Part shown: positions 1 to 52,653 of the stretch, piece by piece
Position numbering within the stretch: position 1 is the stretch's first letter
Layout of the letters: each line of letters opens with the position of its first letter
Source of the DNA: a virus
Direction: 5' to 3' (one strand)
Length of the DNA stretch: 52,653 nucleotides
Virus genome (UHGV): UHGV-0083175
Program-made: the position numbers and the translations under genes
Notes under the pieces: model-generated
The model's input: only the letters and a program-made list of their open reading frames with translations
The model's database searches: none
What the model was told of the DNA's origin: nothing

Positions 1-49
1 TTTTGTTTACCTGCGGGTATTCTTTTGTTGTGTTTACTAAGGAGTAGTT

Positions 50-331
50 ATGGAAGAATTAAGAATATTTCTCAATTCTCTTTCGTCAGATGAACAGCGT
101 ATGTTTGCATGTGAGTGTGGTACTAGCATCGGTTATCTAAGAAAAGCATTGAGTAAAGGTCAAGTGTTAGGGGCATCGTTATGTGTCCTTATTGAGCGAG
201 CCAGTAATGGTGAAGTTACACGTCAGCAACTACGGCCTTTTGATTGGATGAACATTTGGCCTGAGCTGGAAGATACCCAAACGTTAACACAACCACTTTC
301 CAGGAGCTTGATTCATGAAAATCAAGCATGA
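50..331 (+). CDS. YdaS/Cro-like HTH DNA-binding protein
   Basis: 93-aa ORF behind an AAGGAG RBS. The C..IERA..GEV....LRP pattern is recalled from the Rac YdaS family. Its end overlaps the next gene. Confidence 0.65.
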   Translation: MEELRIFLNSLSSDEQRMFACECGTSIGYLRKALSKGQVLGASLCVLIERASNGEVTRQQLRPFDWMNIWPELEDTQTLTQPLSRSLIHENQA

Positions 332-752
332 ACATATCCGCATGGCAATGAATGCGTGGCTGCTTTATCCGAGGGTAGGGCGCAAAAAAATCGCTGATGA
401 TATAGCGACAGCATATTTTGAGCTTGAAATGACTTATCCACCAATGCATGACACCTCTACGACAGAGGGTATTGGATTGAACATACAAAATATTTTTCGC
501 TGGCTTGAAAAGGATACGCCTGATGCTGTTGAAAAAATTCAGGCACTAATTCCGGCTATCCTGACTGTTCTTCCGCGTGAACTGCGTTATCACCTCAGTA
601 TTTTTGACACTGTTGAGCGCCGTGCATTACTGGCGGCGCAGGAAGCGTTGAGCACGGCAATTGATGCACATGATGATGCAGTCCAGGCCGTTTACCGGAA
701 AGCGTATTTCAGCGACAGCGGGTCATCCGGCGAATCTGTTGTGGTGCATTGA
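315..752 (+). CDS. ydaT: YdaT-like (CII-type) regulatory protein
   Basis: The MKIKHEHI... N-terminus and ...RRALLAAQEALSTAIDAHDDAVQAVYRKA.. C-terminus match the recalled Rac prophage YdaT. Confidence 0.8.
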   Translation: MKIKHEHIRMAMNAWLLYPRVGRKKIADDIATAYFELEMTYPPMHDTSTTEGIGLNIQNIFRWLEKDTPDAVEKIQALIPAILTVLPRELRYHLSIFDTVERRALLAAQEALSTAIDAHDDAVQAVYRKAYFSDSGSSGESVVVH

Positions 753-838
753 TATTTATGCCAGACCCCTGCTGATTCTGTTGATTGGGGAATCACAGAA
801 TATCACCAGAGGATGGTTCGTCACAAGATGAGGCAATT

Positions 839-1849
839 ATGGCCGCATTACCATACATGCAACTGTACATAGCTGATTACCTGGCTGACACCATGCATTT
901 GTCCGCAGAGGAGCACGGCGCGTATTTGTTGTTGATGTTCAATTACTGGCAAACAGGGAAACCAATACCTAAAAACAGGCTGGCAAAAATTTCCCGTCTG
1001 ACTAACGAGCGATGGGCTGATGTGGAACCATCCTTGCGGGAGTTTTTTTGCGATAACGGCGATGAATGGGTGCATCTTCGGATTGAGGAAGATCTGGCAT
1101 CAGTCAGGGAAAAATTAACCAAAAAATCAGCCGCCGGAAAAGCATCTGTTCAGGCCAGAAGAAGCAGAAAGGAAGCATATGTTCAAACAAAACAAGAGAG
1201 AGATTTAACAGGCGTTCAAACAAATGTTGGTGTTGTGTTTGAACATGACGCAAACACAAAAGCAACTAATAAAGATACAGATCTAAAAGAATTAAACCCC
1301 ACACATAACGTGCATGAACGCGAGAGTATTCCGACCAGTGAGTCGCATGGTGCGCCGTTGCAGACAGCCGAACCTGAATACCTGGACGGCCTGAGCGAAC
1401 CCATCGGGAAATTTTCGATGACTACTGTCTGGCAGCCGTCGCCGGATTTTCGACAACGGGCAGCAGTGTGGGGTATGGCTCTGCCTGAGCCGGAATTTAC
1501 ACCTGCTGAGCTTGCCGCATTCCGGGATTACTGGATGGCGGAGGGGAAGGTTTTCACGCAGGTTCAGTGGGAGCAGAAATTTGCCCGTCACGTGCAGCAC
1601 GTCAGGGCACAGGTAAAACCAGTCAGCAAGGGGGTAAGCCATGCAGCATCAGGTGGCACGGCATCACGGGCAGTTCAGGAAATCCGGGCAGCACGCGAAC
1701 AGTGGGAACGTGACAACGGATTTATCAGCAACGGAAACGGCCTGGAAGCTGTGGGAGCTTATGGGGGAGGTGTATTCGAACCGCTGGACTCAGAAGAACG
1801 GGGCCGCACCTTCGAAGCTCTGGATTGCCCAGATTGGTGCGATGACTGA
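839..1849 (+). CDS. DUF1376/YdaU-like replication initiation (O-like) protein
   Basis: The ATG at 839 gives MAALPYMQLYIADYLADTMHLSAEEHGAYLLLMF, a DUF1376 signature. The track ORF starts at an upstream TTG (785). Confidence 0.7.
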   Translation: MAALPYMQLYIADYLADTMHLSAEEHGAYLLLMFNYWQTGKPIPKNRLAKISRLTNERWADVEPSLREFFCDNGDEWVHLRIEEDLASVREKLTKKSAAGKASVQARRSRKEAYVQTKQERDLTGVQTNVGVVFEHDANTKATNKDTDLKELNPTHNVHERESIPTSESHGAPLQTAEPEYLDGLSEPIGKFSMTTVWQPSPDFRQRAAVWGMALPEPEFTPAELAAFRDYWMAEGKVFTQVQWEQKFARHVQHVRAQVKPVSKGVSHAASGGTASRAVQEIRAAREQWERDNGFISNGNGLEAVGAYGGGVFEPLDSEERGRTFEALDCPDWCDD

Positions 1850-2303
1850 ACAGCAAATCCGTCTGGTCTGCCGTCAGTGCATGGACCGCTGCCGGGCGGG
1901 TGAAACGTGGCCCCCGGACCTGGCTGAGTTTGTTGCGCTGATTTCGGAGAGTGGGGCAAATCCATTTGGTCTTACGGTGGATGCAGTGATGGAAGAGTAC
2001 CGGCGCTGGCGCAATGAATCCTGGCGATACGACGGGAGTGATAAATACCCGTGGCCACAGCCTGTGCTGTACCACATCTGCCTCGAAATGCGTACCAGAG
2101 GGATTGAGCGCCAGATGACGCAGGGTGAGTTAAAACGACTTGCGGAACGGCAACTGACGAAATGGGCAAAGCATGTTGGTAACGGGATGAGTGTTCCGCC
2201 AGTGCGACGACAACTGGAAGGGGCGAAACACCCGCAAGGGCCAACGCCAATTGAACGGCTGAAACAGGAATACGAACGCCGGAAGGCAGCTGGTTTTATT
2301 TGA
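1641..2303 (+). CDS. Replication protein P-like (helicase loader)
   Basis: Central and C-terminal similarity to recalled lambda P (..PPDLAEFVALI.., YPW....Y). The start is uncertain: alternative ATGs lie at 1761 and 1842, and 1842 overlaps the upstream stop as ATGA. Confidence 0.6.
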   Translation: MQHQVARHHGQFRKSGQHANSGNVTTDLSATETAWKLWELMGEVYSNRWTQKNGAAPSKLWIAQIGAMTEQQIRLVCRQCMDRCRAGETWPPDLAEFVALISESGANPFGLTVDAVMEEYRRWRNESWRYDGSDKYPWPQPVLYHICLEMRTRGIERQMTQGELKRLAERQLTKWAKHVGNGMSVPPVRRQLEGAKHPQGPTPIERLKQEYERRKAAGFI

Positions 2304-2336
2304 ATCTGAGAAACGATTTTGTCGGAGGAAATTTTA

Positions 2337-3053
2337 ATGGAAACCGTATTTGACGCACTGAAAGCACTGAAAAGAGCCTCTTCACAGGTAGTGGCGGCCC
2401 GCCTTGGAATCAGCCGTGAAGATGCGGTCAACGAACTGTGGAAACTGAAGCGCCGCGGTGAAGCGGATAACAAGGGTTCGATGTGGTGGCTGATTCAGGC
2501 TGGTGAAAGTGAACCGGTGTCACCGGTACCGAAAGTGACAGCGCAAATGCTGATTAAGGCGATTGAACAACATGGCCCACAAACGGCAGATGAGCTGGCA
2601 CTGATGTTCGGGATTACCTCCCGCCGGGCGAATTCATCGCTGGCCATGGCAATCAGCAAAGGGCGTCTGATTCGCGTGAATCAGGGCGGTAAATTTCGTT
2701 ACTGCATACCGGGCGCTGATTTACCGGCAGAGCCGGAAGCTGCATCCGTAGCGGAAACAGATGGTAAAGCCTTTCCTCAGCCAGCAGGTGTTGCGTTACC
2801 AGTCCGGGAAACGACGACACAGGAAGAAATGAAAACAGAAATCGTGGAAGACATTGTGAAGTTACAGCCATCGGTCACCGAAACGAAAGCAGATGACCTG
2901 ATTCTACCATCGCTGCATGTGGCTAACCGCGAGCTGCGCCGGGCAAAAGGTCAGGTTCAGAAGTGGGAGCGTGTCTGCGCCGCGCTGCGGGAACTGAACA
3001 AACACAGGGATATTCTCCGGGATATTACCGCCACCAGAGAGCTGCTGCGGTGA
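2337..3053 (+). CDS. Hypothetical phage protein with N-terminal winged-helix-like region
   Basis: ATG at 2337 preceded by GGAGG. The N-terminus has a wHTH-like pattern (..[24 protein letters not shown]). Confidence 0.55.
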
Positions 3054-3367
3054 GTGGCTGGAAGAAGTGGCGCTGGGCGGAAATTATGATACTCCGGCAG
3101 TGTGCGGGAACGATGACAGTCGAAAGCATCGGCAGTCTGATTGGCCGTAGTGGGGCTGCCGTCAGGACGAAAGCGCGGGAACTGGGTATCTGCATGATGT
3201 TACGGGGTGATTATCACCAGTCAGCCAAATGTTCACAGCGTGATATTGAGCTGGCGCGGCAACTGCATCAGCGTGGCGTACCCCGACGGGAAATTGCCGA
3301 AAAGTTTGGGATGAAGTTGGGCGCAGTGAATAACTACGTTTATTTCGACAGGAGGGTTCAGGCGTGA
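3050..3367 (+). CDS. Hypothetical HTH protein
   Basis: GTG at 3050 overlaps the upstream TGA. Two HTH-like segments are present (..[19 protein letters not shown].., ..[18 protein letters not shown]). Confidence 0.5.
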
Positions 3368-3705
3368 GGGTGAGAATTTATATCGCCGGTCCGATGACGG
3401 GATATGAAAATTTCAACCGTGAGGCGTTTCACAAGGCGGAAGAAGCACTGAAACAGGAAGGGCATACCGTATTAAATCCCGCAGTACTTCCGGACGGGCT
3501 GACTCAGCCACATTACATGGATATTTGCATGGCAATGATTCGTTGTGTGGATGCGGTTTATATGCTGAAAGGCTGGCAGCGGTCGGCAGGCGCTAAGGCA
3601 GAGCTGCACTGGCGGAGAAACTGGGGCATGCAGTTATTTTCCAGGAGGCAACCAGTGAGCGAAATTAATTACCAGGAACTACGGCAGGTGAAAGAGAAAG
3701 CATAA
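3364..3705 (+). CDS. DUF4406 (nucleoside 2-deoxyribosyltransferase-like) protein, probable 3' frameshift
   Basis: [23 protein letters not shown] is a DUF4406 signature. The family-typical C-terminus LAEKLGHAVIFQE lies in the +1 frame from about 3609. Confidence 0.65.
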   Translation: MRVRIYIAGPMTGYENFNREAFHKAEEALKQEGHTVLNPAVLPDGLTQPHYMDICMAMIRCVDAVYMLKGWQRSAGAKAELHWRRNWGMQLFSRRQPVSEINYQELRQVKEKA

Positions 3706-3815
3706 TCCAGAACTGAATAATTAAAATCAGCACTGTAAATAAAATTTAATCCTTAACCGGAGGGATTCCTGCACCCTCAGAACATCAGGAGACCGCCCGG
3801 CAGGGCGGTAGTGAA

Positions 3816-3998
3816 ATGCGAAAGTTCAAAATAATTATTGAAACGGGAATCGCCGGTGGAGATTCCGAGGATGAATTCGAAGTGAATGATGATGCGACGC
3901 CTGATGAAATTCATAACGAAGCAAAAGAAATTTTCTTTAACTACTGCAATTACTCATATCACGAAATAAAAGACGAAGAGGAAGAACAAAATGGCTGA
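3816..3998 (+). CDS. Hypothetical small acidic protein
   Basis: 60-aa ORF, D/E-rich, sitting in an AT-rich inserted segment. Confidence 0.45.
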   Translation: MRKFKIIIETGIAGGDSEDEFEVNDDATPDEIHNEAKEIFFNYCNYSYHEIKDEEEEQNG

Positions 3999-4167
3999 TT
4001 TTGGTTCAACTAAATACAACGTCAGTTTTGAAGAATGGCATGAACTGTTAATGGACTATGCAGAGTTACGTGGTGGAAGTGCCGCCGATGCTGAAGCATG
4101 GCGTGATGACTATGAAGCAGGAAAAACTCCGGTCGAAGCATATTGTGATGAGTGGGGCTATGAATGA
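3991..4167 (+). CDS. Hypothetical 58-aa protein (below the ORF-track cutoff)
   Basis: The ATG at 3991 overlaps the upstream stop, and its TGA overlaps the ATG at 4164 (ATGA). Translation: MADFGSTKYNVSFEEWHELLMDYAELRGG... Confidence 0.45.
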   Translation: MADFGSTKYNVSFEEWHELLMDYAELRGGSAADAEAWRDDYEAGKTPVEAYCDEWGYE

Positions 4168-4679
4168 GCGAGATTAATTATCAGGAAGGGCATGAAACGG
4201 CAGGGCAGGCAAAACCAGTGGCATGGCGATATCGCTACGTGAAGAAAGACGTTACAGACTTTCAGGGGAAGCTGTGGGTTGGTGACTGGAAATATGTACC
4301 GACAAAAGAGGATTGCAACGACAGACCGAACTATGAAATTCAGGCCTTATTCATCGGCCCGCCAGTCCCGGTGACATCAGAAGGACTGGTTAAAGCTGTG
4401 CGCTTTTATGAACAGGTAAAGCGTGAGAATCCGCCAGTCGAAACAGGAGCATGGAAGGATGCTGTTGACTGGGTGCTCAGAGAGGCCTGCTGTGCTGCCA
4501 TTCTGGGTAAAGCCGACAATCCACCAGCATCCGGCAATCAGGTTAGCGAATTAGCAATGTGGGTTAAACGGCTGGTCAGCCAACTGAAAAAAGCGAAGCC
4601 GGACTGCAAATTACCGGATAAGGCGATGGACTACCTGAAGCGAAACGGACTGATAAACGAGGAGAATATTTTACGATGA
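4164..4679 (+). CDS. Hypothetical phage protein
   Basis: 171-aa ORF, translationally coupled on both sides. Confidence 0.6.
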   Translation: MSEINYQEGHETAGQAKPVAWRYRYVKKDVTDFQGKLWVGDWKYVPTKEDCNDRPNYEIQALFIGPPVPVTSEGLVKAVRFYEQVKRENPPVETGAWKDAVDWVLREACCAAILGKADNPPASGNQVSELAMWVKRLVSQLKKAKPDCKLPDKAMDYLKRNGLINEENILR

Positions 4680-4759
4680 CCTGGCCTGAAGCGTTCATAA
4701 CGGTAGGAATTGCAATGGCGGTGGCGCTGGTGGTGTATTCGATTTGCCGCTGGGGATAA
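4676..4759 (+). CDS. Putative 27-aa single-TM peptide
   Basis: The ATG overlaps the upstream TGA. Translation: MTWPEAFITVGIAMAVALVVYSICRWG. Confidence 0.3.
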   Translation: MTWPEAFITVGIAMAVALVVYSICRWG

Positions 4760-4854
4760 AAACGGTTTGCGGGGAAAGAAGAGTTAAGTAGAATTGCTGC
4801 GGGTGCTTGAGGCTGTCTGCCTCGGGCATGCCGACGTAAGGCAGACAGAGAAAA

Positions 4855-4921
4855 GCCCCAGTTAACATTATGCGTCTTGCAGGACGCTTAACATTAATCT
4901 GAGGCCATATCTATGACTTGC
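4855..4921 (-). ncRNA. sok: Sok-like antisense RNA (predicted)
   Basis: Minus-strand promoter TTGCCT-N17-TAATCT (plus coordinates 4956-4928), antisense to the mok start region. The 3' end is only approximate. Confidence 0.45.
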
Positions 4922-5125
4922 ACACTTAGATTAGCCTCTTATGCGCCGAAAGGCAAGGAGCAGCAGGCTATGAAGCAGCAAAAGGCGATGCTAATCGCCC
5001 TGATCGTCATCTGTATTACCGTCGTTGTAACGGTACTGGTAACGAGGAAAGACCTCTGCGAGGTACGAATCCGAACCGGCCAGACGGAGGTCGCTGTCTT
5101 CACAGCTTACGAATCTGAGAAGTAA
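4913..5125 (+). CDS. mok: Mok-like overlapping reading frame (modulator of killing)
   Basis: 70-aa ORF in the same frame as hok and extending it at the 5' end, as in hok/mok/sok loci. Confidence 0.55.
   Translation: MTCTLRLASYAPKGKEQQAMKQQKAMLIALIVICITVVVTVLVTRKDLCEVRIRTGQTEVAVFTAYESEK
4970..5125 (+). CDS. hok: Hok/Gef family type I toxin
   Basis: MKQQKAMLIALIVICITVVVTVLVTRKDLCEVRIRTGQTEVAVFTAYESEK matches the recalled Hok/Gef family. Confidence 0.9.
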   Translation: MKQQKAMLIALIVICITVVVTVLVTRKDLCEVRIRTGQTEVAVFTAYESEK

Positions 5126-5193
5126 GAGACCCGGCGAGGGAGAAATCCCTCGCCACCTCTGATGTGTCAGGCATCCTCAACGCACCCGCACTT

Positions 5194-5220
5194 AACCCGC
5201 TTCTGCGGGTTTTGTTTTTT
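5194..5220 (+). terminator. Intrinsic terminator of the hok mRNA
   Basis: ACCCGC-ttct-GCGGGT hairpin followed by a T-run. Confidence 0.7.
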
Positions 5221-5273
5221 CCTGGCATTCTGGTTTACAATTCGCACGCCGGCCTGAACAACTGGCACCTGCT

Positions 5274-5564
5274 GTGTCACCGGAGAACCCGATGGCGCAA
5301 CGTATAAAATCCCACAATTCTGAAGCCGTCCCGGCCATTAAGCGGGGGCGGCATTCGCACGTATTTAAAACCGACTGGTACCAGCATCCCCCATGCACTG
5401 AAGAACAGGCCGAATGGCTGATTCAGTGTTACCGCAGGCGCGGATACGAGGTTAAGAAAGCCATCAGCCTCGATTATCGTCACTGGATAATCTCTGTCAG
5501 GCTCCCTTATTCCGAACATCCACCGCGTCCGTCCCGCACATTCCAGCAACGTATCTGGAGGTAA
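5274..5564 (+). CDS. Hypothetical protein (same position as rem in Qin)
   Basis: 96-aa ORF (GTG 5274, alternative ATG 5292) lying between hok and the DUF968 gene, as in the Qin prophage order. Confidence 0.5.
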   Translation: MSPENPMAQRIKSHNSEAVPAIKRGRHSHVFKTDWYQHPPCTEEQAEWLIQCYRRRGYEVKKAISLDYRHWIISVRLPYSEHPPRPSRTFQQRIWR

Positions 5565-5565
5565 C

Positions 5566-6615
5566 GTGCGGGTATTACTTCGACCTGTTCTGGTGCCGGA
5601 ACTTGGCCTGGTGGTCCTTAAGCCTGGACGCGAATCACGGCCTGTTTTTCATTGCGGCAGGGTGCTGGTGGAGCCGGAACCGAAAAACATGCGCGGTCTG
5701 CCGTCCGGAGTCGTTCCTGCCGTTCGCCAGCCGCTGGCAGAGGATAAAACATTACTGCCATTTTTCAGCGATGAGCGGGTTATTCGTGCAGCAGGTGGTG
5801 CAGGTGCACTGTCTGACTGGTTATTACGTCACGTGAAATCCTGCCAGTGGCCACACGGCGATTATCATCACAGCGAAACCGTCATTCACCGTTATGGTAC
5901 CGGCGCGATGGTGTTGTGCTGGCACTGTGACAACCAGCTGCGCGACCAGACATCAGAATCACTCGATCAACTTGCTCAGCAGAATCTGGTTGCCTGGATG
6001 ATTGACGTCATCCGTCACGCAATAAGCGGTACGCAGGAGAGGGAGTTATCGCTGGCCGAATTATCCTGGTGGGCGGCCTGCAATCAGGTGGTGGATGCAC
6101 TACCTGAGGCAGTAGCGCGTTGTTCGCTGGGATTACCAGCGGAAAAAATCCGCTCCGTATACCGTGAGAGTGACATCGTACCGGGAGAACAGACAGCCAT
6201 CAGCATACTGAAGCAGCGCACAAAAAATATTGCGCTGCCACTTCACGTCCACCAGCAACAAAATCCACCACAGAAAAAAACGGTTGTCAGTATCGCCGTT
6301 GATCCGGAGTCTCCTGAATCGTTCATGAGGCGGCCTAAACGTCGCCGTTGGGTTAATGAGAAATACACGCGCTGGGTAAAGACACAGCCGTGTGCGTGTT
6401 GTGGTAAGCCAGCTGACGATCCGCATCACCTGATTGGTCATGGTCAGGGGGGAATGGGAACAAAGGCCCACGATATTTTCACGCTACCGTTGTGCCGGGA
6501 GCACCACAACGAACTTCATGCAGACCCGCAGGAGTTTGAGAAAAAGTACGGCTCTCAGATTGAGTTAATTTTTCGTTTTCTTGATCACGCCTTTGCGACT
6601 GGCGTGCTCGGGTAA
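5566..6615 (+). CDS. DUF968 (YdfU-like) protein
   Basis: GTG start after GGAGG. The C-terminus, C.CCG....DPHHL......GMG.K..D....PLC..HH.ELH, is the DUF968 Zn/HNH-like signature. Same 349-aa length as recalled for YdfU. Confidence 0.8.
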   Translation: MRVLLRPVLVPELGLVVLKPGRESRPVFHCGRVLVEPEPKNMRGLPSGVVPAVRQPLAEDKTLLPFFSDERVIRAAGGAGALSDWLLRHVKSCQWPHGDYHHSETVIHRYGTGAMVLCWHCDNQLRDQTSESLDQLAQQNLVAWMIDVIRHAISGTQERELSLAELSWWAACNQVVDALPEAVARCSLGLPAEKIRSVYRESDIVPGEQTAISILKQRTKNIALPLHVHQQQNPPQKKTVVSIAVDPESPESFMRRPKRRRWVNEKYTRWVKTQPCACCGKPADDPHHLIGHGQGGMGTKAHDIFTLPLCREHHNELHADPQEFEKKYGSQIELIFRFLDHAFATGVLG

Positions 6616-6627
6616 AAGAGGTGACTG

Positions 6628-6990
6628 ATGCTCATAGATTTGGTTTTACCTTACCCGCCGACGGTGAACACTTACTGGCGACGCCGTGGCAGCACATATT
6701 TTGTATCAAAAGCCGGGGAGCGTTATCGCCGGGCAGTGGCGCTTATTGTTCGCCAGCAGCGGCTGAAATTAAGACTGTCCGGACGGCTGGCAATAAAAAT
6801 TATTGCAGAGCCACCGGATAAGCGTCGTCGTGACCTGGACAATTTTCTGAAAGCGCCGCTGGATGCGCTGACGCATGCAGGAATGTTAATGGACGATGAG
6901 CAGTTTGATGAAATCAATATTGTACGTGGCAAGCCAGTATCTGGTGGACGGCTGGAGATAAGAATTACAGAGGTGGGTGTGCATGAATAA
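6628..6990 (+). CDS. rusA: Holliday junction resolvase RusA
   Basis: ..PPDKRRRDLDNFLKAPLDALTHAGMLMDDEQ..GGRLEIRITE matches the recalled E. coli RusA. Confidence 0.9.
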   Translation: MLIDLVLPYPPTVNTYWRRRGSTYFVSKAGERYRRAVALIVRQQRLKLRLSGRLAIKIIAEPPDKRRRDLDNFLKAPLDALTHAGMLMDDEQFDEINIVRGKPVSGGRLEIRITEVGVHE

Positions 6991-7648
6991 CCAGTATTTA
7001 CAGTTTGTTCGTGAGCAACTCATGATTGCCACTGCGGATCTTAGTGGGTCGACAAAAGGCCAGCTGGAAGTCTGGCAGGAAAATGCCCTGTTCGATACAG
7101 GGCGTTACAGACGCAAAAAAATTCGTTACCGCGATGAGGTAACCGGAAAAATGATCACGCGGGATAATCCCCCGATCCCGGGTAAACAATCACTGGCGAA
7201 AGGCTCATCAATTGCCCTGGTCAGTCCGGTTGAGTTTTCGACATCATCATGGCGACGCGCCGTTCTGTCTCTTGAAGAACATCATAAAGCCTGGCTGCTG
7301 TGGTGTTACAGCGGTAGCATTTGCTGGGAGCATCAGATCGCGATAACGCAGTGGGCGTGGACTGAATTTAATGCTCAATCCGGTACCAGAAAAATTGCAG
7401 GAAAAACTCTGGTGCGCCTGAAGACGTTGATCTGGTTGGCGGCGCAGGCGGTAAAAGCTGAGCTTTTTGGTGGGGAAGGTTACGAATACCAGGAACTGGC
7501 GTTACTGGTGGGAGTAACAACCAAAAACTGGTCCAAGACATTTACTGGTCACTGGGTTGCAATGAAACACATTTTTCATCGGCTGGATAGTGAAGCTTTA
7601 TTGTTGGTGGAGGGAACTCGTTCAAAACAAAAGGCGGCATTTTCATAG
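6983..7648 (+). CDS. Late-gene antiterminator Q (Qin/QuuQ type)
   Basis: It sits directly downstream of rusA and upstream of a promoter plus short terminated leader. The ATG at 6983 follows GAGGTGG. Confidence 0.75.
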   Translation: MNNQYLQFVREQLMIATADLSGSTKGQLEVWQENALFDTGRYRRKKIRYRDEVTGKMITRDNPPIPGKQSLAKGSSIALVSPVEFSTSSWRRAVLSLEEHHKAWLLWCYSGSICWEHQIAITQWAWTEFNAQSGTRKIAGKTLVRLKTLIWLAAQAVKAELFGGEGYEYQELALLVGVTTKNWSKTFTGHWVAMKHIFHRLDSEALLLVEGTRSKQKAAFS

Positions 7649-7655
7649 CAAAGTA

Positions 7656-7684
7656 TTGCAAAAGTAGACAAAAAGGCATATATT
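7656..7684 (+). promoter_or_regulatory. Late promoter PR' (predicted)
   Basis: TTGCAA (7656-7661) - 17 nt - TATATT (7679-7684), immediately after Q. A -10-like GATATT in the early transcribed region may be the pause element. Confidence 0.5.
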
Positions 7685-7734
7685 TCGTGTAAATCTGATA
7701 TTTTGCCGTTATTATACGTGATGGCAAAGCCACT

Positions 7735-7760
7735 AAAACCCGTGACCGAGCGGGTTTTTT
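7735..7760 (+). terminator. tR' intrinsic terminator
   Basis: aaaACCCG-tgaccgag-CGGGTtttttt, about 70 nt downstream of the predicted PR' start site. Confidence 0.75.
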
Positions 7761-7833
7761 ACCCCCCAAAAAATGGCATAGACATTAAACGTGATGACGA
7801 TTGTGCCAATACTTTCTCCATCAATGACGCCCC

Positions 7834-7862
7834 TTGACTGCATGGAATCCAATTTGTTATGT
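7834..7862 (+). promoter_or_regulatory. Predicted sigma70 promoter of the membrane-protein moron
   Basis: TTGACT - 17 nt - TTATGT. Confidence 0.4.
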
Positions 7863-7901
7863 AATGTGTGTTGATATTTTTGAGTTGTTAATGGTGTTAC
7901 T

Positions 7902-8615
7902 ATGGATGACAGTGCTCTGCTCAGAAACTCTTCACTTTTTGTCGCTTATATGGGCTGTCTCGGATGGGGGAGCGCTTATTTCTATGGATGGGGTACTTCA
8001 TTTTACTATGGCTTTCCATGGTGGGTTGTCGGGGCTGGTGTCGATGATGTAGCACGAAGTTTGTTTTATGCTGTGACAGTTATTGTTATATTCCTTATTG
8101 GATGGGGAGTTGGTATTGTTTTCTTTTTGGGCATAAAACAAAAGCGCAATATACAAAATTTGAGTTTTATCCGGCTTTTTCTCGCGATATTGCTGCTTTT
8201 TATTCCACCTGTTCTGGAGTTTTCTGTAATTCATCAGCATGTTGAGCCAGATGTACTGATTTTCTGCGTTCTTGCTGCCTTTGCAATCACGCTTTTTGTC
8301 AGGTCTGGAAGAAGACTTGTTTCAGTCAAATGTTTTTCGGAAATGTCTGTTATTCGCCATCACCGAATTGAGTTCATGATGGCTGGGTTTATGATTTATT
8401 TCTGGGCATTCTCTCTTATTGCCGGTTGGTACAAACCACAGTTTAAGAGGGAATATCAGGCGGTCCACTATGAGAATGTATGGTATTACATTATTGCGCG
8501 CTATGATGATCGTCTGGTGTTATCGAAATCATACAGGAGTGGGGGTAAGAAATTCGTTATATTTAATAGCGGAAATATTAATGATTTTGAAATTAATACT
8601 GTCAGAGTACGTTAA
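7902..8615 (+). CDS. Multi-pass inner-membrane protein of unknown function (moron)
   Basis: 237-aa ORF with about 5-6 hydrophobic segments rich in W/Y/F/G. It is visibly AT-rich and occupies the slot downstream of tR' where stx sits in Stx phages. Confidence 0.65.
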   Translation: MDDSALLRNSSLFVAYMGCLGWGSAYFYGWGTSFYYGFPWWVVGAGVDDVARSLFYAVTVIVIFLIGWGVGIVFFLGIKQKRNIQNLSFIRLFLAILLLFIPPVLEFSVIHQHVEPDVLIFCVLAAFAITLFVRSGRRLVSVKCFSEMSVIRHHRIEFMMAGFMIYFWAFSLIAGWYKPQFKREYQAVHYENVWYYIIARYDDRLVLSKSYRSGGKKFVIFNSGNINDFEINTVRVR

Positions 8616-8788
8616 AATTTCCTGAGTAATAAAGATTTTACTGCCCGGCATTGAGCGGTTTTTTTATGCCAGAAAAATGGTGCAGTACATAAAATGTGCA
8701 GGTGGTTATTAATACCGGTCTTTCAGCTTGCTGGCTTTTTTGACAAGAGTTACTGGTGTGTCACGTTAACCGGAAAAGGGAAAAAGAC

Positions 8789-8986
8789 ATGCTGAAACAG
8801 CAGGATATGACAGAAACCGCCAGAGTGGTGTTTAATGAATTAAGCGTCACCGAACCGGCGACAGTCGGGGAGATTGCACAGAATACGTACCTTTCACGCG
8901 AACGCTGTCAGTTAATACTGACCCAGCTTGTTATGGCGGGTCTGGCAGATTATCAGTTCGGTTGTTACAGACGCCTTCAGTCCTGA
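8789..8986 (+). CDS. Small hypothetical protein, wHTH-like
   Basis: MLKQQDMTETARVVFNELSVTEPATVGEIAQNTYLSRERCQLILTQLVMAGL. The track ORF starts further upstream, at 8756. Confidence 0.45.
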   Translation: MLKQQDMTETARVVFNELSVTEPATVGEIAQNTYLSRERCQLILTQLVMAGLADYQFGCYRRLQS

Positions 8987-8996
8987 AGGCTTTTTT
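8973..8996 (+). terminator. Intrinsic terminator
   Basis: GCCTTCAG/CTGAAGGC stem followed by TTTTTT. It spans the stop codon. Confidence 0.65.
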
Positions 8997-9136
8997 ATTT
9001 GTGGTAAATGGGCGGCTGGTGGGTGTTAGGGGCACTCACCAGCCATCTGCTCATGCGTTGGGGTCACAAGCAAACCTCAGGCCCACTGCTTTGCGCAAAA
9101 GCAGAATGAGCCTATCAGAGACAGGCTTAATGATCC

Positions 9137-10195
9137 ATGCTTAATACTGTAAAAATATCCAGTTGTGAGTTAATCAACGCCGACTGCCTGGAATTTATCC
9201 GGTCGTTACCCGAAAATTCTGTTGACCTGATAGTCACGGACCCGCCGTACTTTAAAGTGAAGCCTGAGGGCTGGGATAACCAGTGGAAGGGCGACGATGA
9301 TTACCTGAAGTGGCTGGACCAGTGTCTGGCGCAGTTCTGGCGGGTGCTGAAACCTGCCGGAAGTCTTTACCTGTTCTGTGGCCATCGCCTGGCATCTGAT
9401 ATCGAAATCATGATGCGTGAACGCTTCAGTGTACTGAACCATATTATCTGGGCAAAGCCGTCCGGACGCTGGAACGGGTGCAACAAGGAAAGCCTGAGGG
9501 CGTATTTCCCCGCCACAGAGCGCATTCTGTTCGCGGAACATTATCAGGGGCCGTATCGTCCGAAAGATGCCGGGTATGAGGCGAAGGGCAGGGCACTGAA
9601 ACAGCATGTGATGGCTCCGCTGATTGCTTACTTTCGTGATGCGCGTGCTGCCCTGGGGATAACGGCAAAACAGATAGTGGATGCCACAGGAAAGAAAAAC
9701 ATGGTGTCGCACTGGTTCAGTGCCAGTCAGTGGCAGCTACCGAACGAAAGCGATTATCTGAAATTACAGGCGCTGTTTGCCCGGGTGGCAGAAGAGAAGC
9801 ATCAGCGCGGTGAACTGGAAAAGCCCCACCACCAGCTGCTGGAGACGTATACTTCACTGAACCGGCAGTATGCGGAACTGCAGAGTGAATATAAGCATCT
9901 GCGGCGGTATTTTGGCGTGACGGCGCAGGTGCCGTACACGGATGTGTGGACGCATAAACCGGTGCAGTACTATCCCGGGAAACATCCGTGCGAAAAACCG
10001 GCAGAAATGCTGCAGCAGATAATCAGCGCGAGCAGTCGTCCGGGGGACCTGGTTGCAGATTTTTTCATGGGGTCGGGTTCGACAGTCAAAGCCGCGATGG
10101 CGCTGGGGCGTCGTGCAACAGGCGTTGAGCTGGAGACTGAACGTTTTGAGCAGACGGTCAGGGAAGTTCAGGATTTAGCCAGTCAGAACGGATGA
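9137..10195 (+). CDS. Orphan DNA N6-adenine (beta-class) methyltransferase
   Basis: DPPY motif IV near the N-terminus (..LIVTDPPYF) and motif I FFMGSGST near the C-terminus. No restriction enzyme gene is adjacent. Confidence 0.85.
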   Translation: MLNTVKISSCELINADCLEFIRSLPENSVDLIVTDPPYFKVKPEGWDNQWKGDDDYLKWLDQCLAQFWRVLKPAGSLYLFCGHRLASDIEIMMRERFSVLNHIIWAKPSGRWNGCNKESLRAYFPATERILFAEHYQGPYRPKDAGYEAKGRALKQHVMAPLIAYFRDARAALGITAKQIVDATGKKNMVSHWFSASQWQLPNESDYLKLQALFARVAEEKHQRGELEKPHHQLLETYTSLNRQYAELQSEYKHLRRYFGVTAQVPYTDVWTHKPVQYYPGKHPCEKPAEMLQQIISASSRPGDLVADFFMGSGSTVKAAMALGRRATGVELETERFEQTVREVQDLASQNG

Positions 10196-10235
10196 TATTG
10201 CAGGATTAGTTACGTACCGTTATTATCCTGCGCCC

Positions 10236-10310
10236 GGCCCTTTAGCTCAGTGGTGAGAGCGAGCGACTCATAATCGCCAGGTCGCTGGTTCAAATCCAGC
10301 AAGGCCACCA
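10236..10310 (+). tRNA. tRNA with anticodon CAT (Ile2/Met type), irregular acceptor stem
   Basis: Cloverleaf read by eye: TAGCTCAGTGGT D-arm, CTCATAA anticodon loop, GGTTCAAATCC T-arm, encoded CCA. The 3' acceptor strand is AAGGCC against a 5' strand of GGCCCTT. Confidence 0.7.
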
Positions 10311-10319
10311 TATCACATA

Positions 10320-10396
10320 CCGCCATTAGCTCATCGGGATAGAGCGCCAGCCTTCGAAGCTGGCTGCGCGGGGTTCGAGTCCTCGATGGCGGTCCA
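10320..10396 (+). tRNA. tRNA-Arg (anticodon TCG)
   Basis: Acceptor stem CCGCCAT/ATGGCGG, anticodon loop CTTCGAA, T-arm GGTTCGAGTCC, encoded CCA. Confidence 0.85.
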
Positions 10397-10674
10397 TTAT
10401 CTGCATTATGCGTTGTTGGTTCTGATGAGTGAATCATTGTCTTTTGAGCAACAGGCTATCATATAAGATAGCCTCAGACTTCCTTGTTTATTCTCGCCGG
10501 ATGCTTCGTAGATATTTGCAGGCATCTGTATGCAGGGGTATTATTGCGGCATATATCATCCGGAAAAATAAAAACTACATGCTGATCCGGAGATGATAGT
10601 TACAAGTCCTCCCGGATCCCGCATATTTACTATATTTTATAGATAATTGTTCTTGTTAATATGGAGATGGATAA

Positions 10675-11103
10675 ATGTATTGCCGTGCTGTACCGGTTCT
10701 TGTTTTGATATTAGCCAGTCTGACAACTGGCTGCACAAAAGATGTATCGACAAATAATTATGATGCTTCTCTGTATCACTCAGATAAATTAATAAAGTCG
10801 CAAAATTTGAGCTCATCGGAACGTACCCCTGATGCCAGTGAAGAAATCCGGCTGTATGCCATTCAGGTCAGGAAAGCCATAGAAGAACAGTTAAAGGATG
10901 CGAGTAAGTATTCAGGAAAAGAGTGTTCACTGAGAATGTATATGGCCCCGAATGGTCTTCTGCTACAGGTTAAAAGAGAAAGCGGTGATCCCGATTTATG
11001 TCGTGAAGCGATGAATGCAGTAAAGAATGCTGATATACCATCACCACCGTCTTCAGGAGTATATAAAGCATTTAGAAATGGCGTGCTGGATTTTAAACTC
11101 TGA
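10675..11103 (+). CDS. Lipoprotein carrying a TolA C-terminal (domain III)-like domain
   Basis: Lipobox LTTGC at residues 16-20. The C-terminus ..YAIQVRKAIEEQL.DASKYSGKECSLRMYMAPNGLLLQVKRESGDPDLCREAMNAV...IPSPPS..VYKAFRNGVLDFK parallels recalled E. coli TolA domain III. Confidence 0.85.
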   Translation: MYCRAVPVLVLILASLTTGCTKDVSTNNYDASLYHSDKLIKSQNLSSSERTPDASEEIRLYAIQVRKAIEEQLKDASKYSGKECSLRMYMAPNGLLLQVKRESGDPDLCREAMNAVKNADIPSPPSSGVYKAFRNGVLDFKL

Positions 11104-11238
11104 CAGGGGGAGAAGATTTTCTCCTGTCCTGATGATTTTGGGGCGCTGGAAAGATATTGTGCTGTGAAGTGTTAAATCCCTCACAATTCAGTAAGTTGAC
11201 AGTTGCCTGTCAGACTGAGCATTTGTTAAAAAAATTTC

Positions 11239-11416
11239 GCATGGTGAATCCCCCTGTGCGGAGGGGCGACTGGTGAACGGTATGATCTCTTTGATGATCG
11301 TAAGCGAGAATACGCGGGTTTGGTGTCACCGGGCTGAACTCACCGGGAGGCACCCGGCACCATGCTCATGGTGATACAGAAATGCGGCTTCAGCCCCTCT
11401 CCGGAGGGGCTTTCTT
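11239..11416 (+). ncRNA. Structured RNA module, copy A (unknown family)
   Basis: Closing helix GCATGGTG/CACCATGC, internal hairpins CCCCCT..AGGGG and CCGGG-aggca-CCCGG, and terminator GCCCCTC-tccg-GAGGGGC followed by Ts. Confidence 0.5.
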
Positions 11417-11422
11417 ATGGAC

Positions 11423-11491
11423 AAAAAAAGCCCGCGCTGGGAGACGCGGGCGGCAAGGAATAAACAATAAAACGTGAAGTAATACTTCAAC
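11423..11491 (-). ncRNA. Candidate sRNA, copy 1
   Basis: Minus-strand promoter TTGCGC-N18-TATTAT (plus coordinates 11527-11498), conserved body ACTTCACGTTTTATTGTTTATTCCTTGCC, and terminator GCCCGCG..CGCGGGC followed by T7. Confidence 0.45.
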
Positions 11492-11570
11492 TGGCGAATA
11501 ATACCCGACAGTAATCACTCTGCGCAATAGCGCGGCCTTTTTCGAATTGCGGGCTGTAGTCTCCCTTCTG

Positions 11571-11735
11571 CCGGGTGGCCTGGTTGCAGATTTCTTCATG
11601 GGGTAGGGTTCGGCAGTTAAAGCAGCGATGGCGCTGGGGCGTCGTGCAACTGGCGTTGAGCTGGATACCGGGCGTTTTGAACAGACTGCGCAGGAAATCA
11701 GGGATGTATTTAGCGGGAGCGGTTTGCAGAAGTAA
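11571..11735 (+). pseudogene. 3' remnant of a second N6-adenine methyltransferase gene
   Basis: Nucleotide-level paralogue of 10040-10195. It reads PGGLVADFFMG*GSAVKAAMALGRRATGVEL.., with an in-frame TAG. Confidence 0.8.
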
Positions 11736-11798
11736 TCTCCCAAAATGCCATTTTTGGAATATACTGGTATTAAGTCTTTTTGCTCAGGTTAATTCAAA

Positions 11799-12524
11799 AT
11801 GGATGTTGCCTGCTCTGTGGTCCTGATTCGCTATCCGATAGATATTTTTCTTGAAAAAGAAAAAGTTTCACTCGATGCCGGAAGTGTTATGCTTGTTGCC
11901 AGAAATATAAGAGGGCTTTTCTGTGCTTATGCCGACAGAGTGAAAATGGCAGATATAAGTAACAGCGTCGTCAATCAGTATCTGGAAAGGGAGTGTGAAC
12001 TGACGGAGTATACACCGACAAAAATGCCTCTTTATTTGATGTCTGATATTTACAATACGGAACTGGCGGAGGCTTTAATAACCCAGCATAGTGAATCCAG
12101 TGATACTTTGAAGGATTTCTCTGTTATAACCGCATTTTCATGTATCTCCTTATTTGCAACAGACAGGCGTCTGCCATTATTTTTGTCCGGTGCTGTAAAT
12201 AATATCAGCTGTAAAGTAAGGGCTATAATTCAGACCGACATATCGGCAGGCTGGATGCTAGGTGTGATTGCATTACAATTGCATATGAGCGAAAGCTTGT
12301 TGAAGCGAAAACTTAAGGATGAAGGTTATAGCTTTAGTCGGTTGTTGCTGGAGGAGCGAATGCGTGTTGCTGTTAATCTTGTATGTTTCCAGCGAGAGTG
12401 TGGACAAGCGATAGCGGAAAAATGTGGTTACTCAAGTAAGTCCTATTTCATTTCTGTATTTCACCAGTATTATGGTGCACCACCTGAGAGCTATGCATAT
12501 TTGCAGAAAGCAGACGTTATCTGA
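11799..12524 (+). CDS. AraC/XylS-family transcriptional regulator (moron)
   Basis: C-terminal double-HTH pattern: W.L..IA..LHMSESLLKRKLKDEGYSFSRLLLEERM..A..L......I..IAEKCGYSSKSYFISVFHQYYG.PP..Y. Confidence 0.85.
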   Translation: MDVACSVVLIRYPIDIFLEKEKVSLDAGSVMLVARNIRGLFCAYADRVKMADISNSVVNQYLERECELTEYTPTKMPLYLMSDIYNTELAEALITQHSESSDTLKDFSVITAFSCISLFATDRRLPLFLSGAVNNISCKVRAIIQTDISAGWMLGVIALQLHMSESLLKRKLKDEGYSFSRLLLEERMRVAVNLVCFQRECGQAIAEKCGYSSKSYFISVFHQYYGAPPESYAYLQKADVI

Positions 12525-12613
12525 TGTTTTTTCATCAGGCATATATTGATTGACTGTATTAGATATAGTCTGAATGTGTTCAGCATAAAAAGTTATAATC
12601 ATTTGGTGTTTGC

Positions 12614-12892
12614 GTGAATATTGATGAGAAAATCAGATGTAGCCAACTGTTACAGCGTATTGAAGCCGTCAATGTGGAACGAACAAAGGTCTTCAGTCGT
12701 CTGACAGTTTTATTTTGTACCCCTGATCGACGTTCAGGTCAGGAGATGGTTCTTCTGGATGTAGATGCACTTCGGAACGTCTGTGAGGAGTTCACCGCGG
12801 CTAATTCGGAGTTACTGAGTCTTGTTCAGGAGTACAACAGAATTGCAGGTAGTAACGGTTTTGATGAAATCAAAATTATATCCCGTGGATAA
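12614..12892 (+). CDS. Hypothetical protein
   Basis: 92-aa ORF (GTG start) downstream of the AraC-type gene, within the same AT-rich block. Confidence 0.45.
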   Translation: MNIDEKIRCSQLLQRIEAVNVERTKVFSRLTVLFCTPDRRSGQEMVLLDVDALRNVCEEFTAANSELLSLVQEYNRIAGSNGFDEIKIISRG

Positions 12893-13210
12893 AACATATC
12901 CTGTATATTTATGTTGTTACATACAGGCGCTTTTAGTATCTGCCGCACGGCAGTTGTACTTTAGAATAAGATGCTTTTGTGACTGGTGGTGTTGTATCTG
13001 GGGTTAGCCAGGAGGCAGGTTCAGAGAGTCCGGTGGTAATTATGTGTATGCAGTGGTTGTTGCTGTACCGTGGGCAAGTTCTGGAACTGGCTTCGTCCAT
13101 TGTAGATGATTGTTAGCTGGATATCAGTTACCTCATGGAAATGTTAAATGACTCACAATTCGGTTGATGGACTATTGTCTGATCGATGGAAGTCTTGTAA
13201 AAACGAGCCA

Positions 13211-13375
13211 GCATAGTGAATCCCCCTGTGCGGAGGGGCGTCTGACATGGTCTCCATAGCGATGGTCACAATACGCAGATTCAGTAGTCAGGCTGAATCT
13301 ACCGGGAGGCACCCGGCACTATGCTGCTTATGGTGTATACATAGCGATCGGCCCCTCTCCGGAGGGGCTTTTTTT
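13211..13375 (+). ncRNA. Structured RNA module, copy B
   Basis: Closing helix GCATAGTG/CACTATGC, a compensatory change relative to copy A. It has the same hairpins and terminator. Confidence 0.5.
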
Positions 13376-13469
13376 GTGCGGGAAAAGGCTGTGTTGTTAA
13401 GTGTTAAATTCCTCACAGTTCAGATGGTTGATGCTTGCCTGTCTGAGGGGGAGTTGTTAAAAAAGTTCT

Positions 13470-13634
13470 GCATGGTGAATCCCCCTGAGCGGAGGGGCAT
13501 ATCAGCGCAGGTGTTTCTACTCTATCCTTTCTGTGCGGGTTCAGGTGCTGATACTGAACTCACCGGGAGGCACCCGGCATCATGCATATGGTTAACAGAC
13601 ACGTAGCGAAGCCCCTCTCCGGAGGGGCTTTTTT
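13470..13634 (+). ncRNA. Structured RNA module, copy C
   Basis: Closing helix GCATGGTG/CATCATGC (one G-U pair), variable hairpin TATCAGC/GCTGATA, same terminator. Confidence 0.5.
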
Positions 13635-13729
13635 ATGCAGGGAAAAGGCTGTGTTGTGAAATGTTAAATTCCTCACAATTCATGAGGTTGATGATTGTCT
13701 GATTGATGAGGAGTTTGTTAAAAAAAACG

Positions 13730-13883
13730 GCATGGTGAATCCCCCTGTGCGGAGGGGTGATATCGTATCATTTCATGTGTGGCCGACTGATATCACGGAC
13801 ATTTGTTCACCGGGAGGCACCCGGCACCTGCAGTATACAGAGATTAGGCATACATCCAGGCTCCTCATCGCAGGAGCCTTTTT
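13730..13883 (+). ncRNA. Structured RNA module, copy D
   Basis: 5' GCATGGTG and 3' CACC-TGC (1-nt gap), variable hairpin GTGATATC/GATATCAC, and a different terminator GGCTCCT..AGGAGCC followed by T5. Confidence 0.45.
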
Positions 13884-13889
13884 ACATGT

Positions 13890-13967
13890 AAAAAAAACCG
13901 CTCCCGGGAAGAGCGGTTGGCAAGGAAGCAAGGAATAAATAACAAAACGTGAAGTAATTTATTCAGC
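13890..13967 (-). ncRNA. Candidate sRNA, copy 2
   Basis: Minus-strand TTGCGC-N18-TATTAT (plus coordinates 14003-13974), body ACTTCACGTTTTGTTATTTATTCCTTGC.., and terminator ACCGCTC..GAGCGGT followed by T8. The stem covaries with copy 1. Confidence 0.45.
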
Positions 13968-14115
13968 ACCCTAATAATACCTTAGAGTAATCACCTTGCG
14001 CAACTGTAAGGGCGTATTTCTTTTTTGCGGGCTGTTTTTCTGTGTGACTTTTGTGTTTCCGGAGGTCAGTCCGTGCCTTCTCTGACTCAGAACATTATCC
14101 CGGCCGGGAGGATTC

Positions 14116-16053
14116 ATGGCATTTAAACACTACGATGTGGTCAGGGCGGCATCGCCGTCAGACCTTGCTGAACGACTGACACAAAAACTGAAGGAGGGCT
14201 GGCAGCCATTTGGCAGTCCGGTGGTCATCACGCCTTATACCCTGATGCAGGCCATTGCGGCGGAAGGTGATGTCACCACACCAGTGGCGGTGACCGGTAA
14301 TGAGGGTAAGGCGGTGGCTGTCAGTGCCACCAGCGACCCGGAGTATTACTTTGTTGTGGTTCTGGCAGGGCAGTCAAATGGCATGTCGTATGGTGAAGGT
14401 CTTCCGCTGCCGGAGACATATGACCGTCCGGACCCGCGTATTAAGCAGCTGGCGCGCCGCAGTACGGTGACACCGGGCGGTGTCGCCTGTAAATATAACG
14501 ACATCATTCCGGCGGACCATTGTCTGCATGATGTGCAGGACATGAGCCGTCTTAACCATCCGAAAGCGGACCTGTCAAAGGGGCAGTACGGAACCGTGGG
14601 GCAGGGGCTGCATATCGCCAAAAAACTGCTGCCGTTTATACCGGCGAATGCGGGTATTCTGCTGGTTCCGTGCTGTCGTGGTGGTTCAGCGTTCACCACC
14701 GGAGCTGATGGCACATACAGTGACGCGAGTGGTGCCTCGGAGAATTCAGCGCGCTGGGGTGTGGACAAGCCGCTGTATAAGGACCTTATCGGTCGAACAA
14801 AAGCAGCACTGAAGAAGAACCCGAAAAATGTGCTGTTTGCCGTGGTGTGGATGCAGGGGGAATTTGATTTTGACGGCACGCCCGGAAATCACGCAGCACA
14901 GTTTGGTGCGCTGGTTGATAAATTCCGTGCAGACCTGACGGATATGGCAGGTCAGTGCGTTGGTGGCTCTGCTGGCGGTGTTCCCTGGATATGCGGGGAC
15001 ACGACGTATTTCTGGAAGCAGAAGAACGAATCCACCTGCCAGATGGTGTACGGCAGCTATAAAAACAAAACGGAAAAGAATATCCATTTCGTACCGTTCA
15101 TGACGGATGAGAACGGGGTGAATGTGCCGACGAACAAACCGGAAGAAGACCCGGACATTCCGGGTATCGGGTATTACGGTTCGAAATGGCGTGACAGCTC
15201 AGCCACCTGGACGTCACAGGACAGGGCGAGCCATTTCAGCACCTGGGCACGCCGGGGGATTATTTCCGACCGTCTGGCAACGGCGATTCTGATTCATGCA
15301 GGACGAACCACAGTAAAAGTCGATGCTCCATCTTCTGAAACTGGCGCACCGACGCCATCACCGTCAGAAAATGAAGCGGTAAGCACAACAACACTGCTGT
15401 CTTACCGTGCCAGTGAGTCTGAAGGGAGGCTGACCGAACAGGGCTGGAGTGCTGGCGGAGGTAAAGCGGAAATTGTTGCTGATGAAGGTGCAACAGGTGG
15501 TACCGCGATGAAGCTGAGCAAGGAGACAGGAGTGGGGTCATGGTATCTGGAGCATGATGCCGGTACTGGCGCTGAACTGCTGAAAAATGGCGGTTTAATC
15601 AGCTGCCGCTTTAAGGCATCCGGTGAACTGGTAGCAAATCAGTATGTCATTGCACTTTACTGGCCGGTTTCCTCTCTGCCGCAGGGTGTCACCCTGACAG
15701 GGGATGCAGGGAATAATCTGCTGGCAGCGTTTTACATCCAGACAGATGCAAAAGACCTGAATGTGATGTACCACAATGCGAAGGTGGCGACAAATAACCT
15801 GAAACTGGGAAGCTTTGGCGCATTTGATAACGAATGGCATACGCTGGCTTTCCGCTTTGCCGGGAATAACAGCCTTCAGGTGACGCCGGTTATTGATGGT
15901 CAGGATGGCACACCGTTCACGCTGACGCAGTCACCGGTCAGTGCATTTTCGGCGGATAAGTTGCATGTGACAGACATTACCAAAAGTGCGACTTACCCGG
16001 TACTGATAGACAGCATTGCGGTGGTAGTGAATAACGCGGACGCCGCGGCATGA
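14116..16053 (+). CDS. nanS-p: NanS-p type prophage sialate 9-O-acetylesterase
   Basis: N-terminal DUF1737-like MAFKHYDVVRAASPSDLAERL.., an SASA/SGNH block VVLAGQSNGMSYG, 645 aa, and the typical position upstream of the lysis genes. Confidence 0.85.
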   Translation: MAFKHYDVVRAASPSDLAERLTQKLKEGWQPFGSPVVITPYTLMQAIAAEGDVTTPVAVTGNEGKAVAVSATSDPEYYFVVVLAGQSNGMSYGEGLPLPETYDRPDPRIKQLARRSTVTPGGVACKYNDIIPADHCLHDVQDMSRLNHPKADLSKGQYGTVGQGLHIAKKLLPFIPANAGILLVPCCRGGSAFTTGADGTYSDASGASENSARWGVDKPLYKDLIGRTKAALKKNPKNVLFAVVWMQGEFDFDGTPGNHAAQFGALVDKFRADLTDMAGQCVGGSAGGVPWICGDTTYFWKQKNESTCQMVYGSYKNKTEKNIHFVPFMTDENGVNVPTNKPEEDPDIPGIGYYGSKWRDSSATWTSQDRASHFSTWARRGIISDRLATAILIHAGRTTVKVDAPSSETGAPTPSPSENEAVSTTTLLSYRASESEGRLTEQGWSAGGGKAEIVADEGATGGTAMKLSKETGVGSWYLEHDAGTGAELLKNGGLISCRFKASGELVANQYVIALYWPVSSLPQGVTLTGDAGNNLLAAFYIQTDAKDLNVMYHNAKVATNNLKLGSFGAFDNEWHTLAFRFAGNNSLQVTPVIDGQDGTPFTLTQSPVSAFSADKLHVTDITKSATYPVLIDSIAVVVNNADAAA

Positions 16054-16188
16054 TAAAAAAAGCCGCCAGTTACCGGAATGGACTGGCGGTGGTAATACCT
16101 ATGGAGAAAAAATAAAGGAACGATACTTTCGTACTCTGTTTTTTTAAATGAAAACAGTTCTTATTGTCAACAATAACGGTAAGAAATT

Positions 16189-16368
16189 ATGACTTTTATT
16201 CATCAGGTGATGCTGTACTTCTGTACGGCAGTCTGTGTGCTGTATCTCCTTTCGGGCGGATACCGGGCCATGCGTGACTTCTGGCGCAGACAGATTGACA
16301 AAAGGGCCGCTGAGAAAATCAGCGCCAGTCAGTCAGCCGGAAGCAAACCCGAAGAGCCGCTCATTTAG
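16189..16368 (+). CDS. Small membrane protein (59 aa, DUF826-like; below the track cutoff)
   Basis: MTFIHQVMLYFCTAVCVLYLLSGGYRAMRDFWRRQIDKRAAEK... has one TM segment. It occupies a position conserved upstream of the holin in related prophages (recalled). Confidence 0.55.
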   Translation: MTFIHQVMLYFCTAVCVLYLLSGGYRAMRDFWRRQIDKRAAEKISASQSAGSKPEEPLI

Positions 16369-16408
16369 CGGCAACTTTCTTAATCACACCTTTCGACGAG
16401 AAAATCCC

Positions 16409-16654
16409 ATGTCAGAAATTACATCCCTGGTCACTGCTGAAGCAGTGAAGGACGTCCTGCGCTCTGAAGAAGTCCTGAGCGCACTGAAACAGAAACTTCG
16501 CCATAACCTGGAAGCGCGTCTTGATGCAGAAGTGGATGCCATTCTGGATGAACTGCTGGGCGCACCGGCAGTTCCGGAGCCGGAAGGTATCGCGGGTGAG
16601 GGGAGTGCTTCAGATGGCGGTGACCCCACACCTGACAGCGACATGATGATGTAA
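16409..16654 (+). CDS. Hypothetical acidic protein
   Basis: The ATG at 16409 gives [30 protein letters not shown]... (81 aa). The track ORF is extended upstream to 16235. Confidence 0.55.
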
Positions 16655-16730
16655 GCATGCGCAAGGGACCATCGGTGTGTGCCGGTGGTCTTTATATTGT
16701 TGTGAGCTTCCGGATTGCGGGAGACGGGGT

Positions 16731-16946
16731 ATGTACCAGATGGAAAAAATCACAACAGGTGTGTCATACACCACGTCAGCGGTGGGAACGGGCTACTGGT
16801 TCCTGCAGTTGCTGGACAGGGTTTCCCCGTCTCAGTGGGCGGCAATAGGCGTGCTGGGGAGTCTGCTGTTTGGGCTGCTGACATATCTGACGAACCTGTA
16901 TTTCAAAATTAAAGAAGACCGGCGTAAGGCGGCGCGGGGAGAGTAG
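16731..16946 (+). CDS. S: S21-type class II holin (pinholin), dual-start
   Basis: [71 protein letters not shown] matches the recalled phage 21/Stx-phage S. Met1 and Met4 form the dual-start motif. Confidence 0.9.
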
Positions 16947-16949
16947 ACG

Positions 16950-17741
16950 ATGAATAAACAATACGAACTGGTTGTTAAAGGGATAAATATTTACCCGGAT
17001 AAGATTACTGTTACTGTGGCGCTGGAAACTGGTGGGTATACGTCACTGTTGTTGCCAAATGTGGTGATTGATCTTGATCGTGTTGAAGGTGCCCCGCTGG
17101 AGTTTTACGAAGCTGAGGCGAAAAAGAAGGCGAAGCAGTTTTTCATGGATATTGCTGCCGGGTTATGTGAAGGGAACGAACCGTTGCCGGAAAAGCGCCT
17201 CTGTTCAGAAGAGCGGTATACCATACAAATTAACAATGCATATAACACGATACAGTCAGAAAAAGATGATATCGAATCACGCATTGAAAAACTGGAGAAC
17301 AGCGTCGTTGAACTGAATAAAAAACTGTCGGTGCAGATCCCTTCCGAAGGTGAAAAAAAACGCCGTGATGAGCAGTTCGCGGCGTTTTACGATTATTGCC
17401 GGAAAGTGATGAGCAGAAATCTCGCAGAGTGTTTCCGTATTCAAAAAAACAGAGAGCGCTCTGCAAATAGTGAGATTCTGGATAATTTTTTAAAGGGGAC
17501 GCATCTCGCCAGTGATTGTTTCATTGCTCATTCTTTTGGTGGCTTTCATGAGGCCATCAAACATGATGTTGAGAGAAGTCCAGGTATCCTCTGTTCCATT
17601 CCCGTAAGCATCGAAATAGACACAAATACGATAACCGGTGAACTCGTTACCGCCGGAGTCGGTATATTCCGTCATGAGGGGAACGATGCCAAAGGTTCCT
17701 TTACAAAAATCGGGCCGTTCTTTCTGAAGGTAGAGCGATAG
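16950..17741 (+). CDS. Hypothetical protein (inserted cassette, gene A)
   Basis: 263-aa ORF starting 3 nt after the holin stop, with a coiled-coil-like middle. The last ~84 codons are antisense to gene B and may be fortuitous. Confidence 0.45.
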   Translation: MNKQYELVVKGINIYPDKITVTVALETGGYTSLLLPNVVIDLDRVEGAPLEFYEAEAKKKAKQFFMDIAAGLCEGNEPLPEKRLCSEERYTIQINNAYNTIQSEKDDIESRIEKLENSVVELNKKLSVQIPSEGEKKRRDEQFAAFYDYCRKVMSRNLAECFRIQKNRERSANSEILDNFLKGTHLASDCFIAHSFGGFHEAIKHDVERSPGILCSIPVSIEIDTNTITGELVTAGVGIFRHEGNDAKGSFTKIGPFFLKVER

Positions 17742-18122
17742 TTTGTTAAGTACCCATCCGACAGCTCGCTCATTTTGGTTTATTTTCGTATCGCGAAACA
17801 AAAATTCGAAGCGGCCAGATGACGCATGGGTGCAACCAAATACCGGGGCGTATTCATCAACCTTTGGTGTTCCTGAAAACATGCAGTCCGTGCTCTCGAA
17901 TGCAGATGAATTGCTGTTGATCCACTTAACAAAAGAAAAAAAGGTCTGAATCGCTTGTCTGTCTGAATATTCAACAAAATCCTCAAGGTGTGTCTCGATC
18001 AGTTCCGGGTGTTTACGAAAGTCATAATATTGACCGGGACGATATTTATGAGTGGTTGTTTTATCCCATGGTTGTGCTCTGCGTCCCTGTAAACGGAGGT
18101 CTGCCGCTGGATAGATAAGCAT
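17490..18122 (-). CDS. Hypothetical protein (inserted cassette, gene B)
   Basis: 210-aa ORF. The ATG at 18122 follows a GGAGA RBS. The sequence looks globular and no family was recognised. It is oriented against the late operon. Confidence 0.6.
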   Translation of the reverse strand: MLIYPAADLRLQGRRAQPWDKTTTHKYRPGQYYDFRKHPELIETHLEDFVEYSDRQAIQTFFSFVKWINSNSSAFESTDCMFSGTPKVDEYAPVFGCTHASSGRFEFLFRDTKINQNERAVGWVLNKLSLYLQKERPDFCKGTFGIVPLMTEYTDSGGNEFTGYRICVYFDAYGNGTEDTWTSLNIMFDGLMKATKRMSNETITGEMRPL

Positions 18123-18252
18123 AAGTAATCTCCTGGTGGAATGTAATCCACGATCATCCGGGGAAATTAAGAACCCGCCAGTGCCCACCACTGGTGGGGT
18201 GAAGGCTTAACATATCCAGGGATTCGGAACCGATAAATCCTGATAAATATCC

Positions 18253-18786
18253 ATGAACACCAAAATAAAATACGGCCTGTCGGCTGCCGTTCTGGCGCTG
18301 ATTGCCGCAGGGGCGCCTGCGCCTGATATTCTCGACCAGTTTCTGGATGAAAAAGAAGGTAACCACACCACGGCATACCGTGATGGTGCGGGTATCTGGA
18401 CCATTTGTCGTGGTGCCACCAGGGTGGATGGCAAACCTGTCGTCCCGGGCATGAAGTTGTCGAAGAAAAAATGCGACCAGGTTAACGCCATTGAGCGTGA
18501 TAAGGCGCTGGCATGGGTGGAGAAAAACATCCGGGTGCCACTGACCGAACCCCAGAAAGCGGGGATCGCGTCATTCTGCCCGTATAACATTGGCCCCGGT
18601 AAGTGTTTCCCGTCGACGTTTTATAAACGAATTAATGCAGGCGATCGCAGGGGAGCGTGTGAAGCGATTCGCTGGTGGATTAAGGACGGTGGCAGGGACT
18701 GCCGTATCCGCTCAAATAATTGTTATGGTCAGGTATCCCGTCGTGACCAGGAGAGCGCGCTGGCGTGCTGGGGTATCGACAGATAA
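18253..18786 (+). CDS. R: SAR endolysin (R21-type lysozyme)
   Basis: An N-terminal signal-anchor-release segment KYGLSAAVLALIAAGA, followed by a lysozyme core (EG....AY.D..GIWTICRG). 177 aa. Confidence 0.9.
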   Translation: MNTKIKYGLSAAVLALIAAGAPAPDILDQFLDEKEGNHTTAYRDGAGIWTICRGATRVDGKPVVPGMKLSKKKCDQVNAIERDKALAWVEKNIRVPLTEPQKAGIASFCPYNIGPGKCFPSTFYKRINAGDRRGACEAIRWWIKDGGRDCRIRSNNCYGQVSRRDQESALACWGIDR

Positions 18787-18876
18787 GCAGAATATTTTGC
18801 TGAAAAATGAGGTTTGCTTACATGGACGGATAACACGAAATCCTGCGAACTGGCAAAATGTAAGTGAATAAAAGTA

Positions 18877-18909
18877 AAAACCCCGTTTGTTGGCAGCAAG
18901 CGGGGTTTT
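18877..18909. terminator. Bidirectional-looking intrinsic terminator inside the lysis cassette
   Basis: aaaaCCCCG-15 nt-CGGGGtttt, flanked by an A-run upstream and a T-run downstream. Confidence 0.55.
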
Positions 18910-19006
18910 GTGTTTCTGACCTTGGATAAGGCAAGGGAGAAATTATGGGTAGGGAGGTGCTTTCCCTGTGAGGAAGTATAAAAGATTCTTTCTGAGGTTG
19001 TCCATT

Positions 19007-19120
19007 ATGAAAGGCATTGAAGTGGAGACGCCAGCCAGTCTGGATTTAACAAGAGCGGCAGCTTTTGCCATTCGTATTGTGGCCATTGCTGTTCTGGTCT
19101 GGGCAATCCGTTGGTGGTGA
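19007..19120 (+). CDS. Putative 37-aa membrane peptide upstream of Rz
   Basis: [37 protein letters not shown], with GAGG 9 nt upstream. Its stop is 1 nt before the Rz ATG. Confidence 0.35.
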
Positions 19121-19121
19121 T

Positions 19122-19589
19122 ATGAACCGTGTTCTGTGTGTGGTGATTATTGTCCTGCTGGTAGCCTGTGGTGTGCTTAGTCTGGGGCTGAATCATTACT
19201 GCGATAACGCCATCACCTATAAAGCGCAGCGCGATAAAAAAGCCAGAGAGCTGGAGCTGGCAAACGCAACCATTACTGACATGCAGCAGCGCCAGCGTGA
19301 TGTTGCAGCGCTCGATGCCAGATACTCGAGGGAATTAGCCGATGCGAGAGCTGAAAATGAAACTCTGCGTGCTGACGTTGCCGCTGGTCACCGCAGCCTG
19401 CGGATCAACGCCACCTGTCCAGGTCCCGTGCGTGAAGCCACCGGCACCTCCGGTGTGGATAATGCAACCGGGCCCCGACTGGCAGACACCGCTGAACGGG
19501 ATTATTTCATCCTCAGAGAACGGTTGATGACAATGCAGAAGCAGCTGGAAGGGGCGCAGGAATATATCCGCACTCAGTGTATTAACTAG
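19122..19589 (+). CDS. Rz: i-spanin Rz
   Basis: N-terminal TM segment [19 protein letters not shown] and a coiled-coil periplasmic domain. It contains the embedded Rz1. Confidence 0.85.
19342..19527 (+). CDS. Rz1: o-spanin Rz1 (embedded lipoprotein)
   Basis: +1-frame ORF inside Rz with lipobox LVTAAC and a proline-rich mature region. Confidence 0.8.
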
Positions 19590-19612
19590 TATTTTTGTTA
19601 TCCGGAGGATGC

Positions 19613-19837
19613 ATGAAGAAATTACTGGTAACCGTAAAGCCTTTTCAGGGAACAATTCCGTTCCGTATTTTGCAGCGTGGTCGTGTTCTTGTTGAAGGTT
19701 CGTTCAGTGGTAAATGTACGCAATTACACTCCCGGACCTTTCAGGTGAATGCCACGAATGAAGAGCTAACCGTTGAGTGTACGATGAATGCCGCTAAATG
19801 CCGTATGGTATCGGCTGCATTACAGCCAGTGTGTTGA
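19613..19837 (+). CDS. Hypothetical protein
   Basis: The ATG at 19613 follows GGAGG; 74 aa. Confidence 0.45.
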   Translation: MKKLLVTVKPFQGTIPFRILQRGRVLVEGSFSGKCTQLHSRTFQVNATNEELTVECTMNAAKCRMVSAALQPVC

Positions 19838-20175
19838 GCGACCTTATTATCCATGCGCGGTATTGTCGCCGTATTCCCGTATTAACAGAGACCGCAGCCC
19901 GACAGGGAGACTCCTCTGCGCGAGTGTGCGGGGATAATCAAAAACGATACACACCGGGGTTTACCGCGTTAACGGAGCGCGGCGTTGTCCTCTCATGGTC
20001 GCTGGTCCGGTGCGATGGTGGAAGAAACCTGACGATGTGTTACCTCACAAGACCTGTTATGTCATGTGTCTGATTTGTGATTTAAGTCGGATAATTGTCG
20101 TTGCCATTAAGCAGAGGATTGATGGCCGACAGGGTGGCATTGTTAGAATAAGACTTATTCTTATCTGTGCCGGGA

Positions 20176-20508
20176 ATGAAAATGAAAAGAAATCTTCCGT
20201 TAATTATTTTGTTGTCTTCTCTGGTTATGGGCTGTACGCAACATAAAACAGATATGCCCCGACAGTTGGTTAAGGCATTACCACAATATCCGGCCTATGC
20301 AGCGGCAAATTATATAAAGGGACGGGTTGATGTGAAGTTTGATATTGGTGCTGATGGTACTGTCACCCGAATTGAGTTTATCCGTTCAGAGCCGCACCAT
20401 CTGTTTGATGAGCAGGTTGTAAAGGCGATGGCAAAATGGCGATTTGAGAAGGACAGGCCGCGTAAAGGCGTGAAGAAAACGTTTATCTTTAGTCCTTCTG
20501 CACCCTGA
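20176..20508 (+). CDS. Lipoprotein carrying a TonB C-terminal-like domain
   Basis: Lipobox LVMGC. The stretch ..LPQYPAYAAANYIKGRVDVKFDIGADGTVTRIEFIRSEPHHLFDEQVVKAMAKWRFE parallels the recalled TonB_C motif P.YP..A.....G.V.V.F.V...G.V.....S.P...F...A..A...W.F. Confidence 0.8.
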   Translation: MKMKRNLPLIILLSSLVMGCTQHKTDMPRQLVKALPQYPAYAAANYIKGRVDVKFDIGADGTVTRIEFIRSEPHHLFDEQVVKAMAKWRFEKDRPRKGVKKTFIFSPSAP

Positions 20509-20639
20509 TTATTTCATCAGAAATTAATTATCACTCTGTTGTTATTCTGTACATCCCGGCTGGGTAAGTCTTGTTCCGCCGGGTATGAAGATGAAATATT
20601 GTTGGAGGACAGTGGGTACCTGCTCCTGTAACCGAACGT

Positions 20640-20840
20640 TCATTTCTCGTTATTTGTCATGCTGGCCGGACGCAGATGCGTTGCATCTGTTGCCAGCCTT
20701 CTCCTGCAGGCTTCAATAACCCACGCTGAAAAGTTACCGGACCCTTTATGCTCAAGGGCGATGTTGATCTGTTCAATCATGTGATTGGGGAAACGGATAT
20801 TGCGGGTTGTGGTTCTGCGGGTCCGGTTTTTCGATGACAT
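20640..20840 (-). CDS. YlcI/YnfO-family (DUF3950) small RHH-like protein
   Basis: MSSKNRTRRTTTRNIRFPNHMIEQINIALEHKGSGNFSAWVIEACRRRL matches recalled DLP12 YlcI. Confidence 0.8.
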   Translation of the reverse strand: MSSKNRTRRTTTRNIRFPNHMIEQINIALEHKGSGNFSAWVIEACRRRLATDATHLRPASMTNNEK

Positions 20841-20881
20841 ATTTATTTCCTTTACTGATTGCCATATGACGGGGATTTTAC

Positions 20882-21247
20882 ATGGCTGAGCTTCGTACAC
20901 TCCAGAGCAGAATCAAAACACTGAATACCCGACGGGTGAATATTCTGAAGGGTGAACAGCGTCGTGTCAGTGGCAGTGCACGTGTTTCCCTCAAGCGTCA
21001 TATCTGGCTCAGGGATGCCGGGCAGTGCTGTCTCTGTGGTCGTGTGGTTGACCTCTGTGACAGTGAACTCGATCACCGAATTGCACTTCAGTTCGGTGGT
21101 GGTAATGAGGAGACGAATCTCTGGACGCTCTGTACCGAATGCCATCGACAAAAGTCTGCTCGTGAAGCGGCGGGTGGTATGCCGGACCCGACGCTGCCGG
21201 AGGTGTCCGGAGGTAGTGGCAGAGCGGACGACATCATCGGACTGTAA
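20882..21247 (+). CDS. HNH endonuclease (packaging-associated)
   Basis: C.LCG.......ELDH.......G...NL..LC..CH..K pattern, located immediately upstream of cos and terS. Confidence 0.85.
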   Translation: MAELRTLQSRIKTLNTRRVNILKGEQRRVSGSARVSLKRHIWLRDAGQCCLCGRVVDLCDSELDHRIALQFGGGNEETNLWTLCTECHRQKSAREAAGGMPDPTLPEVSGGSGRADDIIGL

Positions 21248-21249
21248 CC

Positions 21250-21320
21250 CGACCGGGGGGGGGGAATCATTCGGGGTAAAAAACGATCGCTCCGGACACC
21301 CCCCCCCCTCTCACCCAGAG
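21250..21320. other. Helper cos region (predicted cosN)
   Basis: G10 (21255-21264) ... CGATCGCTCCGGACACC ... C10 (21299-21308), between the HNH and terS genes. A homologous copy lies at 30051-30115. Confidence 0.5.
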
Positions 21321-21342
21321 AAAAAATTCCCGTTTCAGGTCA

Positions 21343-21462
21343 GTTAACATGTTAACTGGCTTCACGGGCATTTTTGCAGTTTTTATCTTTATTATTCAGT
21401 TTGTTGCGCGGAAAAAATGTTAACAGGCTTTTTCAGCAAATGTTAACCAGGCAGCAGTTAAC
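21343..21462. repeat. Five ATGTTAAC/GTTAACAT repeats (cosB-like TerS-binding sites, predicted)
   Basis: GTTAAC at 21343, 21351, 21419, 21442 and 21457, lying between cos and terS. Confidence 0.55.
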
Positions 21463-21538
21463 ATTTGCGGCATGAGACGCCGGGAAAAATGGGCTGAACC
21501 ATACCCGGCTGAGTGCATTCTGGACCCGGGAGGAGGCT

Positions 21539-22102
21539 GTGCTGACAACGCAAAAACGAAAATTTGCGCTGGCGCTCATGTCCGGGAAAAACAAAACAGC
21601 GTCAGCCATTGCCGCCGGTTATTCGGCGAAGACAGCCAGGGTTAAAGGCTCGCAGCTGGCAAAAGATCCGGAGGTGCTCGCGTTTATAGCCCGTAAGCAG
21701 TGCGAGACGGTAGAGGTGGATGAGGTTCCTGTTTACCGGCAGAAAAAATCAGAGCAGGAGGATAAACCCCGTCGCCGTGAGGCGGCTGCAATACCACAGC
21801 CGGACGAAACAAATCCGGAGATGCCTCTGCCCGTGGTGATATCTCCTGGTATTGAGTATATGGATGACGGTCTTCCCGATCCGGTGAAAGCGATGGGGCG
21901 TCTTCTGGTGGAGAACATTAATACCGACCCCAGGCTGGCGCTGGATGTGGCTTATAAGCTGGCACAGTTCACGCACCACAAAAAAGGGGATGCCGGTAAA
22001 AAATCGGCAAAAGGTGACGCGGCGAAAAAAGCGGCTAACCGTTTTGCGGTGCCACCACCCCCCCGACTGGTGGTGAATAATGATAATGAGGGCAGCGGAT
22101 GA
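21539..22102 (+). CDS. terS: Terminase small subunit (P27 family)
   Basis: N-terminal HTH QKRKFALALMSGKNKTASAIAAGYSAKTARVKGSQLAKDPEV. Its stop overlaps the terL start. Confidence 0.85.
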   Translation: MLTTQKRKFALALMSGKNKTASAIAAGYSAKTARVKGSQLAKDPEVLAFIARKQCETVEVDEVPVYRQKKSEQEDKPRRREAAAIPQPDETNPEMPLPVVISPGIEYMDDGLPDPVKAMGRLLVENINTDPRLALDVAYKLAQFTHHKKGDAGKKSAKGDAAKKAANRFAVPPPPRLVVNNDNEGSG

Positions 22103-22380
22103 TACCTGTGTGGAGCACGGCCTGCCCGGACTGGGCAGAGCGCCTGAAAAAGGGGCTGTCGATTATTCCGGCTCCGATTTACCCGGACCAGGCCGCACAT
22201 GCCCTGGCGATTTTTAAACAACTGCGGATTGTGGATGCACCGGGCAGCCCGACGTTCGGGGAGTCCTGTGCACCGTGGGTGTTTGATCTGGTGGCTGCCC
22301 TGTTTGGCTCCTACGATGCGCAGACCGGTGTACGCCATATAAAGGAAGTGTTCATTCTGATACCGAAAAATAATAGATAA
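22099..22380 (+). pseudogene. terL: Terminase large subunit, 5' fragment (interrupted by the island)
   Basis: The TerL N-terminus ends ..IKEVFILIPKNNR*. The reading frame breaks inside the P-loop at the island junction. Confidence 0.85.
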
Positions 22381-22381
22381 T

Positions 22382-22415
22382 AAAAAAACAAATAAAGTGT
22401 TTATTTGTTTTTTTC
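22382..22415. terminator. AT-rich hairpin terminator at the island left junction
   Basis: AACAAATAAA-gtg-TTTATTTGTT flanked by A- and T-runs. Confidence 0.45.
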
Positions 22416-22543
22416 TACGTTTTATCAAATAGTTATGGTTATCTTTGCTCTATGTTTTTATGTGTTGCTAACGGCAGATTTTAACGCTTTGTTGTTGACA
22501 TGGACTAACCGATGAACCATAAACTTTATCTGTAGGGGCATTT

Positions 22544-23779
22544 ATGCTAATCAAACCGTTAAGCCATGTTGAAGTAAAGAACGCAAAACCAAAGGATAAA
22601 GATTACTCGCTTCATGATGGATTTGGGTTGTTGTTATATGTTTCAAGAAAAGGCTGTAAAACATGGCGTTTCAGGTATCAGCACCCCGACACCAAAAAAA
22701 GACAAACGCTTACCATTGGTCGTTATCCAGATTATTCAATAGCTGAGGCAAGAGAGGAAAGGGATAAAGCAAGGAAATTACTTTCAAGAGGTGTGGATCC
22801 TAATGAGTCTAAGCGCAAGGCAAAATCTGAACGAATTATGCTGAGGTCACAGACCTTTGAAAAAATAACAAATAACTGGTTTGAATTGTATTTAAAGGGA
22901 AGCAGAAGGGAAAATACAGTAAAAACAGTTAGCAGAGTTATTAAAGTTTATATTATTCCTGATTTTGGGGGTTGGACGATTTATGATATACGTGCTGATA
23001 ATGTATTGTCAGTTATTAGAAAATATGACGAAACGCCTGCACAGCAACGAAAAATAGTACAGGTTATGCGTCTTGTTATGGATTATGCCGTGAATGCTGG
23101 AATTGTTCAGTTTAATCCGTTGTCTCGTATTCATAAAGCGCTTCCACCTATGGAAGAGAAAAGCTTTAAGGCGCTGCCCATAGAAAGATTACCCGCTTTT
23201 CTTAATTGGCTTGAGTCAGAAAGTTGTCATCCATCAATAACATATGGTCTTCTTTTTATGATGCTGACAATGACCAGACCTAACGAGGCATTAGGTGCCA
23301 AATGGTCAGAACTGGACGTTGACAGAAAACTATGGACCATTCCAGCAGAGAGGATGAAGGGGAAAAGAGAACACATTATTCCTTTATCTTTACAGGCTGT
23401 TGAAGTGATAATGCGAATGAGAAAAATAAAACAAAGTGAGTATGTTTTTTTTGGTGCTCATTCAGTTGCAAAGGCAATAACGAGAGATGCTATTGTCAGT
23501 AGGGTTAATAAAAGCGAGTTTGCAAAGGAAATGACAGTACACGGATTCAGGTCAATGTGGAGCACATTACTCAATGAAGAGGGATTTAACCCCGATGTTA
23601 TAGAGGCTGCACTTGCACATAAGAGCGGAAATACTGTAAGGGATATTTATAACAGGACGTCATATATTGAACAGCGGGTAATAATGATGCAATGGATAGG
23701 TGATTTTGTCGATTCTGCAAGACGTGGGGTTATTGTTAGGACGCATGGTAAACGCGGTTTAAAATTGGTAAATGAATAA
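22544..23779 (+). CDS. int: Tyrosine integrase (P4-type, N-terminal DUF4102 arm-binding domain)
   Basis: ..KDKDYSLHDGFGLLLYVSRKGCKTWRFRY... N-terminus. The catalytic region has ..HGFRS.. and ..LAH.....VR..Y. Confidence 0.9.
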   Translation: MLIKPLSHVEVKNAKPKDKDYSLHDGFGLLLYVSRKGCKTWRFRYQHPDTKKRQTLTIGRYPDYSIAEAREERDKARKLLSRGVDPNESKRKAKSERIMLRSQTFEKITNNWFELYLKGSRRENTVKTVSRVIKVYIIPDFGGWTIYDIRADNVLSVIRKYDETPAQQRKIVQVMRLVMDYAVNAGIVQFNPLSRIHKALPPMEEKSFKALPIERLPAFLNWLESESCHPSITYGLLFMMLTMTRPNEALGAKWSELDVDRKLWTIPAERMKGKREHIIPLSLQAVEVIMRMRKIKQSEYVFFGAHSVAKAITRDAIVSRVNKSEFAKEMTVHGFRSMWSTLLNEEGFNPDVIEAALAHKSGNTVRDIYNRTSYIEQRVIMMQWIGDFVDSARRGVIVRTHGKRGLKLVNE

Positions 23780-23791
23780 GGTGTACAATAT

Positions 23792-23998
23792 ATGAATGAT
23801 ATAAATAATAGTCAGATTTTGTTGCGTGATGATGTGATGAAAAAATTGCGATACAACAACGCGGCTGCTTTTCATATGTTTTTTAACAGAACGCCGGACT
23901 TTCCAAAGCCCTTCAAGATAGGCCGTCGCAATGCCTGGTATGAAGAGGATGTGCAAAATTGGCTTGATGAACAGCGAAGAAAAGCCCTTGAGGAGTGA
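23792..23998 (+). CDS. alpA: AlpA-family regulator/excisionase
   Basis: 68 aa, located just downstream of int. The pattern ..FPKPFKIGRRNAWYEEDVQNWL is AlpA-like. Confidence 0.75.
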   Translation: MNDINNSQILLRDDVMKKLRYNNAAAFHMFFNRTPDFPKPFKIGRRNAWYEEDVQNWLDEQRRKALEE

Positions 23999-24056
23999 AC
24001 GTAAAAGAACAGGCGTCCTTAAAGGTCGCCTGTTATGTAGTAGTGGAATATTACAA

Positions 24057-24419
24057 TCATGTTTTTTTTGATGCTATGTAAGCAAGAATGCACGGTTCCT
24101 TTGCCAGTTGTGACCCTTTCGATCTGGCTGTTTTCGCACTGTATCCAGCAAGAATAGCGCACTGTGTCTGATTCAGCCCTTTCATCATGTAATCAGCAAA
24201 TTTCTTTTTTTGCTTCGTCAGCTTGTTTGTTTGGTCGTTTTTATCATCGTTTGCGGTAAAAACATTAGATGTGGTCTTAAGCTGATGTTTACAGGCTTCA
24301 ATTACCCACGATGAGAAGTTGGAGTGCGCTTTATCTCTTTCTATGCGTTTTTCAATATCAGCTAATAAGTCAGGCGGGAAGCGGATCCCCTTAAGTATCG
24401 CTTTGCGTGTTTTGTCCAT
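24057..24419 (-). CDS. Fusion of a YlcI-like RHH domain and a TerS-type N-terminal HTH
   Basis: N-terminus ..GIRFPPDLLADIEKRIERDKAHSNFSSWVIEACKHQL (compare 20640-20840). C-terminus KQKKKFADYMMKGLNQTQCAILAGYSAKTARSKGSQLAKEP (compare the terS N-terminus). Confidence 0.7.
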   Translation of the reverse strand: MDKTRKAILKGIRFPPDLLADIEKRIERDKAHSNFSSWVIEACKHQLKTTSNVFTANDDKNDQTNKLTKQKKKFADYMMKGLNQTQCAILAGYSAKTARSKGSQLAKEPCILAYIASKKT

Positions 24420-24439
24420 TCATGGCCCCAAAATAAGTA

Positions 24440-24535
24440 GTGTTAACTTGTTACTATTTAACAGTTTTTGAGGGTGTGTTAAACAAAAAACTGGTTTGTG
24501 TTTAACGAAAATCGCTTCGTGTTAAACACGTTGCC
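24440..24535. promoter_or_regulatory. GTTAAC / TGTTAAACA repeat cluster (operator-like)
   Basis: GTTAAC at 24442, followed by three TGTTAAAC(A)/GTTTAACA copies upstream of the RHH-HTH gene. Confidence 0.45.
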
Positions 24536-24593
24536 TAGTTAGTGGGGACAGATGACGAGTTGATCAAACCTGCCGGATAACAGGCAAAGAAAA

Positions 24594-24620
24594 GGCCACC
24601 TGTCACGGTGGCCCTTCGAC
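24594..24620 (-). terminator. Intrinsic terminator of the leftward regulatory operon
   Basis: Read on the minus strand: GGCCACCG-tgaca-GGTGGCC followed by TTTTCTTT. Confidence 0.5.
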
Positions 24621-24692
24621 ACAAATTTCGCGTTATCCCCAACGCATGAGCATCGCCGACAATGCCACATTTACGGCTGGTGGACAAGGCTA

Positions 24693-24920
24693 TCAGCCAG
24701 GCGGTCGGTTTTTAGTGGCTTTTAACCGCCGTGGGTATTTCTCGACAAAATCTTCAAGGGCAAATTTTTCTGGTGGCATTAAGCGCGGCGCTGGTGGTGG
24801 TATTTTTGTTCTGGTTAGTTCTTCCTCAACTCTGGCGCAGGCTTCTGACTGCCTTTGCCGGATGATTTCATCATCTTGCGTTTGCGTGTCTTGTATTGGT
24901 GATAGTGTGTTGTTGGTCAT
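24693..24920 (-). CDS. Hypothetical protein
   Basis: 75-aa ORF downstream of the RHH gene on the minus strand. Confidence 0.4.
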   Translation of the reverse strand: MTNNTLSPIQDTQTQDDEIIRQRQSEACARVEEELTRTKIPPPAPRLMPPEKFALEDFVEKYPRRLKATKNRPPG

Positions 24921-24977
24921 GATACTGCCCTGTAAAGCAATGCGCCGTAGTACCTCACACCACGGCGCTGATAGTGA

Positions 24978-25157
24978 TTATTCTGATTCTTTGGCCTTGC
25001 GGCGCTGGCGGCGTTTGATCTCGCCTTTTGCTGCCGTAACTAGAAATCCGGCGGTACTTTCGCCAGGTTCTTTAAGTTGCTCAATATCGGTCATTACCTC
25101 ATGCGGGATTCTGACCGTTGTCATTTGTGATTTTGCGTTCTTTGCACCTGTTGCCAT
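24978..25157 (-). CDS. Small RHH (CopG/Arc-like) regulator
   Basis: The ATG at 25157 follows GGAGA. MATGAKNAKSQMTTVRIPHEVMTDIEQLK.. has the RHH beta-strand pattern. The track ORF is over-extended. Confidence 0.6.
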   Translation of the reverse strand: MATGAKNAKSQMTTVRIPHEVMTDIEQLKEPGESTAGFLVTAAKGEIKRRQRRKAKESE

Positions 25158-25177
25158 TTCTGGTTCTCCTGATAATC

Positions 25178-25270
25178 GGTGTATTTCAGTATACGCAAAA
25201 AAAAAGATAAAAAAAGTCTTGCGGTGTATTTCACCTGAATGTAGATTTAAAAATGAAGGTGAAATACACC
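25178..25270. promoter_or_regulatory. Divergent promoter/operator region of the island
   Basis: Perfect 13-bp inverted repeat GGTGTATTTCACC (25223-25235) / GGTGAAATACACC (25258-25270), plus a half-site at 25178-25188. A TTGCGG-N17-TAGATT promoter overlaps it. Confidence 0.5.
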
Positions 25271-25343
25271 TAAAACAACAACGCCCCGCAGTGATGGGAA
25301 CACATACGGGGCGTCTAACCAACAACGTAAACGAGGAGCCGTT

Positions 25344-25541
25344 ATGGTTGCCGTAAATCATATACCACACCTTGTACACACACAAACGGCCTTTGTGTGG
25401 CGTTTTCTGGCACTGAGTGCCGGAGAATCTCAAATCATCCACGTAACCGCCTGGACGGAACGCGAAGCGCGTAACCGTTGCCCGTCCGGTTGTGTTGCTG
25501 TATTTGCCGCCCGTATTCGTCAGGAGGTGCGCCATGATTAA
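25344..25541 (+). CDS. Icd-like (cell division inhibitor family) small protein
   Basis: ..FVWRFLALSAGES..IHVTAWTEREARNRCP.GCVAVFAARIR resembles recalled Icd-like proteins of P4/PICI elements. Confidence 0.5.
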   Translation: MVAVNHIPHLVHTQTAFVWRFLALSAGESQIIHVTAWTEREARNRCPSGCVAVFAARIRQEVRHD

Positions 25542-25746
25542 TCTGTCACTTACTGACCTTAACCGCATTCAGTTTCGTGAGAAATTCACAGGGCAGCTAC
25601 TGGTCAATGTGGATAAAGGTCGCGTGGTGTGTAATTACCACTTACCAGATGAAGCAATTGTCGCCACAAGGGAATCATTACAGGAAATCACAAAACGTGC
25701 CGGAATGATTAACACGAATATTCAGGGGATGCTTTATGCACAATAA
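25534..25746 (+). CDS. Hypothetical protein
   Basis: ATG after GGAGGTG, overlapping the upstream stop; 70 aa. Confidence 0.45.
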   Translation: MINLSLTDLNRIQFREKFTGQLLVNVDKGRVVCNYHLPDEAIVATRESLQEITKRAGMINTNIQGMLYAQ

Positions 25747-25975
25747 AACCACACCGGACGCAGCCGCCGAAGCCATCAAAACGCTGATGCACGCGCTGAT
25801 TGATATTTCTGTTATCGCGGACAGGGCACATAAGCACGCCACCAGCGAAACAGAATATGCCGGTGCTTTCGTTCCTCACTCACTGGCTGTCATGCAATTT
25901 AGTGCTGATACGGCGCTGAATGAGGCCAAAGCTATCCTGATTGCTGATTGTGAAAATGGGGGGGGTTATGCGTGA
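25736..25975 (+). CDS. Hypothetical protein
   Basis: 79-aa ORF in a coupled gene string. Confidence 0.45.
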   Translation: MHNKTTPDAAAEAIKTLMHALIDISVIADRAHKHATSETEYAGAFVPHSLAVMQFSADTALNEAKAILIADCENGGGYA

Positions 25976-26201
25976 TGATCGTTTTAATTCCCTGAAACAG
26001 GAATTTTCCGGCGTTCCTGATGATGCGGCTGATGCGCTTTCGTCAATGCCAGAACTTATTAGAGCGGCTTTTTTCTTACTTTCCACGAGAGAATATAAAT
26101 CAACGGGGCTTGATGTACTGAATATCGCCGCCGATTATGCGGAATATGTGGCAGAGGCGCGTTATAGAAGAAAATTTCCTGAGGATGTAAGCCATGCGTG
26201 A
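25968..26201 (+). CDS. Hypothetical protein
   Basis: The ATG at 25968 overlaps the upstream stop; 77 aa. Confidence 0.45.
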   Translation: MRDDRFNSLKQEFSGVPDDAADALSSMPELIRAAFFLLSTREYKSTGLDVLNIAADYAEYVAEARYRRKFPEDVSHA

Positions 26202-26427
26202 TATTTACCACCAAACAATAGACCGCGCATTTCTTGCACTTTCTCACAGTGAAAACATGATGGAAATATTGCGCATATGGCTTGAAACACTTGGCGACAA
26301 TGAACGCGACAAACAAAAATCAAGAATTGCCACGGCATTAATAACGCTTCTTGAGCCTGTAATAATGGAACTGCAAGAAATAGATCTATTGCACGACAGA
26401 TATAAAGAACAGCACATCGGAGAATAA
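26194..26427 (+). CDS. Hypothetical protein
   Basis: 77-aa ORF in a coupled gene string. Confidence 0.45.
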   Translation: MRDIYHQTIDRAFLALSHSENMMEILRIWLETLGDNERDKQKSRIATALITLLEPVIMELQEIDLLHDRYKEQHIGE

Positions 26428-26432
26428 AAATA

Positions 26433-26732
26433 ATGAAACTTAAATATTCTGGCTTAACTGCCAGTGGCAACACTCACCCTAAATTTACGCGCGGTGATAT
26501 TTACCGCGACCAGTACGGCGGCACGGTAATGATTAAGGGCGTGGCGGGACGGTGCGTAACTTACCGCCGTGAAGGTTACGAATATGATTGCGTGATGCCT
26601 GTTTATCAGTTCCGGCGTGATTTTTCTCTGGTACAGACCGCGCCGCATAACGTGCCCACCAGCAACGCCAGGGCACGGGCAAACATCCAGAAGCTGAAAA
26701 CCATGATTAACGGATTCAGGGGTAAAAAATGA
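26433..26732 (+). CDS. Hypothetical protein
   Basis: 99-aa ORF whose stop overlaps the start of the rep gene. Confidence 0.5.
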   Translation: MKLKYSGLTASGNTHPKFTRGDIYRDQYGGTVMIKGVAGRCVTYRREGYEYDCVMPVYQFRRDFSLVQTAPHNVPTSNARARANIQKLKTMINGFRGKK

Positions 26733-28126
26733 AACTGGCACCGAATGTAAAACTGTTACCGAAAGATAAACACACCGAAGCGGTTATTTTTGCGGGTGAT
26801 AATGCTCACTCATTTGCAGAGCACTACATCATTGCACAGGCCAAAAAAGCAGGCGATCCAGTCCCTCCCGTTTACCTGGGGCGTTATCAGTTAAGCGAAC
26901 TGGATAACTTGCAGATTGTTGATAAAGGTCGGTTCAGGGCGAAAGTGATACGTGCCGGAAATATTGACGAAGTGCAGTTGTTAACCATCGCCACGAAACT
27001 GGCAATCGCAGGAGTCCAGGAAGCGCGCCTGTTTTCTGAAAATTTCGAATTGCTGGAGGAATGGAGCGACCAGCTTACACGGCTTAGGGAGACATGGGAA
27101 CGCGGGGAAAGCCTGAGCCACCAGCGAAAAACAAAGCTACCGATGAGCGTTGGATCTGCCGGATACGACACGCAATTAGATTACGTGGTAAAGGGGATTA
27201 TTCCGGCATCGTCGCTATGCAGCATATACGGGGCGAGCGGTTCATATAAATCGTTCCTTGCGGGTTCGTGGGCGTGTCACGTTTCCACGGGCCGCCAGTG
27301 GGGAGGCCGCAGGGTTGCACATGGTGCAGTTCTCTATGTGGTTGGTGAAGGCGGTATTGGTGTTCCGCGTCGTGTAAAAGCCTGGGAGGTTGTGCACGGT
27401 GAGCAGGTGAAAAATCTGTATCTGGTAAACCGTCCCATCTTTCCGGCTGTCCCGCTTGATGTTGATGAAATGGTTATCGCTGCCCGCCAGGTGGAACGGG
27501 AAACCGGTAAACCTGTACGCATGATTATTCTGGATACGCTGGCGCGTTGCTTTGGCGGCAATGATGAAAATGACTCCCGCGACATGGGGGCATTTATCCG
27601 TGGTTGTGACGAGCTTAAACGGCGCACAGGGGCCACTGTGCTGGTGGTTCACCATTCCGGCAAGGATGAAACAAAGGGGGCGCGTGGTTCCAGTGCATTT
27701 CGTGCTTCGCTGGATGCTGAATACCGGATACGCAGGGAGGACGCAGGAAGCGAAGCGCTGGTTATCTCATGCACCAAAATGAAGGACGCGGAGGAACTCA
27801 AAGAGGCTGCCTATGATTTGCGGGTGGTGGAGCTTTTTACCGACGCTGACGGGGAGTTAATCACGTCGCTGGTGGTGGTGGATAAGTCGCGCCCTCCCGT
27901 TGAACTGGAGCGCATCGAAGAGGCAGGCAACAAGACGGAAAACCATACCGCGCTATGGGGGTGTATCCGTTCACGCACACAGAACGGCGACAAGTGCACG
28001 ATCCCGCTGTTACGTGATGACATGAAAAAACTGGGGTACGAAATAAAGCACTTCCGGCGCTGGCTGGGCAAGCTGGAAAAAGACGGCGTTATCTATGTTG
28101 ACGGCGATGATGTAGGGCCACTGTAA
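26729..28126 (+). CDS. Replication protein, RepA/AAA_25-type (RecA-like) helicase, Pri-Rep-like
   Basis: Walker A-like YGASGSYKSF, Walker B-like RMIILDTLARCFGG.DEND, and ..VLVVHHSGKD..KGARGSSA. Iterons follow immediately. Confidence 0.8.
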   Translation: MKLAPNVKLLPKDKHTEAVIFAGDNAHSFAEHYIIAQAKKAGDPVPPVYLGRYQLSELDNLQIVDKGRFRAKVIRAGNIDEVQLLTIATKLAIAGVQEARLFSENFELLEEWSDQLTRLRETWERGESLSHQRKTKLPMSVGSAGYDTQLDYVVKGIIPASSLCSIYGASGSYKSFLAGSWACHVSTGRQWGGRRVAHGAVLYVVGEGGIGVPRRVKAWEVVHGEQVKNLYLVNRPIFPAVPLDVDEMVIAARQVERETGKPVRMIILDTLARCFGGNDENDSRDMGAFIRGCDELKRRTGATVLVVHHSGKDETKGARGSSAFRASLDAEYRIRREDAGSEALVISCTKMKDAEELKEAAYDLRVVELFTDADGELITSLVVVDKSRPPVELERIEEAGNKTENHTALWGCIRSRTQNGDKCTIPLLRDDMKKLGYEIKHFRRWLGKLEKDGVIYVDGDDVGPL

Positions 28127-28328
28127 AAAGTGGGGGGCAAAAGTGGTGGGCATGGGGAATTTAACAAAATTTAAACACGACCCCCCACTTTTTGACCTGT
28201 ATACATCCCAAAAAGTGGGGAGCAAAAAAATACTTATGAAACAGCATGATAAAAATTACAAATCCCACGCCTTTAACGAGATGGGGAATTGTGAAAAGTG
28301 GGGAGTAAAAGTGGGTATAGGTGGGGAG
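28127..28328. repeat. Island replication origin iterons (AAAGTGGGG repeats)
   Basis: At least 6 copies of AAAGTGG(G/T)GG(A)G in both orientations (28127, 28140, 28181 inverted, 28211, 28294, 28308), flanking an AT-rich spacer at 28224-28262. Confidence 0.6.
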
Positions 28329-28580
28329 ATGACACAAAAACGCAGAGACAGAACACAGCCAAAATATAAAGCGTTAGACATGACAGAGCACGCTTTAAAG
28401 GTGGCAATCAGAACGATAGACCGCCACGCGGGGGAAGGATACGCGAAGGAACATCCCGACCTGATAAGCGCATTCATGACCACAGCGGCGGCAAACTTTG
28501 CCACGCTGACAGAACGGGAGATTGCCGAAGCGGAACAGGTAACAACCATCAACGTTAAAACCGGAGAGTTGGAATCATGA
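28329..28580 (+). CDS. Hypothetical protein
   Basis: The likely start is the ATG at 28329, after the iterons. The track ORF start (28143) would read through the origin. Confidence 0.4.
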   Translation: MTQKRRDRTQPKYKALDMTEHALKVAIRTIDRHAGEGYAKEHPDLISAFMTTAAANFATLTEREIAEAEQVTTINVKTGELES

Positions 28581-28882
28581 GCGAACCAAAATTTGGTGAA
28601 AAACTTTACAAGCACAACGGACGGATCACGATTCTGCAAATAAGCGCAGCTACACCAGGCTGGTGGGTTGAAACAGACGAAGGATCCTCACCCGTGGCAT
28701 CATGGGCGCTTTGTGCGCTTAGTTACCCTGACCGCGATGTGTATCAGGATATTCTGCCTGTGATATCCACTGACAAAGGCATGAAACCCGTAGACATCAA
28801 AAACATGGGTTTTCAGTGCGTAATGCTCACTGAAAAAATGATGGAAGAGATGAAAAAGAACAACGCCGGATCGCTTCACTGA
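28577..28882 (+). CDS. Hypothetical protein
   Basis: 101-aa ORF, coupled to the upstream gene. Confidence 0.5.
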   Translation: MSEPKFGEKLYKHNGRITILQISAATPGWWVETDEGSSPVASWALCALSYPDRDVYQDILPVISTDKGMKPVDIKNMGFQCVMLTEKMMEEMKKNNAGSLH

Positions 28883-28891
28883 GGTGGCAAT

Positions 28892-29290
28892 ATGACAGCA
28901 CAAATTGCAGCTTACGGGCGGCTGGTGGACGACCCGCAGGTAAAACAGACCAGCAAGGGCACACCGATGACGCTGGCGCGTATGGCGGTATCTTTGCCAT
29001 GCAGCCAGGCACAGGACGGACAGGCGACGTTATGGTTATCGGTCATCGCATTTGGCAAACAGGCCGACTTCCTGGCTAAACATCAAAAAGGAGATGTTGC
29101 CAGCGTATCCGGCACGATGCAGGTAAGCCAGTGGACAGGCCAGAACGGCGAAACGCGGCAGGGCTGGCAGGTTATCGCAGACAGCGTAATCAGTGCCCGA
29201 GGCGGGAACAGACGCAAAACCACAGGCACACAGGGTAATCAGCCACCAGCGGGAGGCGATGACCCTTACGGTGATGGTATTCCGTTCTGA
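28892..29290 (+). CDS. ssb: Single-stranded DNA-binding protein
   Basis: OB-fold pattern (..GRLVDDPQVKQTSKGTPMTLARMAV...W..V.AFGKQA..L...KGD...V.G......W), a Gly/Pro-rich tail and an acidic tip DGIPF. Confidence 0.85.
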   Translation: MTAQIAAYGRLVDDPQVKQTSKGTPMTLARMAVSLPCSQAQDGQATLWLSVIAFGKQADFLAKHQKGDVASVSGTMQVSQWTGQNGETRQGWQVIADSVISARGGNRRKTTGTQGNQPPAGGDDPYGDGIPF

Positions 29291-29300
29291 GGGGGTGAGG

Positions 29301-29573
29301 ATGGTACATGACCGCATAGCGGAGGAACTCGAGGCGAAAGGATTTTACCGGAGGGCGGCGGCGCGATGGGGTGAAGTCATGCAGCTGGTGGAGACAGACA
29401 AGGAACGGTATCAGGTTACGATGCGACGGCTGGAATGTTCCAGGAAGGCACAGAAGCCACCGGAGCCGCCGGATAACTTCGGAGACCTGAGAAAGGCAGT
29501 CGATCGCACTTATGCTGAAATGGGTATAGATGGTGCAGGCGATGAAGTATGGCGTAATTACCCAGACAGCTAA
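29301..29573 (+). CDS. PerC/Pch-family transcriptional activator-like protein
   Basis: MVHDRIAEELEAKGFYRRAAARWGEVM.. resembles the recalled PerC family core (LE..G.YRRAA.RW.EV). Confidence 0.6.
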   Translation: MVHDRIAEELEAKGFYRRAAARWGEVMQLVETDKERYQVTMRRLECSRKAQKPPEPPDNFGDLRKAVDRTYAEMGIDGAGDEVWRNYPDS

Positions 29574-29578
29574 GCACA

Positions 29579-29602
29579 TAGCCGGAGCAATCCGGCTTTT
29601 TT
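29579..29602 (+). terminator. Intrinsic terminator
   Basis: AGCCGGA-gcaa-TCCGGCT followed by T7. Confidence 0.75.
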
Positions 29603-29691
29603 TCGATCTCACATATCTTTAAAAATGGTTGATTGATTATAATCTATCGAAAATAATGATTATGAGATGATAAGCATCAGGAGGAAACAAA

Positions 29692-29886
29692 GTGGAACAG
29701 ATAAAGCAAAGCGCTACCGTGATGATTGATCACGAGATCCTAAACGAGCTTAAAAAACTTCAATTCGATGTTATTCGCCGGATGAATGAAGCTGGTATAT
29801 ACGGCAGAGCCGCCACGCCAACAGTAGGCCATCTTGCTCGCGTGCTGTTACGCGAACGCCTGGGCATTGCAACAGGTGAGGAATAA
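29692..29886 (+). CDS. Hypothetical small protein (RHH-like N-terminus)
   Basis: GTG start 8 nt after AGGAGG; 64 aa. Confidence 0.45.
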   Translation: MEQIKQSATVMIDHEILNELKKLQFDVIRRMNEAGIYGRAATPTVGHLARVLLRERLGIATGEE

Positions 29887-29888
29887 CA

Positions 29889-30050
29889 ATGGTTATCACA
29901 GAACGCGAGGCAAGCATCATTAAAGCCATTGGCGAGGAAACAAGAGACACGATAGCGCCATTAATGGAAAAGATCGCAGAGCTTGAGACACGAATAAACA
30001 AGCTGAGTGATGAAGTTGAAGGCCTGATCTCGTTACTCGGTGAGCAATGA
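29889..30050 (+). CDS. 53-aa protein resembling the N-terminus of the helper repeat protein (below the track cutoff)
   Basis: MVITEREASIIKAIGEE.. compared with the helper protein at 36907, MNERELSIIRALGEE... It has a coiled-coil tail. Confidence 0.45.
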   Translation: MVITEREASIIKAIGEETRDTIAPLMEKIAELETRINKLSDEVEGLISLLGEQ

Positions 30051-30115
30051 CAGGGGGGGGGGAGTGTTCCGGCCGGAAAGTCGATCGCCCTGGACACCGC
30101 CCCCCGTCTCATTCG
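30051..30115. other. Island cos-like site
   Basis: G10 (30053-30062) ... CGATCGCCCTGGACACC-G-CCCCCC-GTCTCA, homologous to helper 21255-21312. Confidence 0.5.
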
Positions 30116-30138
30116 TAGAAAATTTTGCTTTTCAAAAA

Positions 30139-30412
30139 AGTTACACGAAAAGTTACACCCCCTCAAAACGAGGTTTTTGCATGGCATTAACGACCAAAAA
30201 AAAGCGGTTTGCTGATGCGTTATCAAGGGGCGCAAATCCCACGGAAGCCGCTATACATGCGGGATACAGCGAAAAGACCGCAAGGGTTAAAGGCTGGCAG
30301 CTATCCAACGATCCTGAGGTGAAAAAGTATCTTAAGGTTGTCACTCCTGATGTAACTTTTCAGGTTACAAAACCGAAAAAAGTTACAAAGAAAGTTACCG
30401 AAAAAGTTACAC
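30139..30412. repeat. (A/G)GTTAC(A/C) repeat array spanning the terS-like 5' region
   Basis: Copies at 30139, 30151, ~30351 (inverted), 30363, 30381, 30393 and 30405. The last three are spaced 12 bp apart. Confidence 0.55.
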
Positions 30413-30669
30413 CGGAACGGGCATCAATCAGCACCATAGAACGGATGGACAACGGCTTGCCCGACCCTATCAAAGCTATGGGCAGGATACTGGCTGACAA
30501 CATAGACACAGATCCAAAACTGGCTTTAGATGCCGCGTTTAAGCTGGCCCAGTTCACCCACCGCAAGATCGGCAGCATTGGGAAAAAAGAGGTTAAAAAA
30601 CTCAATGCCGCGAATGTCTCCTCAAATCGGTTCCCCATCCCTAAGCCACCAACAGGCTTAAAACACTGA
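30181..30669 (+). CDS. Island-encoded terminase small subunit paralogue
   Basis: The HTH KKKRFADALSRGANPTEAAIHAGYSEKTARVKGWQL and C-terminus MDNGLPDPIKAMGRILADNIDTDPKLALDAAFKLAQFTH closely parallel the helper TerS. Confidence 0.8.
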   Translation: MALTTKKKRFADALSRGANPTEAAIHAGYSEKTARVKGWQLSNDPEVKKYLKVVTPDVTFQVTKPKKVTKKVTEKVTPERASISTIERMDNGLPDPIKAMGRILADNIDTDPKLALDAAFKLAQFTHRKIGSIGKKEVKKLNAANVSSNRFPIPKPPTGLKH

Positions 30670-30680
30670 GGTAGCGAACT

Positions 30681-30842
30681 ATGAACGAATACATCACAGA
30701 CCCTATTGATGTACTCACGGAAATCATGAACGACAAGCAGCAGCCAACCGAAATACGGTTACAGGCTGCCGCTGTTCTGATGCCATATTTTCACGAAACT
30801 CTAACCCCATGTTACCAGGAGGAAGAAGATGATGATTTCTAA
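30681..30842 (+). CDS. 53-aa hypothetical protein (below the track cutoff)
   Basis: MNEYITDPIDVLTEIMNDKQQPTEIRLQAAAVLMPYFHE.. with an acidic tail. It overlaps the next start. Confidence 0.45.
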   Translation: MNEYITDPIDVLTEIMNDKQQPTEIRLQAAAVLMPYFHETLTPCYQEEEDDDF

Positions 30843-31755
30843 AAACATGAAAGGCGTGTCGGCAGTTCGCGCCGCCAGCGTGCTTACATCGTGTAAATTC
30901 AGCCATGCAGACGCAATTGAAATGACGAAAAAAAATGATCCGGCAGTATCGAAATTTCTTGAAAAATCCATTGTTGCCGGAATGACTACGGATAATATGC
31001 CGTCGCTGGTGGCAGAGCCGATAGTAAGAGAGCTTGGCGAGTATATTTTTTCGCAGTCTGTACCAGGCAAGCTAATCAGCAGCGCGCTGAATCTTCCGTT
31101 TGGCGCAAAATTGCAGTCAATATCAGGCAAGGGTAGTAAATGGCTTAAAGAAGCCGAAGAAATCCCTGTCAAAGAGGGAGAAGTAAACGAAAGTGCGCTA
31201 AAACTGTGCAAACTTGGCGCTATTGTGATGCTGAATAACGAGCTAATCAAATTTAGCACCCCTGGTACCAATTCAGCGATCAGAGACTTGATCACATCGG
31301 AATCGGTGAAAGAAATAGATAAAAAATTTCTTTCCAGTGACCAGGAGTTGGCGGGCGTATCCCCTGAGGGCGTGCTTAATGGTGCTGATGAGGCCGAAAA
31401 CTTCATAGAGCTTTTCAAAAAGCACATAGCGAACGGTAACACGCTTGCCACGTCGTCGCTAATCTTGCCCGTAGAAAACGCCTTACAGCTTACTGATGCT
31501 GAGTTCTGGCAGATAGAGCTTTTGAGAATACCGGTAATTGTGAGCGAACAGGCGGATCGCATGATGCTGATAGACGCTCAAAAGCTGATTATTAACGTTG
31601 AAGCCACGGTTATAACCCCAACTGATGAGGCGGTAATAAAAACCGAATCAGGGACGGTTAGCCTTTTCCAGAATGACGCTACAGCGTTCAGGGCAATCAC
31701 CTATTGCGGATGGCAAAAACTCGATAAGGCCGTCACCGTTCTGGCGCAATCTTGA
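30829..31755 (+). CDS. HK97-fold major capsid protein paralogue (no protease/scaffold part)
   Basis: Several blocks align by eye to the C-terminal half of 33397-35334, for example ..LCKLGAIVMLNNELIKFSTPGTNSAIRDLI.. against ..AKVSAIAVLTEELIRFSSPAADALVRNAL... Confidence 0.7.
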   Translation: MMISKNMKGVSAVRAASVLTSCKFSHADAIEMTKKNDPAVSKFLEKSIVAGMTTDNMPSLVAEPIVRELGEYIFSQSVPGKLISSALNLPFGAKLQSISGKGSKWLKEAEEIPVKEGEVNESALKLCKLGAIVMLNNELIKFSTPGTNSAIRDLITSESVKEIDKKFLSSDQELAGVSPEGVLNGADEAENFIELFKKHIANGNTLATSSLILPVENALQLTDAEFWQIELLRIPVIVSEQADRMMLIDAQKLIINVEATVITPTDEAVIKTESGTVSLFQNDATAFRAITYCGWQKLDKAVTVLAQS

Positions 31756-31932
31756 TGTAGTGCGCCGCATTACTGGTTATGTGAATGCGGCGCATAGGGC
31801 CTACGAAAAACAAAATTAGTTTACGTTATCTTATGTAACCATATTTAACGGAGAAGACTAAAACGCGGACTATTTAGTGTCAGTGCGTGAGCCTAACAGC
31901 ATAATAAACAAGATATTAAGATAGCTTTACGC

Positions 31933-33333
31933 ATACCCAAAAAAAACAGCAAGTCCACGCTGGCTGCCGGGATCATGATGACGGCGCTGTTACTGAACTG
32001 GCGGCAGGCGGCGGGCTACACCATTCTGGCCCCGACCGTGGAGGTGGCGGCTAATGCCTTCAATCCTGCCAGGGATATGGTACGACGGGACGATGATCTG
32101 GATGACCTCTGTCAGGTGCAGACACATATCCGGACCATCACCCATCGGGTGACGGACACCACCCTGAAGGTGGTGGCAGCCGATCCGAATACGGTGTCCG
32201 GTATCAAGTCCGTGGGGACACTGATTGATGAACTGTGGCTGTTTGGCAAGCAGTACAAAGCGGAGGACATGTTACGTGAAGCCATAGGTGGCCTTGCCTC
32301 CCGCCCGGAAGGGTTTGTGGTGTATACGACCACCCAGTCGAATGAACCGCCCGCCGGGGTGTTCAGACAGAAACTGCAGTACGCCCGGGATGTGCGCGAC
32401 GGCAAAATTCATGATCCGCACTTTCTGCCGGTGATATTTGAGCATCCGCCGGAGATGGTGGAGCGCGGTGAGCACCTGCTGATGGAAAACCTCGCCATGG
32501 TCAATCCGAATCTCGGTTATTCGGTGGATGAGGCCTTTCTGTACCGGGAGTATCGTAAAGCCCGGGAAGCCGGTGAAGATACATTCCGGGGGTTCATGTC
32601 AAAACACGCCAATGTGGAAATTGGTCTTGCCCTGCGTTCTGACCGCTGGGCGGGTGCGGATTTCTGGGAGCAGCAGGGCAGGCGCGTCAGCCTGGACGAT
32701 ATTCTGCAGCGCGCTGATGTGGTGACGGTGGGGATTGACGGCGGGGGCCTGGATGATCTGCTGGGAATGTACGTGATTGGCCGTGACAGGGAAACCCGCG
32801 AATGGCTGGGCTGGGGCCATGCCTGGGCGCATGAAACCGCGGTGGTCAGACGGAAGAGTGAGGCATCCCGTTTTCAGGATTTTGTGGCCTGTGGAGACAT
32901 GACGATTGTCCGTCGGGTCGGGGATGACACGGCGGAAGTGGCGGAGTATGTGCGTCGTATTCATGAGGCTGAGTTACTGGATCATATCGGTATTGACCCG
33001 TCAGGTGTGGGGCAGATTCTGGATTCACTGGCGGAAGCCGGGATCCCCGACGGAATTGTTGTGGGGATAAGCCAGGGCTGGAAGCTGGGCGGGGCCATCA
33101 AAACCACCGAGCGCAAACTGGCTGAGGGAGTGCTGGTGCATGGTGGTCAGCCACTGATGGCCTGGTGCGTTGGCAATGCCCGGGTGGAGCCTAAAGGTAA
33201 CGCCATCCTTATTACCAAACAGGCCAGCGGACGGGGGAAAATTGACCCGCTGATGGCGCTGTTCAATGCGGTATCCCTGATATCCCTGAATCCGGAGCCC
33301 AAAAAGAAAGAATATGCGGTTTTTTTCATATAA
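31933..33333 (+). pseudogene. terL: Terminase large subunit, 3' fragment
   Basis: The frame is open from 31933 (IPKKNSKSTLAAGIMMTALLLNW...). The track ORF begins at the internal ATG 31975. It continues 22099-22380. Confidence 0.85.
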
Positions 33334-33396
33334 CCCTGTTCACCCTGTAACCATCATGGACCGCTGCGGCGGTTTTTTTATTTTCAGGAGGCTGAT

Positions 33397-35334
33397 GTGA
33401 CTCTTAAACGGGCCTGCTCCCTGCTGACGGTGAAATCCTTCAGTGAGGATGAGCGGGTGATCACCGGGATTGCGTCAACGCCTTCTCCGGATCGGGATGG
33501 TGACATCCTGGAGCCGGAGGGCGCGGAGTTTGGCAGTGCGATCCCGTTTCTCTGGCAGCATGACCATTCCCGCCCGGTGGGGCAGTGTACGGTGCGCCGG
33601 GTCAGCGAAGGGCTGGAAATCACGGCAACACTGGTGAAGCCCGTGCCGGATATGCCGTCGCAACTGGCTGCCCGGCTGGATGAGGTCTGGGCGGCCATTA
33701 AGACCGGGCTGGTCAGGGGGCTGTCCGTGGGCTTCCGTCCCCATGAATACACCTTTCTGGACGGAGGTGGACTGCATTTTCTGCGCTGGGAGCTGATGGA
33801 GGTGTCTGCCGTTACCGTGCCCGCGAATGCGGAATGCACCATCCGGACCATTAAATCTTACGACCGCCCGTTTTCTGCCGCGTCCGGCAACCGGAAACCG
33901 GTGGTGAAAATCGCATCTTCTGCCGGCGCTGCGGCACAGTCAACAACCGTTTTTCATAAGGAAAAGACCATAATGAATATTGGCGAACAGATTAAAAGTT
34001 TTGAAAACAAGCGTGCAGCGCTGGCAGCCTCCCTTGAGGAGGTCATGACCAAAGCCGCAGAGGAAGGGCGCACGCTGGATGTGGAGGAGGAGGAGCATTA
34101 CGACAACACCGCAGCGGAAATCCGTCAGGTGGATGCGCACCTGAAGCGCCTGCGTGAACTGGAAGCCGGTAAGGCCGCCACGGCGCAGCCAGTGAAACAG
34201 GCCGGTAACGGGAATGTGGCCGCGGTGGCTTCTGCGCCGGTGATCCGTGTGGAGCAGAAACTGGATAAGGGGATTGGTTTCGCACGTTTTGCCAAATCGC
34301 TGGCTGCGGCTAAAGGTGTCCGCTCTGAAGCCCTGGAAGTGGCCCGTCGTCAGTATCCGGATGACAGTCGTCTGCATCATGTCCTGAAATCGGCAGTGGG
34401 CGCGGGGACCACCACGGATCCGCAGTGGGCAGGCAGCCTGTCTGAATATCAGGAATACGCACAGGACTTTATTGATTACCTGCGTCCTCAGACCATTATC
34501 GGGCGATTTGGTCAGGGCGGGATCCCTGCACTTCGTCAGGTGCCGTTCAATATCCGTGTGCACGCCCAGGTGTCCGGCGGTGCTGCCGGCTGGGTGGGTG
34601 AGGGTAAGGCAAAACCCCTGACGAAGTTTGATTTTGAATCCATCACCTTCAGTCATGCGAAGGTGTCGGCCATTGCGGTACTGACGGAAGAATTGATCCG
34701 TTTTTCCAGTCCGGCTGCTGATGCACTGGTCCGTAATGCGCTGGCGGAAGCGGTGGTGGCGCGTCTGGATACAGACTTTGTGGACCCGAAAAAAGCGGCG
34801 GTGGCAGATGTCTCCCCGGCGTCCATCACCCATGATGTGAAGGGCACGGCATCAAGCGGTAACCCGGATGCGGATGCAGAGGCTGCGTTTGGACAGTTTG
34901 TGGCAGCAAACCTGCAGCCCACCGGTGCGGTCTGGCTGATGTCCAGCACAAATGCCCTGGCACTGTCCATGCGTAAAAATGCGCTGGGTCAGAAAGAATA
35001 CCCGGACATGACCCTGCTGGGTGGCTCCTTCCAGGGGCTGCCGGTGATTGTCTCTCAGTACGTGGGTGACCAGCTGGTGCTGGTGAATGCCCCGGATATT
35101 TATCTGGCGGATGACGGCGGCGTGGCAGTGGATATGTCCCGCGAGGCATCACTGGAAATGCAGTCTGAGCCGACCGGCGACAGTACCACGCCGTCGCCGG
35201 TGGAGCTGGTTTCCATGTTCCAGACAGGCAGCGTGGCCATCCGTGCGGAGCGCTGGATCAACTGGCGTCGTCGCCGTACCGCGGCGGTGGCGGTGATCAC
35301 CGGAGTGAACTATGGCAGTGCGTCCGGCGGCTGA
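33397..35334 (+). CDS. Prohead protease - major capsid protein fusion (HK97 type)
   Basis: The N-terminus is an HK97-family protease (..GIASTPSPDRDGDILEP.GA.F....P.LWQHD...PVG), followed by a coiled-coil linker and a C-terminal HK97-like capsid domain. Confidence 0.85.
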   Translation: MTLKRACSLLTVKSFSEDERVITGIASTPSPDRDGDILEPEGAEFGSAIPFLWQHDHSRPVGQCTVRRVSEGLEITATLVKPVPDMPSQLAARLDEVWAAIKTGLVRGLSVGFRPHEYTFLDGGGLHFLRWELMEVSAVTVPANAECTIRTIKSYDRPFSAASGNRKPVVKIASSAGAAAQSTTVFHKEKTIMNIGEQIKSFENKRAALAASLEEVMTKAAEEGRTLDVEEEEHYDNTAAEIRQVDAHLKRLRELEAGKAATAQPVKQAGNGNVAAVASAPVIRVEQKLDKGIGFARFAKSLAAAKGVRSEALEVARRQYPDDSRLHHVLKSAVGAGTTTDPQWAGSLSEYQEYAQDFIDYLRPQTIIGRFGQGGIPALRQVPFNIRVHAQVSGGAAGWVGEGKAKPLTKFDFESITFSHAKVSAIAVLTEELIRFSSPAADALVRNALAEAVVARLDTDFVDPKKAAVADVSPASITHDVKGTASSGNPDADAEAAFGQFVAANLQPTGAVWLMSSTNALALSMRKNALGQKEYPDMTLLGGSFQGLPVIVSQYVGDQLVLVNAPDIYLADDGGVAVDMSREASLEMQSEPTGDSTTPSPVELVSMFQTGSVAIRAERWINWRRRRTAAVAVITGVNYGSASGG

Positions 35335-35378
35335 GTCTGATAAGGAGGACGGGAGGCGTGTGCCTCCCGTAACAGGTT

Positions 35379-35600
35379 ATGGCAAAGATCCGATATCTGC
35401 AGGGCACGCATGATGCCCGGGCCGGGGATATCCGTGATGTGGCACAGCCGTGTGCGGAGGTGCTGGTTCGCCTGGGAAAGGCGGAGTACATCACGGTGCG
35501 ACGTCCGGCAGGTCAGAAAAAGAAACGTGATGCGGAGCATGGCGAATGTGGAACCTTTTACGGCGAACCCGAAAAAACCAGAAATCAGGACGTGACGTAA
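35379..35600 (+). CDS. Hypothetical small head-module protein
   Basis: 73-aa ORF whose 3' end overlaps the portal gene start. Confidence 0.4.
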   Translation: MAKIRYLQGTHDARAGDIRDVAQPCAEVLVRLGKAEYITVRRPAGQKKKRDAEHGECGTFYGEPEKTRNQDVT

Positions 35601-36910
35601 GAGAGGCGGGCTGGACCAGCCTGTTTCAGGCGGTGGCTGAGCCCTTTTCCGGCGCCTGGCAGCAGGGCGTGAAAGCCGATCCTGAAGCCGTCCTCTCCTT
35701 TCATGCGGTGTTTGCATGTATTTCGCTGATATCCCAGGATATCGCCAAAATGCGGCTGCGTCTTATGCAGACGGATGCGCAGGGGATACGCAGGGAAACG
35801 CGCCGGGGGGATATTGCCCGCCTCTGTCGTCGTCCCAACGCCCAGCAGAACCGCATCCAGTTTTTTGAACTGTGGCTGAACGCCAAACTGCGTCACGGCA
35901 ATACGGTGGTGCTGAAAATCCGTAATGCCCGGGGGCAGATCAAAGAACTGCGTATTCTGGACTGGAACCGGGTTGAACCTCTGGTGGCGGATGACGGCGA
36001 GGTGTTCTACCGCATCACGCCGGACCGGAACTGCGGGATCACTGAGGCGGTGACGGTGCCTGCCCGGGAAGTGATCCACGACCGGTTTAACTGTTTTTTT
36101 CATCCGCTTATAGGGTTGCCGCCGGTGTATGCCGCCGGGCTGGCGGCCACGCAGGGGCATCATATTCAGGAAAATTCGACGTCTTTTTTCAGAAATGGCG
36201 GCAGGCCGTCCGGGGTGATTGAGATCCCCGGCAGTATTACGGAAGAAAATGCGAAAAAACTGAAGAGCAACTGGGACAGCGGGTATACAGGCGAAAATGC
36301 GGGGAAAACGGCCATTCTGAGCAACGGGGCAAAATACAACCCCACGACGTTTTCACCGGTGGATTCGCAGACGGTGGAACAACTGAAGATGACCGCTGAA
36401 ATTGTCTGTTCGGTGTTCCGTGTCCCGGCCTACAAGATTGGCGTGGGACAACCGCCTTCCAGTGACAACGTGGAGGCGCTGGAGCAGCAGTATTATTCTC
36501 AGTGCCTGCAGACGCTGATTGAGTCCATTGAACTGTTACTGGATGAGGCGCTGGAAACGGGGGAAAACGAGAGTACGGAATTTGATGTCACCACGCTGCT
36601 GAGAATGGACAGTGAGCGGCGCATGAAAACGCTGGGGGATGCGGTGAAAAATACGCTTCTCACGCCCAATGAGGCCCGTAAACGGGAGAACCTGCCGCCC
36701 CTGGCCGGCGGTGATGCACTGTATCTTCAGCAGCAGAACTACAGTCTGGAAGCGTTGTCCCGCCGTGATGCCCGTGAAGATCCGTTCGCGTCGTCCGGTA
36801 AAACAGCTTCCGTGCCTCAGGCGGTCGTTGCCTCTGACGGTAATAAGGCAATCACTGAAACAGAGCATGATGCGGTGAAGGCGATGTTCAGGGGGATTCT
36901 GAAAAAATGA
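35546..36910 (+). CDS. Portal protein (HK97 family)
   Basis: ..VLSFHAVFACISLISQDIAKMRLRL.. and downstream portal-typical blocks; 454 aa. Confidence 0.85.
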   Translation: MWNLLRRTRKNQKSGRDVREAGWTSLFQAVAEPFSGAWQQGVKADPEAVLSFHAVFACISLISQDIAKMRLRLMQTDAQGIRRETRRGDIARLCRRPNAQQNRIQFFELWLNAKLRHGNTVVLKIRNARGQIKELRILDWNRVEPLVADDGEVFYRITPDRNCGITEAVTVPAREVIHDRFNCFFHPLIGLPPVYAAGLAATQGHHIQENSTSFFRNGGRPSGVIEIPGSITEENAKKLKSNWDSGYTGENAGKTAILSNGAKYNPTTFSPVDSQTVEQLKMTAEIVCSVFRVPAYKIGVGQPPSSDNVEALEQQYYSQCLQTLIESIELLLDEALETGENESTEFDVTTLLRMDSERRMKTLGDAVKNTLLTPNEARKRENLPPLAGGDALYLQQQNYSLEALSRRDAREDPFASSGKTASVPQAVVASDGNKAITETEHDAVKAMFRGILKK

Positions 36911-38292
36911 ATGAACGTGAACTGTCCATTATCCGTGCGCTGGGTGAAGAATTTTCCGCAGTGCTGGCGGATTTACAGCGCACATTTGAGGGGAAAATAG
37001 CCGCGCAGGCACAAACGTTTGAAGAAAAACTGGCTTCCCTGTCTGTGGTATTACAGAAGTGCGTGACGGGCGATGATGTGCGTCCGATGCTTGAGCAGAT
37101 GGTGAAGGAGGCGGTAAGCCATATCCCTGTTCCGCGCGACGGTCGTGACTATGATCCGGAAGTACTGCAGAAGGCGGTGAATGATGCTGTCGGGAAAATA
37201 CCGGTACCGGCGAACGGTAAAAGTATTACTCCCGATAGTGTGCGTCCGATGATTGAGCAGATGGTGAAGGAGGCTGTAAGCCATATTCCTGTTCCGCGCG
37301 ACGGTCGTGACTATGATCCCGATGTTCTGCAGAAGGCGGTGAATGATGCGGTCGCAAATATTCCGCAGCCGGCGGACGGTAAAAGTCTCACCCCGGATGA
37401 TGTGCGTCCGATGCTTGAACAGATGGTGAAAGAGGCAGTGAGCCATATTCCTGTTCCGCGTGATGGTCGTGACTACGATCCGGAAGTACTGCAGAAGGCG
37501 GTGAATGATGCAGTCGCAAATATTCCGCAGCCGGCGGACGGTAAAAGTCTCACCCCGGATGATGTGTGTCCGATGCTTGAGCAGATGGTGAAGGAGGCAG
37601 TGAGCCATATTCCTGTTCCGCGTGATGGTCGTGACTACGATCCGGAAGTACTGCAGAAGGCGGTGAATGATGCAGTCGCAAATATTCCGCAGCCGGCAGA
37701 CGGTAAAAGTATCACCCCGGATGATGTGCGTCCGATGCTTGAGCAGATGGTGAAGGAGGCGGTAAGCCATATTCCTGTTCCGCGTGATGGTCGTGACTAT
37801 GATCCGGATGTTCTGCAGAAGGCGGTGAATGATGCGGTGAGTGCCCTGCCGGCTCCGCAGGACGGGCGTGATGCCACTGCACTGGAAATACTCCCTGCCA
37901 TTGACGATCAAAAATCCTTTCCCCGGGGCACGTATGCCACACACCAGGGCGGACTCTGGCGGGCGTATGAAAAAACGCACGGGATGCGGGGATGGGAATG
38001 CCTGGTTGACGGGGTGGCGGATATTGACGTCAGCATGACGGGTGAACGGTTGTTCTCTGTGGTGGTCCGGCAGAGCAGTGGCCAGCGTACGGAAAAAACA
38101 TTTTCCCTGCCGGTGATGCTCTACCGCGGTGTGTTCAGAGCCGGTGAAACCTACCACCCCGGCGATACGGTGACGTGGGGGGGCTCGCTGTGGCACTGCA
38201 ACAGTATGACCGGTGATAAACCCGGAGAAGCTCATTCATCAGGCTGGGCCCTGGCTGCAAAACGTGGGCGGGATGCAGGAGGCGGAAAATGA
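36907..38292 (+). CDS. Repeat-containing virion protein (possible head decoration/fibre) with a C-terminal carbohydrate-binding-like motif
   Basis: Five 54-aa repeats. The C-terminus YHPGDTVTWGGSLWHCNSMTGDKPGE...GW resembles a CBM5/12-type motif. Confidence 0.65.
   Translation: MNERELSIIRALGEEFSAVLADLQRTFEGKIAAQAQTFEEKLASLSVVLQKCVTGDDVRPMLEQMVKEAVSHIPVPRDGRDYDPEVLQKAVNDAVGKIPVPANGKSITPDSVRPMIEQMVKEAVSHIPVPRDGRDYDPDVLQKAVNDAVANIPQPADGKSLTPDDVRPMLEQMVKEAVSHIPVPRDGRDYDPEVLQKAVNDAVANIPQPADGKSLTPDDVCPMLEQMVKEAVSHIPVPRDGRDYDPEVLQKAVNDAVANIPQPADGKSITPDDVRPMLEQMVKEAVSHIPVPRDGRDYDPDVLQKAVNDAVSALPAPQDGRDATALEILPAIDDQKSFPRGTYATHQGGLWRAYEKTHGMRGWECLVDGVADIDVSMTGERLFSVVVRQSSGQRTEKTFSLPVMLYRGVFRAGETYHPGDTVTWGGSLWHCNSMTGDKPGEAHSSGWALAAKRGRDAGGGK
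37078..37887 (+). repeat. 5 x 162-bp in-frame tandem repeat
   Basis: Units start at 37078, 37240, 37402, 37564 and 37726. Each encodes VRPMLEQMVKEAVSHIPVPRDGRDYDPEVLQKAVNDAVANIPQPADGKSLTPDD. Confidence 0.9.
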
Positions 38293-38615
38293 CGGCATTA
38301 CTGACACTGGAAGAGATCAAGGCACATCTGCGTGTCGACCATGACGCGGATGATGACATGCTGATGGAGAAGGTTCGTCAGGCTACCGCCGTGCTGCTGG
38401 CCTACATTCAGGGCAGCCGGGATAAAGTGATTCGTGAGGACGGTGAACTGATCCCGGGCGAGGCATTAACCCGGATGAAGGGGGCTGCCATGCGACTGAC
38501 CGGGATGCTGTACCGGAATCCGGATCTTGCGGAGCGGGAAGAACTGCTTCAGGGGGAGCTGCCGTTTTCTGTTTCCGTGCTGATTTACGATTTGCGTTGT
38601 CCGACGGTGTTATGA
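38289..38615 (+). CDS. Head-tail connector (gp6-like)
   Basis: MTALLTLEEIKAHLRVDHDADDDML.. is typical of the gp6-like family. Confidence 0.75.
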   Translation: MTALLTLEEIKAHLRVDHDADDDMLMEKVRQATAVLLAYIQGSRDKVIREDGELIPGEALTRMKGAAMRLTGMLYRNPDLAEREELLQGELPFSVSVLIYDLRCPTVL

Positions 38616-38624
38616 GGAGGGGGA

Positions 38625-38975
38625 ATGGCAATATCTGCAGGTCGTCTGACACAGATGATAAGTGTTCTGAACCCGGTGTTAACCCGTAATGCTGCCGGAG
38701 AAATGACGGAAGAATGGGTGTCATGCGGGAAAATTCATGCGGATATCCGTGGCAGGAGCAGCCGGGAGCGGATGCAGTCCGGTGCGGAAATGGCGCAGGC
38801 GGAAATCCGCATCTGGGTGCGCGGTCAGTCCGGTCGGGAAATCACGGCAGCGTCACGACTTCATGTGCTGAGTGGTCCCTGGCGTGACCGGATCCTGAAC
38901 GTTGTCGGGCTGCCCGTGCCGGATGCGACCGGCGGACGTCTGGAAATTCTCTGTCGGCTGGGAGGGGAAAAATGA
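38625..38975 (+). CDS. Head closure / head-tail adaptor protein
   Basis: Position, size and ..AGRL...I......TRNAAGE..E.W.....HA.I.. pattern. Confidence 0.7.
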   Translation: MAISAGRLTQMISVLNPVLTRNAAGEMTEEWVSCGKIHADIRGRSSRERMQSGAEMAQAEIRIWVRGQSGREITAASRLHVLSGPWRDRILNVVGLPVPDATGGRLEILCRLGGEK

Positions 38976-39418
38976 TCGAAACCCTGCTGGATTTTTCGGG
39001 GCTGGAGGACATCAGCCGCGATTTGCAGCTTCTGAGTGGTACGGAAAACAACCGGGTGCTGCGTGAGGCAACCCGTGCGGGTGCGAATGTGCTGAAAGAA
39101 GAAGTGGTGTCACGGGCACCGGTGCGCAGGGGAAAACTGCGCCGCAATGTGGTGGTCCTTTCCCGGCGCTCCCGCGATGGCGGGATGGAATCCGGTGTCC
39201 ATATCCGTGGTGTTAATCCGGACACCGGTAACAGCGATAACACCATGAAGGCGGATAACCCGCGCAATGCTTTCTACTGGCGGTTTGTGGAAATGGGGAC
39301 CGTGAATATGCCACCGCACCCGTTTGTGCGCCCGGCGTTTGATGTGCGCAGTGAACAGGCAGCGCAGGTGGCGATTGCGCGGATGAACCGGGCCATTGAT
39401 GAGGTACTGAGACGATGA
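38972..39418 (+). CDS. HK97 gp10-family tail-head joining protein
   Basis: Position plus ..NRVLREATRAGANVLKEEV..RAP...G.L... Confidence 0.7.
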   Translation: MIETLLDFSGLEDISRDLQLLSGTENNRVLREATRAGANVLKEEVVSRAPVRRGKLRRNVVVLSRRSRDGGMESGVHIRGVNPDTGNSDNTMKADNPRNAFYWRFVEMGTVNMPPHPFVRPAFDVRSEQAAQVAIARMNRAIDEVLRR

Positions 39419-39759
39419 CGGAGGCGGATTTGTATCCTCATCTGGCGCATCTTGCCGGCGGGCAGGTGTACCCGTATGTGGTCCCCCTGCTGGATGGCAG
39501 GCCGTCGGTGGCGCTTCCGTGGGTGGTTTTCAGCCTGATTTCATCGGTGTCTGCGGACGTGATGGGCGGGCAGGCGGAGTCCTCAGTGGCGGTGCAGATA
39601 GACGTTTATGCCGGGACTGTGACGCAGGCGCGTCAGATACGTCAGGACGCCCGTGAAGCCATAATGCTGCTGGCCCCGGGATCCGTCAGTGAAATGCAGG
39701 ACTATATTCCGGAAAACCGCTGTTACCGTGCAACCCTGGAGTTTCAGGTCACGGTGTGA
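39415..39759 (+). CDS. Tail completion protein (DUF3168-like)
   Basis: Position and size within an HK97-type connector set. Confidence 0.55.
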   Translation: MTEADLYPHLAHLAGGQVYPYVVPLLDGRPSVALPWVVFSLISSVSADVMGGQAESSVAVQIDVYAGTVTQARQIRQDAREAIMLLAPGSVSEMQDYIPENRCYRATLEFQVTV

Positions 39760-39787
39760 CTTTTTCTTTTTTCTACAAAACCCATAC

Positions 39788-39808
39788 CCCGCCGCGTGCG
39801 GGTTTTTT
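39788..39808 (+). terminator. Short GC hairpin + T6 upstream of the major tail gene
   Basis: CCCGC-cgcgt-GCGGG followed by TTTTTT. Confidence 0.45.
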
Positions 39809-39824
39809 ATTATCAGGAGGCAGA

Positions 39825-40541
39825 ATGTCTGCTTTGTATGAACGCTCACAGCTGACGCAGGTGATGATTTCATCTGCCCCGGCGACTGCTGAAACTATGG
39901 ATAAGGCGGAATATCTGCGCCTGGACTGCACCATCAAGGAAGTCCAGTTCACCGCCGGTCAGAAACAGGATATTGATGTGACCACGCTCTGCTCCACAGA
40001 GCAGGAGAACATCAACGGTCTGGGGGCGTCGTCCGAGATTTCCATGTCGGGTAATTTTTATCTGAATCAGGCCCAGAACGCCCTGCGTGATGCCTATGAC
40101 AATGACGCGTTGTATGCGTTTAAGGTGCTGTTTCCGTCCGGTAAGGGCTTTAAATTCCTGGCGGAAGTGCGTCAGCACACCTGGTCATCCGGTACCAACG
40201 GCGTGGTGGCTGCAACGTTCTCACTGCGTCTGAAAGGCAAACCGGTGTCCTTTGTGGTACCGCTGGCGTTTGTGAAAAATCTGGATAAGACACTTACCGT
40301 GAATACCGGTGTGCTGCTGACAATGTCAGTCAGTGCCAACGGGGGAACGCCGCCGTATAAATACGCCTGGAAGAAGGATGGTCAGCCGGTTGACGGGCAG
40401 ACGACAGACACCTTCAGTAAGCCAGGTGCGCAGTCCGCCGATGCGGGGAAATATACCTGCGTGGTGACTGATTCGGCAGAGAAAGCACAGAGTGTGACGT
40501 CTGTTGAATGCACCGTGACAGTGAGCGCAGCCGCCGGATAA
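39825..40541 (+). CDS. Major tail protein with C-terminal Ig-like domain
   Basis: ATG after CAGGAGG. The C-terminus ..GGTPPYKYAWKKDG.PV......T..........AG.Y.C.VTD is an Ig (I-set) pattern. Confidence 0.8.
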   Translation: MSALYERSQLTQVMISSAPATAETMDKAEYLRLDCTIKEVQFTAGQKQDIDVTTLCSTEQENINGLGASSEISMSGNFYLNQAQNALRDAYDNDALYAFKVLFPSGKGFKFLAEVRQHTWSSGTNGVVAATFSLRLKGKPVSFVVPLAFVKNLDKTLTVNTGVLLTMSVSANGGTPPYKYAWKKDGQPVDGQTTDTFSKPGAQSADAGKYTCVVTDSAEKAQSVTSVECTVTVSAAAG

Positions 40542-40555
40542 GGGGATGGGTCATC

Positions 40556-40930
40556 ATGAAAAAGGATCTGAAAACGCTGGCGCTGGCCAGACTGTCAGGG
40601 TTTCGTCATAAAACGGTGAAGGTGCCGGAATGGGGTAATGTCAGCGTGGTGCTGCGGGAGCCTTCGGCAGAGGCCTGGTATCTGTGGCAGGACGTGCTCA
40701 ATGGTGATGGAGAGGATGATGATACCCTGTCGGTGGTGGCGAAAACCCGCCGTAACCTGGAAGCGGATGTGACGCTGTTCTGCGATGTCCTGTGTGATAC
40801 GGATCTGCAACGGGTGTTCACTCCGGACGACCGTGAGCAGGTGCTGGCCGTCTATGGTCCGGTACATGCCCGCTTGCTGCGTCAGGCACTGGAACTGATC
40901 GCTGATGCAGAGTCGGTCAGAAAAAAGTAG
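40556..40930 (+). CDS. Tail assembly chaperone G
   Basis: It lies directly upstream of the tape measure gene and ends at the slippery A AAA AAG followed by TAG. Confidence 0.75.
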   Translation: MKKDLKTLALARLSGFRHKTVKVPEWGNVSVVLREPSAEAWYLWQDVLNGDGEDDDTLSVVAKTRRNLEADVTLFCDVLCDTDLQRVFTPDDREQVLAVYGPVHARLLRQALELIADAESVRKK

Positions 40931-41235
40931 CCCGCCCGGAAATTCGCTTTCTGATGCGACTTGCGCTCCGTCTGGGGCGCACCTTATCCGAACTGCGGCA
41001 CAGCCTGAGTGCGAGCGAGGCGATGATGTGGATGGAGTTCGACAGGATATCCCCGCTGGGTGATGAGCGCGGGGATATCCGTAATGCACAGATCGTGAAA
41101 GCGCTTTTCGGGGCACAGGGGATGAATGTTGCACTGAAGGACGCCATGCTCTGCTGGGGCGAGGATGAGGATAAGCCGGAGGTGGATCCGTTTGCGGCGC
41201 TGGAACACGCGCTGAGCTTTGCAGCACAGTCATGA
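40556..41235 (+). CDS. Tail assembly chaperone GT (-1 frameshift product)
   Basis: The -1 frame after 40927 reads KKVARPEIRFLMRLALRLGRTLSEL... (gpT/DUF4035-like). Confidence 0.65.
40921..40927 (+). promoter_or_regulatory. Programmed -1 frameshift slippery site (G/GT)
   Basis: A_AAA_AAG in the zero frame, one codon before the stop. The -1 frame runs on into ORF 40954-41235. Confidence 0.7.
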
Positions 41236-41282
41236 ATGATGAGAACCGCTGAGGCGGTTTTTTTACGCCCGGAGAAAGGTGA

Positions 41283-44200
41283 ATGGCGACGTTACGTGAA
41301 CTGATTATCAAAATTTCGGCAAATTCACAGTCATTCCAGTCGGAGATCCAGCGGGCGTCCCGTATGGGCAGTGAATATTACCGGACCCTGCAGAATGGCG
41401 GACGTCAGGCTGCTGCGGCAGCCAGGGAGCAGCGCCGGGCTCTGGCTGAGCTGAACAGCCAGTTGACGGAAATCCGCGCTTCGGCTGTCGGAATGACCGG
41501 TGCGTTTGCCGGTGCCTTTGCCACCGGACACCTGATTTCGCTGGCGGATGAATGGAGCTCCGTGAATGCCCGTCTGAAACAGGCGTCGCAGTCATCGGAT
41601 GAATTTTCGTCATCACAGAAAGTGCTGATGGACATCAGCCAGCGGACAGGCACCGCATTTTCGGATAATGCGGCCCTGTTTGCCCGTTCGGCTGCCTCGA
41701 TGCGTGAATATGGTTACAGTGCTGATGATGTGCTGAAGGTGACGGAGGCCATTTCGACAGGGCTGAAAATTTCCGGTGCCAGTGCGGCAGAGGCGGGTTC
41801 GGTGATCACCCAGTTCAGCCAGGCGCTGGCACAGGGGGTGTTGCGCGGCGAGGAATTTAATTCGGTCAATGAAAGTGGGGACCGGATCATTCGCGCACTG
41901 GCTGCAGGCATGGGCGTGGCCCGTAAGGATCTGAAGGCGATGGCGGACGATGGTCAACTGACGGCGGATAAAGTCGTTCCCGCGTTAATCAGCCAGCTGG
42001 GGATATTGCGTGATGAATATGCAGCCATGCCGGAAACGGTGTCTGACGGGATCACGAAGGTGGAAAACGCCTTTATGGCCTGGGTGGGCGGCGCGAATGA
42101 GGCCAGCGGAGCGACGAAAACGCTCTCCGGCGCACTGAACGGTGTGGCCGGAAATATTGATACCGTGGCAACAGCTGCGGGTGTGCTGGTTGCTGTCGGG
42201 GTGGCCCGGTACTTTGGTAATCTGGCTTCCGGAGCGATGTCTGCCACGGCAGGACTTGTGACCGCTGCACGTAATGAAGTGGCACTGGCTGAGGCCCAGT
42301 TAAGGGGAACGCAGATTGCCACGGCGCGGGCAAGGGCAGCCGTGTACCGGGCTCAGCAGGCTGTGGCGGCAGCCCGCGGGACTGAGATGCAGATTGCGGC
42401 AGAGGCCCGTCTGGCGGTCACACAGGAACGCCTGAACAGAAATATTGCTGCCAGAACCGCCGCCCAGAATGCGCTGAACAGTACAACGGCGGTGGGCTCA
42501 CGTCTGATGAGCGGTGCGCTGGGACTGGTTGGAGGCGTACCCGGACTGGTGATGCTGGGAGCTGCCGCATGGTACACGCTGTACCAGAATCAGGAACAGG
42601 CCAGGGAGTCTGCGCACCAGTATGCACTGACGATTGATGAAATCGCGCATAAAACGCCATCAATGTCTCTGCCTGAAGCCTCAGATAATGAAGGGCGAAC
42701 ACGGGAGGCGCTGACAGAGCAGAACCGGCTGATTGATGAGCAGGCCAGCCGGGTGAAATCCCTGCAGGAAAAAATCGCCGGGTATCAGTATGTGCTGGCT
42801 AATCCGGGCTGGACGACCGGTAACGGCTTCATGATAAACCATCTGACATCGGTGAAAACTGTAACGGAAGGGCTTGCTCAGGCAACAGAGCAGTTTGCTG
42901 TTGAGCAGTCCCGTCTGGCACAGATGCAGGAAAAAGCGCAGTCCATTCAGGATGTGCTTGCCGGACTGGAAGAGCGCCGTGTTGTGTTAATTCGTCAGCA
43001 GGCGGCAGAGCAGAATAAAGCGTATCAGTCACTGCTGATCATGAACGGTCAGCATACGGAATTCAACCGCCTGCTGGGGCTGGGTAATGAACTGCTGCAA
43101 CAGCGTCAGGGACTGGCGAGTGTACCGCTGCGACTGCCACAGGCCACTCTGGATGATAAACAGCAGGGCGCCCTGAATAACACAGAGCGTCAACTTGCCC
43201 TGTCCCGGCTGAAAGGGGAAGAAAAAGAGCGTGCCCGGCTGGGGTATGCGGCGGATGACCTTGGTCTGGTGGGGGATACGTATCAGGAGGCGAGGCAGCG
43301 TTACATCCGTAATTCGATGGAAGCCTGGCGCAATAATGAGGCGAGTAAACCCAAATCCCGGGCCGGAAAATCAGGGGCGGAAAAAGCGGAAGACAGTTTT
43401 TCCCGTCTGCTGAAGCAGCAGAAGGAACAACTGGCACTGGCCGGGAAGAATACAGAACTGGCAAAACTGAAATACCAGACCTCGCAGGGCGAGCTGAAAA
43501 CCCTGACGGAGATACAGAAGCAGGAGCTGCTGCGCAATGCTGCCCTGATTGACCAGAAGAAAATCCGGGAGCAGTTACGGGCCCGGGAGGAGGCTCTGAA
43601 AAATGATAATGCAGACGAAAGGGCATCAAATGACGCTGAGCTGCTGGGGTACGGGCAGGGTGAGCGGGTCCGTGAACGGATGCGGGAGCTGCAGCAGATT
43701 CGTGACGGCTACCGCCAGAAGGATGCGGACCTGCAGTCTCAGTATCAGACAGGGGATATCAGTGAGGATTTTTACAGACAGGCGCTGGCGCAGAATGCGC
43801 AGTATCTGAGTGAACGACTGAAAGACCAGGAGGCTTTTTATGCCGAATCGGATGCGCAGCGTGCTGACTGGCAGAAAGGGCTGCAGGAAGGGCTAAGTAA
43901 CTGGGTGGACAGCGCATCAGATTACGCTTCACAGGCAGCACAGCTTGCGACAGACGGTATCTCAGGGATGGTGAATAACATCACGGAGATGCTGAACGGA
44001 AATAAAGTGGAATGGCGCAGCTGGGCTGCATCAATCCTGCAGGAAATATCAAAAGTTCTTATGAATGCGGCCATTGTCAACGGCATTAAGATGGCGGCAA
44101 ACAGTATGTCCGGTGCAGGAGGATTTTTCGGCAGTATAGGCAACTGGCTGGGTGGCGCGGTGGCAAATGCAAAAGGCGGCGTTTATACCTCGGCAAACCT

Positions 44201-44525
44201 GAGTGCATACAGTAACAGTATTGTGGACACGCCCACGTACTTTGCCTTTGCAAAAGGGGCAGGGCTGATGGGGGAGGCCGGACCTGAAGCCATCATGCCC
44301 CTGACCCGGGCAGCGGATGGTTCACTCGGCGTGCGTGCGGTGGGCCGCATGAACGGCAGTGCGGGTCTGGTGTATTCCCCGGTGTACCACATCGCCATTC
44401 AGAATGACGGCGCTAACGGGCAGATAGGGCCGGAAGCGGCGGGCACCCTTGTGCAACTGATAGACCAGAGGGTACAGGCGGTGATGTTATCCATGCGTCG
44501 TGACGGAGGAATGCTGAGTGGATGA
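41283..44525 (+). CDS. Tape measure protein
   Basis: 1080 aa, long alpha-helical A/Q/L-rich sequence, in the position after G/GT. Confidence 0.9.
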   Translation: MATLRELIIKISANSQSFQSEIQRASRMGSEYYRTLQNGGRQAAAAAREQRRALAELNSQLTEIRASAVGMTGAFAGAFATGHLISLADEWSSVNARLKQASQSSDEFSSSQKVLMDISQRTGTAFSDNAALFARSAASMREYGYSADDVLKVTEAISTGLKISGASAAEAGSVITQFSQALAQGVLRGEEFNSVNESGDRIIRALAAGMGVARKDLKAMADDGQLTADKVVPALISQLGILRDEYAAMPETVSDGITKVENAFMAWVGGANEASGATKTLSGALNGVAGNIDTVATAAGVLVAVGVARYFGNLASGAMSATAGLVTAARNEVALAEAQLRGTQIATARARAAVYRAQQAVAAARGTEMQIAAEARLAVTQERLNRNIAARTAAQNALNSTTAVGSRLMSGALGLVGGVPGLVMLGAAAWYTLYQNQEQARESAHQYALTIDEIAHKTPSMSLPEASDNEGRTREALTEQNRLIDEQASRVKSLQEKIAGYQYVLANPGWTTGNGFMINHLTSVKTVTEGLAQATEQFAVEQSRLAQMQEKAQSIQDVLAGLEERRVVLIRQQAAEQNKAYQSLLIMNGQHTEFNRLLGLGNELLQQRQGLASVPLRLPQATLDDKQQGALNNTERQLALSRLKGEEKERARLGYAADDLGLVGDTYQEARQRYIRNSMEAWRNNEASKPKSRAGKSGAEKAEDSFSRLLKQQKEQLALAGKNTELAKLKYQTSQGELKTLTEIQKQELLRNAALIDQKKIREQLRAREEALKNDNADERASNDAELLGYGQGERVRERMRELQQIRDGYRQKDADLQSQYQTGDISEDFYRQALAQNAQYLSERLKDQEAFYAESDAQRADWQKGLQEGLSNWVDSASDYASQAAQLATDGISGMVNNITEMLNGNKVEWRSWAASILQEISKVLMNAAIVNGIKMAANSMSGAGGFFGSIGNWLGGAVANAKGGVYTSANLSAYSNSIVDTPTYFAFAKGAGLMGEAGPEAIMPLTRAADGSLGVRAVGRMNGSAGLVYSPVYHIAIQNDGANGQIGPEAAGTLVQLIDQRVQAVMLSMRRDGGMLSG

Positions 44526-44859
44526 GATTAAGACCCTTCACTGGTGTCCCCGGGAAGGGATGCAGGTGACGGAGAAACCGTCGGTGGTGACGGTGAAGTT
44601 TGGCGACGGTTATCAGCAACGTCGTCCGGCAGGACTGAATGCGCAACTGAAGACCTTTCAGGTGGTTTTTCGGGTGACAACGGATGCTGAGCGGGAGGCA
44701 CTGTCCGCGTTTCTGTCATGGCATGGTGGTTACCGGGCTTTTTTGTGGAAGCCCCCGAAACATAACCGGACGGTCAGGGTGGTGTGCCGGGAGTGGAGTA
44801 TTACGGATAACGCCCGGTACAGTGATTTCAGTTGTACGATAGAGCAGGTAGTTGGATGA
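44518..44859 (+). CDS. M: Minor tail protein M
   Basis: Size, position and lambda gpM-like sequence (..VKFGDGYQQR...GLN.....). Confidence 0.8.
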   Translation: MDEIKTLHWCPREGMQVTEKPSVVTVKFGDGYQQRRPAGLNAQLKTFQVVFRVTTDAEREALSAFLSWHGGYRAFLWKPPKHNRTVRVVCREWSITDNARYSDFSCTIEQVVG

Positions 44860-44944
44860 GAATTATCCTATAAATCACTCTTTATTGTTTAGTTGTTAAT
44901 TATTTTTAATCTGTCTTGTCAGAAAGTGCGAAATCGATCTTGTA

Positions 44945-44964
44945 TTTACATTTTGTTACATAAT
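44945..44964 (+). promoter_or_regulatory. OmpR-box-like site upstream of the porin gene
   Basis: TTTACATTTTGTTACATAAT compared with the recalled ompC C1 box TTTACATTTTGAAACATCTA. A second ACATCTAAA element lies at about 45013. Confidence 0.4.
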
Positions 44965-45057
44965 ATAAATTGAACTAAGAATTTGTATTAAAATATTTTA
45001 ATTTTTGTTCATGACATCTAAATGCATGAATAGTTCAGTTTAAATAAGGATTAAATC

Positions 45058-46212
45058 ATGAAAAAAATGACAGTGGCACTTTCTGCTGTAGCAGTGGCAG
45101 TGATGTTTGCTGCGGGGGCGCAGGCAGCAGAAGTTTATAATAAAGATGGTAATAAACTGGATCTTTACGGGCGTGCAACCGCTCTGCATTACTTCTCGGA
45201 TGATAAAGGTAATGACGGAGACCAGACTTATGCTCGTCTCGGCTTTAAAGGCGAAACGCAGATTAATGATCAACTGACCGGATTTGGTCAGTGGGAATAC
45301 CAGTTCTCTGGTAACAAAACGGAATCTGAAGGTTCCGCGGGAAATAAAACCCGTCTGGCATTTGCAGGTCTGAGATTTGCAGATGTTGGTACCATTGATT
45401 ACGGACGTAACTATGGTATTGCTTACGATGTCGGATCATATACTGACGTACTGCCTGAGTTTGGTGGTGATGGCTGGACGCAGACCGATAACTTTATGAC
45501 GGCCCGAACTTCCGGTGTCCTGACTTACCGTAATACAGACTTCTTCGGACTGGTTGATGGTCTGAATTTTGCGGCGCAGTATCAGGGCAAAAATGAGCGT
45601 GATGACCTTCAGAAGGCTAATGGCGACGGGTATGGTTTCTCGGCCAGCTATGAGTTTGATGGTTTTGGTTTTGTCGCTGCGTATACCAAGTCAGATCGTA
45701 CTGATAAGCAGGTTCAGGGGTTGAATGGTACTGCAGATGTTCTTGATCCTGCATCAGGTAAAAAGGTTGGAGAAAAAGCAGTTGACTCAGGTAGTGTGGC
45801 AAAAGGTAAACATGCTGAATTCTGGGGAACTGGTCTTAAATATGATGCCAATAACCTGTATCTGGCAGCAGTGTATTCTGAAACCCAGAATATGACGACC
45901 TTTGGTGATCAAGGTGTTGCGGATAAAGCTCAGAATATCGAAGCCGTTGTTCAGTATCAGTTTGATTTTGGTCTGCGCCCGTCCCTTGCCTACCTTCAGT
46001 CCCGCGGACAGGATGTTATGGTTGGTGGTGTGAACCATGGCGATCAGGATCTGGTTAAATATATTGATGTCGGTGCGACTTATTACTTTAACAAGAATAT
46101 GTCCACCTATGTTGATTATAAAATTAACCTGATTGATGAAAGTGAATTTACCCGGAAAGCCGGTGTTGCGACAGATAATATCGTTGCTGTGGGTATGACT
46201 TATCAGTTCTGA
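45058..46212 (+). CDS. General (OmpC/OmpF/NmpC-family) porin, moron in the tail operon
   Basis: Signal peptide ..[20 protein letters not shown], then ..GFGQWEYQF.., ..DYGRNYG.., and C-terminal ..VAVGMTYQF. Confidence 0.9.
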
Positions 46213-46385
46213 TTATTGCTGATAAGTTAATAAATACGGGCCGTCTGCCCTTACAGGCGGCCTGTATCAATGAAAACACAGTTTTCATTGGTCACTGCGA
46301 TCAGCAATTGCCATCTGGCATGTGCTGATTTAACTTTCTGTTATTACCTTTATTGGTTTTATTTTAAATTGGACTTTTATTGTTC

Positions 46386-46409
46386 GGGGCGCGTCTGCGC
46401 CCCTTTTTT
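46386..46409 (+). terminator. Strong intrinsic terminator after the porin cassette
   Basis: GGGGCGC-gtct-GCGCCCC followed by T6, 12 nt before the gpL start. Confidence 0.8.
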
Positions 46410-46421
46410 ATGGGCGGATAT

Positions 46422-47120
46422 ATGCAGGATATTCACGAAGAAAGCCTGAACGAGTCGGTTAAGTCAGAGCAGTCACCGCGGGTGGTGCTCTGGGAAATCG
46501 ACCTGACGGTGCAGGGCGGTGAGCGGTATTTTTTCTGCAATGAGCTGAATGAAAAAGGGGAGCCAGTGACCTGGCAGGGGCGTGAATATCAGGCGTACCC
46601 GATTGAGGGCAGCGGCTTTGAGATGAACGGAAAGGGCAGCAGTGCCCGCCCGTCGCTGACAGTGTCCAATCTTTTCGGGCTGGTCACCGGGATGGCGGAG
46701 GATTTGCAGAGCCTGGTGGGTGCCACGGTGGTCCGTCGCCGGGTGTATGCGCGTTTTCTGGATGCGGTGAATTTTGTGGCAGGCAATCCTGAGGCAGACC
46801 CGGAGCAGGAGCTGACGGACCGGTGGGTGGTGGAGCAGTTATCAGAGCTGACGGCCATGACGGCCTCGTTTGTGCTGGCGACACCGACGGAGACGGACGG
46901 TGCGCTGTTTCCCGGTCGCATCATGCTGGCGAACACCTGTATGTGGGATTACCGGGGCGATGAGTGCGGGTATAACGGTCCGGCAGTGGCGGATGAGTTC
47001 GACAACCCCACCACGGATATCCGGAAGGACAGATGCAGTAAATGCATGCGCGGGTGTGAGATGCGCGGCATGGCGGTCAATTTTGGCGGTTTCCTTTCCA
47101 TCAATAAACTTTCGCAGTAA
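46422..47120 (+). CDS. L: Minor tail protein L
   Basis: MQDIHEESLNESVKSEQSPRVVLWEIDL.. and the C-terminal Cys cluster match recalled lambda gpL. Confidence 0.9.
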   Translation: MQDIHEESLNESVKSEQSPRVVLWEIDLTVQGGERYFFCNELNEKGEPVTWQGREYQAYPIEGSGFEMNGKGSSARPSLTVSNLFGLVTGMAEDLQSLVGATVVRRRVYARFLDAVNFVAGNPEADPEQELTDRWVVEQLSELTAMTASFVLATPTETDGALFPGRIMLANTCMWDYRGDECGYNGPAVADEFDNPTTDIRKDRCSKCMRGCEMRGMAVNFGGFLSINKLSQ

Positions 47121-47130
47121 ATCCTGTTTT

Positions 47131-47874
47131 ATGACACAGACTGAATCAGCGATTCTGGCGCATGCCCGGCGGTGTGCGCCAGCGGAGTCGTGCGGCTTCG
47201 TGATAAGCACCCCGGAGGGCGAACGGTACCAGCCCTGCGTGAATATCTCCGCAGAGCCGGAGGCGTATTTTCGTATTACACCGGAAGACTGGCTGCAGGC
47301 ACAGATGCAGGGGGAGATTGTGGCGCTGGTCCACAGTCATCCCGGTGGTCTGCCCTGGCTGAGCGAGGCGGACCGGCGGCTGCAGATAAAGAGTGCCCTG
47401 CCCTGGTGGCTGGTCTGCCGGGGTGAAATTCACCGGTTCCGCTGTGTGCCGCACCTGACCGGACGGCGCTTTGAACACGGTGTGACGGACTGTTACACCC
47501 TGTTCCGGGATGCATACCATCTGGCGGGGATAACGCTGCCGGATTTTGTGCGTGAGGATGACTGGTGGCGCAACGGCCAGAACCTGTACCTGGACAACCT
47601 GGCGGACAACGGCTTTTACCGGGTGTCTCCGTCCTGTGCACAGGCGGGCGATATCCTGCTGTGCTGCTTTGGCGCATCGGTGCCGAATCATGCCGCCATT
47701 TACTGTGGCAACGGTGAACTGCTTCACCATATACCTGAACAACTGAGTAAACGGGAGAGGTATTCTGAAAAATGGCAACGACGAACGCATTCTGTCTGGC
47801 GTCACCGCCACTGGTCCGCATCTGCCTTCACGGGGATTTACAACGATTTGGTCGCCGCATCAGCCTGTATGTGA
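47131..47874 (+). CDS. K: Tail tip assembly protein K (MPN/JAB + NlpC/P60)
   Basis: ..ESCGFV......Y.PC.N......F.I.P.... HSHP.. followed by an NlpC/P60-like C-terminus. Confidence 0.9.
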   Translation: MTQTESAILAHARRCAPAESCGFVISTPEGERYQPCVNISAEPEAYFRITPEDWLQAQMQGEIVALVHSHPGGLPWLSEADRRLQIKSALPWWLVCRGEIHRFRCVPHLTGRRFEHGVTDCYTLFRDAYHLAGITLPDFVREDDWWRNGQNLYLDNLADNGFYRVSPSCAQAGDILLCCFGASVPNHAAIYCGNGELLHHIPEQLSKRERYSEKWQRRTHSVWRHRHWSASAFTGIYNDLVAASACM

Positions 47875-48452
47875 ACACGGCAGCGGAGGCCATCCGTGCC
47901 CTGTCGCTGCAGGTGCCGGGATTCCGCGGTCAGATGAACGAAGGCTGGTATCAGATACGTATTGCCGGTGAGGATACCGCACCGGAGGCGGTGTACGCCC
48001 GTCTTCACGAACAACTGGGTGAGGGAGCGGTCATCCACATTGTGCCGCGACTGGCCGGAGCCGGGGGAAATGGTGTTTTTCAGGTGGTGCTGGGGGCAGC
48101 AGCCATCGTGGGCTCTTTCTTCACCGCCGGTGCAACGATGGCGTTGTGGGGCGCAGCCCTGAGTGCCGGAGGGCTGACTGCCACCACGATGCTGTTCTCA
48201 CTGGGTGCCAGCATGATACTGGGTGGTGTGGCTCAGATGCTGGCCCCGAAGGCAAAGACGCCGGAGTATAAAAGTACGGATAACGGTAAACAGAACACGT
48301 ATTTTTCGTCACTGGACAACATGATTGCCCAGGGTAACCCGATGCCGGTGCCTTACGGTGAAATGCTGGTTGGTTCACGACGGATATCCCAGGATATCAG
48401 CACCCGTGATGAGGGCGGAGACGGGAAAGTGGTGGTTATCGGGCGGGGATAA
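47772..48452 (+). CDS. I: Tail tip assembly protein I
   Basis: Near-collinear with recalled lambda gpI (..RICLHGDLQRFGRRI...GVFQVVLGAAAIVGSFFTAGAT..DNGKQNTYFSSLDNM). Confidence 0.9.
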   Translation: MATTNAFCLASPPLVRICLHGDLQRFGRRISLYVNTAAEAIRALSLQVPGFRGQMNEGWYQIRIAGEDTAPEAVYARLHEQLGEGAVIHIVPRLAGAGGNGVFQVVLGAAAIVGSFFTAGATMALWGAALSAGGLTATTMLFSLGASMILGGVAQMLAPKAKTPEYKSTDNGKQNTYFSSLDNMIAQGNPMPVPYGEMLVGSRRISQDISTRDEGGDGKVVVIGRG

Positions 48453-48456
48453 AAAT

Positions 48457-48550
48457 AAAAAAAATCCCGCAGAGTTAGCGGAGCTGCGGGAAATAACGAT
48501 GAAGATTAACGTTATGGAGTTATTTTTTTGGGCAGAAGAACAGTAACGCA
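48457..48550 (-). ncRNA. Candidate sRNA, I-J unit 1
   Basis: Minus-strand -10 AATAAT (plus coordinates 48556-48561). The body contains ACGTTAATCTTCATCG. Terminator TCCCGCAG..CTGCGGGA followed by T8. Confidence 0.4.
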
Positions 48551-48647
48551 GCGTCATTATTGCGGCTACAGGCAATTGCCGGAAGTGTGAATAAACTCAG
48601 AATTTTTATTCCGTTGTGGTGATGCCCGGGCTGGCCAGTGACGGGAT

Positions 48648-48745
48648 AAAAAAATCCCGCAGAGTCCGGAGACTGCGGGACAGAACCGATGAAGATTAAC
48701 GTTCAAGGAGTTTTGTTTTTATTGACCCGAAAAAACTGTAACGCC
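48648..48745 (-). ncRNA. Candidate sRNA, I-J unit 2
   Basis: Minus-strand -10 TATCAT (plus coordinates 48751-48756), the same ACGTTAATCTTCATCG core, and a TCCCGCAG..CTGCGGGA terminator followed by T7. Confidence 0.4.
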
Positions 48746-48881
48746 CCGGAATGATATCTGCCACGGGAACGTACAGAAAATGTGAAGAAATTCAGACTTT
48801 TTCTGTCGCAGGTTTACAGAACGGATGACCGCCAGGGTACCAGTGGCGTAAATGAGCAGGATGTTGTGGTGTGGCTGAAGC

Positions 48882-48985
48882 AAAAAAATCTCCCGTAATA
48901 TCGCCGGATACTGACGGGAGACGAATAGTCACCTTAAGGAGGTCTGATAATTATTGCTTTTATTGAGCAAAAAAACTGTAACGCT
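48882..48985 (-). ncRNA. Candidate sRNA, I-J unit 3
   Basis: Minus-strand -10 TATAAT (plus coordinates 48991-48996). The body contains ACCTCCTTAAGG. Terminator TCTCCCGT..ACGGGAGA followed by T7. Confidence 0.4.
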
Positions 48986-49056
48986 GCGTCATTATAGTGG
49001 CTACAGGCAATTGCCGGAAATGTGAAGAATTTCAGAAATTTTATTCCGTCATGACA

Positions 49057-49087
49057 CAGGCACCCTCCGGGGTGCCTGTCGTTTTCT
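49057..49087 (+). terminator. Hairpin terminator upstream of J
   Basis: CAGGCACC-ctccgg-GGTGCCTG followed by tcgttttct. Confidence 0.5.
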
Positions 49088-49129
49088 GGCATAAACAGAT
49101 TCAGACATCAGACAGGAGAGGGGGACAGA

Positions 49130-52100
49130 GTGGGTAAAGGGGGCGGCAAGGGGCACACACCGCGTGAGGCGAAGGACAATCTCAAATCCACGCAGATGAT
49201 GAGCGTGATTGATGCCATCGGTGAGGGACCGGTGGAAGGCCCGGTGAAGGGACTGCAGAGTATTCTGGTGAACAAAACCCCGCTGACGGACACGGACGGT
49301 AATCCCGTGATACACGGTGTGACCGCCGTCTGGCGTGCCGGGGAGCAGGAGCAGACACCGCCGGAAGGCTTTGAGTCCTCCGGGGCAGAAACCGCACTGG
49401 GCGTGGAGGTGACGAAGGCAAAGCCGGTGACGCGCACCATCACGTCAGCGAACATTGACCGTCTGCGGGTCACCTTCGGGGTGCAGTCACTGGTGGAGAC
49501 CACCTCAAAGGGTGACCGTAATCCCTCTTCTGTCCGGCTGCTGATTCAGCTTGAGCGTAACGGGCACTGGGTGACGGAGAAGGATATCACCATTAACGGC
49601 AAAACCACCTCGCAGTACCTGATGTCGGTGATTCTGAATAATCTCCCTGAGCGCCCCTTTAACATCCGGATGGTCAGGGAGACGGCGGACAGCACCACGG
49701 ACCAGCTGCAGAACAGAACGCTGTGGTCGTCATACACCGAAATCATCGATGTGAAACAGTGCTACCCGAACACGGCGATTGTGGGGCTGCAGGTGGATGC
49801 GGAGCAGTTTGGTGGCCAGCAGCTGACGGTGAACTACCATATCCGTGGTCGCATCATTCAGGTGCCGTCAAACTATGACCCGGAAAAACGCACCTACAGC
49901 GGTATCTGGGACGGCAGTCTGAAACCGGCATACAGCAATAACCCGGCCTGGTGCCTGTGGGACATGCTGACCCACCCGCGCTACGGCATGGGAAAACGCC
50001 TGGGGGCCGCGGATGTGGACAAGTGGGCACTGTATGCCATCGGGCAGTACTGCGACCAGACGGTCCCGGATGGTTTCGGGGGCACAGAGCCGCGGATGAC
50101 TTTCAATGCGTACCTGTCACAGCAGCGTAAGGTCTGGGATGTTCTGGGGGATTTCTGCTCGGCGATGCGCTGTATGCCGGTATGGAACGGCCAGACGCTG
50201 ACGTTCGTTCAGGACCGTCCGTCGGATGTGGTGTGGCCGTACACCAACAGCGATGTGGTGGTGGATGATAACGGCGTGGGGTTCCGCTACAGCTTCAGTG
50301 CCCTGAAGGACCGGCACACGGCGGTGGAGGTGAATTACACCGACCCGCAGAACGGCTGGCAGACTTCCACGGAACTGGTGGAAGACCCGGACGCCATCCT
50401 GCGCTACGGGCGCAATCTGCTGAAGATGGATGCGTTTGGCTGTACCAGCCGCGGTCAGGCCCACCGTGCCGGACTGTGGGTGATAAAGACAGAACTGCTG
50501 GAAACGCAGACGGTGGATTTCATGCTCGGGTCACAGGGGCTGCGGCACACGCCCGGTGACATCATTGAAATCTGTGATAACGACTACGCTGGGACCCTGA
50601 CCGGCGGACGTATCCTGTCCATGGATGCCGCCAGCCGTACCCTGACGCTGGACCGTGAGGTGACCCTGCCGGAGACAGGGACATCGACGGTGAACCTGAT
50701 TAACGGCAGCGGTAAGCCGGTGCGCGTGGACATCACCGCACACCCCGCCCCGGACCGGATACAGGTCAGCGTCCTGCCGGATGGCGTGGAGACATACGGT
50801 GTGTGGGGACTCTCCCTGCCGTCACTGCGTCGTCGCCTGTTCCGCTGTGTTTCCATCCGGGAAAACACGGACGGCACCTTTGCCATCACGGCGGTGCAGC
50901 ATGTGCCGGAAAAAGAAGCCATCGTGGATAACGGGGCCACCTTTGAGCCGCTCTCCGGTTCACTGAACAGCGTCATCCCGCCGGCTGTGCAGCACCTCAC
51001 GGTGGAGGTGAGTGCCTCAGACGGCCAGTATCTGGCGCTGGCGAAATGGGACACGCCGCGGGTGGTGAAGGGCGTGCGCTTCAGTCTGCGCCTGACCAGT
51101 GGCAGTGGTGAAAACAGCCGCCTGGTGACCAGCGCTATCACTGCCGACACGGAGCACCGTTTCAGTGGCCTGCCGCCCGGGGAATACACCCTGACGGTCA
51201 GGGCGATAAACAGCTACGGCCAGCAGGGCGAACCTGCCACCACCACGTTCCGGATTAACGCACCGGCAGCACCGGCCAGCATTGAACTGACGCCGGGGTA
51301 TTATCAGATAACGGCGGTCCCGCATCTTACGGTGTATGACCCGACGGTACAATTTGAATTCTGGTTTTCGGAGGCAAAAATCGCAGACACATCTCAGGTG
51401 GAAACCTCTGCCCGTTATCTGGGGACAGGCAGCCAGTGGAGTGTCTCCGGCCCGCACATTAAGCCGGGGAAGGATTTCTGGTTTTATGTGCGCAGCGTCA
51501 ACCTGGTGGGGAAATCTGCGTTTGTGGAAGCCAGTGGCCGGGCCAGCAATGATGCAGAAGGGTATCTGGGGCTGTTTCGGGAAAAGATAGGAAAACTGCA
51601 TCTGGCACAGGGGATGTGGGAGCTGATTGATAACAGCCAGCTTGATGATGAGATGGCGGAGATGAAGACCACCATCACCGAAACCCGCAATGAAATCACG
51701 CAGACGGTCAGTAAAACCCTGGAAGACCAGAGTGCCACCATACAGCAGATACAGCGGGTGCAGACAGGCACAAATCACGACCTGGCTGCGCTGTACATGC
51801 TGAAGGTGCAGAAAACGAAAAACGGCATTCCGTATGTTGCCGGTATTGGTGCGGGGATTGAGGATGCTGATGGCCAGCCCCTGAGCAATATTCTGCTGCA
51901 GGCGGACCGTATCGCGATGATTAACCCGGAGAACGGCAACACCACGCCGCTGTTTGTGGCGCAGGGGAATCAGCTGTTCATGAACGATGTGTTCCTGAAG
52001 CGACTGTTTGCAGTGAGCATCACCTCGTCCGGCAATCCCCCGACGTTCTCCCTGACGCCGGAGGGCAGGCTGACGGCCCGCAATGCGGACATCAGCGGAC

Positions 52101-52603
52101 ATATCAGTGCGAACTCGGGCACGCTCAATAATGTGACCATTAACCAGAACTGCCGGATACTTGGAAAACTGTCTGCCAACCAGATTGAAGGCGATATTGT
52201 TAAAACCGTGGGGAAGGCTTTCCCGCGGGACTCCCGCGCACCGGAGCGGTGGCCATCGGGGACCATTACCGTCAGGATTTATGACGATCAGCCTTTTGAC
52301 CGGCAAATTGTGATCCCGGCAGTGGCTTTCAGCGGCGCTAAACATGAGAGAGAGCATAACGATATTTATTCATCATGCCGGCTGATGGTGAAATGTAACG
52401 GCAGGGTGCTTTTTGAAAGGACGGCGCTGGCTGAGTCTCAGGTGTATTCAGGGGTGATTGATATGCCTGCAGGAAGGGGGCATATGACGCTGGAGTTTTC
52501 TGTGTCTGCCTGGCTGGTGAATGGATGGTACCCGACAGCGAGTATCAGCGATCTGCTGGTTGTCGTGATGAAGAAGTCCACGGCGGGTATCAGTATTTCG
52601 TGA
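49130..52603 (+). CDS. J: Host specificity / central tail fibre protein J
   Basis: GTG start. [22 protein letters not shown]... and long blocks collinear with recalled lambda J; 1157 aa. Confidence 0.95.
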
Positions 52604-52653
52604 TCATGAGGAGCCGGATTGCCGGAAGGAGACAAAAACCGTACATTATGCGC

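Follow-up and report, generated by a model that had tools for sequence, protein, structure and literature searches.

A PICI-type satellite inside the large-terminase gene of an HK97-like prophage combines a helper-type cos core with a small terminase of its own and a scaffold-less capsid homologue

SaPIbov5 is a satellite of phi12, a cos phage that depends on an HNH protein, and carries a helper-type cos site. It has no small terminase (TerS) gene and uses the TerS of its helper, and it also lacks terL, HNH and portal genes. Its one HK97-fold capsid homologue, Ccm, is about 24% identical to the phi12 capsid protein and co-assembles with it despite this distance (PMC8569155); Ccm includes a delta domain and is known to occupy the pentamers of the capsid. 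In pac-type SaPIs (SaPI1, SaPIbov1) a satellite TerS, TerS-S, works with helper TerL at a satellite-specific site whilst the small protein Ppi blocks helper TerS. Their packaging is headful (pac), with no shared nicking site and no need for HNH. In E. coli PICIs of the EcCICFT073 or Rpp type the genes run int-alpA-replication-late, with a capsid homologue and with cos located in the late zone. These PICIs have no terS, and Rpp instead re-programmes the TerS of lambda/phi80-type helpers. Deletion of the EcCICFT073 capsid homologue, c1499, affected neither transfer nor interference (PMC6092414). TerS is encoded by E. coli PICIs found in strains IHE3034 and 18098, with helper, cos site and mechanism undescribed (Fillol-Salom 2018), and transfer was poor for both TerS-encoding E. 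coli PICIs that were tested in 2018. Capsid-forming PICIs such as EcCIEDL933 carry packaging and capsid genes of the HK97/HNH-cos lineage, comprising HNH, TerL, portal, protease and connector genes as well as terS and a capsid gene, and the helper supplies only tails. Helper-embedded PICIs, typified by 11capE, were published by Tommasini, Mageeney and Williams (2023). [quoted passage not shown]

We analysed a 52,653-nt stretch of viral DNA (the window), in which the element at 22360-31949 is a PICI-type satellite in an HK97-like lambdoid helper prophage that uses cos packaging with an HNH protein. The type of element is known, but the combination of its own cut site, its own TerS and a stripped capsid gene has not been described. 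It resembles SaPIbov5 in its helper-type cos, its kind of helper, its single HK97-fold capsid homologue and its lack of terL, HNH and portal genes. Unlike cos SaPIs it does not rely on helper TerS, since it has its own TerS with its own repeats, and its capsid homologue, known from sequence, has no scaffold part. A satellite TerS suited to helper TerL is what it appears to share with pac-type SaPIs. The gene order, late-zone cos site and capsid homologue recall Rpp-type PICIs, whereas the island supplies a complete TerS itself and is directed at HK97-like HNH/cos phages. Compared with capsid-forming PICIs it holds only terS and a capsid homologue, and no HNH, TerL, portal, protease or head-tail connector gene was found among its ORFs. 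The original prediction placed this gene set between classical cos PICIs and capsid-forming PICIs, which is a fair description.

The island is 9,573 bp (9.6 kb) long and lies within, and co-oriented with, the helper large-terminase gene terL. Matches of its two flanks to intact terL share a 17-bp overlap, and the att sequences were compared across 11 sister loci. In-silico excision produced a 553-aa TerL with 0 mismatches to the intact protein. The island thus shares with helper-embedded PICIs an insertion in a helper gene that is restored on excision. Its integrase, however, is 25% identical to that of 11capE and 37% identical to a tRNA-Pro PICI integrase, placing it outside the 11capE clade, and 11capE has no terS. 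The doubled TGTATTGC attP motif was absent from the attP arms of the island, which held only single sites with 1-2 mismatches, and the island att sequence matched none of the att lists given in part of the supplementary text of the 2023 report. Among the matches listed, the exact integrase protein was inside terL in 9 of 10 contexts, involving at least three terL alleles. Species-representative genomes contained no close integrase relative (best 38%) and so do not inform on target sites.

Pfam matches of the island comprise the integrase, an AlpA-like protein (weak, E 6e-4), DUF4222, an AAA_25 RepA-like helicase and SSB. This is the layout of Gram-negative PICIs, in which int and an alpA-like gene at the left end come before a replication module belonging to the island, and most genes point one way. 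The small size also fits such elements, as does the lack of lysis and tail genes and of most head genes. The region 29692-31755 is the late (packaging) module of the satellite, and terS and the capsid homologue are the only late genes of the island. The predicted lack of HNH, terL, portal and tail genes was confirmed for the island ORFs searched with Pfam and PHROGs, none of which matched such a gene. A terminator-like site (29580-29597) and a promoter-like site (29629-29657) lie just upstream of the module. Its first gene is intact in every sister locus (dN/dS 0.12-0.14) and matched no family in Pfam, PHROGs and further family libraries. The small island ORFs had no family matches and no Rpp match in the libraries scanned, which possibly lack an Rpp model. 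PADLOC matched no defence system among the island ORFs of unknown function, and an Rfam scan of 20500-32500 found no RNA family, P4-type immunity RNAs included.

Table 1. Features of the island and its helper in the window.
Feature	Position	Strand	Description
Helper cos core and repeats	21251..21463	+	Core 21251-21324; GTTAAC repeats 21343-21462
Helper TerS	21539..22102	+	Pfam, PHROG, BLASTP
Helper terL N-terminal fragment	22099..22380	+	93 codons; stop in island sequence; phrog_7622, E 1.2e-65
attL core ATACCGAAAAATAATAG	22360..22376	+	Helper terL codons about 88-93; left island end
Island tyrosine integrase	22544..23779	+	Arm-DNA-bind_3 type (Pfam)
120-aa protein	24057..24419	-	YlcI/DUF3950-like N-domain and helper-type TerS HTH (Pfam, PHROG)
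64-aa ORF	29692..29886	+	First module gene; ribbon-helix-helix look by eye only
53-aa coiled-coil-like ORF	29889..30050	+	Like first ~23 aa of helper portal C-terminal extension
Island cos core	30049..30122	+	G10 30053-62, CGATCGC 30082-88, GGACAC 30092-97, predicted cohesive end 30098-30107, then CTCA
AAGTTAC repeats (six)	within 30138..30410		30138, 30150, 30352(-), 30380, 30392, 30404; 12-bp phasing; island-specific
Island TerS	30181..30669	+	Terminase_2, phrog_641, BLASTP
53-aa TerS-core-like ORF	30681..30842	+	TerS C-terminal-core-like, acidic tail
Stand-alone HK97-family capsid homologue	30829..31755	+	308 aa; without protease or scaffold part
attR core ATACCCAAAAAAAACAG	31933..31949	+	Right island end; terL continues from here
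Helper terL C-terminal part	31944..33333	+	PHROG match; in-silico excision joins N-part
Helper protease-scaffold-capsid fusion	33397..35334	+	Pfam, PHROG, pairwise match
Helper portal C-terminal extension protein	36907..38292	+	Starts with a coiled coil, followed by 4.7 x 54-aa repeats and a globular end

The island repeats the cos core of its helper, as had been proposed, with 74% identity over 74 nt and no gaps. We extended the alignment to two more islands and two more helper phages. Columns common to islands and helpers were the G-run, CCGG, CGATC, GGACACC, the C-run, TCTCA and AGAAAA, and the same core was present in 12 of 12 further island copies and 10 of 10 further helper copies examined. 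For Lys8385Vzw, a related phage, PhageTerm analysis gave 3' cohesive ends with cos = CGCCCCCCCT (PMC7946995), and the record of this phage begins and finishes within the cos core. By comparison with these data, the equivalent 10 nt of the island, CGCCCCCCGT, are the predicted 3' cohesive end; the helper equivalent is at 21300-21309. The G-run and C-run of the cos cores can pair as single-stranded DNA, with z-scores (-0.7 and -0.95) not above those of shuffled sequences.

Island TerS is a full-length small terminase, matching phrog_641 across residues 1-158 (E 2.3e-43) and Pfam Terminase_2 (PF03592) at 41.6 bits (cut-off 26.1). It is 46% identical to helper TerS (BLASTP, E 2e-42), and its nearest phage relatives are the TerS proteins of helper-type Stx/PPompW phages (47% identity). 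The similarity is unevenly distributed. The C-terminal core has 32 of 44 residues identical (73%), confirming the near-collinearity expected of this half, whilst the linker is unrelated. The HTH and the adjacent repeats had both been described as different from those of the helper. This is true of the repeats, six AAGTTAC sites facing five GTTAAC sites on the helper side, but is overstated for the HTH, in which 30 of 50 residues (60%) are identical and the difference comes down to a few recognition-helix residues. The repeat region contains six of the window's 10 AAGTTAC sites, whereas 3.6 would be expected over the entire window; four of the six lie within terS, where they encode a KKVT peptide repeat. 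We regard them as candidate cosB or TerS-binding sites.

Three pairings of TerS and repeats occur with one shared cos core. Helper type A pairs TerS AKTARVKGSQLAK with GTTAAC repeats, helper type B (loci L094, L095 and L098) pairs TerS EKSARCKGSQLAK with TGTTTAYA repeats, and the island pairs TerS EKTARVKGWQLSN with AAGTTAC repeats. All three types retain the C-terminal core GLPDP.KAMGR...LAQFTH. The specificity of island TerS probably rests on a few recognition-helix residues together with the repeats. Near-identical islands reside in helpers of either repeat type, indicating that island specificity does not follow helper TerS.

Two further island ORFs resemble parts of TerS, and both were overlooked in the original prediction. 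The 120-aa protein is 66% identical to the N-terminus of helper TerS and 53% to island TerS, and TGTTAA[AC] motifs lie upstream of its gene; it is a candidate regulator or cosB decoy. The 53-aa ORF downstream of terS aligns with the TerS C-terminal core through phrog_641 positions 88-126 (E 7e-7) and has a dN/dS of about 0.2. This profile match is its sole link to TerS, as pairwise BLAST and phmmer found nothing, and on that likeness the product is a candidate TerS or TerL decoy. A role like that of Ppi for one or other of these ORFs is a hypothesis by analogy with pac-type SaPIs.

The other 53-aa ORF, upstream of the cos core, had been called a mimic of a helper virion-protein N-terminus. It shares 12 of 23 residues with the start of the helper portal extension protein (pairwise E 5e-5), which was its best non-self match among 989 six-frame ORFs of the window (E 0.007-0.016), and it is conserved, with few changes (dN/dS about 0.15). 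The likeness thus holds but is marginal on a window-wide basis (E about 0.007). The description of the matching segment as an N-terminus calls for correction, as in phage 2851 the same type of sequence is fused to the portal in one 859-aa protein and the segment is internal. In the window, a G-run with one base fewer splits the portal fusion gene.

The capsid homologue aligns with residues 291-625 of the helper fusion (22% identity, E 1e-20), in agreement with the expectation that it corresponds to the capsid half without the protease and scaffold. It scored 28.8 bits against Pfam Phage_capsid (PF05065; cut-off 24.2) and 26.5 bits against TIGR01554, slightly below the 27.5 cut-off. As a single sequence it matched no solved structure, whereas its family profile matched 9d9w (6.5e-12) and 80alpha 6b0x (1.3e-4), supporting the proposed similarity to HK97-fold capsids. 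AlphaFold2 run on a 12-row alignment gave a pLDDT of 43, too low to use. Its description as a paralogue of the helper capsid needs correcting, however. The helper capsid (22-23% identity) is no nearer to it than the capsids of unrelated Burkholderia, Moraxella and Salmonella phages (25-27%). Word-indexed homologue searches returned only 3, 2 and 12 proteins, not enough for deep alignment; an exhaustive representative search identified it as a member of an old stand-alone family of about 310-330 aa. A TerS-like gene lies immediately 5' of the capsid homologue even in a relative that is only 26% identical.

All five module ORFs are intact in all copies, with dN/dS of 0.1-0.28. The satellite module was found in 220 complete E. 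coli genomes at 95-100% conservation, and the helper-type module in 1,252 of 5,426 complete genomes. Many Stx1a and Stx2c phages, and related prophages of pathogenic E. coli, have a head and packaging module of this helper type.

Judged from its sequence, the module looks like a means of steering helper DNA packaging onto satellite DNA, and the reading we favour, with some confidence, is that the island takes over helper packaging by a TerS swap. On induction the island would excise and re-create terL. Island TerS would then assemble on the AAGTTAC repeats, and its conserved C-terminal part, the assumed TerL contact, would recruit helper TerL and HNH, which would cut at the shared core and package the island. 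The specificity of cos would in this way be changed through TerS, with no Rpp-type adaptor. The capsid homologue may co-assemble with the helper protease-scaffold-capsid protein and alter shell geometry as Ccm does in SaPIbov5; by analogy this is its most likely role, yet it is the least certain step. The two 53-aa ORFs are candidates for interfering with helper TerS/TerL or with the portal. This explanation is supported by the shared cos core with its cohesive-end stretch, the three pairings of TerS and repeats, the presence of near-identical islands in both helper types, the finding that the nearest phage TerS proteins are those of helper-type phages (47%), the intact and constrained module ORFs, the lack of TerL, HNH and portal genes, the exact restoration of terL, and the age of the terS and capsid-homologue pairing, kept in the 26% identical relative. 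Its capsid step has a precedent in Ccm, 24% identical to the phi12 capsid and co-assembling (PMC8569155). The original prediction stands as to a satellite module with a helper cos core, its own TerS and a scaffold-less capsid homologue, with corrections on the capsid, the HTH and the mimic; its proposals of docking onto TerL, of redirected capsid size and of capsid poisoning are inferences.

Several points count against this explanation. Among them are the c1499 deletion (PMC6092414), the absence of a delta or scaffold domain of the kind Ccm has, and the capsid homologue being no nearer to the helper capsid than to those of unrelated phages. At one sixth of the ~57-kb helper genome, the island also has a size that corresponds to no simple smaller T number. 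It is possible, though clearly less probable than the TerS swap with a shell change, that the same terminase redirection operates with the capsid left at its normal size, island concatemers filling full-size helper heads and the capsid gene being dispensable or otherwise used. Six island copies (6 x 9,573 = 57.4 kb) equal the genome length of phage 2851 (57,248 bp). EcCICFT073 uses capsids of phage size and can dispense with its capsid homologue (PMC6092414, PMC6739421), and the missing scaffold domain is in line with such a scheme. Against it, the stand-alone capsid proteins form an old family that is kept by purifying selection and is always adjacent to terS, which argues for a packaging-linked function.

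The poor transfer of TerS-encoding E. coli PICIs in 2018 also counts against the TerS swap and would suit a mainly anti-phage device, in which TerS, its fragments and the capsid homologue poison packaging and assembly of the helper or a competitor without efficient transfer of the island. Three TerS-derived products, two of them partial domains, point the same way. We nevertheless think this unlikely, because a substrate for packaging would need just this set of a complete cos core, a full-length TerS and phased repeats, and no known defence model was matched. PICIs are known to capture late genes (PMC10111431), and the island has two of the approximately eight genes of a capsid-forming PICI module, as might be left by decay after acquisition from a prophage or such a PICI. 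That the module is an inert leftover is nonetheless highly improbable: its ORFs are intact in every copy under constraint (dN/dS 0.1-0.28), it is present at 95% identity or more in 220 genomes, and the pair of terS and capsid homologue recurs in a very distant relative. Nor was the capture recent, given identities to the helper proteins of just 46% for TerS and 22% for the capsid homologue; recent capture from the present helper is rejected on these values.

More tentatively, and in our view doubtfully, the TerS swap may be one part of a dual control of the helper. In cis, the island would split helper terL until excision. In trans, it would deploy a dissected TerS toolkit alongside a scaffold-less capsid protein that resizes helper shells. 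The full TerS with its new DNA specificity would capture helper TerL and HNH, the HTH of the 120-aa protein might sit on helper cosB or sense helper TerS at an island operator, and the C-core mimic encoded downstream of terS might poison helper TerS rings or block TerL docking. Were this so, HNH/cos phages would be subject to a new strategy of packaging hijack, and helper-embedded satellites would have a second, independent origin.

The copies embedded in terL show that an integrase lineage separate from the published clade also gave rise to helper-embedding. If island TerS redirects helper TerL and HNH, it would provide a candidate helper and mechanism for the TerS-encoding PICIs of 2018, provided that they carry the same module. 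It would also constitute a fourth satellite route to cos packaging, beside copying of cos, Rpp and a full set of capsid and terminase genes. The island and its two helper types would then form a natural three-way set of TerS proteins and repeats on a shared nicking core, useful for learning how small terminases read DNA. Satellites embedded in terL may also reduce the yield of toxin-converting phages.

The island interrupts a lambdoid prophage that matches the Pankowvirus group (phages 2851, 1717 and many Stx1a/Stx2c phages) in its head and packaging genes. Helper terL is broken after 93 codons, within those for IPKKNSKST, by a 9,573-bp element with imperfect 17-bp repeats. In-silico excision across the shared AAAAA gave a 553-aa TerL without a single mismatch to the uninterrupted protein of E. 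coli 2013C-3181, indicating that the insertion is clean and reversible. Before the late packaging module, which may form its own transcription unit, the island encodes an integrase, an AlpA-like protein, DUF4222, a RepA-like helicase, SSB and PerC, a predicted layout that is that of a Gram-negative PICI. As the original prediction held, HNH, terL, portal and tail genes were not found among the island ORFs scanned, and nor were lysis genes.

Features of the helper and island (window coordinates)
Feature	Position	Remark
AraC-family regulator, NanS-p-like esterase gene, OmpC-like porin gene	11799-12524, 14116-16053, 45058-46212	
HNH	20882-21247	first in helper head/packaging gene order, before cos region
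Direct repeat with cos core	21251-21324, 30049-30122	helper, island
Equivalent of Lys8385Vzw cos	21300-21309, 30098-30107	helper, island
Helper terS	21539-22102	after cos region, before terL
Imperfect 17-bp repeats	22360-22376, 31933-31949	
120-aa ORF	24057-24419 (-)	upstream motifs in region 24057-24560
Terminator-like hairpin and T-run	29580-29597	
Promoter-like site	29629-29657	
64-aa ORF	29692-29886	first module gene
First 53-aa ORF	29889-30050	
Second 53-aa ORF	30681-30842	
Capsid homologue	30829-31755	
Protease-scaffold-capsid fusion	33397-35334	after terL
Portal	35546-36910	after protease-scaffold-capsid fusion
Portal/36907 junction	36880-36915	
461-aa repeat protein (36907 product)	36907-38292	after portal
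162-nt tandem repeat	37072-37835	4.7 copies, 92% matches

The island repeats the helper cos architecture, as predicted, with 74% identity over 74 nt. Alignment of the window with two more islands and two more helpers gave shared columns for a G-run, CCGG, CGATC, GGACACC, a C-run, TCTCA and AGAAAA, and the same core was present in every further island and helper copy examined. In the related phage Lys8385Vzw, PhageTerm assigned 3' cohesive ends with cos CGCCCCCCCT (PMC7946995); its GenBank record starts CTCACGC and ends with CGCCCCCCCT. The island equivalent, CGCCCCCCGT, is identical to that of phage 2851.

Downstream of this shared core the repeats diverge, again as predicted. The window's helper carries GTTAAC (five in 120 bp) with the TerS recognition-helix region SAKTARVKGSQLAK, helpers of the second type (loci L094, L095 and L098; for example L095 5380-5680) carry TGTTTAYA with SEKSARCKGSQLAK, and the island carries AAGTTAC (six in 273 bp, 12-bp phased, four of them inside terS) with SEKTARVKGWQLSN. 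TerS is 187 aa in GTTAAC helpers and 185 aa in TGTTTAYA helpers, both on the same cos core, and all three TerS types keep one C-terminal core, GLPDP.KAMGR...LAQFTH. Island and helper TerS are 46% identical (E 2e-42), with 32/44 identical residues in the C-terminal core and an unrelated linker. The proposed homology and near-collinear C-terminal half thus stand, whilst the HTH, described as different, is identical at 30 of 50 residues. Near-identical islands were found in helpers of both repeat types.

We consider it moderately likely, from these sequence comparisons, that the island works by a TerS swap, redirecting the helper's TerL and HNH to a nicking core common to island and helper. TerL and HNH would read the cos core as their nicking site, the repeats are the candidate TerS-binding site, and the conserved C-terminal part of TerS would provide oligomerisation and TerL contact, the TerL-contact part of this TerS family being an assumption. 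Three repeat/TerS pairings, with islands in both helper types, are the pattern expected if the core, repeats and C-terminal part had these roles.

Capsid resizing by the capsid homologue is a secondary and weaker claim. The protein matches residues 291-625 of the helper protease-scaffold-capsid fusion at 22% identity (E 1e-20) and scores above the Pfam Phage_capsid cut-off, and its family profile matches solved HK97-fold capsid proteins, 80alpha included. The predicted HK97-type homology is therefore sound but its closeness was overstated: against the helper capsid it is 23% identical, against those of Burkholderia, Moraxella and Salmonella phages 25-27%. Exhaustive search placed it in a distinct family of stand-alone proteins of approximately 310-330 aa (eight representative clusters below 1e-30). 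The nearest precedent, SaPIbov5 Ccm, shares 24% identity with the capsid protein of its helper and occupies the pentamers (PMC8569155); unlike the island protein, Ccm has a delta domain. EcCICFT073 could do without its capsid homologue (PMC6092414). Three 12.9-13.4 kb 'Ralstonia phage' records (ON170149.1, ON170171.1 and ON170322.1) carry a relative at 25.6% identity and may be satellites deposited as phages.

Two further parts were absent from the original prediction. The second 53-aa ORF matches positions 88-126 of the TerS family profile (E 7e-7), aligning with the conserved C-core and ending in an acidic tail. In the 120-aa ORF a YlcI/DUF3950-like domain is joined to a TerS HTH that is 66% identical to helper TerS against 53% to island TerS, its recognition helix being almost the helper's. 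Several TGTTAA[AC] motifs, like the helper GTTAAC repeats, lie in the divergent intergenic region upstream, and the protein may be a repressor that has taken its DNA-binding domain from a terminase. Gene calls in most sister islands show just a 43-aa fragment here, so the ORF does not belong to the core of the module. The 64-aa ORF looks by eye like a ribbon-helix-helix DNA-binding protein, with no family match in Pfam, PHROGs, NCBIfam or PADLOC; the terminator-like hairpin and promoter-like site lie just before it, with scan counts not above shuffles.

The first 53-aa ORF was proposed to mimic a helper virion-protein N-terminus. Its best non-self match in the window is indeed the 36907 product (12/23 N-terminal residues identical), but at E 0.007-0.016 the claim was too strong. 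In phage 2851 portal and 36907 protein form a single 859-aa ORF, so what this small ORF resembles is the opening segment of a C-terminal extension of the portal. At the window's junction the G-run (GGGGG) is one base shorter than in 2851 and the genes are split with an ATGA overlap; the sixth G restoring a single frame is inferred from translations, not from 2851 DNA. The shorter run may be a real mutation, a homopolymer sequencing error or a slippery site. The extension protein contains 54-aa units encoded by the 162-nt tandem repeat. Scanning of ORFs in the window revealed no stx gene. The AraC-family regulator lies upstream of the NanS-p-like esterase gene, which we take to be the usual stx position of Stx phages, and the OmpC-like porin gene lies among the tail genes.

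The gene identities originally predicted were thus largely right. The closest phage TerS (47%) belong to exactly the helper-type phages, and none closer was found in 50,697 phage records. With TerS at most 47% identical to phage proteins and the capsid homologue so distant from the helper's, recent capture from this helper is rejected. A decaying remnant is very unlikely: the five module ORFs are intact in 12 other copies, dN/dS is 0.1-0.28 where divergence is sufficient, and 220 complete E. coli genomes carry the module with 95-100% conservation. Most islands with the module have other integrases and occupy chromosomal sites, tRNA-Pro for example. A distant relative in a Logan assembly (L101 1003-2561) has a 162-aa TerS-like gene directly before a 326-aa capsid homologue (26% identical), alongside a DUF3987 primase-like gene and a weak HTH_17 match. 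Intact ORFs, wide conservation, remote phage relatives and this distant pair together indicate that terS-capsid is an old satellite module.

A 2023 study (PMC10111431) described satellites that sit inside late genes of their helpers, including terminase genes, and the island fits the structural definition of these helper-embedded PICIs. Its integrase, however, is only 25% identical to their integrase clade, placing it outside, and their doubled TGTATTGC motif is absent from the island. The island att sequence was not found in the text-form supplementary files of PMC10111431 (one searched in part). A 2018 paper mentions E. coli PICIs that encode TerS but gives neither a helper nor a mechanism (PMC6092414). 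Packaging strategies in the satellite literature are copying of helper cos, pac-type satellite TerS with Ppi, Rpp, and full capsid-forming modules; those given do not include a cos-type satellite TerS that relies on TerL and HNH of the helper.

The exact integrase is present in 69 index blocks. Nine of the ten contexts listed lie inside terL, in at least three terL alleles, indicating that terL is the preferred target. The tenth is chromosomal (locus L089, 9751-19482), with an identical integrase, and lies between yobH and mgrB; attB there has just CCGAAAAA in common with attP, making it a probable secondary site. Of 5,426 complete E. coli genomes, a single one has the terL-embedded arrangement. 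The unexcised composite prophage holds two co-oriented cos cores 8,798 bp apart (window 21284 and 30082), and cutting at both would yield aberrant packaging substrates.

What the first reader, a model, noticed from the sequence alone, without database searches (positions are those of the whole stretch)
30139..30412. Putative TerS recognition repeats lie inside the island terS coding sequence and simultaneously encode a KKVT peptide repeat
Seven (A/G)GTTAC(A/C) copies run from just downstream of the island cos into the terS-like ORF. The last three (30381, 30393, 30405) are spaced exactly 12 bp apart. They translate as VTKPKKVTKKVTEKVT, which forms the linker between the HTH and the conserved C-terminal domain.

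The helper TerS has no such linker, and its repeats (ATGTTAAC) are intergenic. The same DNA may therefore serve both as a phased protein-binding array and as a coding repeat, which constrains both functions.
Basis: seen in the sequence. Interest (0 to 1): 0.5.

Follow-up and report, generated by a model that had tools for sequence, protein, structure and literature searches.

The report
Packaging-signal repeats written inside terS gene
A short DNA word next to a satellite island's packaging (cos) site is repeated inside the island's own small-terminase gene, where it forces a KVT peptide repeat, and related phages and islands with a different word carry the matching repeat, so the DNA rather than the peptide is what is conserved.

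Summary
Seven RGTTACM copies lie in 30139-30411: six on the + strand and one (30351) on the - strand. Two are non-coding, between the island cos and the terS ATG. Five lie in the codons for the disordered linker (VTKPKKVTKKVTEKVT).

- In eight lineages at 55-65% protein identity, the motif V/T codons stay fixed (GTT-ACA direct, GTA-ACT inverted). Other conserved four-fold codons vary freely (codon identity 0.83 vs 0.32, p~1e-5).
- An inverted copy encodes DVTF rather than KKVT.
- In other branches of this TerS family the cos-proximal non-coding word changes (GTTAAC, GTAAAC, TCAACA). The linker then carries that same word, read as KVN, VY/VN or MLT/GVNI.

The feature is not island-specific. True phages (Hafnia, Morganella-like, Serratia-type) have it too. 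The helper in this window instead keeps all five GTTAAC copies upstream of terS.

Best reading: a two-part cosB-like recognition array whose distal half lies in the terS linker codons. Binding by TerS is inferred, not shown.

This is a new variant of a known kind. pac sites inside terS are known for P22 and SPP1. Interest is moderate to good.

The parts
30049..30135 (+). Island cos core: G-run 30053-30062, then CGATCGCCCTGGACACCGCCCCCCGTCTCATTCGTAGAAAATTTT.
   Evidence: It aligns with the helper cos (21250-21335) and with the cos regions of eight related phages and islands. The blocks G6-10, GGACACC, CCCCCTCTCA and AGAAAAAAT are conserved.
30136..30159 (+). Proximal, non-coding sites U1 and U2: AAAAGTTACACG and AAAAGTTACACC, 12 bp apart, 22 bp before the terS ATG.
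   Evidence: A site sits at the homologous position after the cos core in every relative, and its sequence differs by lineage.
30181..30669 (+). Island terS, 162 aa: HTH aa 3-52, disordered linker about aa 55-88, helical C-domain aa 96-147.
   Evidence: PF03592 at E=2.4e-10. phrog_641 matches full length at E=2.3e-43. AlphaFold model. Identity to the helper TerS is 59% in the HTH, 9% in the linker and 69% in the C-domain.
30339..30360 (-). Inverted copies. TGTCACT at 30339-30345 is degenerate here and reads TGTAACT in relatives. TGTAACTTTT at 30351-30360 is the reverse complement of AAAAGTTACA. They encode VVTP and DVTF.
   Evidence: I5: 10 nt, 100% complementary to 30378-30387.. GTA-ACT is fixed across the lineages.
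30363..30411 (+). Direct coding copies: GGTTACA (30363), AAAAGTTACA (30378-30387), AAAGTTACC (30390-30398), AAAAGTTACA (30402-30411). They encode QVT..KKVTKKVTEKVT.
   Evidence: Copy number is 1 to 3 in relatives above 90% identity (P0004, P0003, P0001).
21343..21462 (.). Helper counterpart: five (AT)GTTAAC copies, all non-coding, between the helper cos (G-run at 21255) and the helper terS ATG (21539).
   Evidence: The first copy occupies the same aligned position as island site U1.

Best explanation
The AAAAGTTACA copies are sequence-specific recognition sites of a two-part, cosB-like packaging signal. The proximal part (one or two copies) lies directly after the conserved cos core. The distal part lies about 190-260 bp further on, inside terS, in the codons of the disordered linker between the HTH and the oligomerisation domain. 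It consists of one or two inverted copies and two to four direct copies, mostly 12 bp apart.

The protein tolerates almost any sequence and length in that linker. The DNA word can therefore be kept there, and the KVT repeat is its translation by-product.

The likely binder is the HTH ring of the island's own TerS. That TerS keeps a helper-like C-domain, so it could engage the helper TerL and HNH. On this reading the island cos (GTTACA word) is chosen over the helper cos (GTTAAC word).

Shown here: the DNA-level constraint, the linkage to the cos and packaging module, and the co-variation of the proximal and distal words.

Inferred: that TerS is the binder, that the intervening DNA wraps or loops, and that the sites are required for packaging.
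For: 1. Clustering far beyond chance.
2. The same 10-mer occurs in non-coding DNA with the same 12-bp spacing, so the spacing is not just a four-codon period.
3. The inverted copy encodes DVTF and the direct copies encode KKVT. The DNA word is kept while the peptide differs.
4. Eight lineages at 55-65% protein identity keep GTT-ACA, GTA-ACT and AAA in the motif codons. Codon identity is 0.83 there against 0.32 at 33 other conserved codons that are at least four-fold degenerate (maximum 0.75). Permutation p~1e-5; Mann-Whitney p=2.6e-4.
5. Co-variation across the family:
   - upstream GTTACA with linker GTTACA/C x3-5 in 8 loci;
   - upstream GTTAAC with linker GTTAAC/GTTAAT x4-9 (L242, L243, L330);
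   - upstream ATTAAC with linker GTTAAC x3 (L244, L335);
   - upstream GTAAAC or ATAAAC with linker GTTTAT..GTAAAC in 66 of 68 unique Serratia-type loci;
   - upstream ATTAAC with linker GTTAAT x2 (L248);
   - upstream TCAACA with linker ATGTTGAC..GTCAACAT (L325).
   Matching each upstream region to its own linker rather than a shuffled one gives p~1e-5.
6. In L242 and L085, GTTAAC is also kept out of frame, read as R-L-T and V-L-T.
7. The word travels with the packaging module, not the replication module. It is the same with a RepA helicase, with P4-type primases, and in true phages.
8. The linker is predicted disordered, and its length varies by multiples of 12 bp.
9. Precedent: SPP1 pac repeats span the start of its terS, and the P22 pac site lies inside its terS (PMC4737164, PMC9611059).
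Against: - There is no binding or packaging data for any member of this lineage.
- The nearest solved relative by sequence with DNA-binding data is the SF6 TerS. Its isolated HTH domain showed no specificity in vitro for the pac box repeats (PMC4737164).
- HTH residues do not track the word cleanly. P0017 has Cys after KG but uses GTTAAC.
- The helper-type TerS works with no linker copies, so the distal array is not obligatory for the family.
- The tandem part varies from 1 to 3 copies in near-identical islands, so some copies may be dispensable.
- Sequences in the tests are phylogenetically related, so the p-values overstate independence.
Confidence: 0.62

Rival explanations
1. The DNA or RNA word is functional, but not as a TerS packaging site. 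It could be an operator for another protein (HNH, TerL, one of the small 53-aa proteins, or a host factor). It could also be an autoregulatory or RNA-level element controlling terS expression, since the proximal copy lies next to the ribosome-binding site and inverted copies can pair with it.
For: The proximal copy is 22-41 nt before the ATG, and it abuts the ATG in the Serratia-type loci. The upstream pair and the inverted coding copies are 76% complementary over 25 nt (I1). Co-variation of the upstream and inverted copies would also be expected from RNA pairing.
Against: Most copies are direct, not inverted, and are phased at 12 bp. The RNA fold of 30125-30420 is unremarkable (z=-1.43; 19 of 200 shuffles fold as well). 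No promoter-like site overlaps the repeats. The proximal site sits at a fixed distance from the conserved cos core rather than from the ATG. In the helper and in L085 it is still right after cos, although the ATG is about 280 bp away.
Confidence: 0.2
2. The repeat is a slippage-prone 12-bp microsatellite in a permissive linker. It was seeded once by duplication of the upstream site and persists neutrally. Only the proximal non-coding site is functional.
For: Copy number varies from 1 to 3 in islands above 90% identity, and up to about 12 in P0059. The helper lineage has none.
Against: Neutral copies would decay. Instead the word, both orientations and the wobble bases are kept across lineages whose other synonymous sites are scrambled. 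The distal word changes together with the proximal word in at least four motif classes. Isolated inverted copies cannot arise by tandem slippage, yet they are conserved.
Confidence: 0.1
3. Selection acts on the peptide: a basic KVT/KVN linker needed by the protein. The resemblance of the DNA to the upstream site is incidental.
For: Lys-rich linkers can aid non-specific DNA contact. VT or VN recurs in many family members.
Against: Wobble bases are fixed, including the use of ACA for Thr. The inverted copies encode different peptides (DVTF, AVTS), and out-of-frame copies encode RLT and VLT. The same word occurs in non-coding DNA. The peptide switches from T to N to Y exactly as the non-coding word switches. 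The linker is predicted disordered, and the helper linker aligns to it at only 9% identity.
Confidence: 0.05

Closest known systems
Lambda cosB (R3, R2 and R1 sites bound by gpNu1) and the altered cosB of E. coli PICIs that use Rpp (PMC6739421)
   Same: Repeated short words lie on the terS side of the cleavage site and set packaging specificity. The satellite keeps a helper-like cleavage core but has a different recognition word.
   Different: Lambda R sites are all upstream of Nu1, and gpNu1 belongs to a different TerS family. Rpp islands carry a TerS-mimicking partner protein rather than a full TerS. Here the island has a full TerS, and most copies lie inside its coding sequence.
SPP1/SF6 pac (boxA, boxB and boxC repeats spanning the promoters and start of the terS gene) and the P22 22-bp pac site inside gene 3 (PMC4737164, PMC9611059)
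   Same: The recognition region overlaps the terS gene itself. The SF6 TerS HTH is the nearest solved relative by sequence with DNA-binding data (3zqp E=0.007, 4zc3 E=0.018). The top hit by sequence is the Pam5 small terminase (21di, E=4e-4).
   Different: Those are headful (pac) systems. This one has an HNH gene and a conserved cos core. There the overlap is with the 5' end or a structured part of the gene, and no peptide repeat results. In vitro, the SF6 HTH did not prefer the box repeats.
SaPI-type satellites that carry their own TerS (summarised in PMC6739421)
   Same: The satellite supplies a TerS homologue that would redirect the helper TerL to satellite DNA. The island TerS C-domain is 69% identical to the helper's.
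   Different: The SaPI system is pac-type and Gram-positive. Here it is cos-type in Enterobacteria, with the recognition words visible and comparable between satellite and helper.

Membership tests
Terminase_2 / phrog_641 small terminase | N-terminal HTH matching PF03592 above the gathering score | tested here: met
   41.6 bits against a cut-off of 26.1, aa 3-52.
Terminase_2 / phrog_641 small terminase | Full-length similarity, including the C-terminal oligomerisation region | tested here: met
   phrog_641 at E=2.3e-43, aa 1-158 of 162. The C-domain is 69% identical to the helper TerS.
cosB-type recognition array | Repeated word adjacent to a cos cleavage core, on the terS side | tested here: met
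   Sites U1 and U2 lie directly after the conserved cos core. This position is homologous in nine aligned elements.
cosB-type recognition array | The word is bound by the cognate TerS and is required for packaging | not testable with these tools
   Only indirect support: co-variation of the proximal and distal words and partial tracking by an HTH residue.
cosB-type recognition array | The array lies wholly in non-coding DNA upstream of terS, as in lambda | tested here: not met
   Five of the seven copies are inside the terS reading frame.
pac site inside terS (P22/SPP1 type) | The recognition sequence overlaps the terS reading frame | tested here: met
   Copies lie at 30339-30411 within the CDS 30181-30669. 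That they act in recognition is inferred.
pac site inside terS (P22/SPP1 type) | Headful packaging without a fixed cohesive-end site | tested here: not met
   A conserved cos core is present, and an HNH gene precedes cos in the phage members. The end type itself was not measured.
Phage satellite (PICI-like) with its own TerS | Integrase, replication module, and packaging or capsid-redirection genes, but no terL, portal or tail genes | tested here: met
   int 22544-23779, AAA_25/RepA 26729-28126, terS, and a capsid-like ORF 30829-31755. The terL pieces flanking the island belong to the prophage.
Phage satellite (PICI-like) with its own TerS | Induction and packaging depend on a helper phage | not testable with these tools
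   No experimental data.

The most novel reading that the evidence does not exclude
In a whole branch of HNH-associated cos phages and their satellites, the disordered TerS linker is above all a carrier of DNA. It houses the distal half of the packaging signal, so the protein sequence there is dictated by the binding word: KVT, KVN, VY/VN.

Packaging specificity would then evolve by coordinated change of the proximal non-coding word, the distal coding word and the HTH. Satellites would use such a switch (GTTACA against the helper's GTTAAC) to be packaged in preference to their helper.

This would give a natural, readable specificity code for a TerS family in which sequence-specific recognition has been hard to demonstrate.
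Probability: 0.45. Interest if true: 0.7.

Novelty: new variant of a known kind. Interest (0 to 1): 0.58.

Why it matters
How small terminases pick out viral DNA is still unclear for most systems, and in-vitro binding is typically weak and non-specific (PMC9611059).

Here natural variation supplies matched sets of word, position, spacing and HTH from at least four specificity classes. These include a satellite and helper pair in one window that differ by GTTACA against GTTAAC. That makes recognition directly testable by site swaps and synonymous recoding.

It is also a clean example of an overlapping code, in which a DNA-binding word imposes a peptide repeat on a tolerant protein linker. Finally, it suggests how cos-type satellites with their own TerS discriminate self from helper.

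Tried and rejected
- The genome-contig scan with the TerS alignment returned only distant HTH-only hits. It was of no use for the linker.
- The viral contigs and metagenome-contig scans with the alignment returned only relatives at 93% identity or more, plus a few weak partial hits.
- An exact-pattern scan of viral contigs for two phased AAGTTACM copies mostly found unrelated sequences. These were intergenic arrays in AT-rich phages and EVTP/EVTG coding repeats. None had a TerS context, so the scan was dropped.
- tblastn of the Hafnia TerS against deposited phages found only helper-type Stx-phage TerS at about 41% identity.
- Iterons of the island replication origin were rejected. The word goes with the packaging module across three different replication modules and in phages.
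- RNA structure: the fold z-score is -1.43, not notable.
- Promoter or operator: no sigma-70-like site lies over the repeats.
- The minus-strand ORFs 30153-30344 and 30360-30638 are mechanical ORFs inside terS with no support.

Full report
**Context**

The window is an enterobacterial lambdoid prophage with an Stx-phage-like head module.
- HNH gene: 20882-21247.
- Helper cos, with its G-run at 21255.
- Helper terS: 21539-22102.
- terL is split into 22099-22380 and 31975-33333.

Between the two terL pieces sits a satellite island of about 9.6 kb.
- Integrase: 22544-23779.
- RepA/AAA_25 helicase: 26729-28126.
- A 53-aa ORF, then a second cos.
- A 162-aa terS: 30181-30669.
- A second 53-aa ORF.
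- A capsid-like ORF: 30829-31755.

The island packaging module occurs at 95-99% identity in 220 of 5426 complete E. coli genomes. There it sits in islands at other sites, such as tRNA-Pro near yejM, and with other replication genes.

**Observation**

- RGTTACM occurs seven times in 30139-30411. The copy at 30351 is on the minus strand.
- The cluster is far beyond chance: P is about 1e-10 to 1e-11, and still below 1e-5 after correcting for every window position.
- The longer word AAGTTAC has six of its ten window copies here, against 3.6 expected in the whole window.
- The two non-coding copies (30136-30159) and the last three coding copies are each 12 bp apart.
- The coding copies read VTKPKKVTKKVTEKVT.
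- They lie between the Pfam HTH (aa 3-52) and the helical C-domain. AlphaFold models this stretch with pLDDT below 50 (aa 57-84).
- The helper has five GTTAAC copies at 21343-21462, all non-coding, and none in its terS.
- The helper linker is unrelated: 9% identity, against 59% for the HTH and 69% for the C-domain.
- Close relatives show that window 30340 GTCAC is a decayed GTAAC. The coding array is therefore two inverted plus four direct copies.

**Is the DNA or the peptide conserved?**

A protein search gave relatives at 51-96% identity, and loci were recovered for most of them.

Relatives at 55-65% identity all show the same layout. They include an E. coli element, Salmonella and metagenome islands, and two true phages with terS-terL modules.
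- One or two AAAAGTTACAC copies at a fixed place after the cos core.
- One or two inverted GTA-ACT copies at about +156 to +171 from the ATG.
- One to four direct (AAA-)GTT-ACA/C copies at about +183 to +225.

A codon alignment of eight lineages shows the motif V, T and K codons nearly frozen.
- V/T codon identity is 0.83 in the motif.
- It is 0.32 at 33 other conserved codons that are at least four-fold degenerate, none of which exceeds 0.75.
- Permutation gives p~1e-5, and Mann-Whitney gives p=2.6e-4.

The inverted copy encodes DVTF, and AVTS in relatives, while the direct copies encode KKVT. The 10-mer AAAAGTTACA is kept in both orientations while the peptide differs. The non-coding pair has the same 12-bp spacing, so that spacing is not merely a four-codon period.

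**Co-variation**

A profile search of the wider TerS family showed that other lineages carry other short repeats at the same linker position: KVN, EVN, NVNTP, NVYTPAVNTP. V-N is GTT-AAC, which is the helper-type word. That predicted which DNA should be found, and the DNA confirmed it.
- L242 is an island with the terS, 53-aa ORF and capsid-like gene order. It has AAAAAAGTTAAC after cos. Its linker has GTTAAC five times, three of them as AAA-GTT-AAC at 12-bp spacing and one out of frame as R-L-T.
- The Morganella-like phages L243 and L330 have GTTAAC upstream and GTTAAC or GTTAAT four to nine times in the linker. L244 and L335 have ATTAAC upstream and GTT-AAC three times at 12-bp spacing.
- The Serratia-type phages gave 71 unique sequences. 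They carry (T)GTAAAC or (T)ATAAAC abutting the ATG, and the inverted pair GTTTAT..GTAAAC in the linker, read as N-V-Y-T-P-A-V-N-T. The two loci with ATTAAC upstream both have GTTAAT in the linker, against 6 of 138 comparisons for the other classes.
- L325 has ATCAACATT upstream and ATGTTGAC..GTCAACAT in the linker, read as M-L-T and G-V-N-I.

An unbiased test asked which upstream 6-mers recur in a locus's own linker. It picks out exactly these words.

These sequences are related to one another, so the p-values are upper bounds on the strength of the evidence. However, the pattern recurs in at least four different words.

**What it is tied to**

An alignment of nine cos regions shows a conserved core: G-run, GGACACC, CCCCCTCTCA, AGAAAAAAT, T-run. 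The first site follows at a fixed position and varies by lineage. In the helper that position holds AGTTAACATGTTAAC.

The word travels with cos and terS whatever the replication module is, and it is present in true phages. This rules out replication iterons.

No promoter-like site overlaps it, and the RNA fold is unremarkable.

**Mechanism proposed**

The array is read as a two-part cosB-like signal.
- The proximal part lies directly after cos.
- The distal part lies about 190-260 bp further on, in the only part of terS that can absorb a DNA constraint. That part is the disordered, length-variable linker, where copy number varies from 1 to 3 in near-identical islands and reaches about 12 in P0059.
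- The likely reader is the TerS HTH, acting as an oligomer.
- The nearest solved relatives by sequence are the Pam5 small terminase (21di, E=4e-4) and the SF6 TerS, matched over the HTH region.
- The island TerS keeps a helper-like C-domain, so it could recruit the helper TerL and HNH to the island cos.

Binding, DNA wrapping and necessity for packaging are all inferred.

Caveats:
- The isolated SF6 HTH showed no preference for the SPP1 and SF6 box repeats (PMC4737164).
- The helper lineage manages with upstream copies only.
- The HTH residue after KG tracks the word imperfectly: W/C/Y with GTTACA, S with GTTAAC, except P0017.

**Comparison with known systems**
- Lambda cosB R sites and the altered cosB of Rpp-type E. 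coli PICIs (PMC6739421) work the same way in principle. They are entirely upstream of terS and involve another TerS family.
- Overlap of recognition sites with terS is known for the pac phages SPP1 and P22 (PMC4737164, PMC9611059).
- From my own memory, not checked here: the phage P1 pac site, with hexamer repeats inside pacA, is a further precedent.

What appears new is the combination of four things: a cos-type, HNH-associated family; a phased array in the linker codons that creates a peptide repeat; family-wide co-variation with the non-coding site; and a satellite and helper pair that differ in the word. I found no paper describing this in four literature searches.

**Verdict**

The dual-use interpretation is supported at the level of DNA selection and linkage to cos. 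The identity of the binding protein is untested. This is a new variant of a known kind, of moderate to good interest.

Noticed in passing
window 22360-22376 and 31933-31949 (island ends); terL pieces 22099-22380 and 31975-33333: The satellite is inserted inside the prophage terL, in the codons of the Walker A motif. The left piece ends ...FILIPK, and the right piece resumes ...IPKKNSKSTLAAG. Intact terL genes elsewhere show a 17-bp overlap of the two flanks, which marks the att core. Only 1 of 5426 complete E. coli genomes (strain 90-3040) has the same junction. However, a Salmonella island (L089) is followed by the prophage protease-capsid gene, and a metagenome island (L091) by a terL 3' fragment. 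Excision would restore terL, so the satellite may gate helper packaging.
   Followed up: partly
window 30681-30842 (+): A 53-aa ORF directly after terS resembles the TerS C-domain (phrog_641 positions 88-126, E=7e-7) but has no HTH. A 49-53-aa ORF sits in the same place in related islands, and in a true phage between terS and terL (L225). It could be a terminase accessory protein or a TerS-oligomer modulator.
   Followed up: partly
window 30829-31755 (+): The island encodes a 308-aa protein with a weak HK97-type major-capsid match (PF05065 at 28.8 bits; phrog_617 and phrog_10) but no portal or protease. It may be a capsid-size redirection protein of the Ccm kind.
   Followed up: no
P0001/P0003/P0004; P0050/P0051/P0074; P0044/P0059 (locus L330 nt 1501-2097): The linker arrays change copy number in steps of 12 bp among close relatives: 3, 2 and 1 KVT units; 2 to 4 EVN units; and up to about 12 VN units in a 199-aa TerS. 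This points to replication slippage within the array.
   Followed up: partly
L085 nt 1736-2018 (E. coli element, TerS 63% identical): This relative has a long 282-bp spacer between cos and the ATG, as the helper does. The spacer holds seven mixed GTTAC and GTTAAC copies, and the linker copies are present as well. It may be an intermediate between the all-upstream and the split architectures. Its terS is flanked by AlpA and IS200-type genes and has no capsid-like gene.
   Followed up: no
L116 5190-5362, L131 3538-3709, L153 6614-6769, L167 10337-10492 (viral contigs): Unrelated AT-rich phage contigs carry dense intergenic arrays of AAAGTTACA and TGTAACTTT in both orientations. They have no TerS context and are probably operators or iterons of another system.
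   Followed up: no
window 29889-30050 (+) and homologues upstream of cos in L089 and L091: A conserved 53-56-aa coiled-coil-like ORF ends exactly at the island cos G-run. It takes the place that the HNH gene occupies in the phages. Its function is unknown.
   Followed up: no

Follow-up and report, generated by a model that had tools for sequence, protein, structure and literature searches.

A 1563-bp AT-rich insert (44860-46422, + strand) carrying a general porin gene was found between the tail genes gpM and gpL of the lambda-like prophage in UHGV virus genome UHGV-0083175, the 52,653-nucleotide stretch of DNA analysed here and referred to as the window. The insert is probably a moron, an autonomous lysogenic-conversion 'porin swap' cassette that is a paralogue of Lc/NmpC–IpeX and sits in a conserved gpM/gpL slot. 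The cassette represents an undescribed branch of a known phage porin trick, of the Lc/NmpC–IpeX kind.

The insert and its porin

Alignment to the insert-free phages Stx2a_1447 and phi330 placed the insert exactly at the junction of the gpM stop codon and the gpL start codon. The left boundary is formed by the gpM minor tail protein gene (44518..44859, + strand; Pfam Phage_min_tail, 3.2e-33), whose last codon differs from that of insert-free relatives (..EQVVG* here, ..EQVVN* in the relatives; junction alignment A1). The right boundary is formed by the gpL minor tail protein gene (46423..47120, + strand; Pfam Phage_tail_L, 5.8e-93; junction alignment A2), with its ATG at 46423. The M stop and L start overlap in relatives without the insert (..AACTGATGCAG..). 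The G+C content is 26-28% upstream of the porin gene and 40-50% inside it, compared with 57-63% in M and L. A first-pass annotation of the window had described a complete porin cassette between M and L in AT-rich surroundings, and both parts of this description are borne out, the former by a 384-aa open reading frame and the junction alignments, the latter by the G+C trough upstream of the porin. The ends of the insert show only a weak direct-repeat resemblance, GGATGAGAATTAT versus ATGCAGGATATT.

Two properties of the insert, its deviant composition and its position between genes that neighbour each other in related phages, are the marks of a moron, a concept that reportedly goes back to Juhala et al. 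in 2000. Tail-region morons of lambdoid phages include lambda lom, HK97 gp15 and cor of phi80 and N15. Like the cassette, these are extra genes of deviant composition, with a terminator of their own, between conserved late genes, and the likeness extends to an envelope protein that alters the lysogen surface or blocks superinfection, as proposed below for the cassette. Unlike the cassette, they are found at other sites, either downstream of J or between M and the tape-measure gene, and encode small proteins, and none of them is known to be a porin or to carry a regulatory RNA. A different insert, consisting of Arc/Ant genes, is present between L and K of phi330. An element of ~9.5 kb lies inside terL of the prophage in the window, which therefore looks defective, a point that was counted against the moron explanation.

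The porin gene (45058..46212, + strand) encodes 384 aa and matches the general bacterial porin family Porin_1 (PF00267) over its full length (profile positions 1-337 of 337, E = 5.9e-144). The protein begins with a signal peptide (aa 1-23, MKK..AGAQA; cleavage between AQA and AE, mature start AEVYNK), carries PEFGG in the constriction loop L3 as part of the motif LPEFGGD (aa 132-138) and ends in MTYQF, with a terminal YQF. A search of the PDB returned OmpC, OmpF, PhoE and OmpK36 (E = 1e-131 to 1e-111), the best solved relatives being OmpC structures at 1e-131. An AlphaFold2 model showed the expected strand pattern with a mean pLDDT of only 60, and was used for strand order alone. This strand map, the clade alignment and an alignment to OmpC structure 3upg located an extended surface loop L5 between strands 9 and 10 (45697..45810, + strand; aa 214-251) that is hypervariable and rich in indels, with dN of 0.11-0.60 as against 0.004-0.077 in the barrel. 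Outside L5, dN/dS is 0.03-0.08 with dS of 0.1-2.2, indicating strong purifying selection on the barrel despite the saturated dS, and just one of 18 distinct clade proteins is damaged. Judged from these sequence signatures, the porin gene is probably functional.

Relationship to known porins and distribution

The porin had been termed OmpC-type in the first-pass annotation, and a phylogeny was proposed there as a check. The term stands at the level of an NCBIfam subfamily name, as the protein passes the OmpC model NF007841, a 'subfamily' and not an equivalog model, with 507.7 bits against a cut-off of 484. However, the tree places the cassette porins in a clade of their own (78-100% identical) inside the NmpC/Lc/OmpD group, where it is sister to Lc/NmpC and not nested within them. 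The porin is 64.5% identical to K-12 OmpC, 62-64.5% to chromosomal OmpC/OmpF and 72-73% to Lc/NmpC/OmpD, and no intermediates were found between 71% and 78%. With its place on the NmpC/Lc/OmpD branch and its location in a tail operon, as opposed to the ompC-micF locus, it is not an OmpC orthologue. Chromosomal E. coli ompC and ompF belong to the EnvZ/OmpR regulon and are controlled by MicF, MicC and RybB. They share with the cassette the protein family, the PEFGG motif of loop 3 and the C-terminal Phe, whereas the cassette differs in its single regulator box, the absence of a divergent micF, a predicted anti-porin RNA in cis, and in being mobile and prophage-borne. Neither MicF nor any other Rfam family was detected near the cassette, using gathering scores over the whole window and E ≤ 5 over 44800-46500. 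The best Rfam match was NsiR9 (19 bits against a cut-off of 90), and IpeX appears not to be an Rfam family. Salmonella OmpD belongs to the same subgroup as the cassette porin (72% identical). It is encoded by a core gene of the chromosome, and several small RNAs, RybB among them, target it (PMC3333887).

The RefSeq label of the porin, 'ompC: porin OmpC', is a machine annotation, and together with the passed NCBIfam cut-off (507.7 against 484 bits) it would suit a recent accidental capture of host ompC, or a decaying passenger. This explanation retains next to no probability and can be regarded as already refuted by the 64.5% identity to K-12 OmpC, by a clade in which synonymous divergence is saturated while dN/dS is still 0.03-0.08, by a slot that stays constant across very diverged tail modules, and by the absence of a micF-like neighbour in the search above. 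Every one of the 47 loci with porins 78-100% identical is flanked by M and L, across which identity falls to 47% for M and 44% for L and two tape-measure families occur. One variant (L005-L007) lies outside the tail context, with no late operon, and has kept a 3′ remnant of M and a remnant of L, as well as the upstream region and the 3′ RNA described below.

Carriers amount to 109 of 5426 complete E. coli genomes (~2%) and 30 IMG/VR contigs, with a further occurrence in Citrobacter farmeri. They are mostly human and cattle Shiga-toxin-producing isolates, and food isolates are also represented. The cassette is absent from all 50,697 deposited phage genomes searched, in which matches were confined to the cassette flanks. 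The possibility that the M–porin–L arrangement is common and already characterised had been raised in the first-pass annotation. The arrangement is indeed not rare, but a full-text literature search found no description of a porin between M and L.

The nearest phage-borne relatives, Lc of phage PA-2 and NmpC of the cryptic prophage DLP12, are likewise general porins of the NmpC/OmpD group, 72-73% identical to the cassette porin. Known phage porins of this type sit elsewhere, as had been claimed, since all 50 nmpC-type IMG/VR loci, PA-2 and DLP12 are without M and L flanks. Lc and NmpC lie between Q and the lysis genes and against late transcription, whereas the cassette lies at M/L and along it. 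No porin was found in the Q-to-lysis interval of the prophage in the window. The cassette porin further differs from Lc/NmpC in its L5, which is much longer and hypervariable.

The upstream region and its candidate regulators

A 20-bp sequence upstream of the porin gene, TTTACATTTTGTTACATAAT (44945..44964, + strand), had been likened to an OmpR box, and comparison with sites read from K-12 upholds this, with agreement at 15 of 20 positions of ompC C1 and 17 of 20 positions of ompF F1. Nowhere else in the window does a sequence match the degenerate C1/F1 consensus exactly, and 0.14 matches are expected even when up to two mismatches are allowed. A weight matrix made from six K-12 sites scored the box at 15.0, above every leave-one-out score of the known sites (authentic F1 and C1 score 15.5 and 14.7), and 0 of 2000 shuffles reached this value, placing the site beyond chance. 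The box scores 8.9-16.4 in six other cassette variants and is kept across variants with saturated synonymous sites. The AT-rich DNA upstream of Lc/NmpC holds a degenerate version, scoring 7.5. A tandem OmpR array was not found, the next-best + strand 20-mer scoring 1.6, and the cassette has a single strong site as against three in ompC/ompF. The second element of the first-pass annotation, ACATCTAAA (45014-45022), is present but is not conserved and was not scored as an OmpR site. When an nhmmer profile of 18 upstream regions was run against the loci of ompC, ompF, lc and nmpC, it scored highest at the ompC C1 box, with a non-significant E of 0.2.

The box is followed by a putative promoter (44970..44999, + strand) with the −35 hexamer TTGAAC (44970-44975), an 18-bp spacer and the −10 hexamer TATTTT (44994-44999); TTGAA and AAATA are invariant in the alignment of upstream regions (A3). 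The gap of 5 bp between box and −35 is the same as that from C3 to TTGGAT and from F3 to TAGCGA, which we take to be the −35 hexamers of ompC and ompF respectively. The proposed hexamers match the sigma-70 consensus at 8 of 12 positions, and a strict consensus scan returned no + strand promoter. Transcription is predicted to start near 45005, giving a leader of ~52 nt with the conserved blocks GTTCATGACA and CATGAATAGTTCA and the Shine-Dalgarno sequence AAGGA at 45046-45050 (45007..45050, + strand; A3). Resemblance of the leader to that of lc/nmpC (TGACATC...AATAGTTCA...AAGG) is collinear, weak and not significant (nhmmer E ~2). A further block, TGTCTTGTCAGAAAGTGCGAAATCGATCTT (44911..44940, + strand), contains TGTCTT..CA.AAAGTGC invariant in seven diverged cassettes (A3) and is recognisable also upstream of a non-phage relative porin in locus L102. 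The cassette flanks are more conserved than 4-fold degenerate sites, for example 77% and 71% against 47%.

The likeness of the box to K-12 sites suggests that OmpR may control the cassette promoter. A less likely reading, to which we give some weight, is that lysogens express the cassette but that a regulator other than OmpR acts at its box, with CpxR, CRP and H-NS (its silencing lifted by a specific signal) as the candidates, in which case OmpR/EnvZ osmoregulation would not apply. The minus strand of the box reads GTAAC-N5-GTAAA, a pattern that fits the CpxR direct-repeat consensus, and a lone site in place of the C1-C2-C3 triplet points the same way, as do the PA-2 lc record, which annotates CRP sites and not OmpR sites, the conserved block at 44911-44940 for which no factor is assigned, and a G+C content of 26-28%, typical of H-NS-bound DNA. 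These points are opposed by a box score that matches high-affinity F1 and C1 and by a 5-bp spacing to the −35 identical to that of C3 and F3.

Two stretches early in the porin coding sequence match the RybB 5′ seed complement (45071..45098, + strand; K-12 RybB read from L104), one being CAGTGGC at 45071-45077 (codons 5-7) and the other AGCAGTGGC at 45090-45098. The first of these, at +14, is kept in most variants and in lc/nmpC, and nmpC is a reported RybB target (PMC3333887).

The 3′ RNA and the proposed porin swap

The stretch of ~200 nt that separates the stop codon from the terminator, missed in the first-pass annotation, constitutes a conserved structured RNA related to IpeX (46213..46409, + strand). 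It consists of hairpins at 46234-46267, 46268-46290 and 46299-46330, a single-stranded A/U-rich tract and the terminator. The single-sequence fold has a z of -7.6, and in an alignment of 17 variants pairing holds in 98.6% of cells and 11 pairs covary, compared with 5.5 in shuffles and 0-4 when partners were slid. A covariance model (R1) built exclusively from M–L cassettes matched directly 3′ of lc/nmpC in PA-2 and DLP12 and in every nmpC-type IMG/VR locus searched (50 over two runs), with 34-36 bits and E ~1e-5. These E-values are approximate, and a generic terminator contributes part of the score. The model also matched 3′ of the L102 porin (95 bits), with no other match in the 341 kb searched. 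As judged from these matches, the cassette RNA and the IpeX region that follows lc/nmpC are homologues. Both have three hairpins, an A/U tract and a terminator after the stop codon and share the motif CUGUUAU..UUACC(C)UUUAUU, while all three stems differ in sequence.

The intrinsic terminator (GGGGCGC-GTCT-GCGCCCC followed by T6; 46386..46409, + strand) has a 7-bp all-G·C stem that is invariant in 16 of 17 variants. The first-pass annotation had proposed a strong terminator 12 nt before L that makes tail-tip expression depend on antitermination. The terminator is strong and lies where it was placed, and a late antiterminator Q gene is present in the window (6977..7648, + strand; Pfam Phage_antiter_Q, 1.3e-90), but the L start is 13 nt past the T run and not 12. 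This architecture bears on whether the porin could be a late lytic gene, made only via the Q-dependent tail transcript and serving infection or lysis in place of lysogen conversion, which we consider quite improbable. The porin gene does lie inside the late operon in the same orientation, in contrast to Lc/NmpC-type genes, which face against late transcription in the DLP12 annotation, and the promoter scan found no + strand consensus. Its co-orientation means that the cassette is also transcribed in lytic growth, and this was counted against the moron explanation. However, the cassette is directly followed by a strong terminator, and its AT-rich upstream region is conserved and holds a regulator-like box, both being hallmarks of an autonomous moron. 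The conservation of the flanks beyond that of synonymous sites and the retention of upstream region and 3′ RNA by the L005-L007 variant, which lacks a late operon, also argue against a purely late role, and a porin with a signal peptide needs assembly machinery and time, a poor fit to late lytic growth.

The conserved single-stranded motif TAACTTTCTGTTATTACCTTTATTGGT (46331..46357, + strand), in which TTATTACCTT is invariant at 46341-46350 (alignment A6), is a candidate antisense seed. Its predicted duplex with the K-12 ompC ribosome-binding region has an energy of -19 to -24.5 kcal/mol (z of -4.2 to -6.5, 0 of 300 shuffles) and that with the ompF ribosome-binding region -13.5 to -20.5 kcal/mol, as calculated with a 23-28-nt motif, ignoring intramolecular structure and using mononucleotide shuffles. 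Complementarity to ompC/ompF was predicted for all eight motif versions and for the lc IpeX, and the same predictions found no pairing with the cassette's own ribosome-binding region. Folding of a 70-nt tract against a 110-140-nt leader was dropped, as the duplexes were unrealistically long. IpeX has been reported to lower OmpC/OmpF, and the original IpeX study reportedly described no complementarity to ompC. A review repeats this lack of complementarity (PMC3617542), which counts against the predicted pairing.

The best explanation, the porin-swap moron, would operate as follows. The late operon would be silent in the lysogen, and the weak promoter of the cassette would fire with help from a response regulator bound at the box upstream of the −35, most likely OmpR~P and possibly CpxR. 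The transcript would stop at the intrinsic terminator so that the tail-tip genes L-K-I-J remain off, and translation of the mRNA would supply a general porin for assembly into the outer membrane. Within the 3′ untranslated IpeX-like RNA, the exposed motif that contains UUAUUACCUU would base-pair at the ribosome-binding regions of ompC and ompF of the host, lowering their synthesis and sparing the cassette's own mRNA. The net effect would be that a phage porin whose L5 is long and evolves rapidly takes the place of the major host porins, with consequences for antigenicity, for permeability and for the cell's sensitivity to porin-dependent phages, to colicins and to contact-dependent toxins. Such receptor replacement had been suggested in the first-pass annotation and may well be a role of the cassette porin. 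The RybB seed match kept in the porin mRNA would still allow repression under envelope stress. During lytic growth, by analogy with lambda, Q-modified RNA polymerase would pass the cassette terminator into L-K-I-J. A related prophage porin, NmpC of the LF82 prophage Perceval, is expressed in the lysogen at 10-fold above local background (PMC9928086).

The benefit could instead lie in the bacterium's own physiology or in its relations with the animal host, through the permeability to nutrients or antibiotics or through escape from serum or antibodies, and not in phage or colicin exclusion, with the 3′ RNA a mere stabiliser and terminator. Hypervariable surface loops are typical also of immune-selected porins, carriers are mostly human and cattle Shiga-toxin-producing isolates, and the prophage's own J points to no particular receptor. 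Its overall identity to the J of OmpC-dependent phi330 is 85%, but the two diverge in the C-terminal domain (the last ~140 residues), and the closest J receptor-binding ends are those of Stx phages with no receptor given in their records. We nevertheless regard this explanation as improbable, as the RNA motif keeps its ompC/ompF complementarity through eight versions and avoids its own site, the homologue IpeX is reported to lower OmpC/OmpF, and the sister module is carried by OmpC-dependent phages, PA-2 (which we take to be one) and 434, whose nmpC is cut by IS5. Phage 434 uses OmpC (PMC12502783).

The constant M/L slot over very different tail modules provides a clean case for moron movement, and the nine natural versions of the 3′ RNA offer a ready comparative test of how IpeX-type RNAs act. 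The automatic label 'porin OmpC' hides the unit and can confuse ompC-based typing and resistance calls. Tentatively, and with rather less confidence than the porin swap itself, the M–L cassette and Lc/NmpC–IpeX may be two branches of an old mobile unit composed of a regulator box, a fast-loop porin and an antisense 3′ RNA that silences ompC/ompF at their ribosome-binding sites and spares its own mRNA. If so, the published account of IpeX, in which it acts on ompC without complementarity, would need revision, and the unit would protect broadly against superinfection and colicins, having been transferred time and again by recombination from one tail module to another, unrelated one. Many phages, colicins, contact-dependent toxins and antibiotics enter the cell by way of porins, which are also major antigens, and a unit that installs a variable porin and shuts down the host porins would alter all of these in ~2% of sequenced E. 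coli.

The insert and its distribution

A complete porin gene (45058–46212, plus strand; 1155 nt, 384 aa) lies between the tail genes gpM (44518–44859, Phage_min_tail) and gpL (ATG at 46423, extending to 47120, Phage_tail_L), with the tape-measure, I and J genes around them. The protein has a signal peptide ending in AGAQA and a C-terminal MTYQF, aligns to the complete Pfam Porin_1 profile (E 5.9e-144) and is matched by solved structures of OmpC, OmpF, PhoE and OmpK36 (E 1e-131 to 1e-111). In the insert-free relatives Stx2a_1447 and phi330 the stop codon of M overlaps the start codon of L (TGATG), and the extra 1563 bp of the window (44860–46422) is placed exactly at this overlap. The ORF, the Pfam matches and these relatives agree with the first-pass annotation, which had also correctly positioned the C1-like box, the ACATCTAAA string and the terminator. 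G+C content is 26–28% upstream of the porin and 40–50% inside it, against 57–63% in M and L. With its foreign composition, own terminator and probable promoter between genes that are adjacent in relatives, the cassette is most likely a moron.

The whole cassette was found in none of 50,697 deposited phage genomes, where 151 matched the query, none beyond the two flanks. The entire M-porin-L stretch is present in 109 of 5426 complete E. coli genomes, in two principal nucleotide forms, at about 99% and 95.8% identity; the coding sequence alone, at an identity of at least 80%, is found in 93 records. Many of the 109 carriers are Shiga-toxin producers isolated from humans, cattle and food. In every carrier the gene is annotated ‘porin OmpC’, an automatic name that masks a widespread cassette. 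The reference prophage (strain 2012EL-2448) is integrated beside ompW and lacks stx; both points are also true of the prophage in strain RM9387. The earlier caveat that the arrangement might prove common and already characterised holds in its first half, as no description of an M-porin-L cassette was found in the literature searched.

Context look-ups gave the M-porin-L order in the diverged porin relatives P0009, P0010, P0015, P0021 and P0006 (Citrobacter farmeri) and in 30 IMG/VR contigs, and tblastn over all fetched loci confirmed it, with flanking M and L proteins 47–100% and 44–100% identical to those of the window. The tape-measure genes upstream are of both HK97 and lambda type. By tblastn, M or L never adjoined the porin in 50 NmpC-type IMG/VR loci (69% identity), in PA-2 or in DLP12, which bears out the view that the known phage porins Lc and NmpC sit elsewhere than in the tail operon.

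Several loci record movement of the cassette. The P0018 variant (79%; L005–L007, porin 4001–5113) lies outside any tail operon, amid IS66, Rop and T6SS-effector (Tle1-like) genes, with an M 3′ end in front, an L remnant behind, and the upstream box and 3′ RNA kept. In locus L013 (3643–4000) the cassette is preceded, in order, by the resident M, a degenerate L 5′ fragment and a 3′ fragment of a second, different M; this is the scar of a recombination transfer between different tail modules, in which the cassette was imported along with part of M. The cassette of locus L035 is 56% identical to the window upstream (2290–2503), where it resembles the type in locus L014, and 90% in the 3′ region (3662–3873), a mosaic that points to recombination inside the cassette too. 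Three IMG/VR contigs with a shared genome prefix (643348545_000009, _000013 and _000008; L045, L049 and L050) each carry an M-porin-L cassette of an 84% variant, and their genome appears to hold three copies.

Other junctions of the tail module and other parts of the prophage carry further material. The OmpC-dependent phage phi330 has nothing between M and L but carries an Arc-like repressor, the anti-repressor Ant and another ORF between L and K (L003 10175–11770); cargo is accepted at several junctions of this module. Between I and J, the window has a 678-nt gap free of annotated genes (48453–49129; 910 nt in RM9387), with a G+C of 44–47% against 55–64% around it and nothing found in Rfam, which may be a further site for morons or may hold a small gene or RNA. 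The large terminase gene, uninterrupted (1662 nt) in 2012EL-2448 and RM9387, is split into a 5′ piece (22099–22380) and a nuclease part (31975–33333) by an element of roughly 9.5 kb (22381–31974) with its own integrase (22544–23779), replication proteins (AAA_25 protein, 26729–28126; SSB, 28892–29290), small terminase (30040–30669) and capsid-family ORF (30829–31755). The element resembles a capsid-forming phage-inducible island or satellite; its insertion probably leaves the prophage defective. This prophage has no stx gene; the usual stx position of Stx phages, behind Q and the tRNA genes, is taken by an ORF of 142 aa that encodes a TolA C-terminal domain (10675–11103; E 4.6e-22) and by an AraC-family regulator (11799–12524). 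A free TolA domain III could act against colicins that depend on Tol, or against filamentous phages. Downstream of the tRNAs lies a cluster of four STnc100-family small RNAs (11210–13889; 119–172 bits), and a sok antitoxin RNA adjoins a hok-type gene (4801–4975).

The porin and its variable loop

In a neighbour-joining tree the M-L porins form a single clade that falls within the NmpC/Lc/OmpD group. With gaps left out, the window’s porin is 72–73% identical to that group, 64.5% to K-12 OmpC and 62% to OmpF, and the NCBIfam ‘porin OmpC’ subfamily model was passed narrowly (507.7 against 484 bits). Given this placement and this narrow pass, the initial label ‘OmpC-type’ survives as a name, not as orthology. 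In a large protein collection, clade relatives are 78–100% identical to the porin and the next proteins at most 71%; the closest phage-borne porins by protein search (67–69%) are the NmpC/Lc/‘OmpD’ genes of lambda-like phages, P7, PA-2 and 434.

Between variants, dS ranges from 0.1 to 2.2 and dN/dS outside one loop from 0.03 to 0.08; the gene has therefore long been maintained in working order. An internal deletion of 27 residues has probably inactivated P0021, one of the 18 distinct proteins. Length and sequence variation falls almost entirely within residues 214–251, a segment assigned to the predicted external loop L5 by alignment to OmpC and by an AlphaFold2 model whose mean pLDDT was 60 and which served for strand order and topology alone. 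This loop has 38 residues here and, by our own count, about 18 in OmpC, and its dN is 0.11–0.60 against 0.004–0.077 for the barrel. Such hypervariability suggests that the phage porin is itself attacked by phages, colicins or antibodies.

The upstream box and the 3′ RNA

The non-coding flanks have changed less than silent sites, with identities between the window and L008 of 77% for the upstream flank, 71% for the downstream one and 47% for silent sites, and six conserved upstream blocks are common to seven cassettes whose 4-fold degenerate sites are 35–59% identical. The strongest block, TTTACATTTTGTTACA(TAAT) at 44945–44964, is an OmpR C1/F1-like box. Compared with the K-12 promoters, it matches C1 (TTTACATTTTGAAACATCTA) at 15 and F1 (TTTACTTTTGGTTACATATT) at 17 of 20 positions, and it is the sole exact match to the C1/F1 degenerate consensus in 52.6 kb (0.14 expected at two or fewer mismatches). 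On a weight matrix of six K-12 sites it scores 15.0, a value reached by none of 2000 shuffles; F1 and C1 score 15.5 and 14.7 against themselves, and the best leave-one-out score is 12.7. The box is present in every variant (8.9–16.4), and the resemblance to the ompC C1 box given in the first-pass annotation stands as a sequence match. The ACATCTAAA string, put forward as a second OmpR-like element, is not conserved and scores low; weight-matrix scoring and conservation gave no second or third good site upstream.

A conserved TTGAAC starts 5 bp after the box, a gap equal to that from C3 and F3 to the −35 elements of ompC and ompF. It opens a putative promoter, TTGAAC-N18-TATTTT, with a start near 45005 and a leader of about 52 nt, which is weak (8 of 12 consensus matches) and absent from the strict promoter scan list. 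On the opposite strand the box reads GTAAC-N5-GTAAA, which matches the CpxR consensus, and CpxR is a plausible alternative reader. In the porin mRNA, CAGUGGC at codons 5–7 is the complement of the RybB 5′ seed, kept in most variants and in lc/nmpC, and the window’s mRNA has a second such match of 9 nt; nmpC is a reported RybB target (PMC3333887).

In the 197-nt segment that follows the porin stop codon and closes with the T run (46213–46409), the predicted fold comprises three hairpins, an A/U-rich single strand and a terminator, and it is far more stable than the folds of shuffled sequences (z = −7.6). Among 17 distinct versions, standard pairs occupy 98.6% of pair cells and 11 of 38 pairs change on both sides (column shuffles: mean 5.5, 0 of 500 reaching 11; slid partners: 0–4). 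A covariance model built from M-L cassettes only (R1) gave one full-length match starting at the porin stop codon in PA-2, DLP12 and all 50 NmpC-type IMG/VR loci searched, at 34–36 bits (rough E values of about 4e-6 to 3e-5), and scored 95 bits behind the P0027 porin (locus L102), the nearest non-phage relative. The 341 kb searched, which covered the ompC and ompF loci of K-12 as well as 50 kb of other phage DNA, gave no further match at E ≤ 1. IpeX was reportedly described by Castillo-Keller et al. in 2006 as lying after the stop codon of nmpC and before the terminator. The position matched by R1 behind lc/nmpC is where IpeX lies, and these comparisons indicate that the 3′ part of the cassette encodes a structured relative of the IpeX RNA. 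PA-2 also encodes IpeX, which reduces OmpC and OmpF (PMC8065619; PMC5069750).

The sole primary sequence common to the M-L and lc/nmpC RNA families is found in the single-stranded tract, reading CUGUUAUUACCUUUAUU in M-L cassettes, with TTATTACCTT invariant at 46341–46350, and CUGUUAUAUAUUACCCUUUAUU in lc/nmpC. Segments of 23–28 nt from the motif, taken from each of the eight M-L versions and from lc IpeX, were paired in silico with the −40 to +12 regions of four genes. With K-12 ompC the energies were −19.2 to −24.5 kcal/mol (z −4.2 to −6.5; 0 of 300 shuffles as good) and with K-12 ompF −13.5 to −20.5 kcal/mol (z −2.7 to −4.4; 0 to 3 of 300 shuffles, p 0.000–0.010), the Shine-Dalgarno sequence always being inside the predicted duplex. 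The cassette’s own leader (−4.9 to −9.0 kcal/mol) and the lc leader (−4.3 to −10.3 kcal/mol) behaved like shuffles (z about 0). Registers on ompC vary by motif version while complementarity is kept in all, and this comparative, in-silico support makes the motif a candidate seed for antisense pairing with ompC/ompF. There is some tension between the predicted pairing and statements that no pairing is involved in the action of IpeX on ompC (PMC3617542; PMC10690425).

Proposed role and origin

In the lysogen, a regulator-dependent promoter within the cassette, presumably under OmpR or CpxR, would drive its transcription, which would end at 46409, so that L-K-I-J stay silent. The products would be the porin and an IpeX-like RNA lowering host OmpC/OmpF, and the cell surface would then show the phage porin. 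During lytic growth, the late antiterminator Q (gene at 6977–7648) would let polymerase past the cassette terminator. The first-pass annotation was right that the terminator makes the tail-tip genes depend on antitermination, although this is not special, read-through of terminators by Q being standard lambda biology. Lysogens of PA-2 make Lc and lose OmpC, the PA-2 receptor, a precedent for porin replacement by the cassette. The related prophage porin NmpC of the LF82 prophage Perceval is expressed in the lysogen, 10-fold above background (PMC9928086). Phage 434, in which nmpC is disrupted by IS5, uses OmpC (PMC12502783).

The nearest outgroup, P0027 (L102 3640–5120; 71–77% identical), is non-phage and lies near a CdiI immunity gene (CdiI_5). 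Upstream it has an AAAGTG-GAAA-CGAT block, a ATTACAATTTGTTACA box and a TTGGAA −35-like hexamer, and no M or L remnants were found in locus L102. Because P0027 keeps the blocks and the RNA without such remnants, the box–porin–RNA unit predates residence between M and L, and L102 may be its ancestral, chromosomal form.

The cassette is real and, by evolutionary criteria, functional. By analogy it would work like Lc/NmpC–IpeX, but it does not share the genomic position of that family and forms its own clade. Phage porins have been known since 1975 and IpeX since 2006; what is new is a fixed tail-operon slot across unrelated tail modules, an authentic-looking OmpR/CpxR box, a hypervariable loop and comparative support for a possible antisense mechanism.

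What the first reader, a model, noticed from the sequence alone, without database searches (positions are those of the whole stretch)
48455..49090. Three tandem ~190-235-bp units between tail genes I and J, each looking like a minus-strand sRNA gene
In lambda, I and J abut; here 680 bp intervene. Read on the minus strand, each of the three units has:
- a -10-like hexamer (AATAAT, TATCAT, TATAAT) at the same distance from a conserved GCGTTAC(A/T)G;
- a ~95-105-nt body;
- a perfect GC hairpin followed by 7-8 U. The stem is TCCCGCAG/CTGCGGGA in units 1 and 2, and a covarying TCTCCCGT/ACGGGAGA in unit 3.

Units 1 and 2 share ACGUUAAUCUUCAUCG. Unit 3 instead carries ACCUCCUUAAGG, identical to the anti-Shine-Dalgarno end of 16S rRNA, which suggests pairing to ribosome-binding sites. 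Upstream of each putative promoter is a conserved hairpin with loop TGTGAAGAAATTCAGA whose stem also covaries (AGAAAA/TTTTCT versus CGGAA/TTCCG).

Short plus-strand ORFs (MKINV...) are present in units 1 and 2 only, so a type I toxin-antitoxin arrangement cannot be excluded. The -35 regions are weak.
Basis: seen in the sequence. Interest (0 to 1): 0.62.

Follow-up and report, generated by a model that had tools for sequence, protein, structure and literature searches.

The report
Tandem prophage sRNA genes (PasB/EcOnc22 family)
The 677-bp gap between tail genes I and J holds three tandem, diverged copies of a prophage small-RNA gene already validated in pathogenic E. coli (EcOnc22-24 in EHEC, PasB in EPEC); the gene family is known, but arrays of 2-4 copies with different pairing regions appear undescribed.

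Summary
Window 48453-49129, between I and J, carries three minus-strand units spaced 195 and 240 bp apart. Each has a -10 hexamer, a conserved GCGTTAC, a 93-103-nt body and a GC hairpin followed by 7-8 U.

The sRNA reading is correct, but the family is known. Units 1 and 2 are homologues of EcOnc22/23/24 (EHEC Sakai; about 85 nt; destabilised without Hfq) and of PasB (EPEC E2348/69; 83 nt; Hfq-dependent; 37 RIL-seq partners). Both lie antisense in the same I-J gap. The two Pas papers I read do not mention EcOnc22-24.

Unit 3 is a diverged paralogue. Its ACCUCCUUA identity to the 16S 3' end is real but not conserved among its relatives.

The "covarying upstream hairpin" is better read as an invariant CRP-like site, TGTGA-N6-TCAGA, at a fixed distance from the -10. 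The MKINV ORF is not conserved, so a type I toxin-antitoxin is not supported.

Possibly new:
- The slot holds arrays of 1-4 cassettes with at least three kinds of pairing region.
- The window's 3-unit array is in 16 of 5426 complete E. coli genomes, and a 4-unit array is in 67.
- The CRP-like site has not been reported.

Function and targets remain unknown. Interest is moderate.

The parts
47772..48452 (+). Tail assembly gene I (left flank of the slot)
   Evidence: 226-aa ORF. RefSeq annotates a tail assembly protein here, from a later start codon. Relatives with at least 90% identity always carry at least one sRNA unit just downstream.
48457..48549 (-). Unit 1 sRNA gene, EcOnc22-like, 93 nt from the predicted start at G48549 to the end of the U run
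   Evidence: nhmmer 157 bits. 88% identical to Sakai EcOnc22 and 79% to PasB. Fold z-score -2.7.
48465..48491 (-). Unit 1 terminator hairpin UCCCGCAG/CUGCGGGA, followed by 8 U (48457-48464)
48499..48510 (-). Unit 1 candidate pairing region GUUAAUCUUCAU
   Evidence: AAUCUU is near-invariant across the family. Predicted unpaired probability 0.96.
48556..48561 (-). Unit 1 -10 hexamer AATAAT
48586..48601 (.). Unit 1 CRP-like site TGTGAATAAACTCAGA
48613..48647 (.). Spacer between units 2 and 1. It repeats GGGATAAAAA, the last bases of gene I, so it may be a remnant of an I 3' end
   Evidence: family D8: 48446 and 48643. The remnant reading is inference.
48648..48744 (-). Unit 2 sRNA gene, 97 nt, with the same pairing region as unit 1 and a different 5' half
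   Evidence: nhmmer 146.5 bits. 83% identical to PasB and 82% to unit 1.
48655..48680 (-). Unit 2 terminator hairpin, followed by 7 U (48648-48654)
48751..48756 (-). Unit 2 -10 hexamer TATCAT
48781..48796 (.). Unit 2 CRP-like site TGTGAAGAAATTCAGA
48811..48881 (.). Spacer between units 3 and 2. Its minus strand carries CACAACA downstream of the unit 3 terminator
   Evidence: The same spacer is found only in other arrays.
48882..48984 (-). Unit 3 sRNA gene, a diverged paralogue of 103 nt
   Evidence: nhmmer 137.9 bits. 66-75% identical to the other units, PasB and EcOnc22. Fold z-score -3.0. This type is present in 110 of 5426 genomes.
48889..48921 (-). Unit 3 terminator, a 15-bp hairpin (UCUCCCGU.../...ACGGGAGA), followed by 7 U (48882-48888)
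48921..48943 (-). Unit 3 candidate pairing region ACCUCCUUAAGGUGACUAUUCGU. ACCUCCUUA equals the 16S 3' end; UUAAGGUGACUAUUCGU is the part conserved among unit-3-type copies
48991..48996 (-). Unit 3 -10 hexamer TATAAT
49021..49036 (.). Unit 3 CRP-like site TGTGAAGAATTTCAGA
49056..49089 (+). Plus-strand terminator-like hairpin ACAGGCACCC/GGGTGCCTGT followed by CGTTTTCTGG, between the sRNA promoters and the J ribosome-binding site
   Evidence: Also present in E2348/69 and Sakai.
49130..52603 (+). Tail tip / host specificity gene J (right flank of the slot)

Best explanation
The I-J gap of this lambdoid prophage holds an array of three independent genes for Hfq-dependent, trans-acting small RNAs of one family. 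That family was described in EHEC as EcOnc22/23/24 and in EPEC as PasB. The prophage sits at the ompW site of E. coli 2013C-3033.

Shown by sequence and homology:
- Each cassette has its own upstream dyad, its own -10 element and its own Rho-independent terminator.
- Each is transcribed against the tail operon and ends about 5 nt from the stop codon of I.

Inferred:
- In lysogens each cassette makes an RNA of about 80-100 nt whose U tail and terminator bind Hfq.
- The single-stranded stretch just upstream of the terminator pairs with mRNAs. That stretch is UUAAUCUUCAU in units 1 and 2, and CCUCCUUAAGGUGACUAUUCGU in unit 3.
- Units 1 and 2 therefore add dosage and 5'-end variation for one specificity, and unit 3 adds a second specificity.
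- Transcription is probably controlled by CRP-cAMP through the invariant TGTGA-N6-TCAGA site, so the RNAs would rise when glucose is exhausted.
- Arrays arise by recombination that stacks cassettes from different prophages into the same moron slot.
For: Identity with validated sRNAs:
- PasB maps to the E2348/69 I-J gap on the antisense strand. Its northern probe AATCCCGCAGTGATCGCGGAGCT matches the unit 1 terminator at 19 of 23 positions.
- EcOnc22/23/24 are about 85 nt and destabilised in a hfq deletion. The core of the probe, GGGAGAGAACGATGAAGATTAAC, lies in the Sakai I-J spacer.
- Body identities are 79-88% for units 1 and 2 to these RNAs, and 66-75% for unit 3.

Synteny:
- All 80 IMG/VR loci whose I protein is at least 90% identical carry at least one unit, always antisense and directly after I.
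- Lambda-type, Shigella and Citrobacter loci, with I at most 70% identical, carry none.

Gene anatomy:
- Terminator hairpins are predicted in all three units.
- Among unique units with a recognisable -10 region the hexamer is TATAAT (20), TATCAT (11), AATAAT (9) or GATAAT/GATAAA (2).
- The AAUCUU core is near-invariant and mostly predicted unpaired.

CRP-like site:
- TCTGA-N6-TCACA is invariant in 44 of 44 unique units that retain the upstream region.
- The adjacent 24-nt spacer has 19 versions and a mean column identity of 0.73.
- The distance to the -10 is fixed at 24 nt in 39 of 42 units.
- The site matches 9 of 10 core positions of the CRP consensus TGTGA-N6-TCACA (established knowledge).
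- PasB is higher in overnight static LB than in DMEM.

Arrays are real and recurrent:
- 2-, 3- and 4-unit arrays occur in IMG/VR contigs.
- The window's 3-unit array is in 16 of 5426 complete E. coli genomes, and a 4-unit array is in 67.
- At least three archetypes of pairing region exist.
Against: - There are no expression data for this strain or for any unit-3-type copy. Unit 3 could be silent.
- The transcription start is unresolved. The TATAAT-type -10 predicts RNAs of 93-103 nt, whereas the measured sizes are 83 and about 85 nt. The reported PasB 5' end (1466343) lies 22 nt past the -10. That fits a second TAnnnT element inside GCGTTACAGT, or 5' processing.
- The CRP-like site would be centred near -44.5 from the first start and near -60.5 from the second. 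Neither is the canonical -41.5 or -61.5.
- One half-site is imperfect (TCAGA). The LB-versus-DMEM difference is confounded by growth phase.
- No targets are known, and no target motif is on record for PasB.
- The simple sigma-70 scan finds no full promoter, because the -35 regions are weak.
- RNAalifold gave no usable consensus structure and there is essentially no covariation.
Confidence: 0.8

Rival explanations
1. The units act mainly in cis on the phage itself. They would be antisense RNAs or convergent promoters that interfere with, or direct cleavage of, the late tail mRNA between I and J. Conversely, that abundant late mRNA could mop up the sRNAs on induction. Any trans targets would be secondary.
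For: - Every unit is fully complementary to the I-J part of the late transcript and always lies antisense to it.
- A plus-strand terminator-like hairpin sits just before J.
- The slot can also hold an antisense protein-coding insert, sodC in Citrobacter, so antisense transcription is tolerated there.
Against: - Homologues are abundant Hfq-bound RNAs in uninduced lysogens, with 37 partners elsewhere in the genome.
- The units overlap no coding sequence or ribosome-binding site of I or J.
- Diversification of the pairing region makes little sense for a purely cis antisense role.
Confidence: 0.12
2. Only one unit is a working gene. The others are decaying leftovers of recombination between prophages and have no function.
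For: - The spacers look like remnants of I 3' ends (family D8; inference).
- Some unit-3-type copies lack the -10 and GCGTTAC (L040b and L042b).
- One group of single units has lost the promoter region altogether (U45-U49).
- One array is cut by an IS66 element.
Against: - In the window all three units keep an intact CRP-like site, -10, GCGTTAC, hairpin and U run.
- The same 3-unit and 4-unit arrays are kept at 95-100% identity in 16 and 67 genomes from different sources.
Confidence: 0.1
3. It is a type I toxin-antitoxin or small-protein locus. The plus-strand MKINV peptides would be the product and the minus-strand RNAs their antitoxins.
For: - ATG AAG ATT AAC GTT opens short ORFs in units 1 and 2.
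- E2348/69 differs from these at three consecutive third-codon positions (ATC AAT GTG).
Against: - The ATG is present in only 23 of 50 unique units; it is ACG in 22 and ACA in 5.
- Where present, the ORFs are 12-44 aa with unrelated tails and no transmembrane-like segment.
- No good ribosome-binding site precedes the ATG, and that region sits next to the hairpin.
- Unit 3 has no such ORF.
Confidence: 0.03
4. The units are copies of a dispersed repetitive element (REP/BIME/ERIC-like) with no gene function.
For: The sequences are repeated and contain palindromes.
Against: - No Rfam family matches, even at E up to 10.
- The profile hits only the I-J gap in the window and in about 150 loci.
- Homologues are expressed, Hfq-bound RNAs.
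Confidence: 0.01

Closest known systems
EcOnc22 / EcOnc23 / EcOnc24 (EHEC O157:H7 Sakai prophages Sp15, Sp14, Sp11; Tree et al. 2014, PMC4104026)
   Same: - Same slot between I and J, same antisense strand, same terminator stem CCCGCAG/CUGCGGG, and same pairing region GUUAAUCUUCAUCGUU.
- Unit 1 is 88% identical over the whole body.
   Different: - Sakai has a single copy per prophage; here there are three in tandem.
- Unit 2 has a different 5' half. Unit 3 has a different pairing region and terminator.
- The targets of EcOnc22 are still listed as unknown.
PasB (EPEC E2348/69 prophage PP6; Pearl Mizrahi et al. 2021, PMC8550237; survey by Zhu, Shabalina and Storz 2026, bioRxiv 10.64898/2026.05.13.724894)
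   Same: - Same slot and strand, same CRP-like site and spacing, same GCGTTA element and same terminator stem.
- 79-83% identity to units 1 and 2.
   Different: - The PasB pairing region reads AUUGAUCUUCAUUUG.
- The survey reports only a few nucleotide differences among PasB variants and usually one copy per genome. Its smallest distance between two copies is 28,355 bp, so it saw no tandem arrays.
- It does not mention EcOnc22-24, a promoter or CRP.
Tandem sibling sRNAs (OmrA/OmrB in E. coli, PrrF1/PrrF2 in Pseudomonas, Qrr1-4 in Vibrio)
   Same: Adjacent or multiple paralogous Hfq-dependent sRNA genes, each with its own promoter and terminator, sharing part of the sequence and diverging elsewhere. 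The Pas survey cites these examples; the rest is established knowledge.
   Different: - Those are core-genome loci with no sequence relation to this family.
- Here the array is in a phage tail operon, varies from 1 to 4 cassettes between prophages, and the pairing region itself is what changes.
AgvB / AsxR anti-sRNAs of lambdoid prophages (Rfam RF02702, RF02703)
   Same: Prophage-encoded, Hfq-bound short RNAs from EHEC, with a conserved 3' part and a variable pairing part.
   Different: - They lie at the PR' moron site, not between I and J, and are 51-60 nt with an unrelated sequence.
- There is no Rfam hit in this region.
Protein-coding morons in the tail region (for example sodC)
   Same: In a Citrobacter prophage the same I-J gap (714 nt) holds a minus-strand sodC with its own terminator. 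The gap therefore behaves as an insertion slot transcribed against the tail operon.
   Different: The cargo there is a protein gene, not an sRNA cassette.

Membership tests
EcOnc22-24 / PasB prophage sRNA family | Located in the gap between tail genes I and J, transcribed antisense to them | tested here: met
   All three units are on the minus strand at 48457-48984, between I (+) and J (+). PasB and EcOnc22 have the same arrangement.
EcOnc22-24 / PasB prophage sRNA family | Sequence homology to the validated members | tested here: met
   nhmmer scores of 157, 146.5 and 138 bits. Identity is 79-88% for units 1 and 2 and 66-75% for unit 3. Unit 3 is a member by promoter, 5' end and overall alignment, but not by pairing region.
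EcOnc22-24 / PasB prophage sRNA family | Rho-independent terminator with a CCCGCAG/CUGCGGG stem and a U run | tested here: met
   Units 1 and 2 match exactly. Unit 3 keeps the CCCG/CGGG core within a longer, remodelled hairpin.
EcOnc22-24 / PasB prophage sRNA family | Expressed as an RNA of about 83-85 nt that depends on Hfq | not testable with these tools
   Known only for the homologues. No data exist for this strain or for unit-3-type copies.
Hfq-dependent trans-acting sRNA | Accessible conserved pairing region and identified mRNA partners | tested here: inconclusive
   AAUCUU is near-invariant and predicted unpaired with probability 0.4-0.96. PasB has 37 RIL-seq partners, but I could not extract them, and no target motif is on record.
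CRP-cAMP-dependent promoter | A match to TGTGA-N6-TCACA that is conserved beyond its surroundings | tested here: met
   9 of 10 core positions match. The site is invariant in 44 of 44 unique units, while the neighbouring spacer has 19 versions. It occurs 3 times in the window against 0.09 expected.
CRP-cAMP-dependent promoter | Site centred at -41.5 (class II) or at -61.5 and helical repeats (class I) from the start | tested here: inconclusive
   The site is centred about -44.5 from the start predicted by the TATAAT-type -10. It is centred about -60.5 from the reported PasB 5' end or the alternative TAnnnT element. The start has not been mapped.
CRP-cAMP-dependent promoter | CRP binding and CRP-dependent expression | not testable with these tools
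   The only hint is indirect: PasB is higher in overnight static LB than in DMEM.
Type I toxin-antitoxin | A conserved small ORF opposite the sRNA | tested here: not met
   The start codon is missing in 27 of 50 unique units, and the ORFs are 12-44 aa with no shared frame.
Any Rfam 15 family (including AgvB, AsxR, STnc100, sok) | A covariance-model match at the gathering score | tested here: not met
   There is no match in 48300-49300. The best sub-threshold hits only recognise the generic terminator.

The most novel reading that the evidence does not exclude
The I-J gap of this phage lineage is a recombining cassette array for small RNAs. Prophages stack one to four self-contained cassettes, each made of a CRP-like site, a promoter, an sRNA and a terminator. 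The cassettes differ in pairing region; this window's unit 3 carries a copy of the 16S anti-Shine-Dalgarno end. Lysogens would thereby gain a tunable, glucose-sensitive set of regulators. On induction the highly expressed antisense tail mRNA would neutralise them all at once.
Probability: 0.2. Interest if true: 0.6.

Novelty: new variant of a known kind. Interest (0 to 1): 0.4.

Why it matters
It links two separately named sRNAs, EcOnc22-24 in EHEC and PasB in EPEC, into one widespread prophage family. About 800 of 5426 complete E. coli genomes match this region.

The family is more variable than the recent survey suggests. It forms tandem arrays of up to four cassettes with at least three kinds of pairing region. 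That is a natural example of how phage recombination creates and multiplies regulators in Shiga-toxin-producing and related strains.

The conserved CRP-like site gives a testable regulatory input for RNAs whose function is still unknown. None of this is annotated in RefSeq.

Tried and rejected
- Rfam at the gathering score and at E up to 10 gave nothing specific.
- Tandem Repeats Finder missed the array.
- The simple promoter scan found no full sigma-70 match.
- RNAalifold on the 39-sequence alignment gave a meaningless 3-pair consensus. Unit-3-type rows are out of register and the terminator stem never varies, so I did not pursue covariation counts.
- I first suspected AgvB because CACAACA occurs in the spacers. 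AgvB lies at the PR' site and is unrelated.
- I tried to pull the PasB RIL-seq partner rows from Table S3 by phrase search and found nothing. Targets were therefore not analysed.
- I tried to place the EcOnc22 Hfq-CRAC peak on the current Sakai record, to choose between the two candidate starts. Probe positions bracket the old-to-new coordinate offset only to about +140 to +187. Requiring the peak to contain the probe core and to end by the U run narrows it to about +140 to +153. That puts the peak start 18-31 nt past the TATAAT-type start. It leans towards a downstream 5' end but is not decisive.
- blastn of the two spacers against all fetched loci found them only in other arrays, not at the end of any I gene. 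The 'I 3' remnant' reading rests on the GGGATAAAAA repeat and a weak peptide resemblance.
- The 17-mer search for the unit-3 core also hit three unrelated AT-rich phage contigs by chance (L135, L136, L142).

Full report
**What is there.** Gene I ends at 48452 and J starts at 49130, so 677 bp lie between them. Lambda-type loci have 60 nt there. The repeat finder reports a three-copy family with 195- and 240-bp spacing and 64-86% identity. Tandem Repeats Finder misses it. Read on the minus strand, each unit has four parts in the same order:
- a TCTGA-N6-TCACA dyad;
- 24 nt further on, a -10 hexamer (AATAAT, TATCAT or TATAAT);
- 6 nt further, GCGTTAC(T/A)G;
- a body ending in a GC hairpin and 7-8 U.

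The bodies are 93, 97 and 103 nt. The folds show the hairpins, with z-scores of -2.7, -1.6 and -3.0. The dyad occurs three times in the window against 0.09 expected.

**Where the window comes from.** It is a lambdoid prophage next to ompW in E. coli 2013C-3033 (NZ_CP027323.1), matching at 100%. RefSeq annotates nothing between I and J.

**Identity.** Rfam has no match, but the literature does.
- PasB was found by RIL-seq in EPEC E2348/69. It is listed at 1466343-1466261 on the minus strand, 83 nt, seen on northern blots, Hfq-dependent, with 37 partners (PMC8550237). That position is the I-J gap of prophage PP6, antisense to the tail genes. The PasB locus has the same dyad, the same spacing, TATAAT, GCGTTAG, AUCUUCAU and the same CCCGCAG/CUGCGGG terminator.
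- In EHEC Sakai, Tree et al. (PMC4104026) list EcOnc22 (Sp15) with homologues EcOnc23 (Sp14) and EcOnc24 (Sp11). It is about 85 nt on northern blots and destabilised without Hfq. The core of their shared probe lies in the Sakai I-J spacer on the expected strand.

Body identities are unit 1 to EcOnc22 88%, unit 1 to PasB 79%, unit 2 to PasB 83%, PasB to EcOnc22 76%, and unit 3 to the others 66-75%. The units are therefore members of a validated sRNA family. Neither Pas paper mentions EcOnc22-24 (PasB's row in Table S6 lists no EHEC homologue). A 2021 review lists EcOnc22's target as unknown.

**Distribution.** A profile built from the three units plus PasB and EcOnc22 was run on I-containing loci.
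- All 80 IMG/VR loci whose I protein is at least 90% identical have at least one unit, always antisense and directly after I.
- Lambda-type, Shigella, E. ruysiae and Citrobacter loci, with I at most 70% identical, have none.
- About 790-800 of 5426 complete E. coli genomes match the region by megablast.

**Arrays.** Most prophages have one unit. The window's three-unit array is present at 95-100% identity in 16 complete genomes, and in one further strain it is truncated by IS66. A search for the unit-3 core in IMG/VR found 2-, 3- and 4-unit arrays. The 4-unit array is in 67 complete genomes. In it the unit-3-type cassette is not next to J, and a further cassette has a third kind of pairing region, GGUUAGUCAACAUCGU. 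The PasB survey reports a minimum distance of 28,355 bp between two copies and only a few nucleotide differences among variants. It therefore did not see arrays or this diversity, probably because its main search used a 28-nt word. In a Citrobacter prophage the same gap holds a minus-strand sodC, so the gap behaves as a moron slot.

**Promoter region.** It is present in 44 of 44 unique units that retain the upstream region. The 24 nt between it and the -10 exist in 19 versions, with a mean column identity of 0.73, and the distance is 24 nt in 39 of 42 units. It matches 9 of 10 core positions of the CRP consensus, with A/T-rich flanks whose own symmetry accounts for the apparent stem. I read it as a CRP-like site; that is inference.

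The geometry is ambiguous. The site is centred about -44.5 from the start predicted by the TATAAT-type -10. It is centred about -60.5 from the reported PasB 5' end, which coincides with a second TAnnnT element inside the conserved GCGTTACAGT. The measured sizes (83 and about 85 nt) and the bracketed position of the Sakai CRAC peak lean towards a 5' end about 15 nt downstream of the first prediction. That could come from a second promoter or from processing. PasB is higher in overnight static LB than in DMEM. This agrees with CRP control but also with growth phase.

**Pairing regions.** AAUCUU and the upstream CU-rich ACUCCUU are the most conserved body elements. UUAAUCUUCAU is predicted mostly unpaired, in line with the survey's proposal that the PasB seed lies just upstream of the terminator. 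Unit 3 instead carries ACCUCCUUAAGGUGACUAUUCGU. Its ACCUCCUUA equals the 16S 3' end, but relatives read AACUCCUUAAGG, ACUACUCCUUAAGG or AACUCAUUAAGG. The conserved part is therefore UUAAGGUGACUAUUCGU, and the perfect anti-Shine-Dalgarno copy is a feature of this variant only. By BLAST, 21 genomes match this variant at 95% or more and 88 at 80-90%.

**Small ORF.** Compared with E2348/69, the MKINV codons differ at three consecutive third positions. That looked like coding constraint. Across 50 unique units, however, the ATG is present in 23, ACG in 22 and ACA in 5. Where an ORF exists it is 12-44 aa with an unrelated tail. The plus-strand Shine-Dalgarno opposite unit 3 is likewise not conserved. 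A toxin-antitoxin or peptide reading is not supported.

**Structure evidence.** The terminator stem is essentially invariant outside unit-3-type copies, although the loops vary. Unit 3 differs by one compensatory pair and a longer stem. A more diverged copy (L124) shows a one-sided G-C to G-U change. There is no meaningful covariation test. The case rests on homology to validated RNAs, not on covariation.

**Verdict.** The finding is real and the sRNA interpretation is right, but the gene family has been known since 2014 and 2021. What the analysis adds:
- EcOnc22-24 and PasB appear to be the same family.
- The I-J slot holds arrays of 1-4 cassettes with diversified pairing regions.
- There is a candidate CRP input.

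Targets, function and the true 5' ends remain open.

Noticed in passing
window 11210-11422, 13182-13377, 13441-13640, 13702-13889 (+): Four STnc100 (RF02076) copies at 119-172 bits, three of them in tandem. The Pas survey relates STnc100 to PasD. This prophage therefore carries a second tandem sRNA array at another site.
   Followed up: no
window 49056-49089 (+): A 10-bp GC-rich hairpin followed by CGTTTTCTGG on the plus strand, just upstream of the J ribosome-binding site. It looks like an intrinsic terminator inside the tail operon. It is conserved, with changes, in E2348/69 and Sakai. It might block unprogrammed transcription into J in lysogens.
   Followed up: partly
window about 48853-48859 and 48619-48625 (-): The spacers after the unit 3 and unit 2 terminators carry CACAACA and CACAACG on the minus strand. 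CACAACA is the GcvB R1 target consensus quoted for AgvB. They would be transcribed only by read-through. They probably derive from Val-Val-Val codons of an I 3' end.
   Followed up: no
L027 3149-3862 (Citrobacter meridianamericanus prophage): The I-J gap is 714 nt and holds a minus-strand Cu/Zn superoxide dismutase (sodC-like, 176 aa) with its own terminator. This shows the gap is a general insertion slot.
   Followed up: partly
L138 12391-12549 (-), and the same cassette in nine other IMG/VR loci: A cassette in 4-unit arrays has a third kind of pairing region (CGCCAACAGGUUAGUCAACAUCGUU) and a poorer -10 region (GAGTGCAT). It has not been described.
   Followed up: partly
window about 44800-45960 (RefSeq NZ_CP027323.1 1840192-1841346): A porin gene annotated as ompC sits between the tail genes, another moron in the tail region.
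   Followed up: no
window 4801-4975 (+) and about 10236-10393 (+): A sok antitoxin RNA lies next to an annotated hokD. Rfam calls two tRNAs just upstream of the STnc100 copies; RefSeq lists Ile, Arg, Arg.
   Followed up: no
L038, L055, L059, L063, L072, L073, L076, L081-L084, L086, L117 (units U45-U49): In a group of single-unit prophages the sRNA body and terminator are kept, but the CRP-like site and the TATAAT-type -10 are replaced by unrelated sequence. GAGTTAATG remains. These copies are either silent or rely on the downstream TAnnnT element.
   Followed up: no
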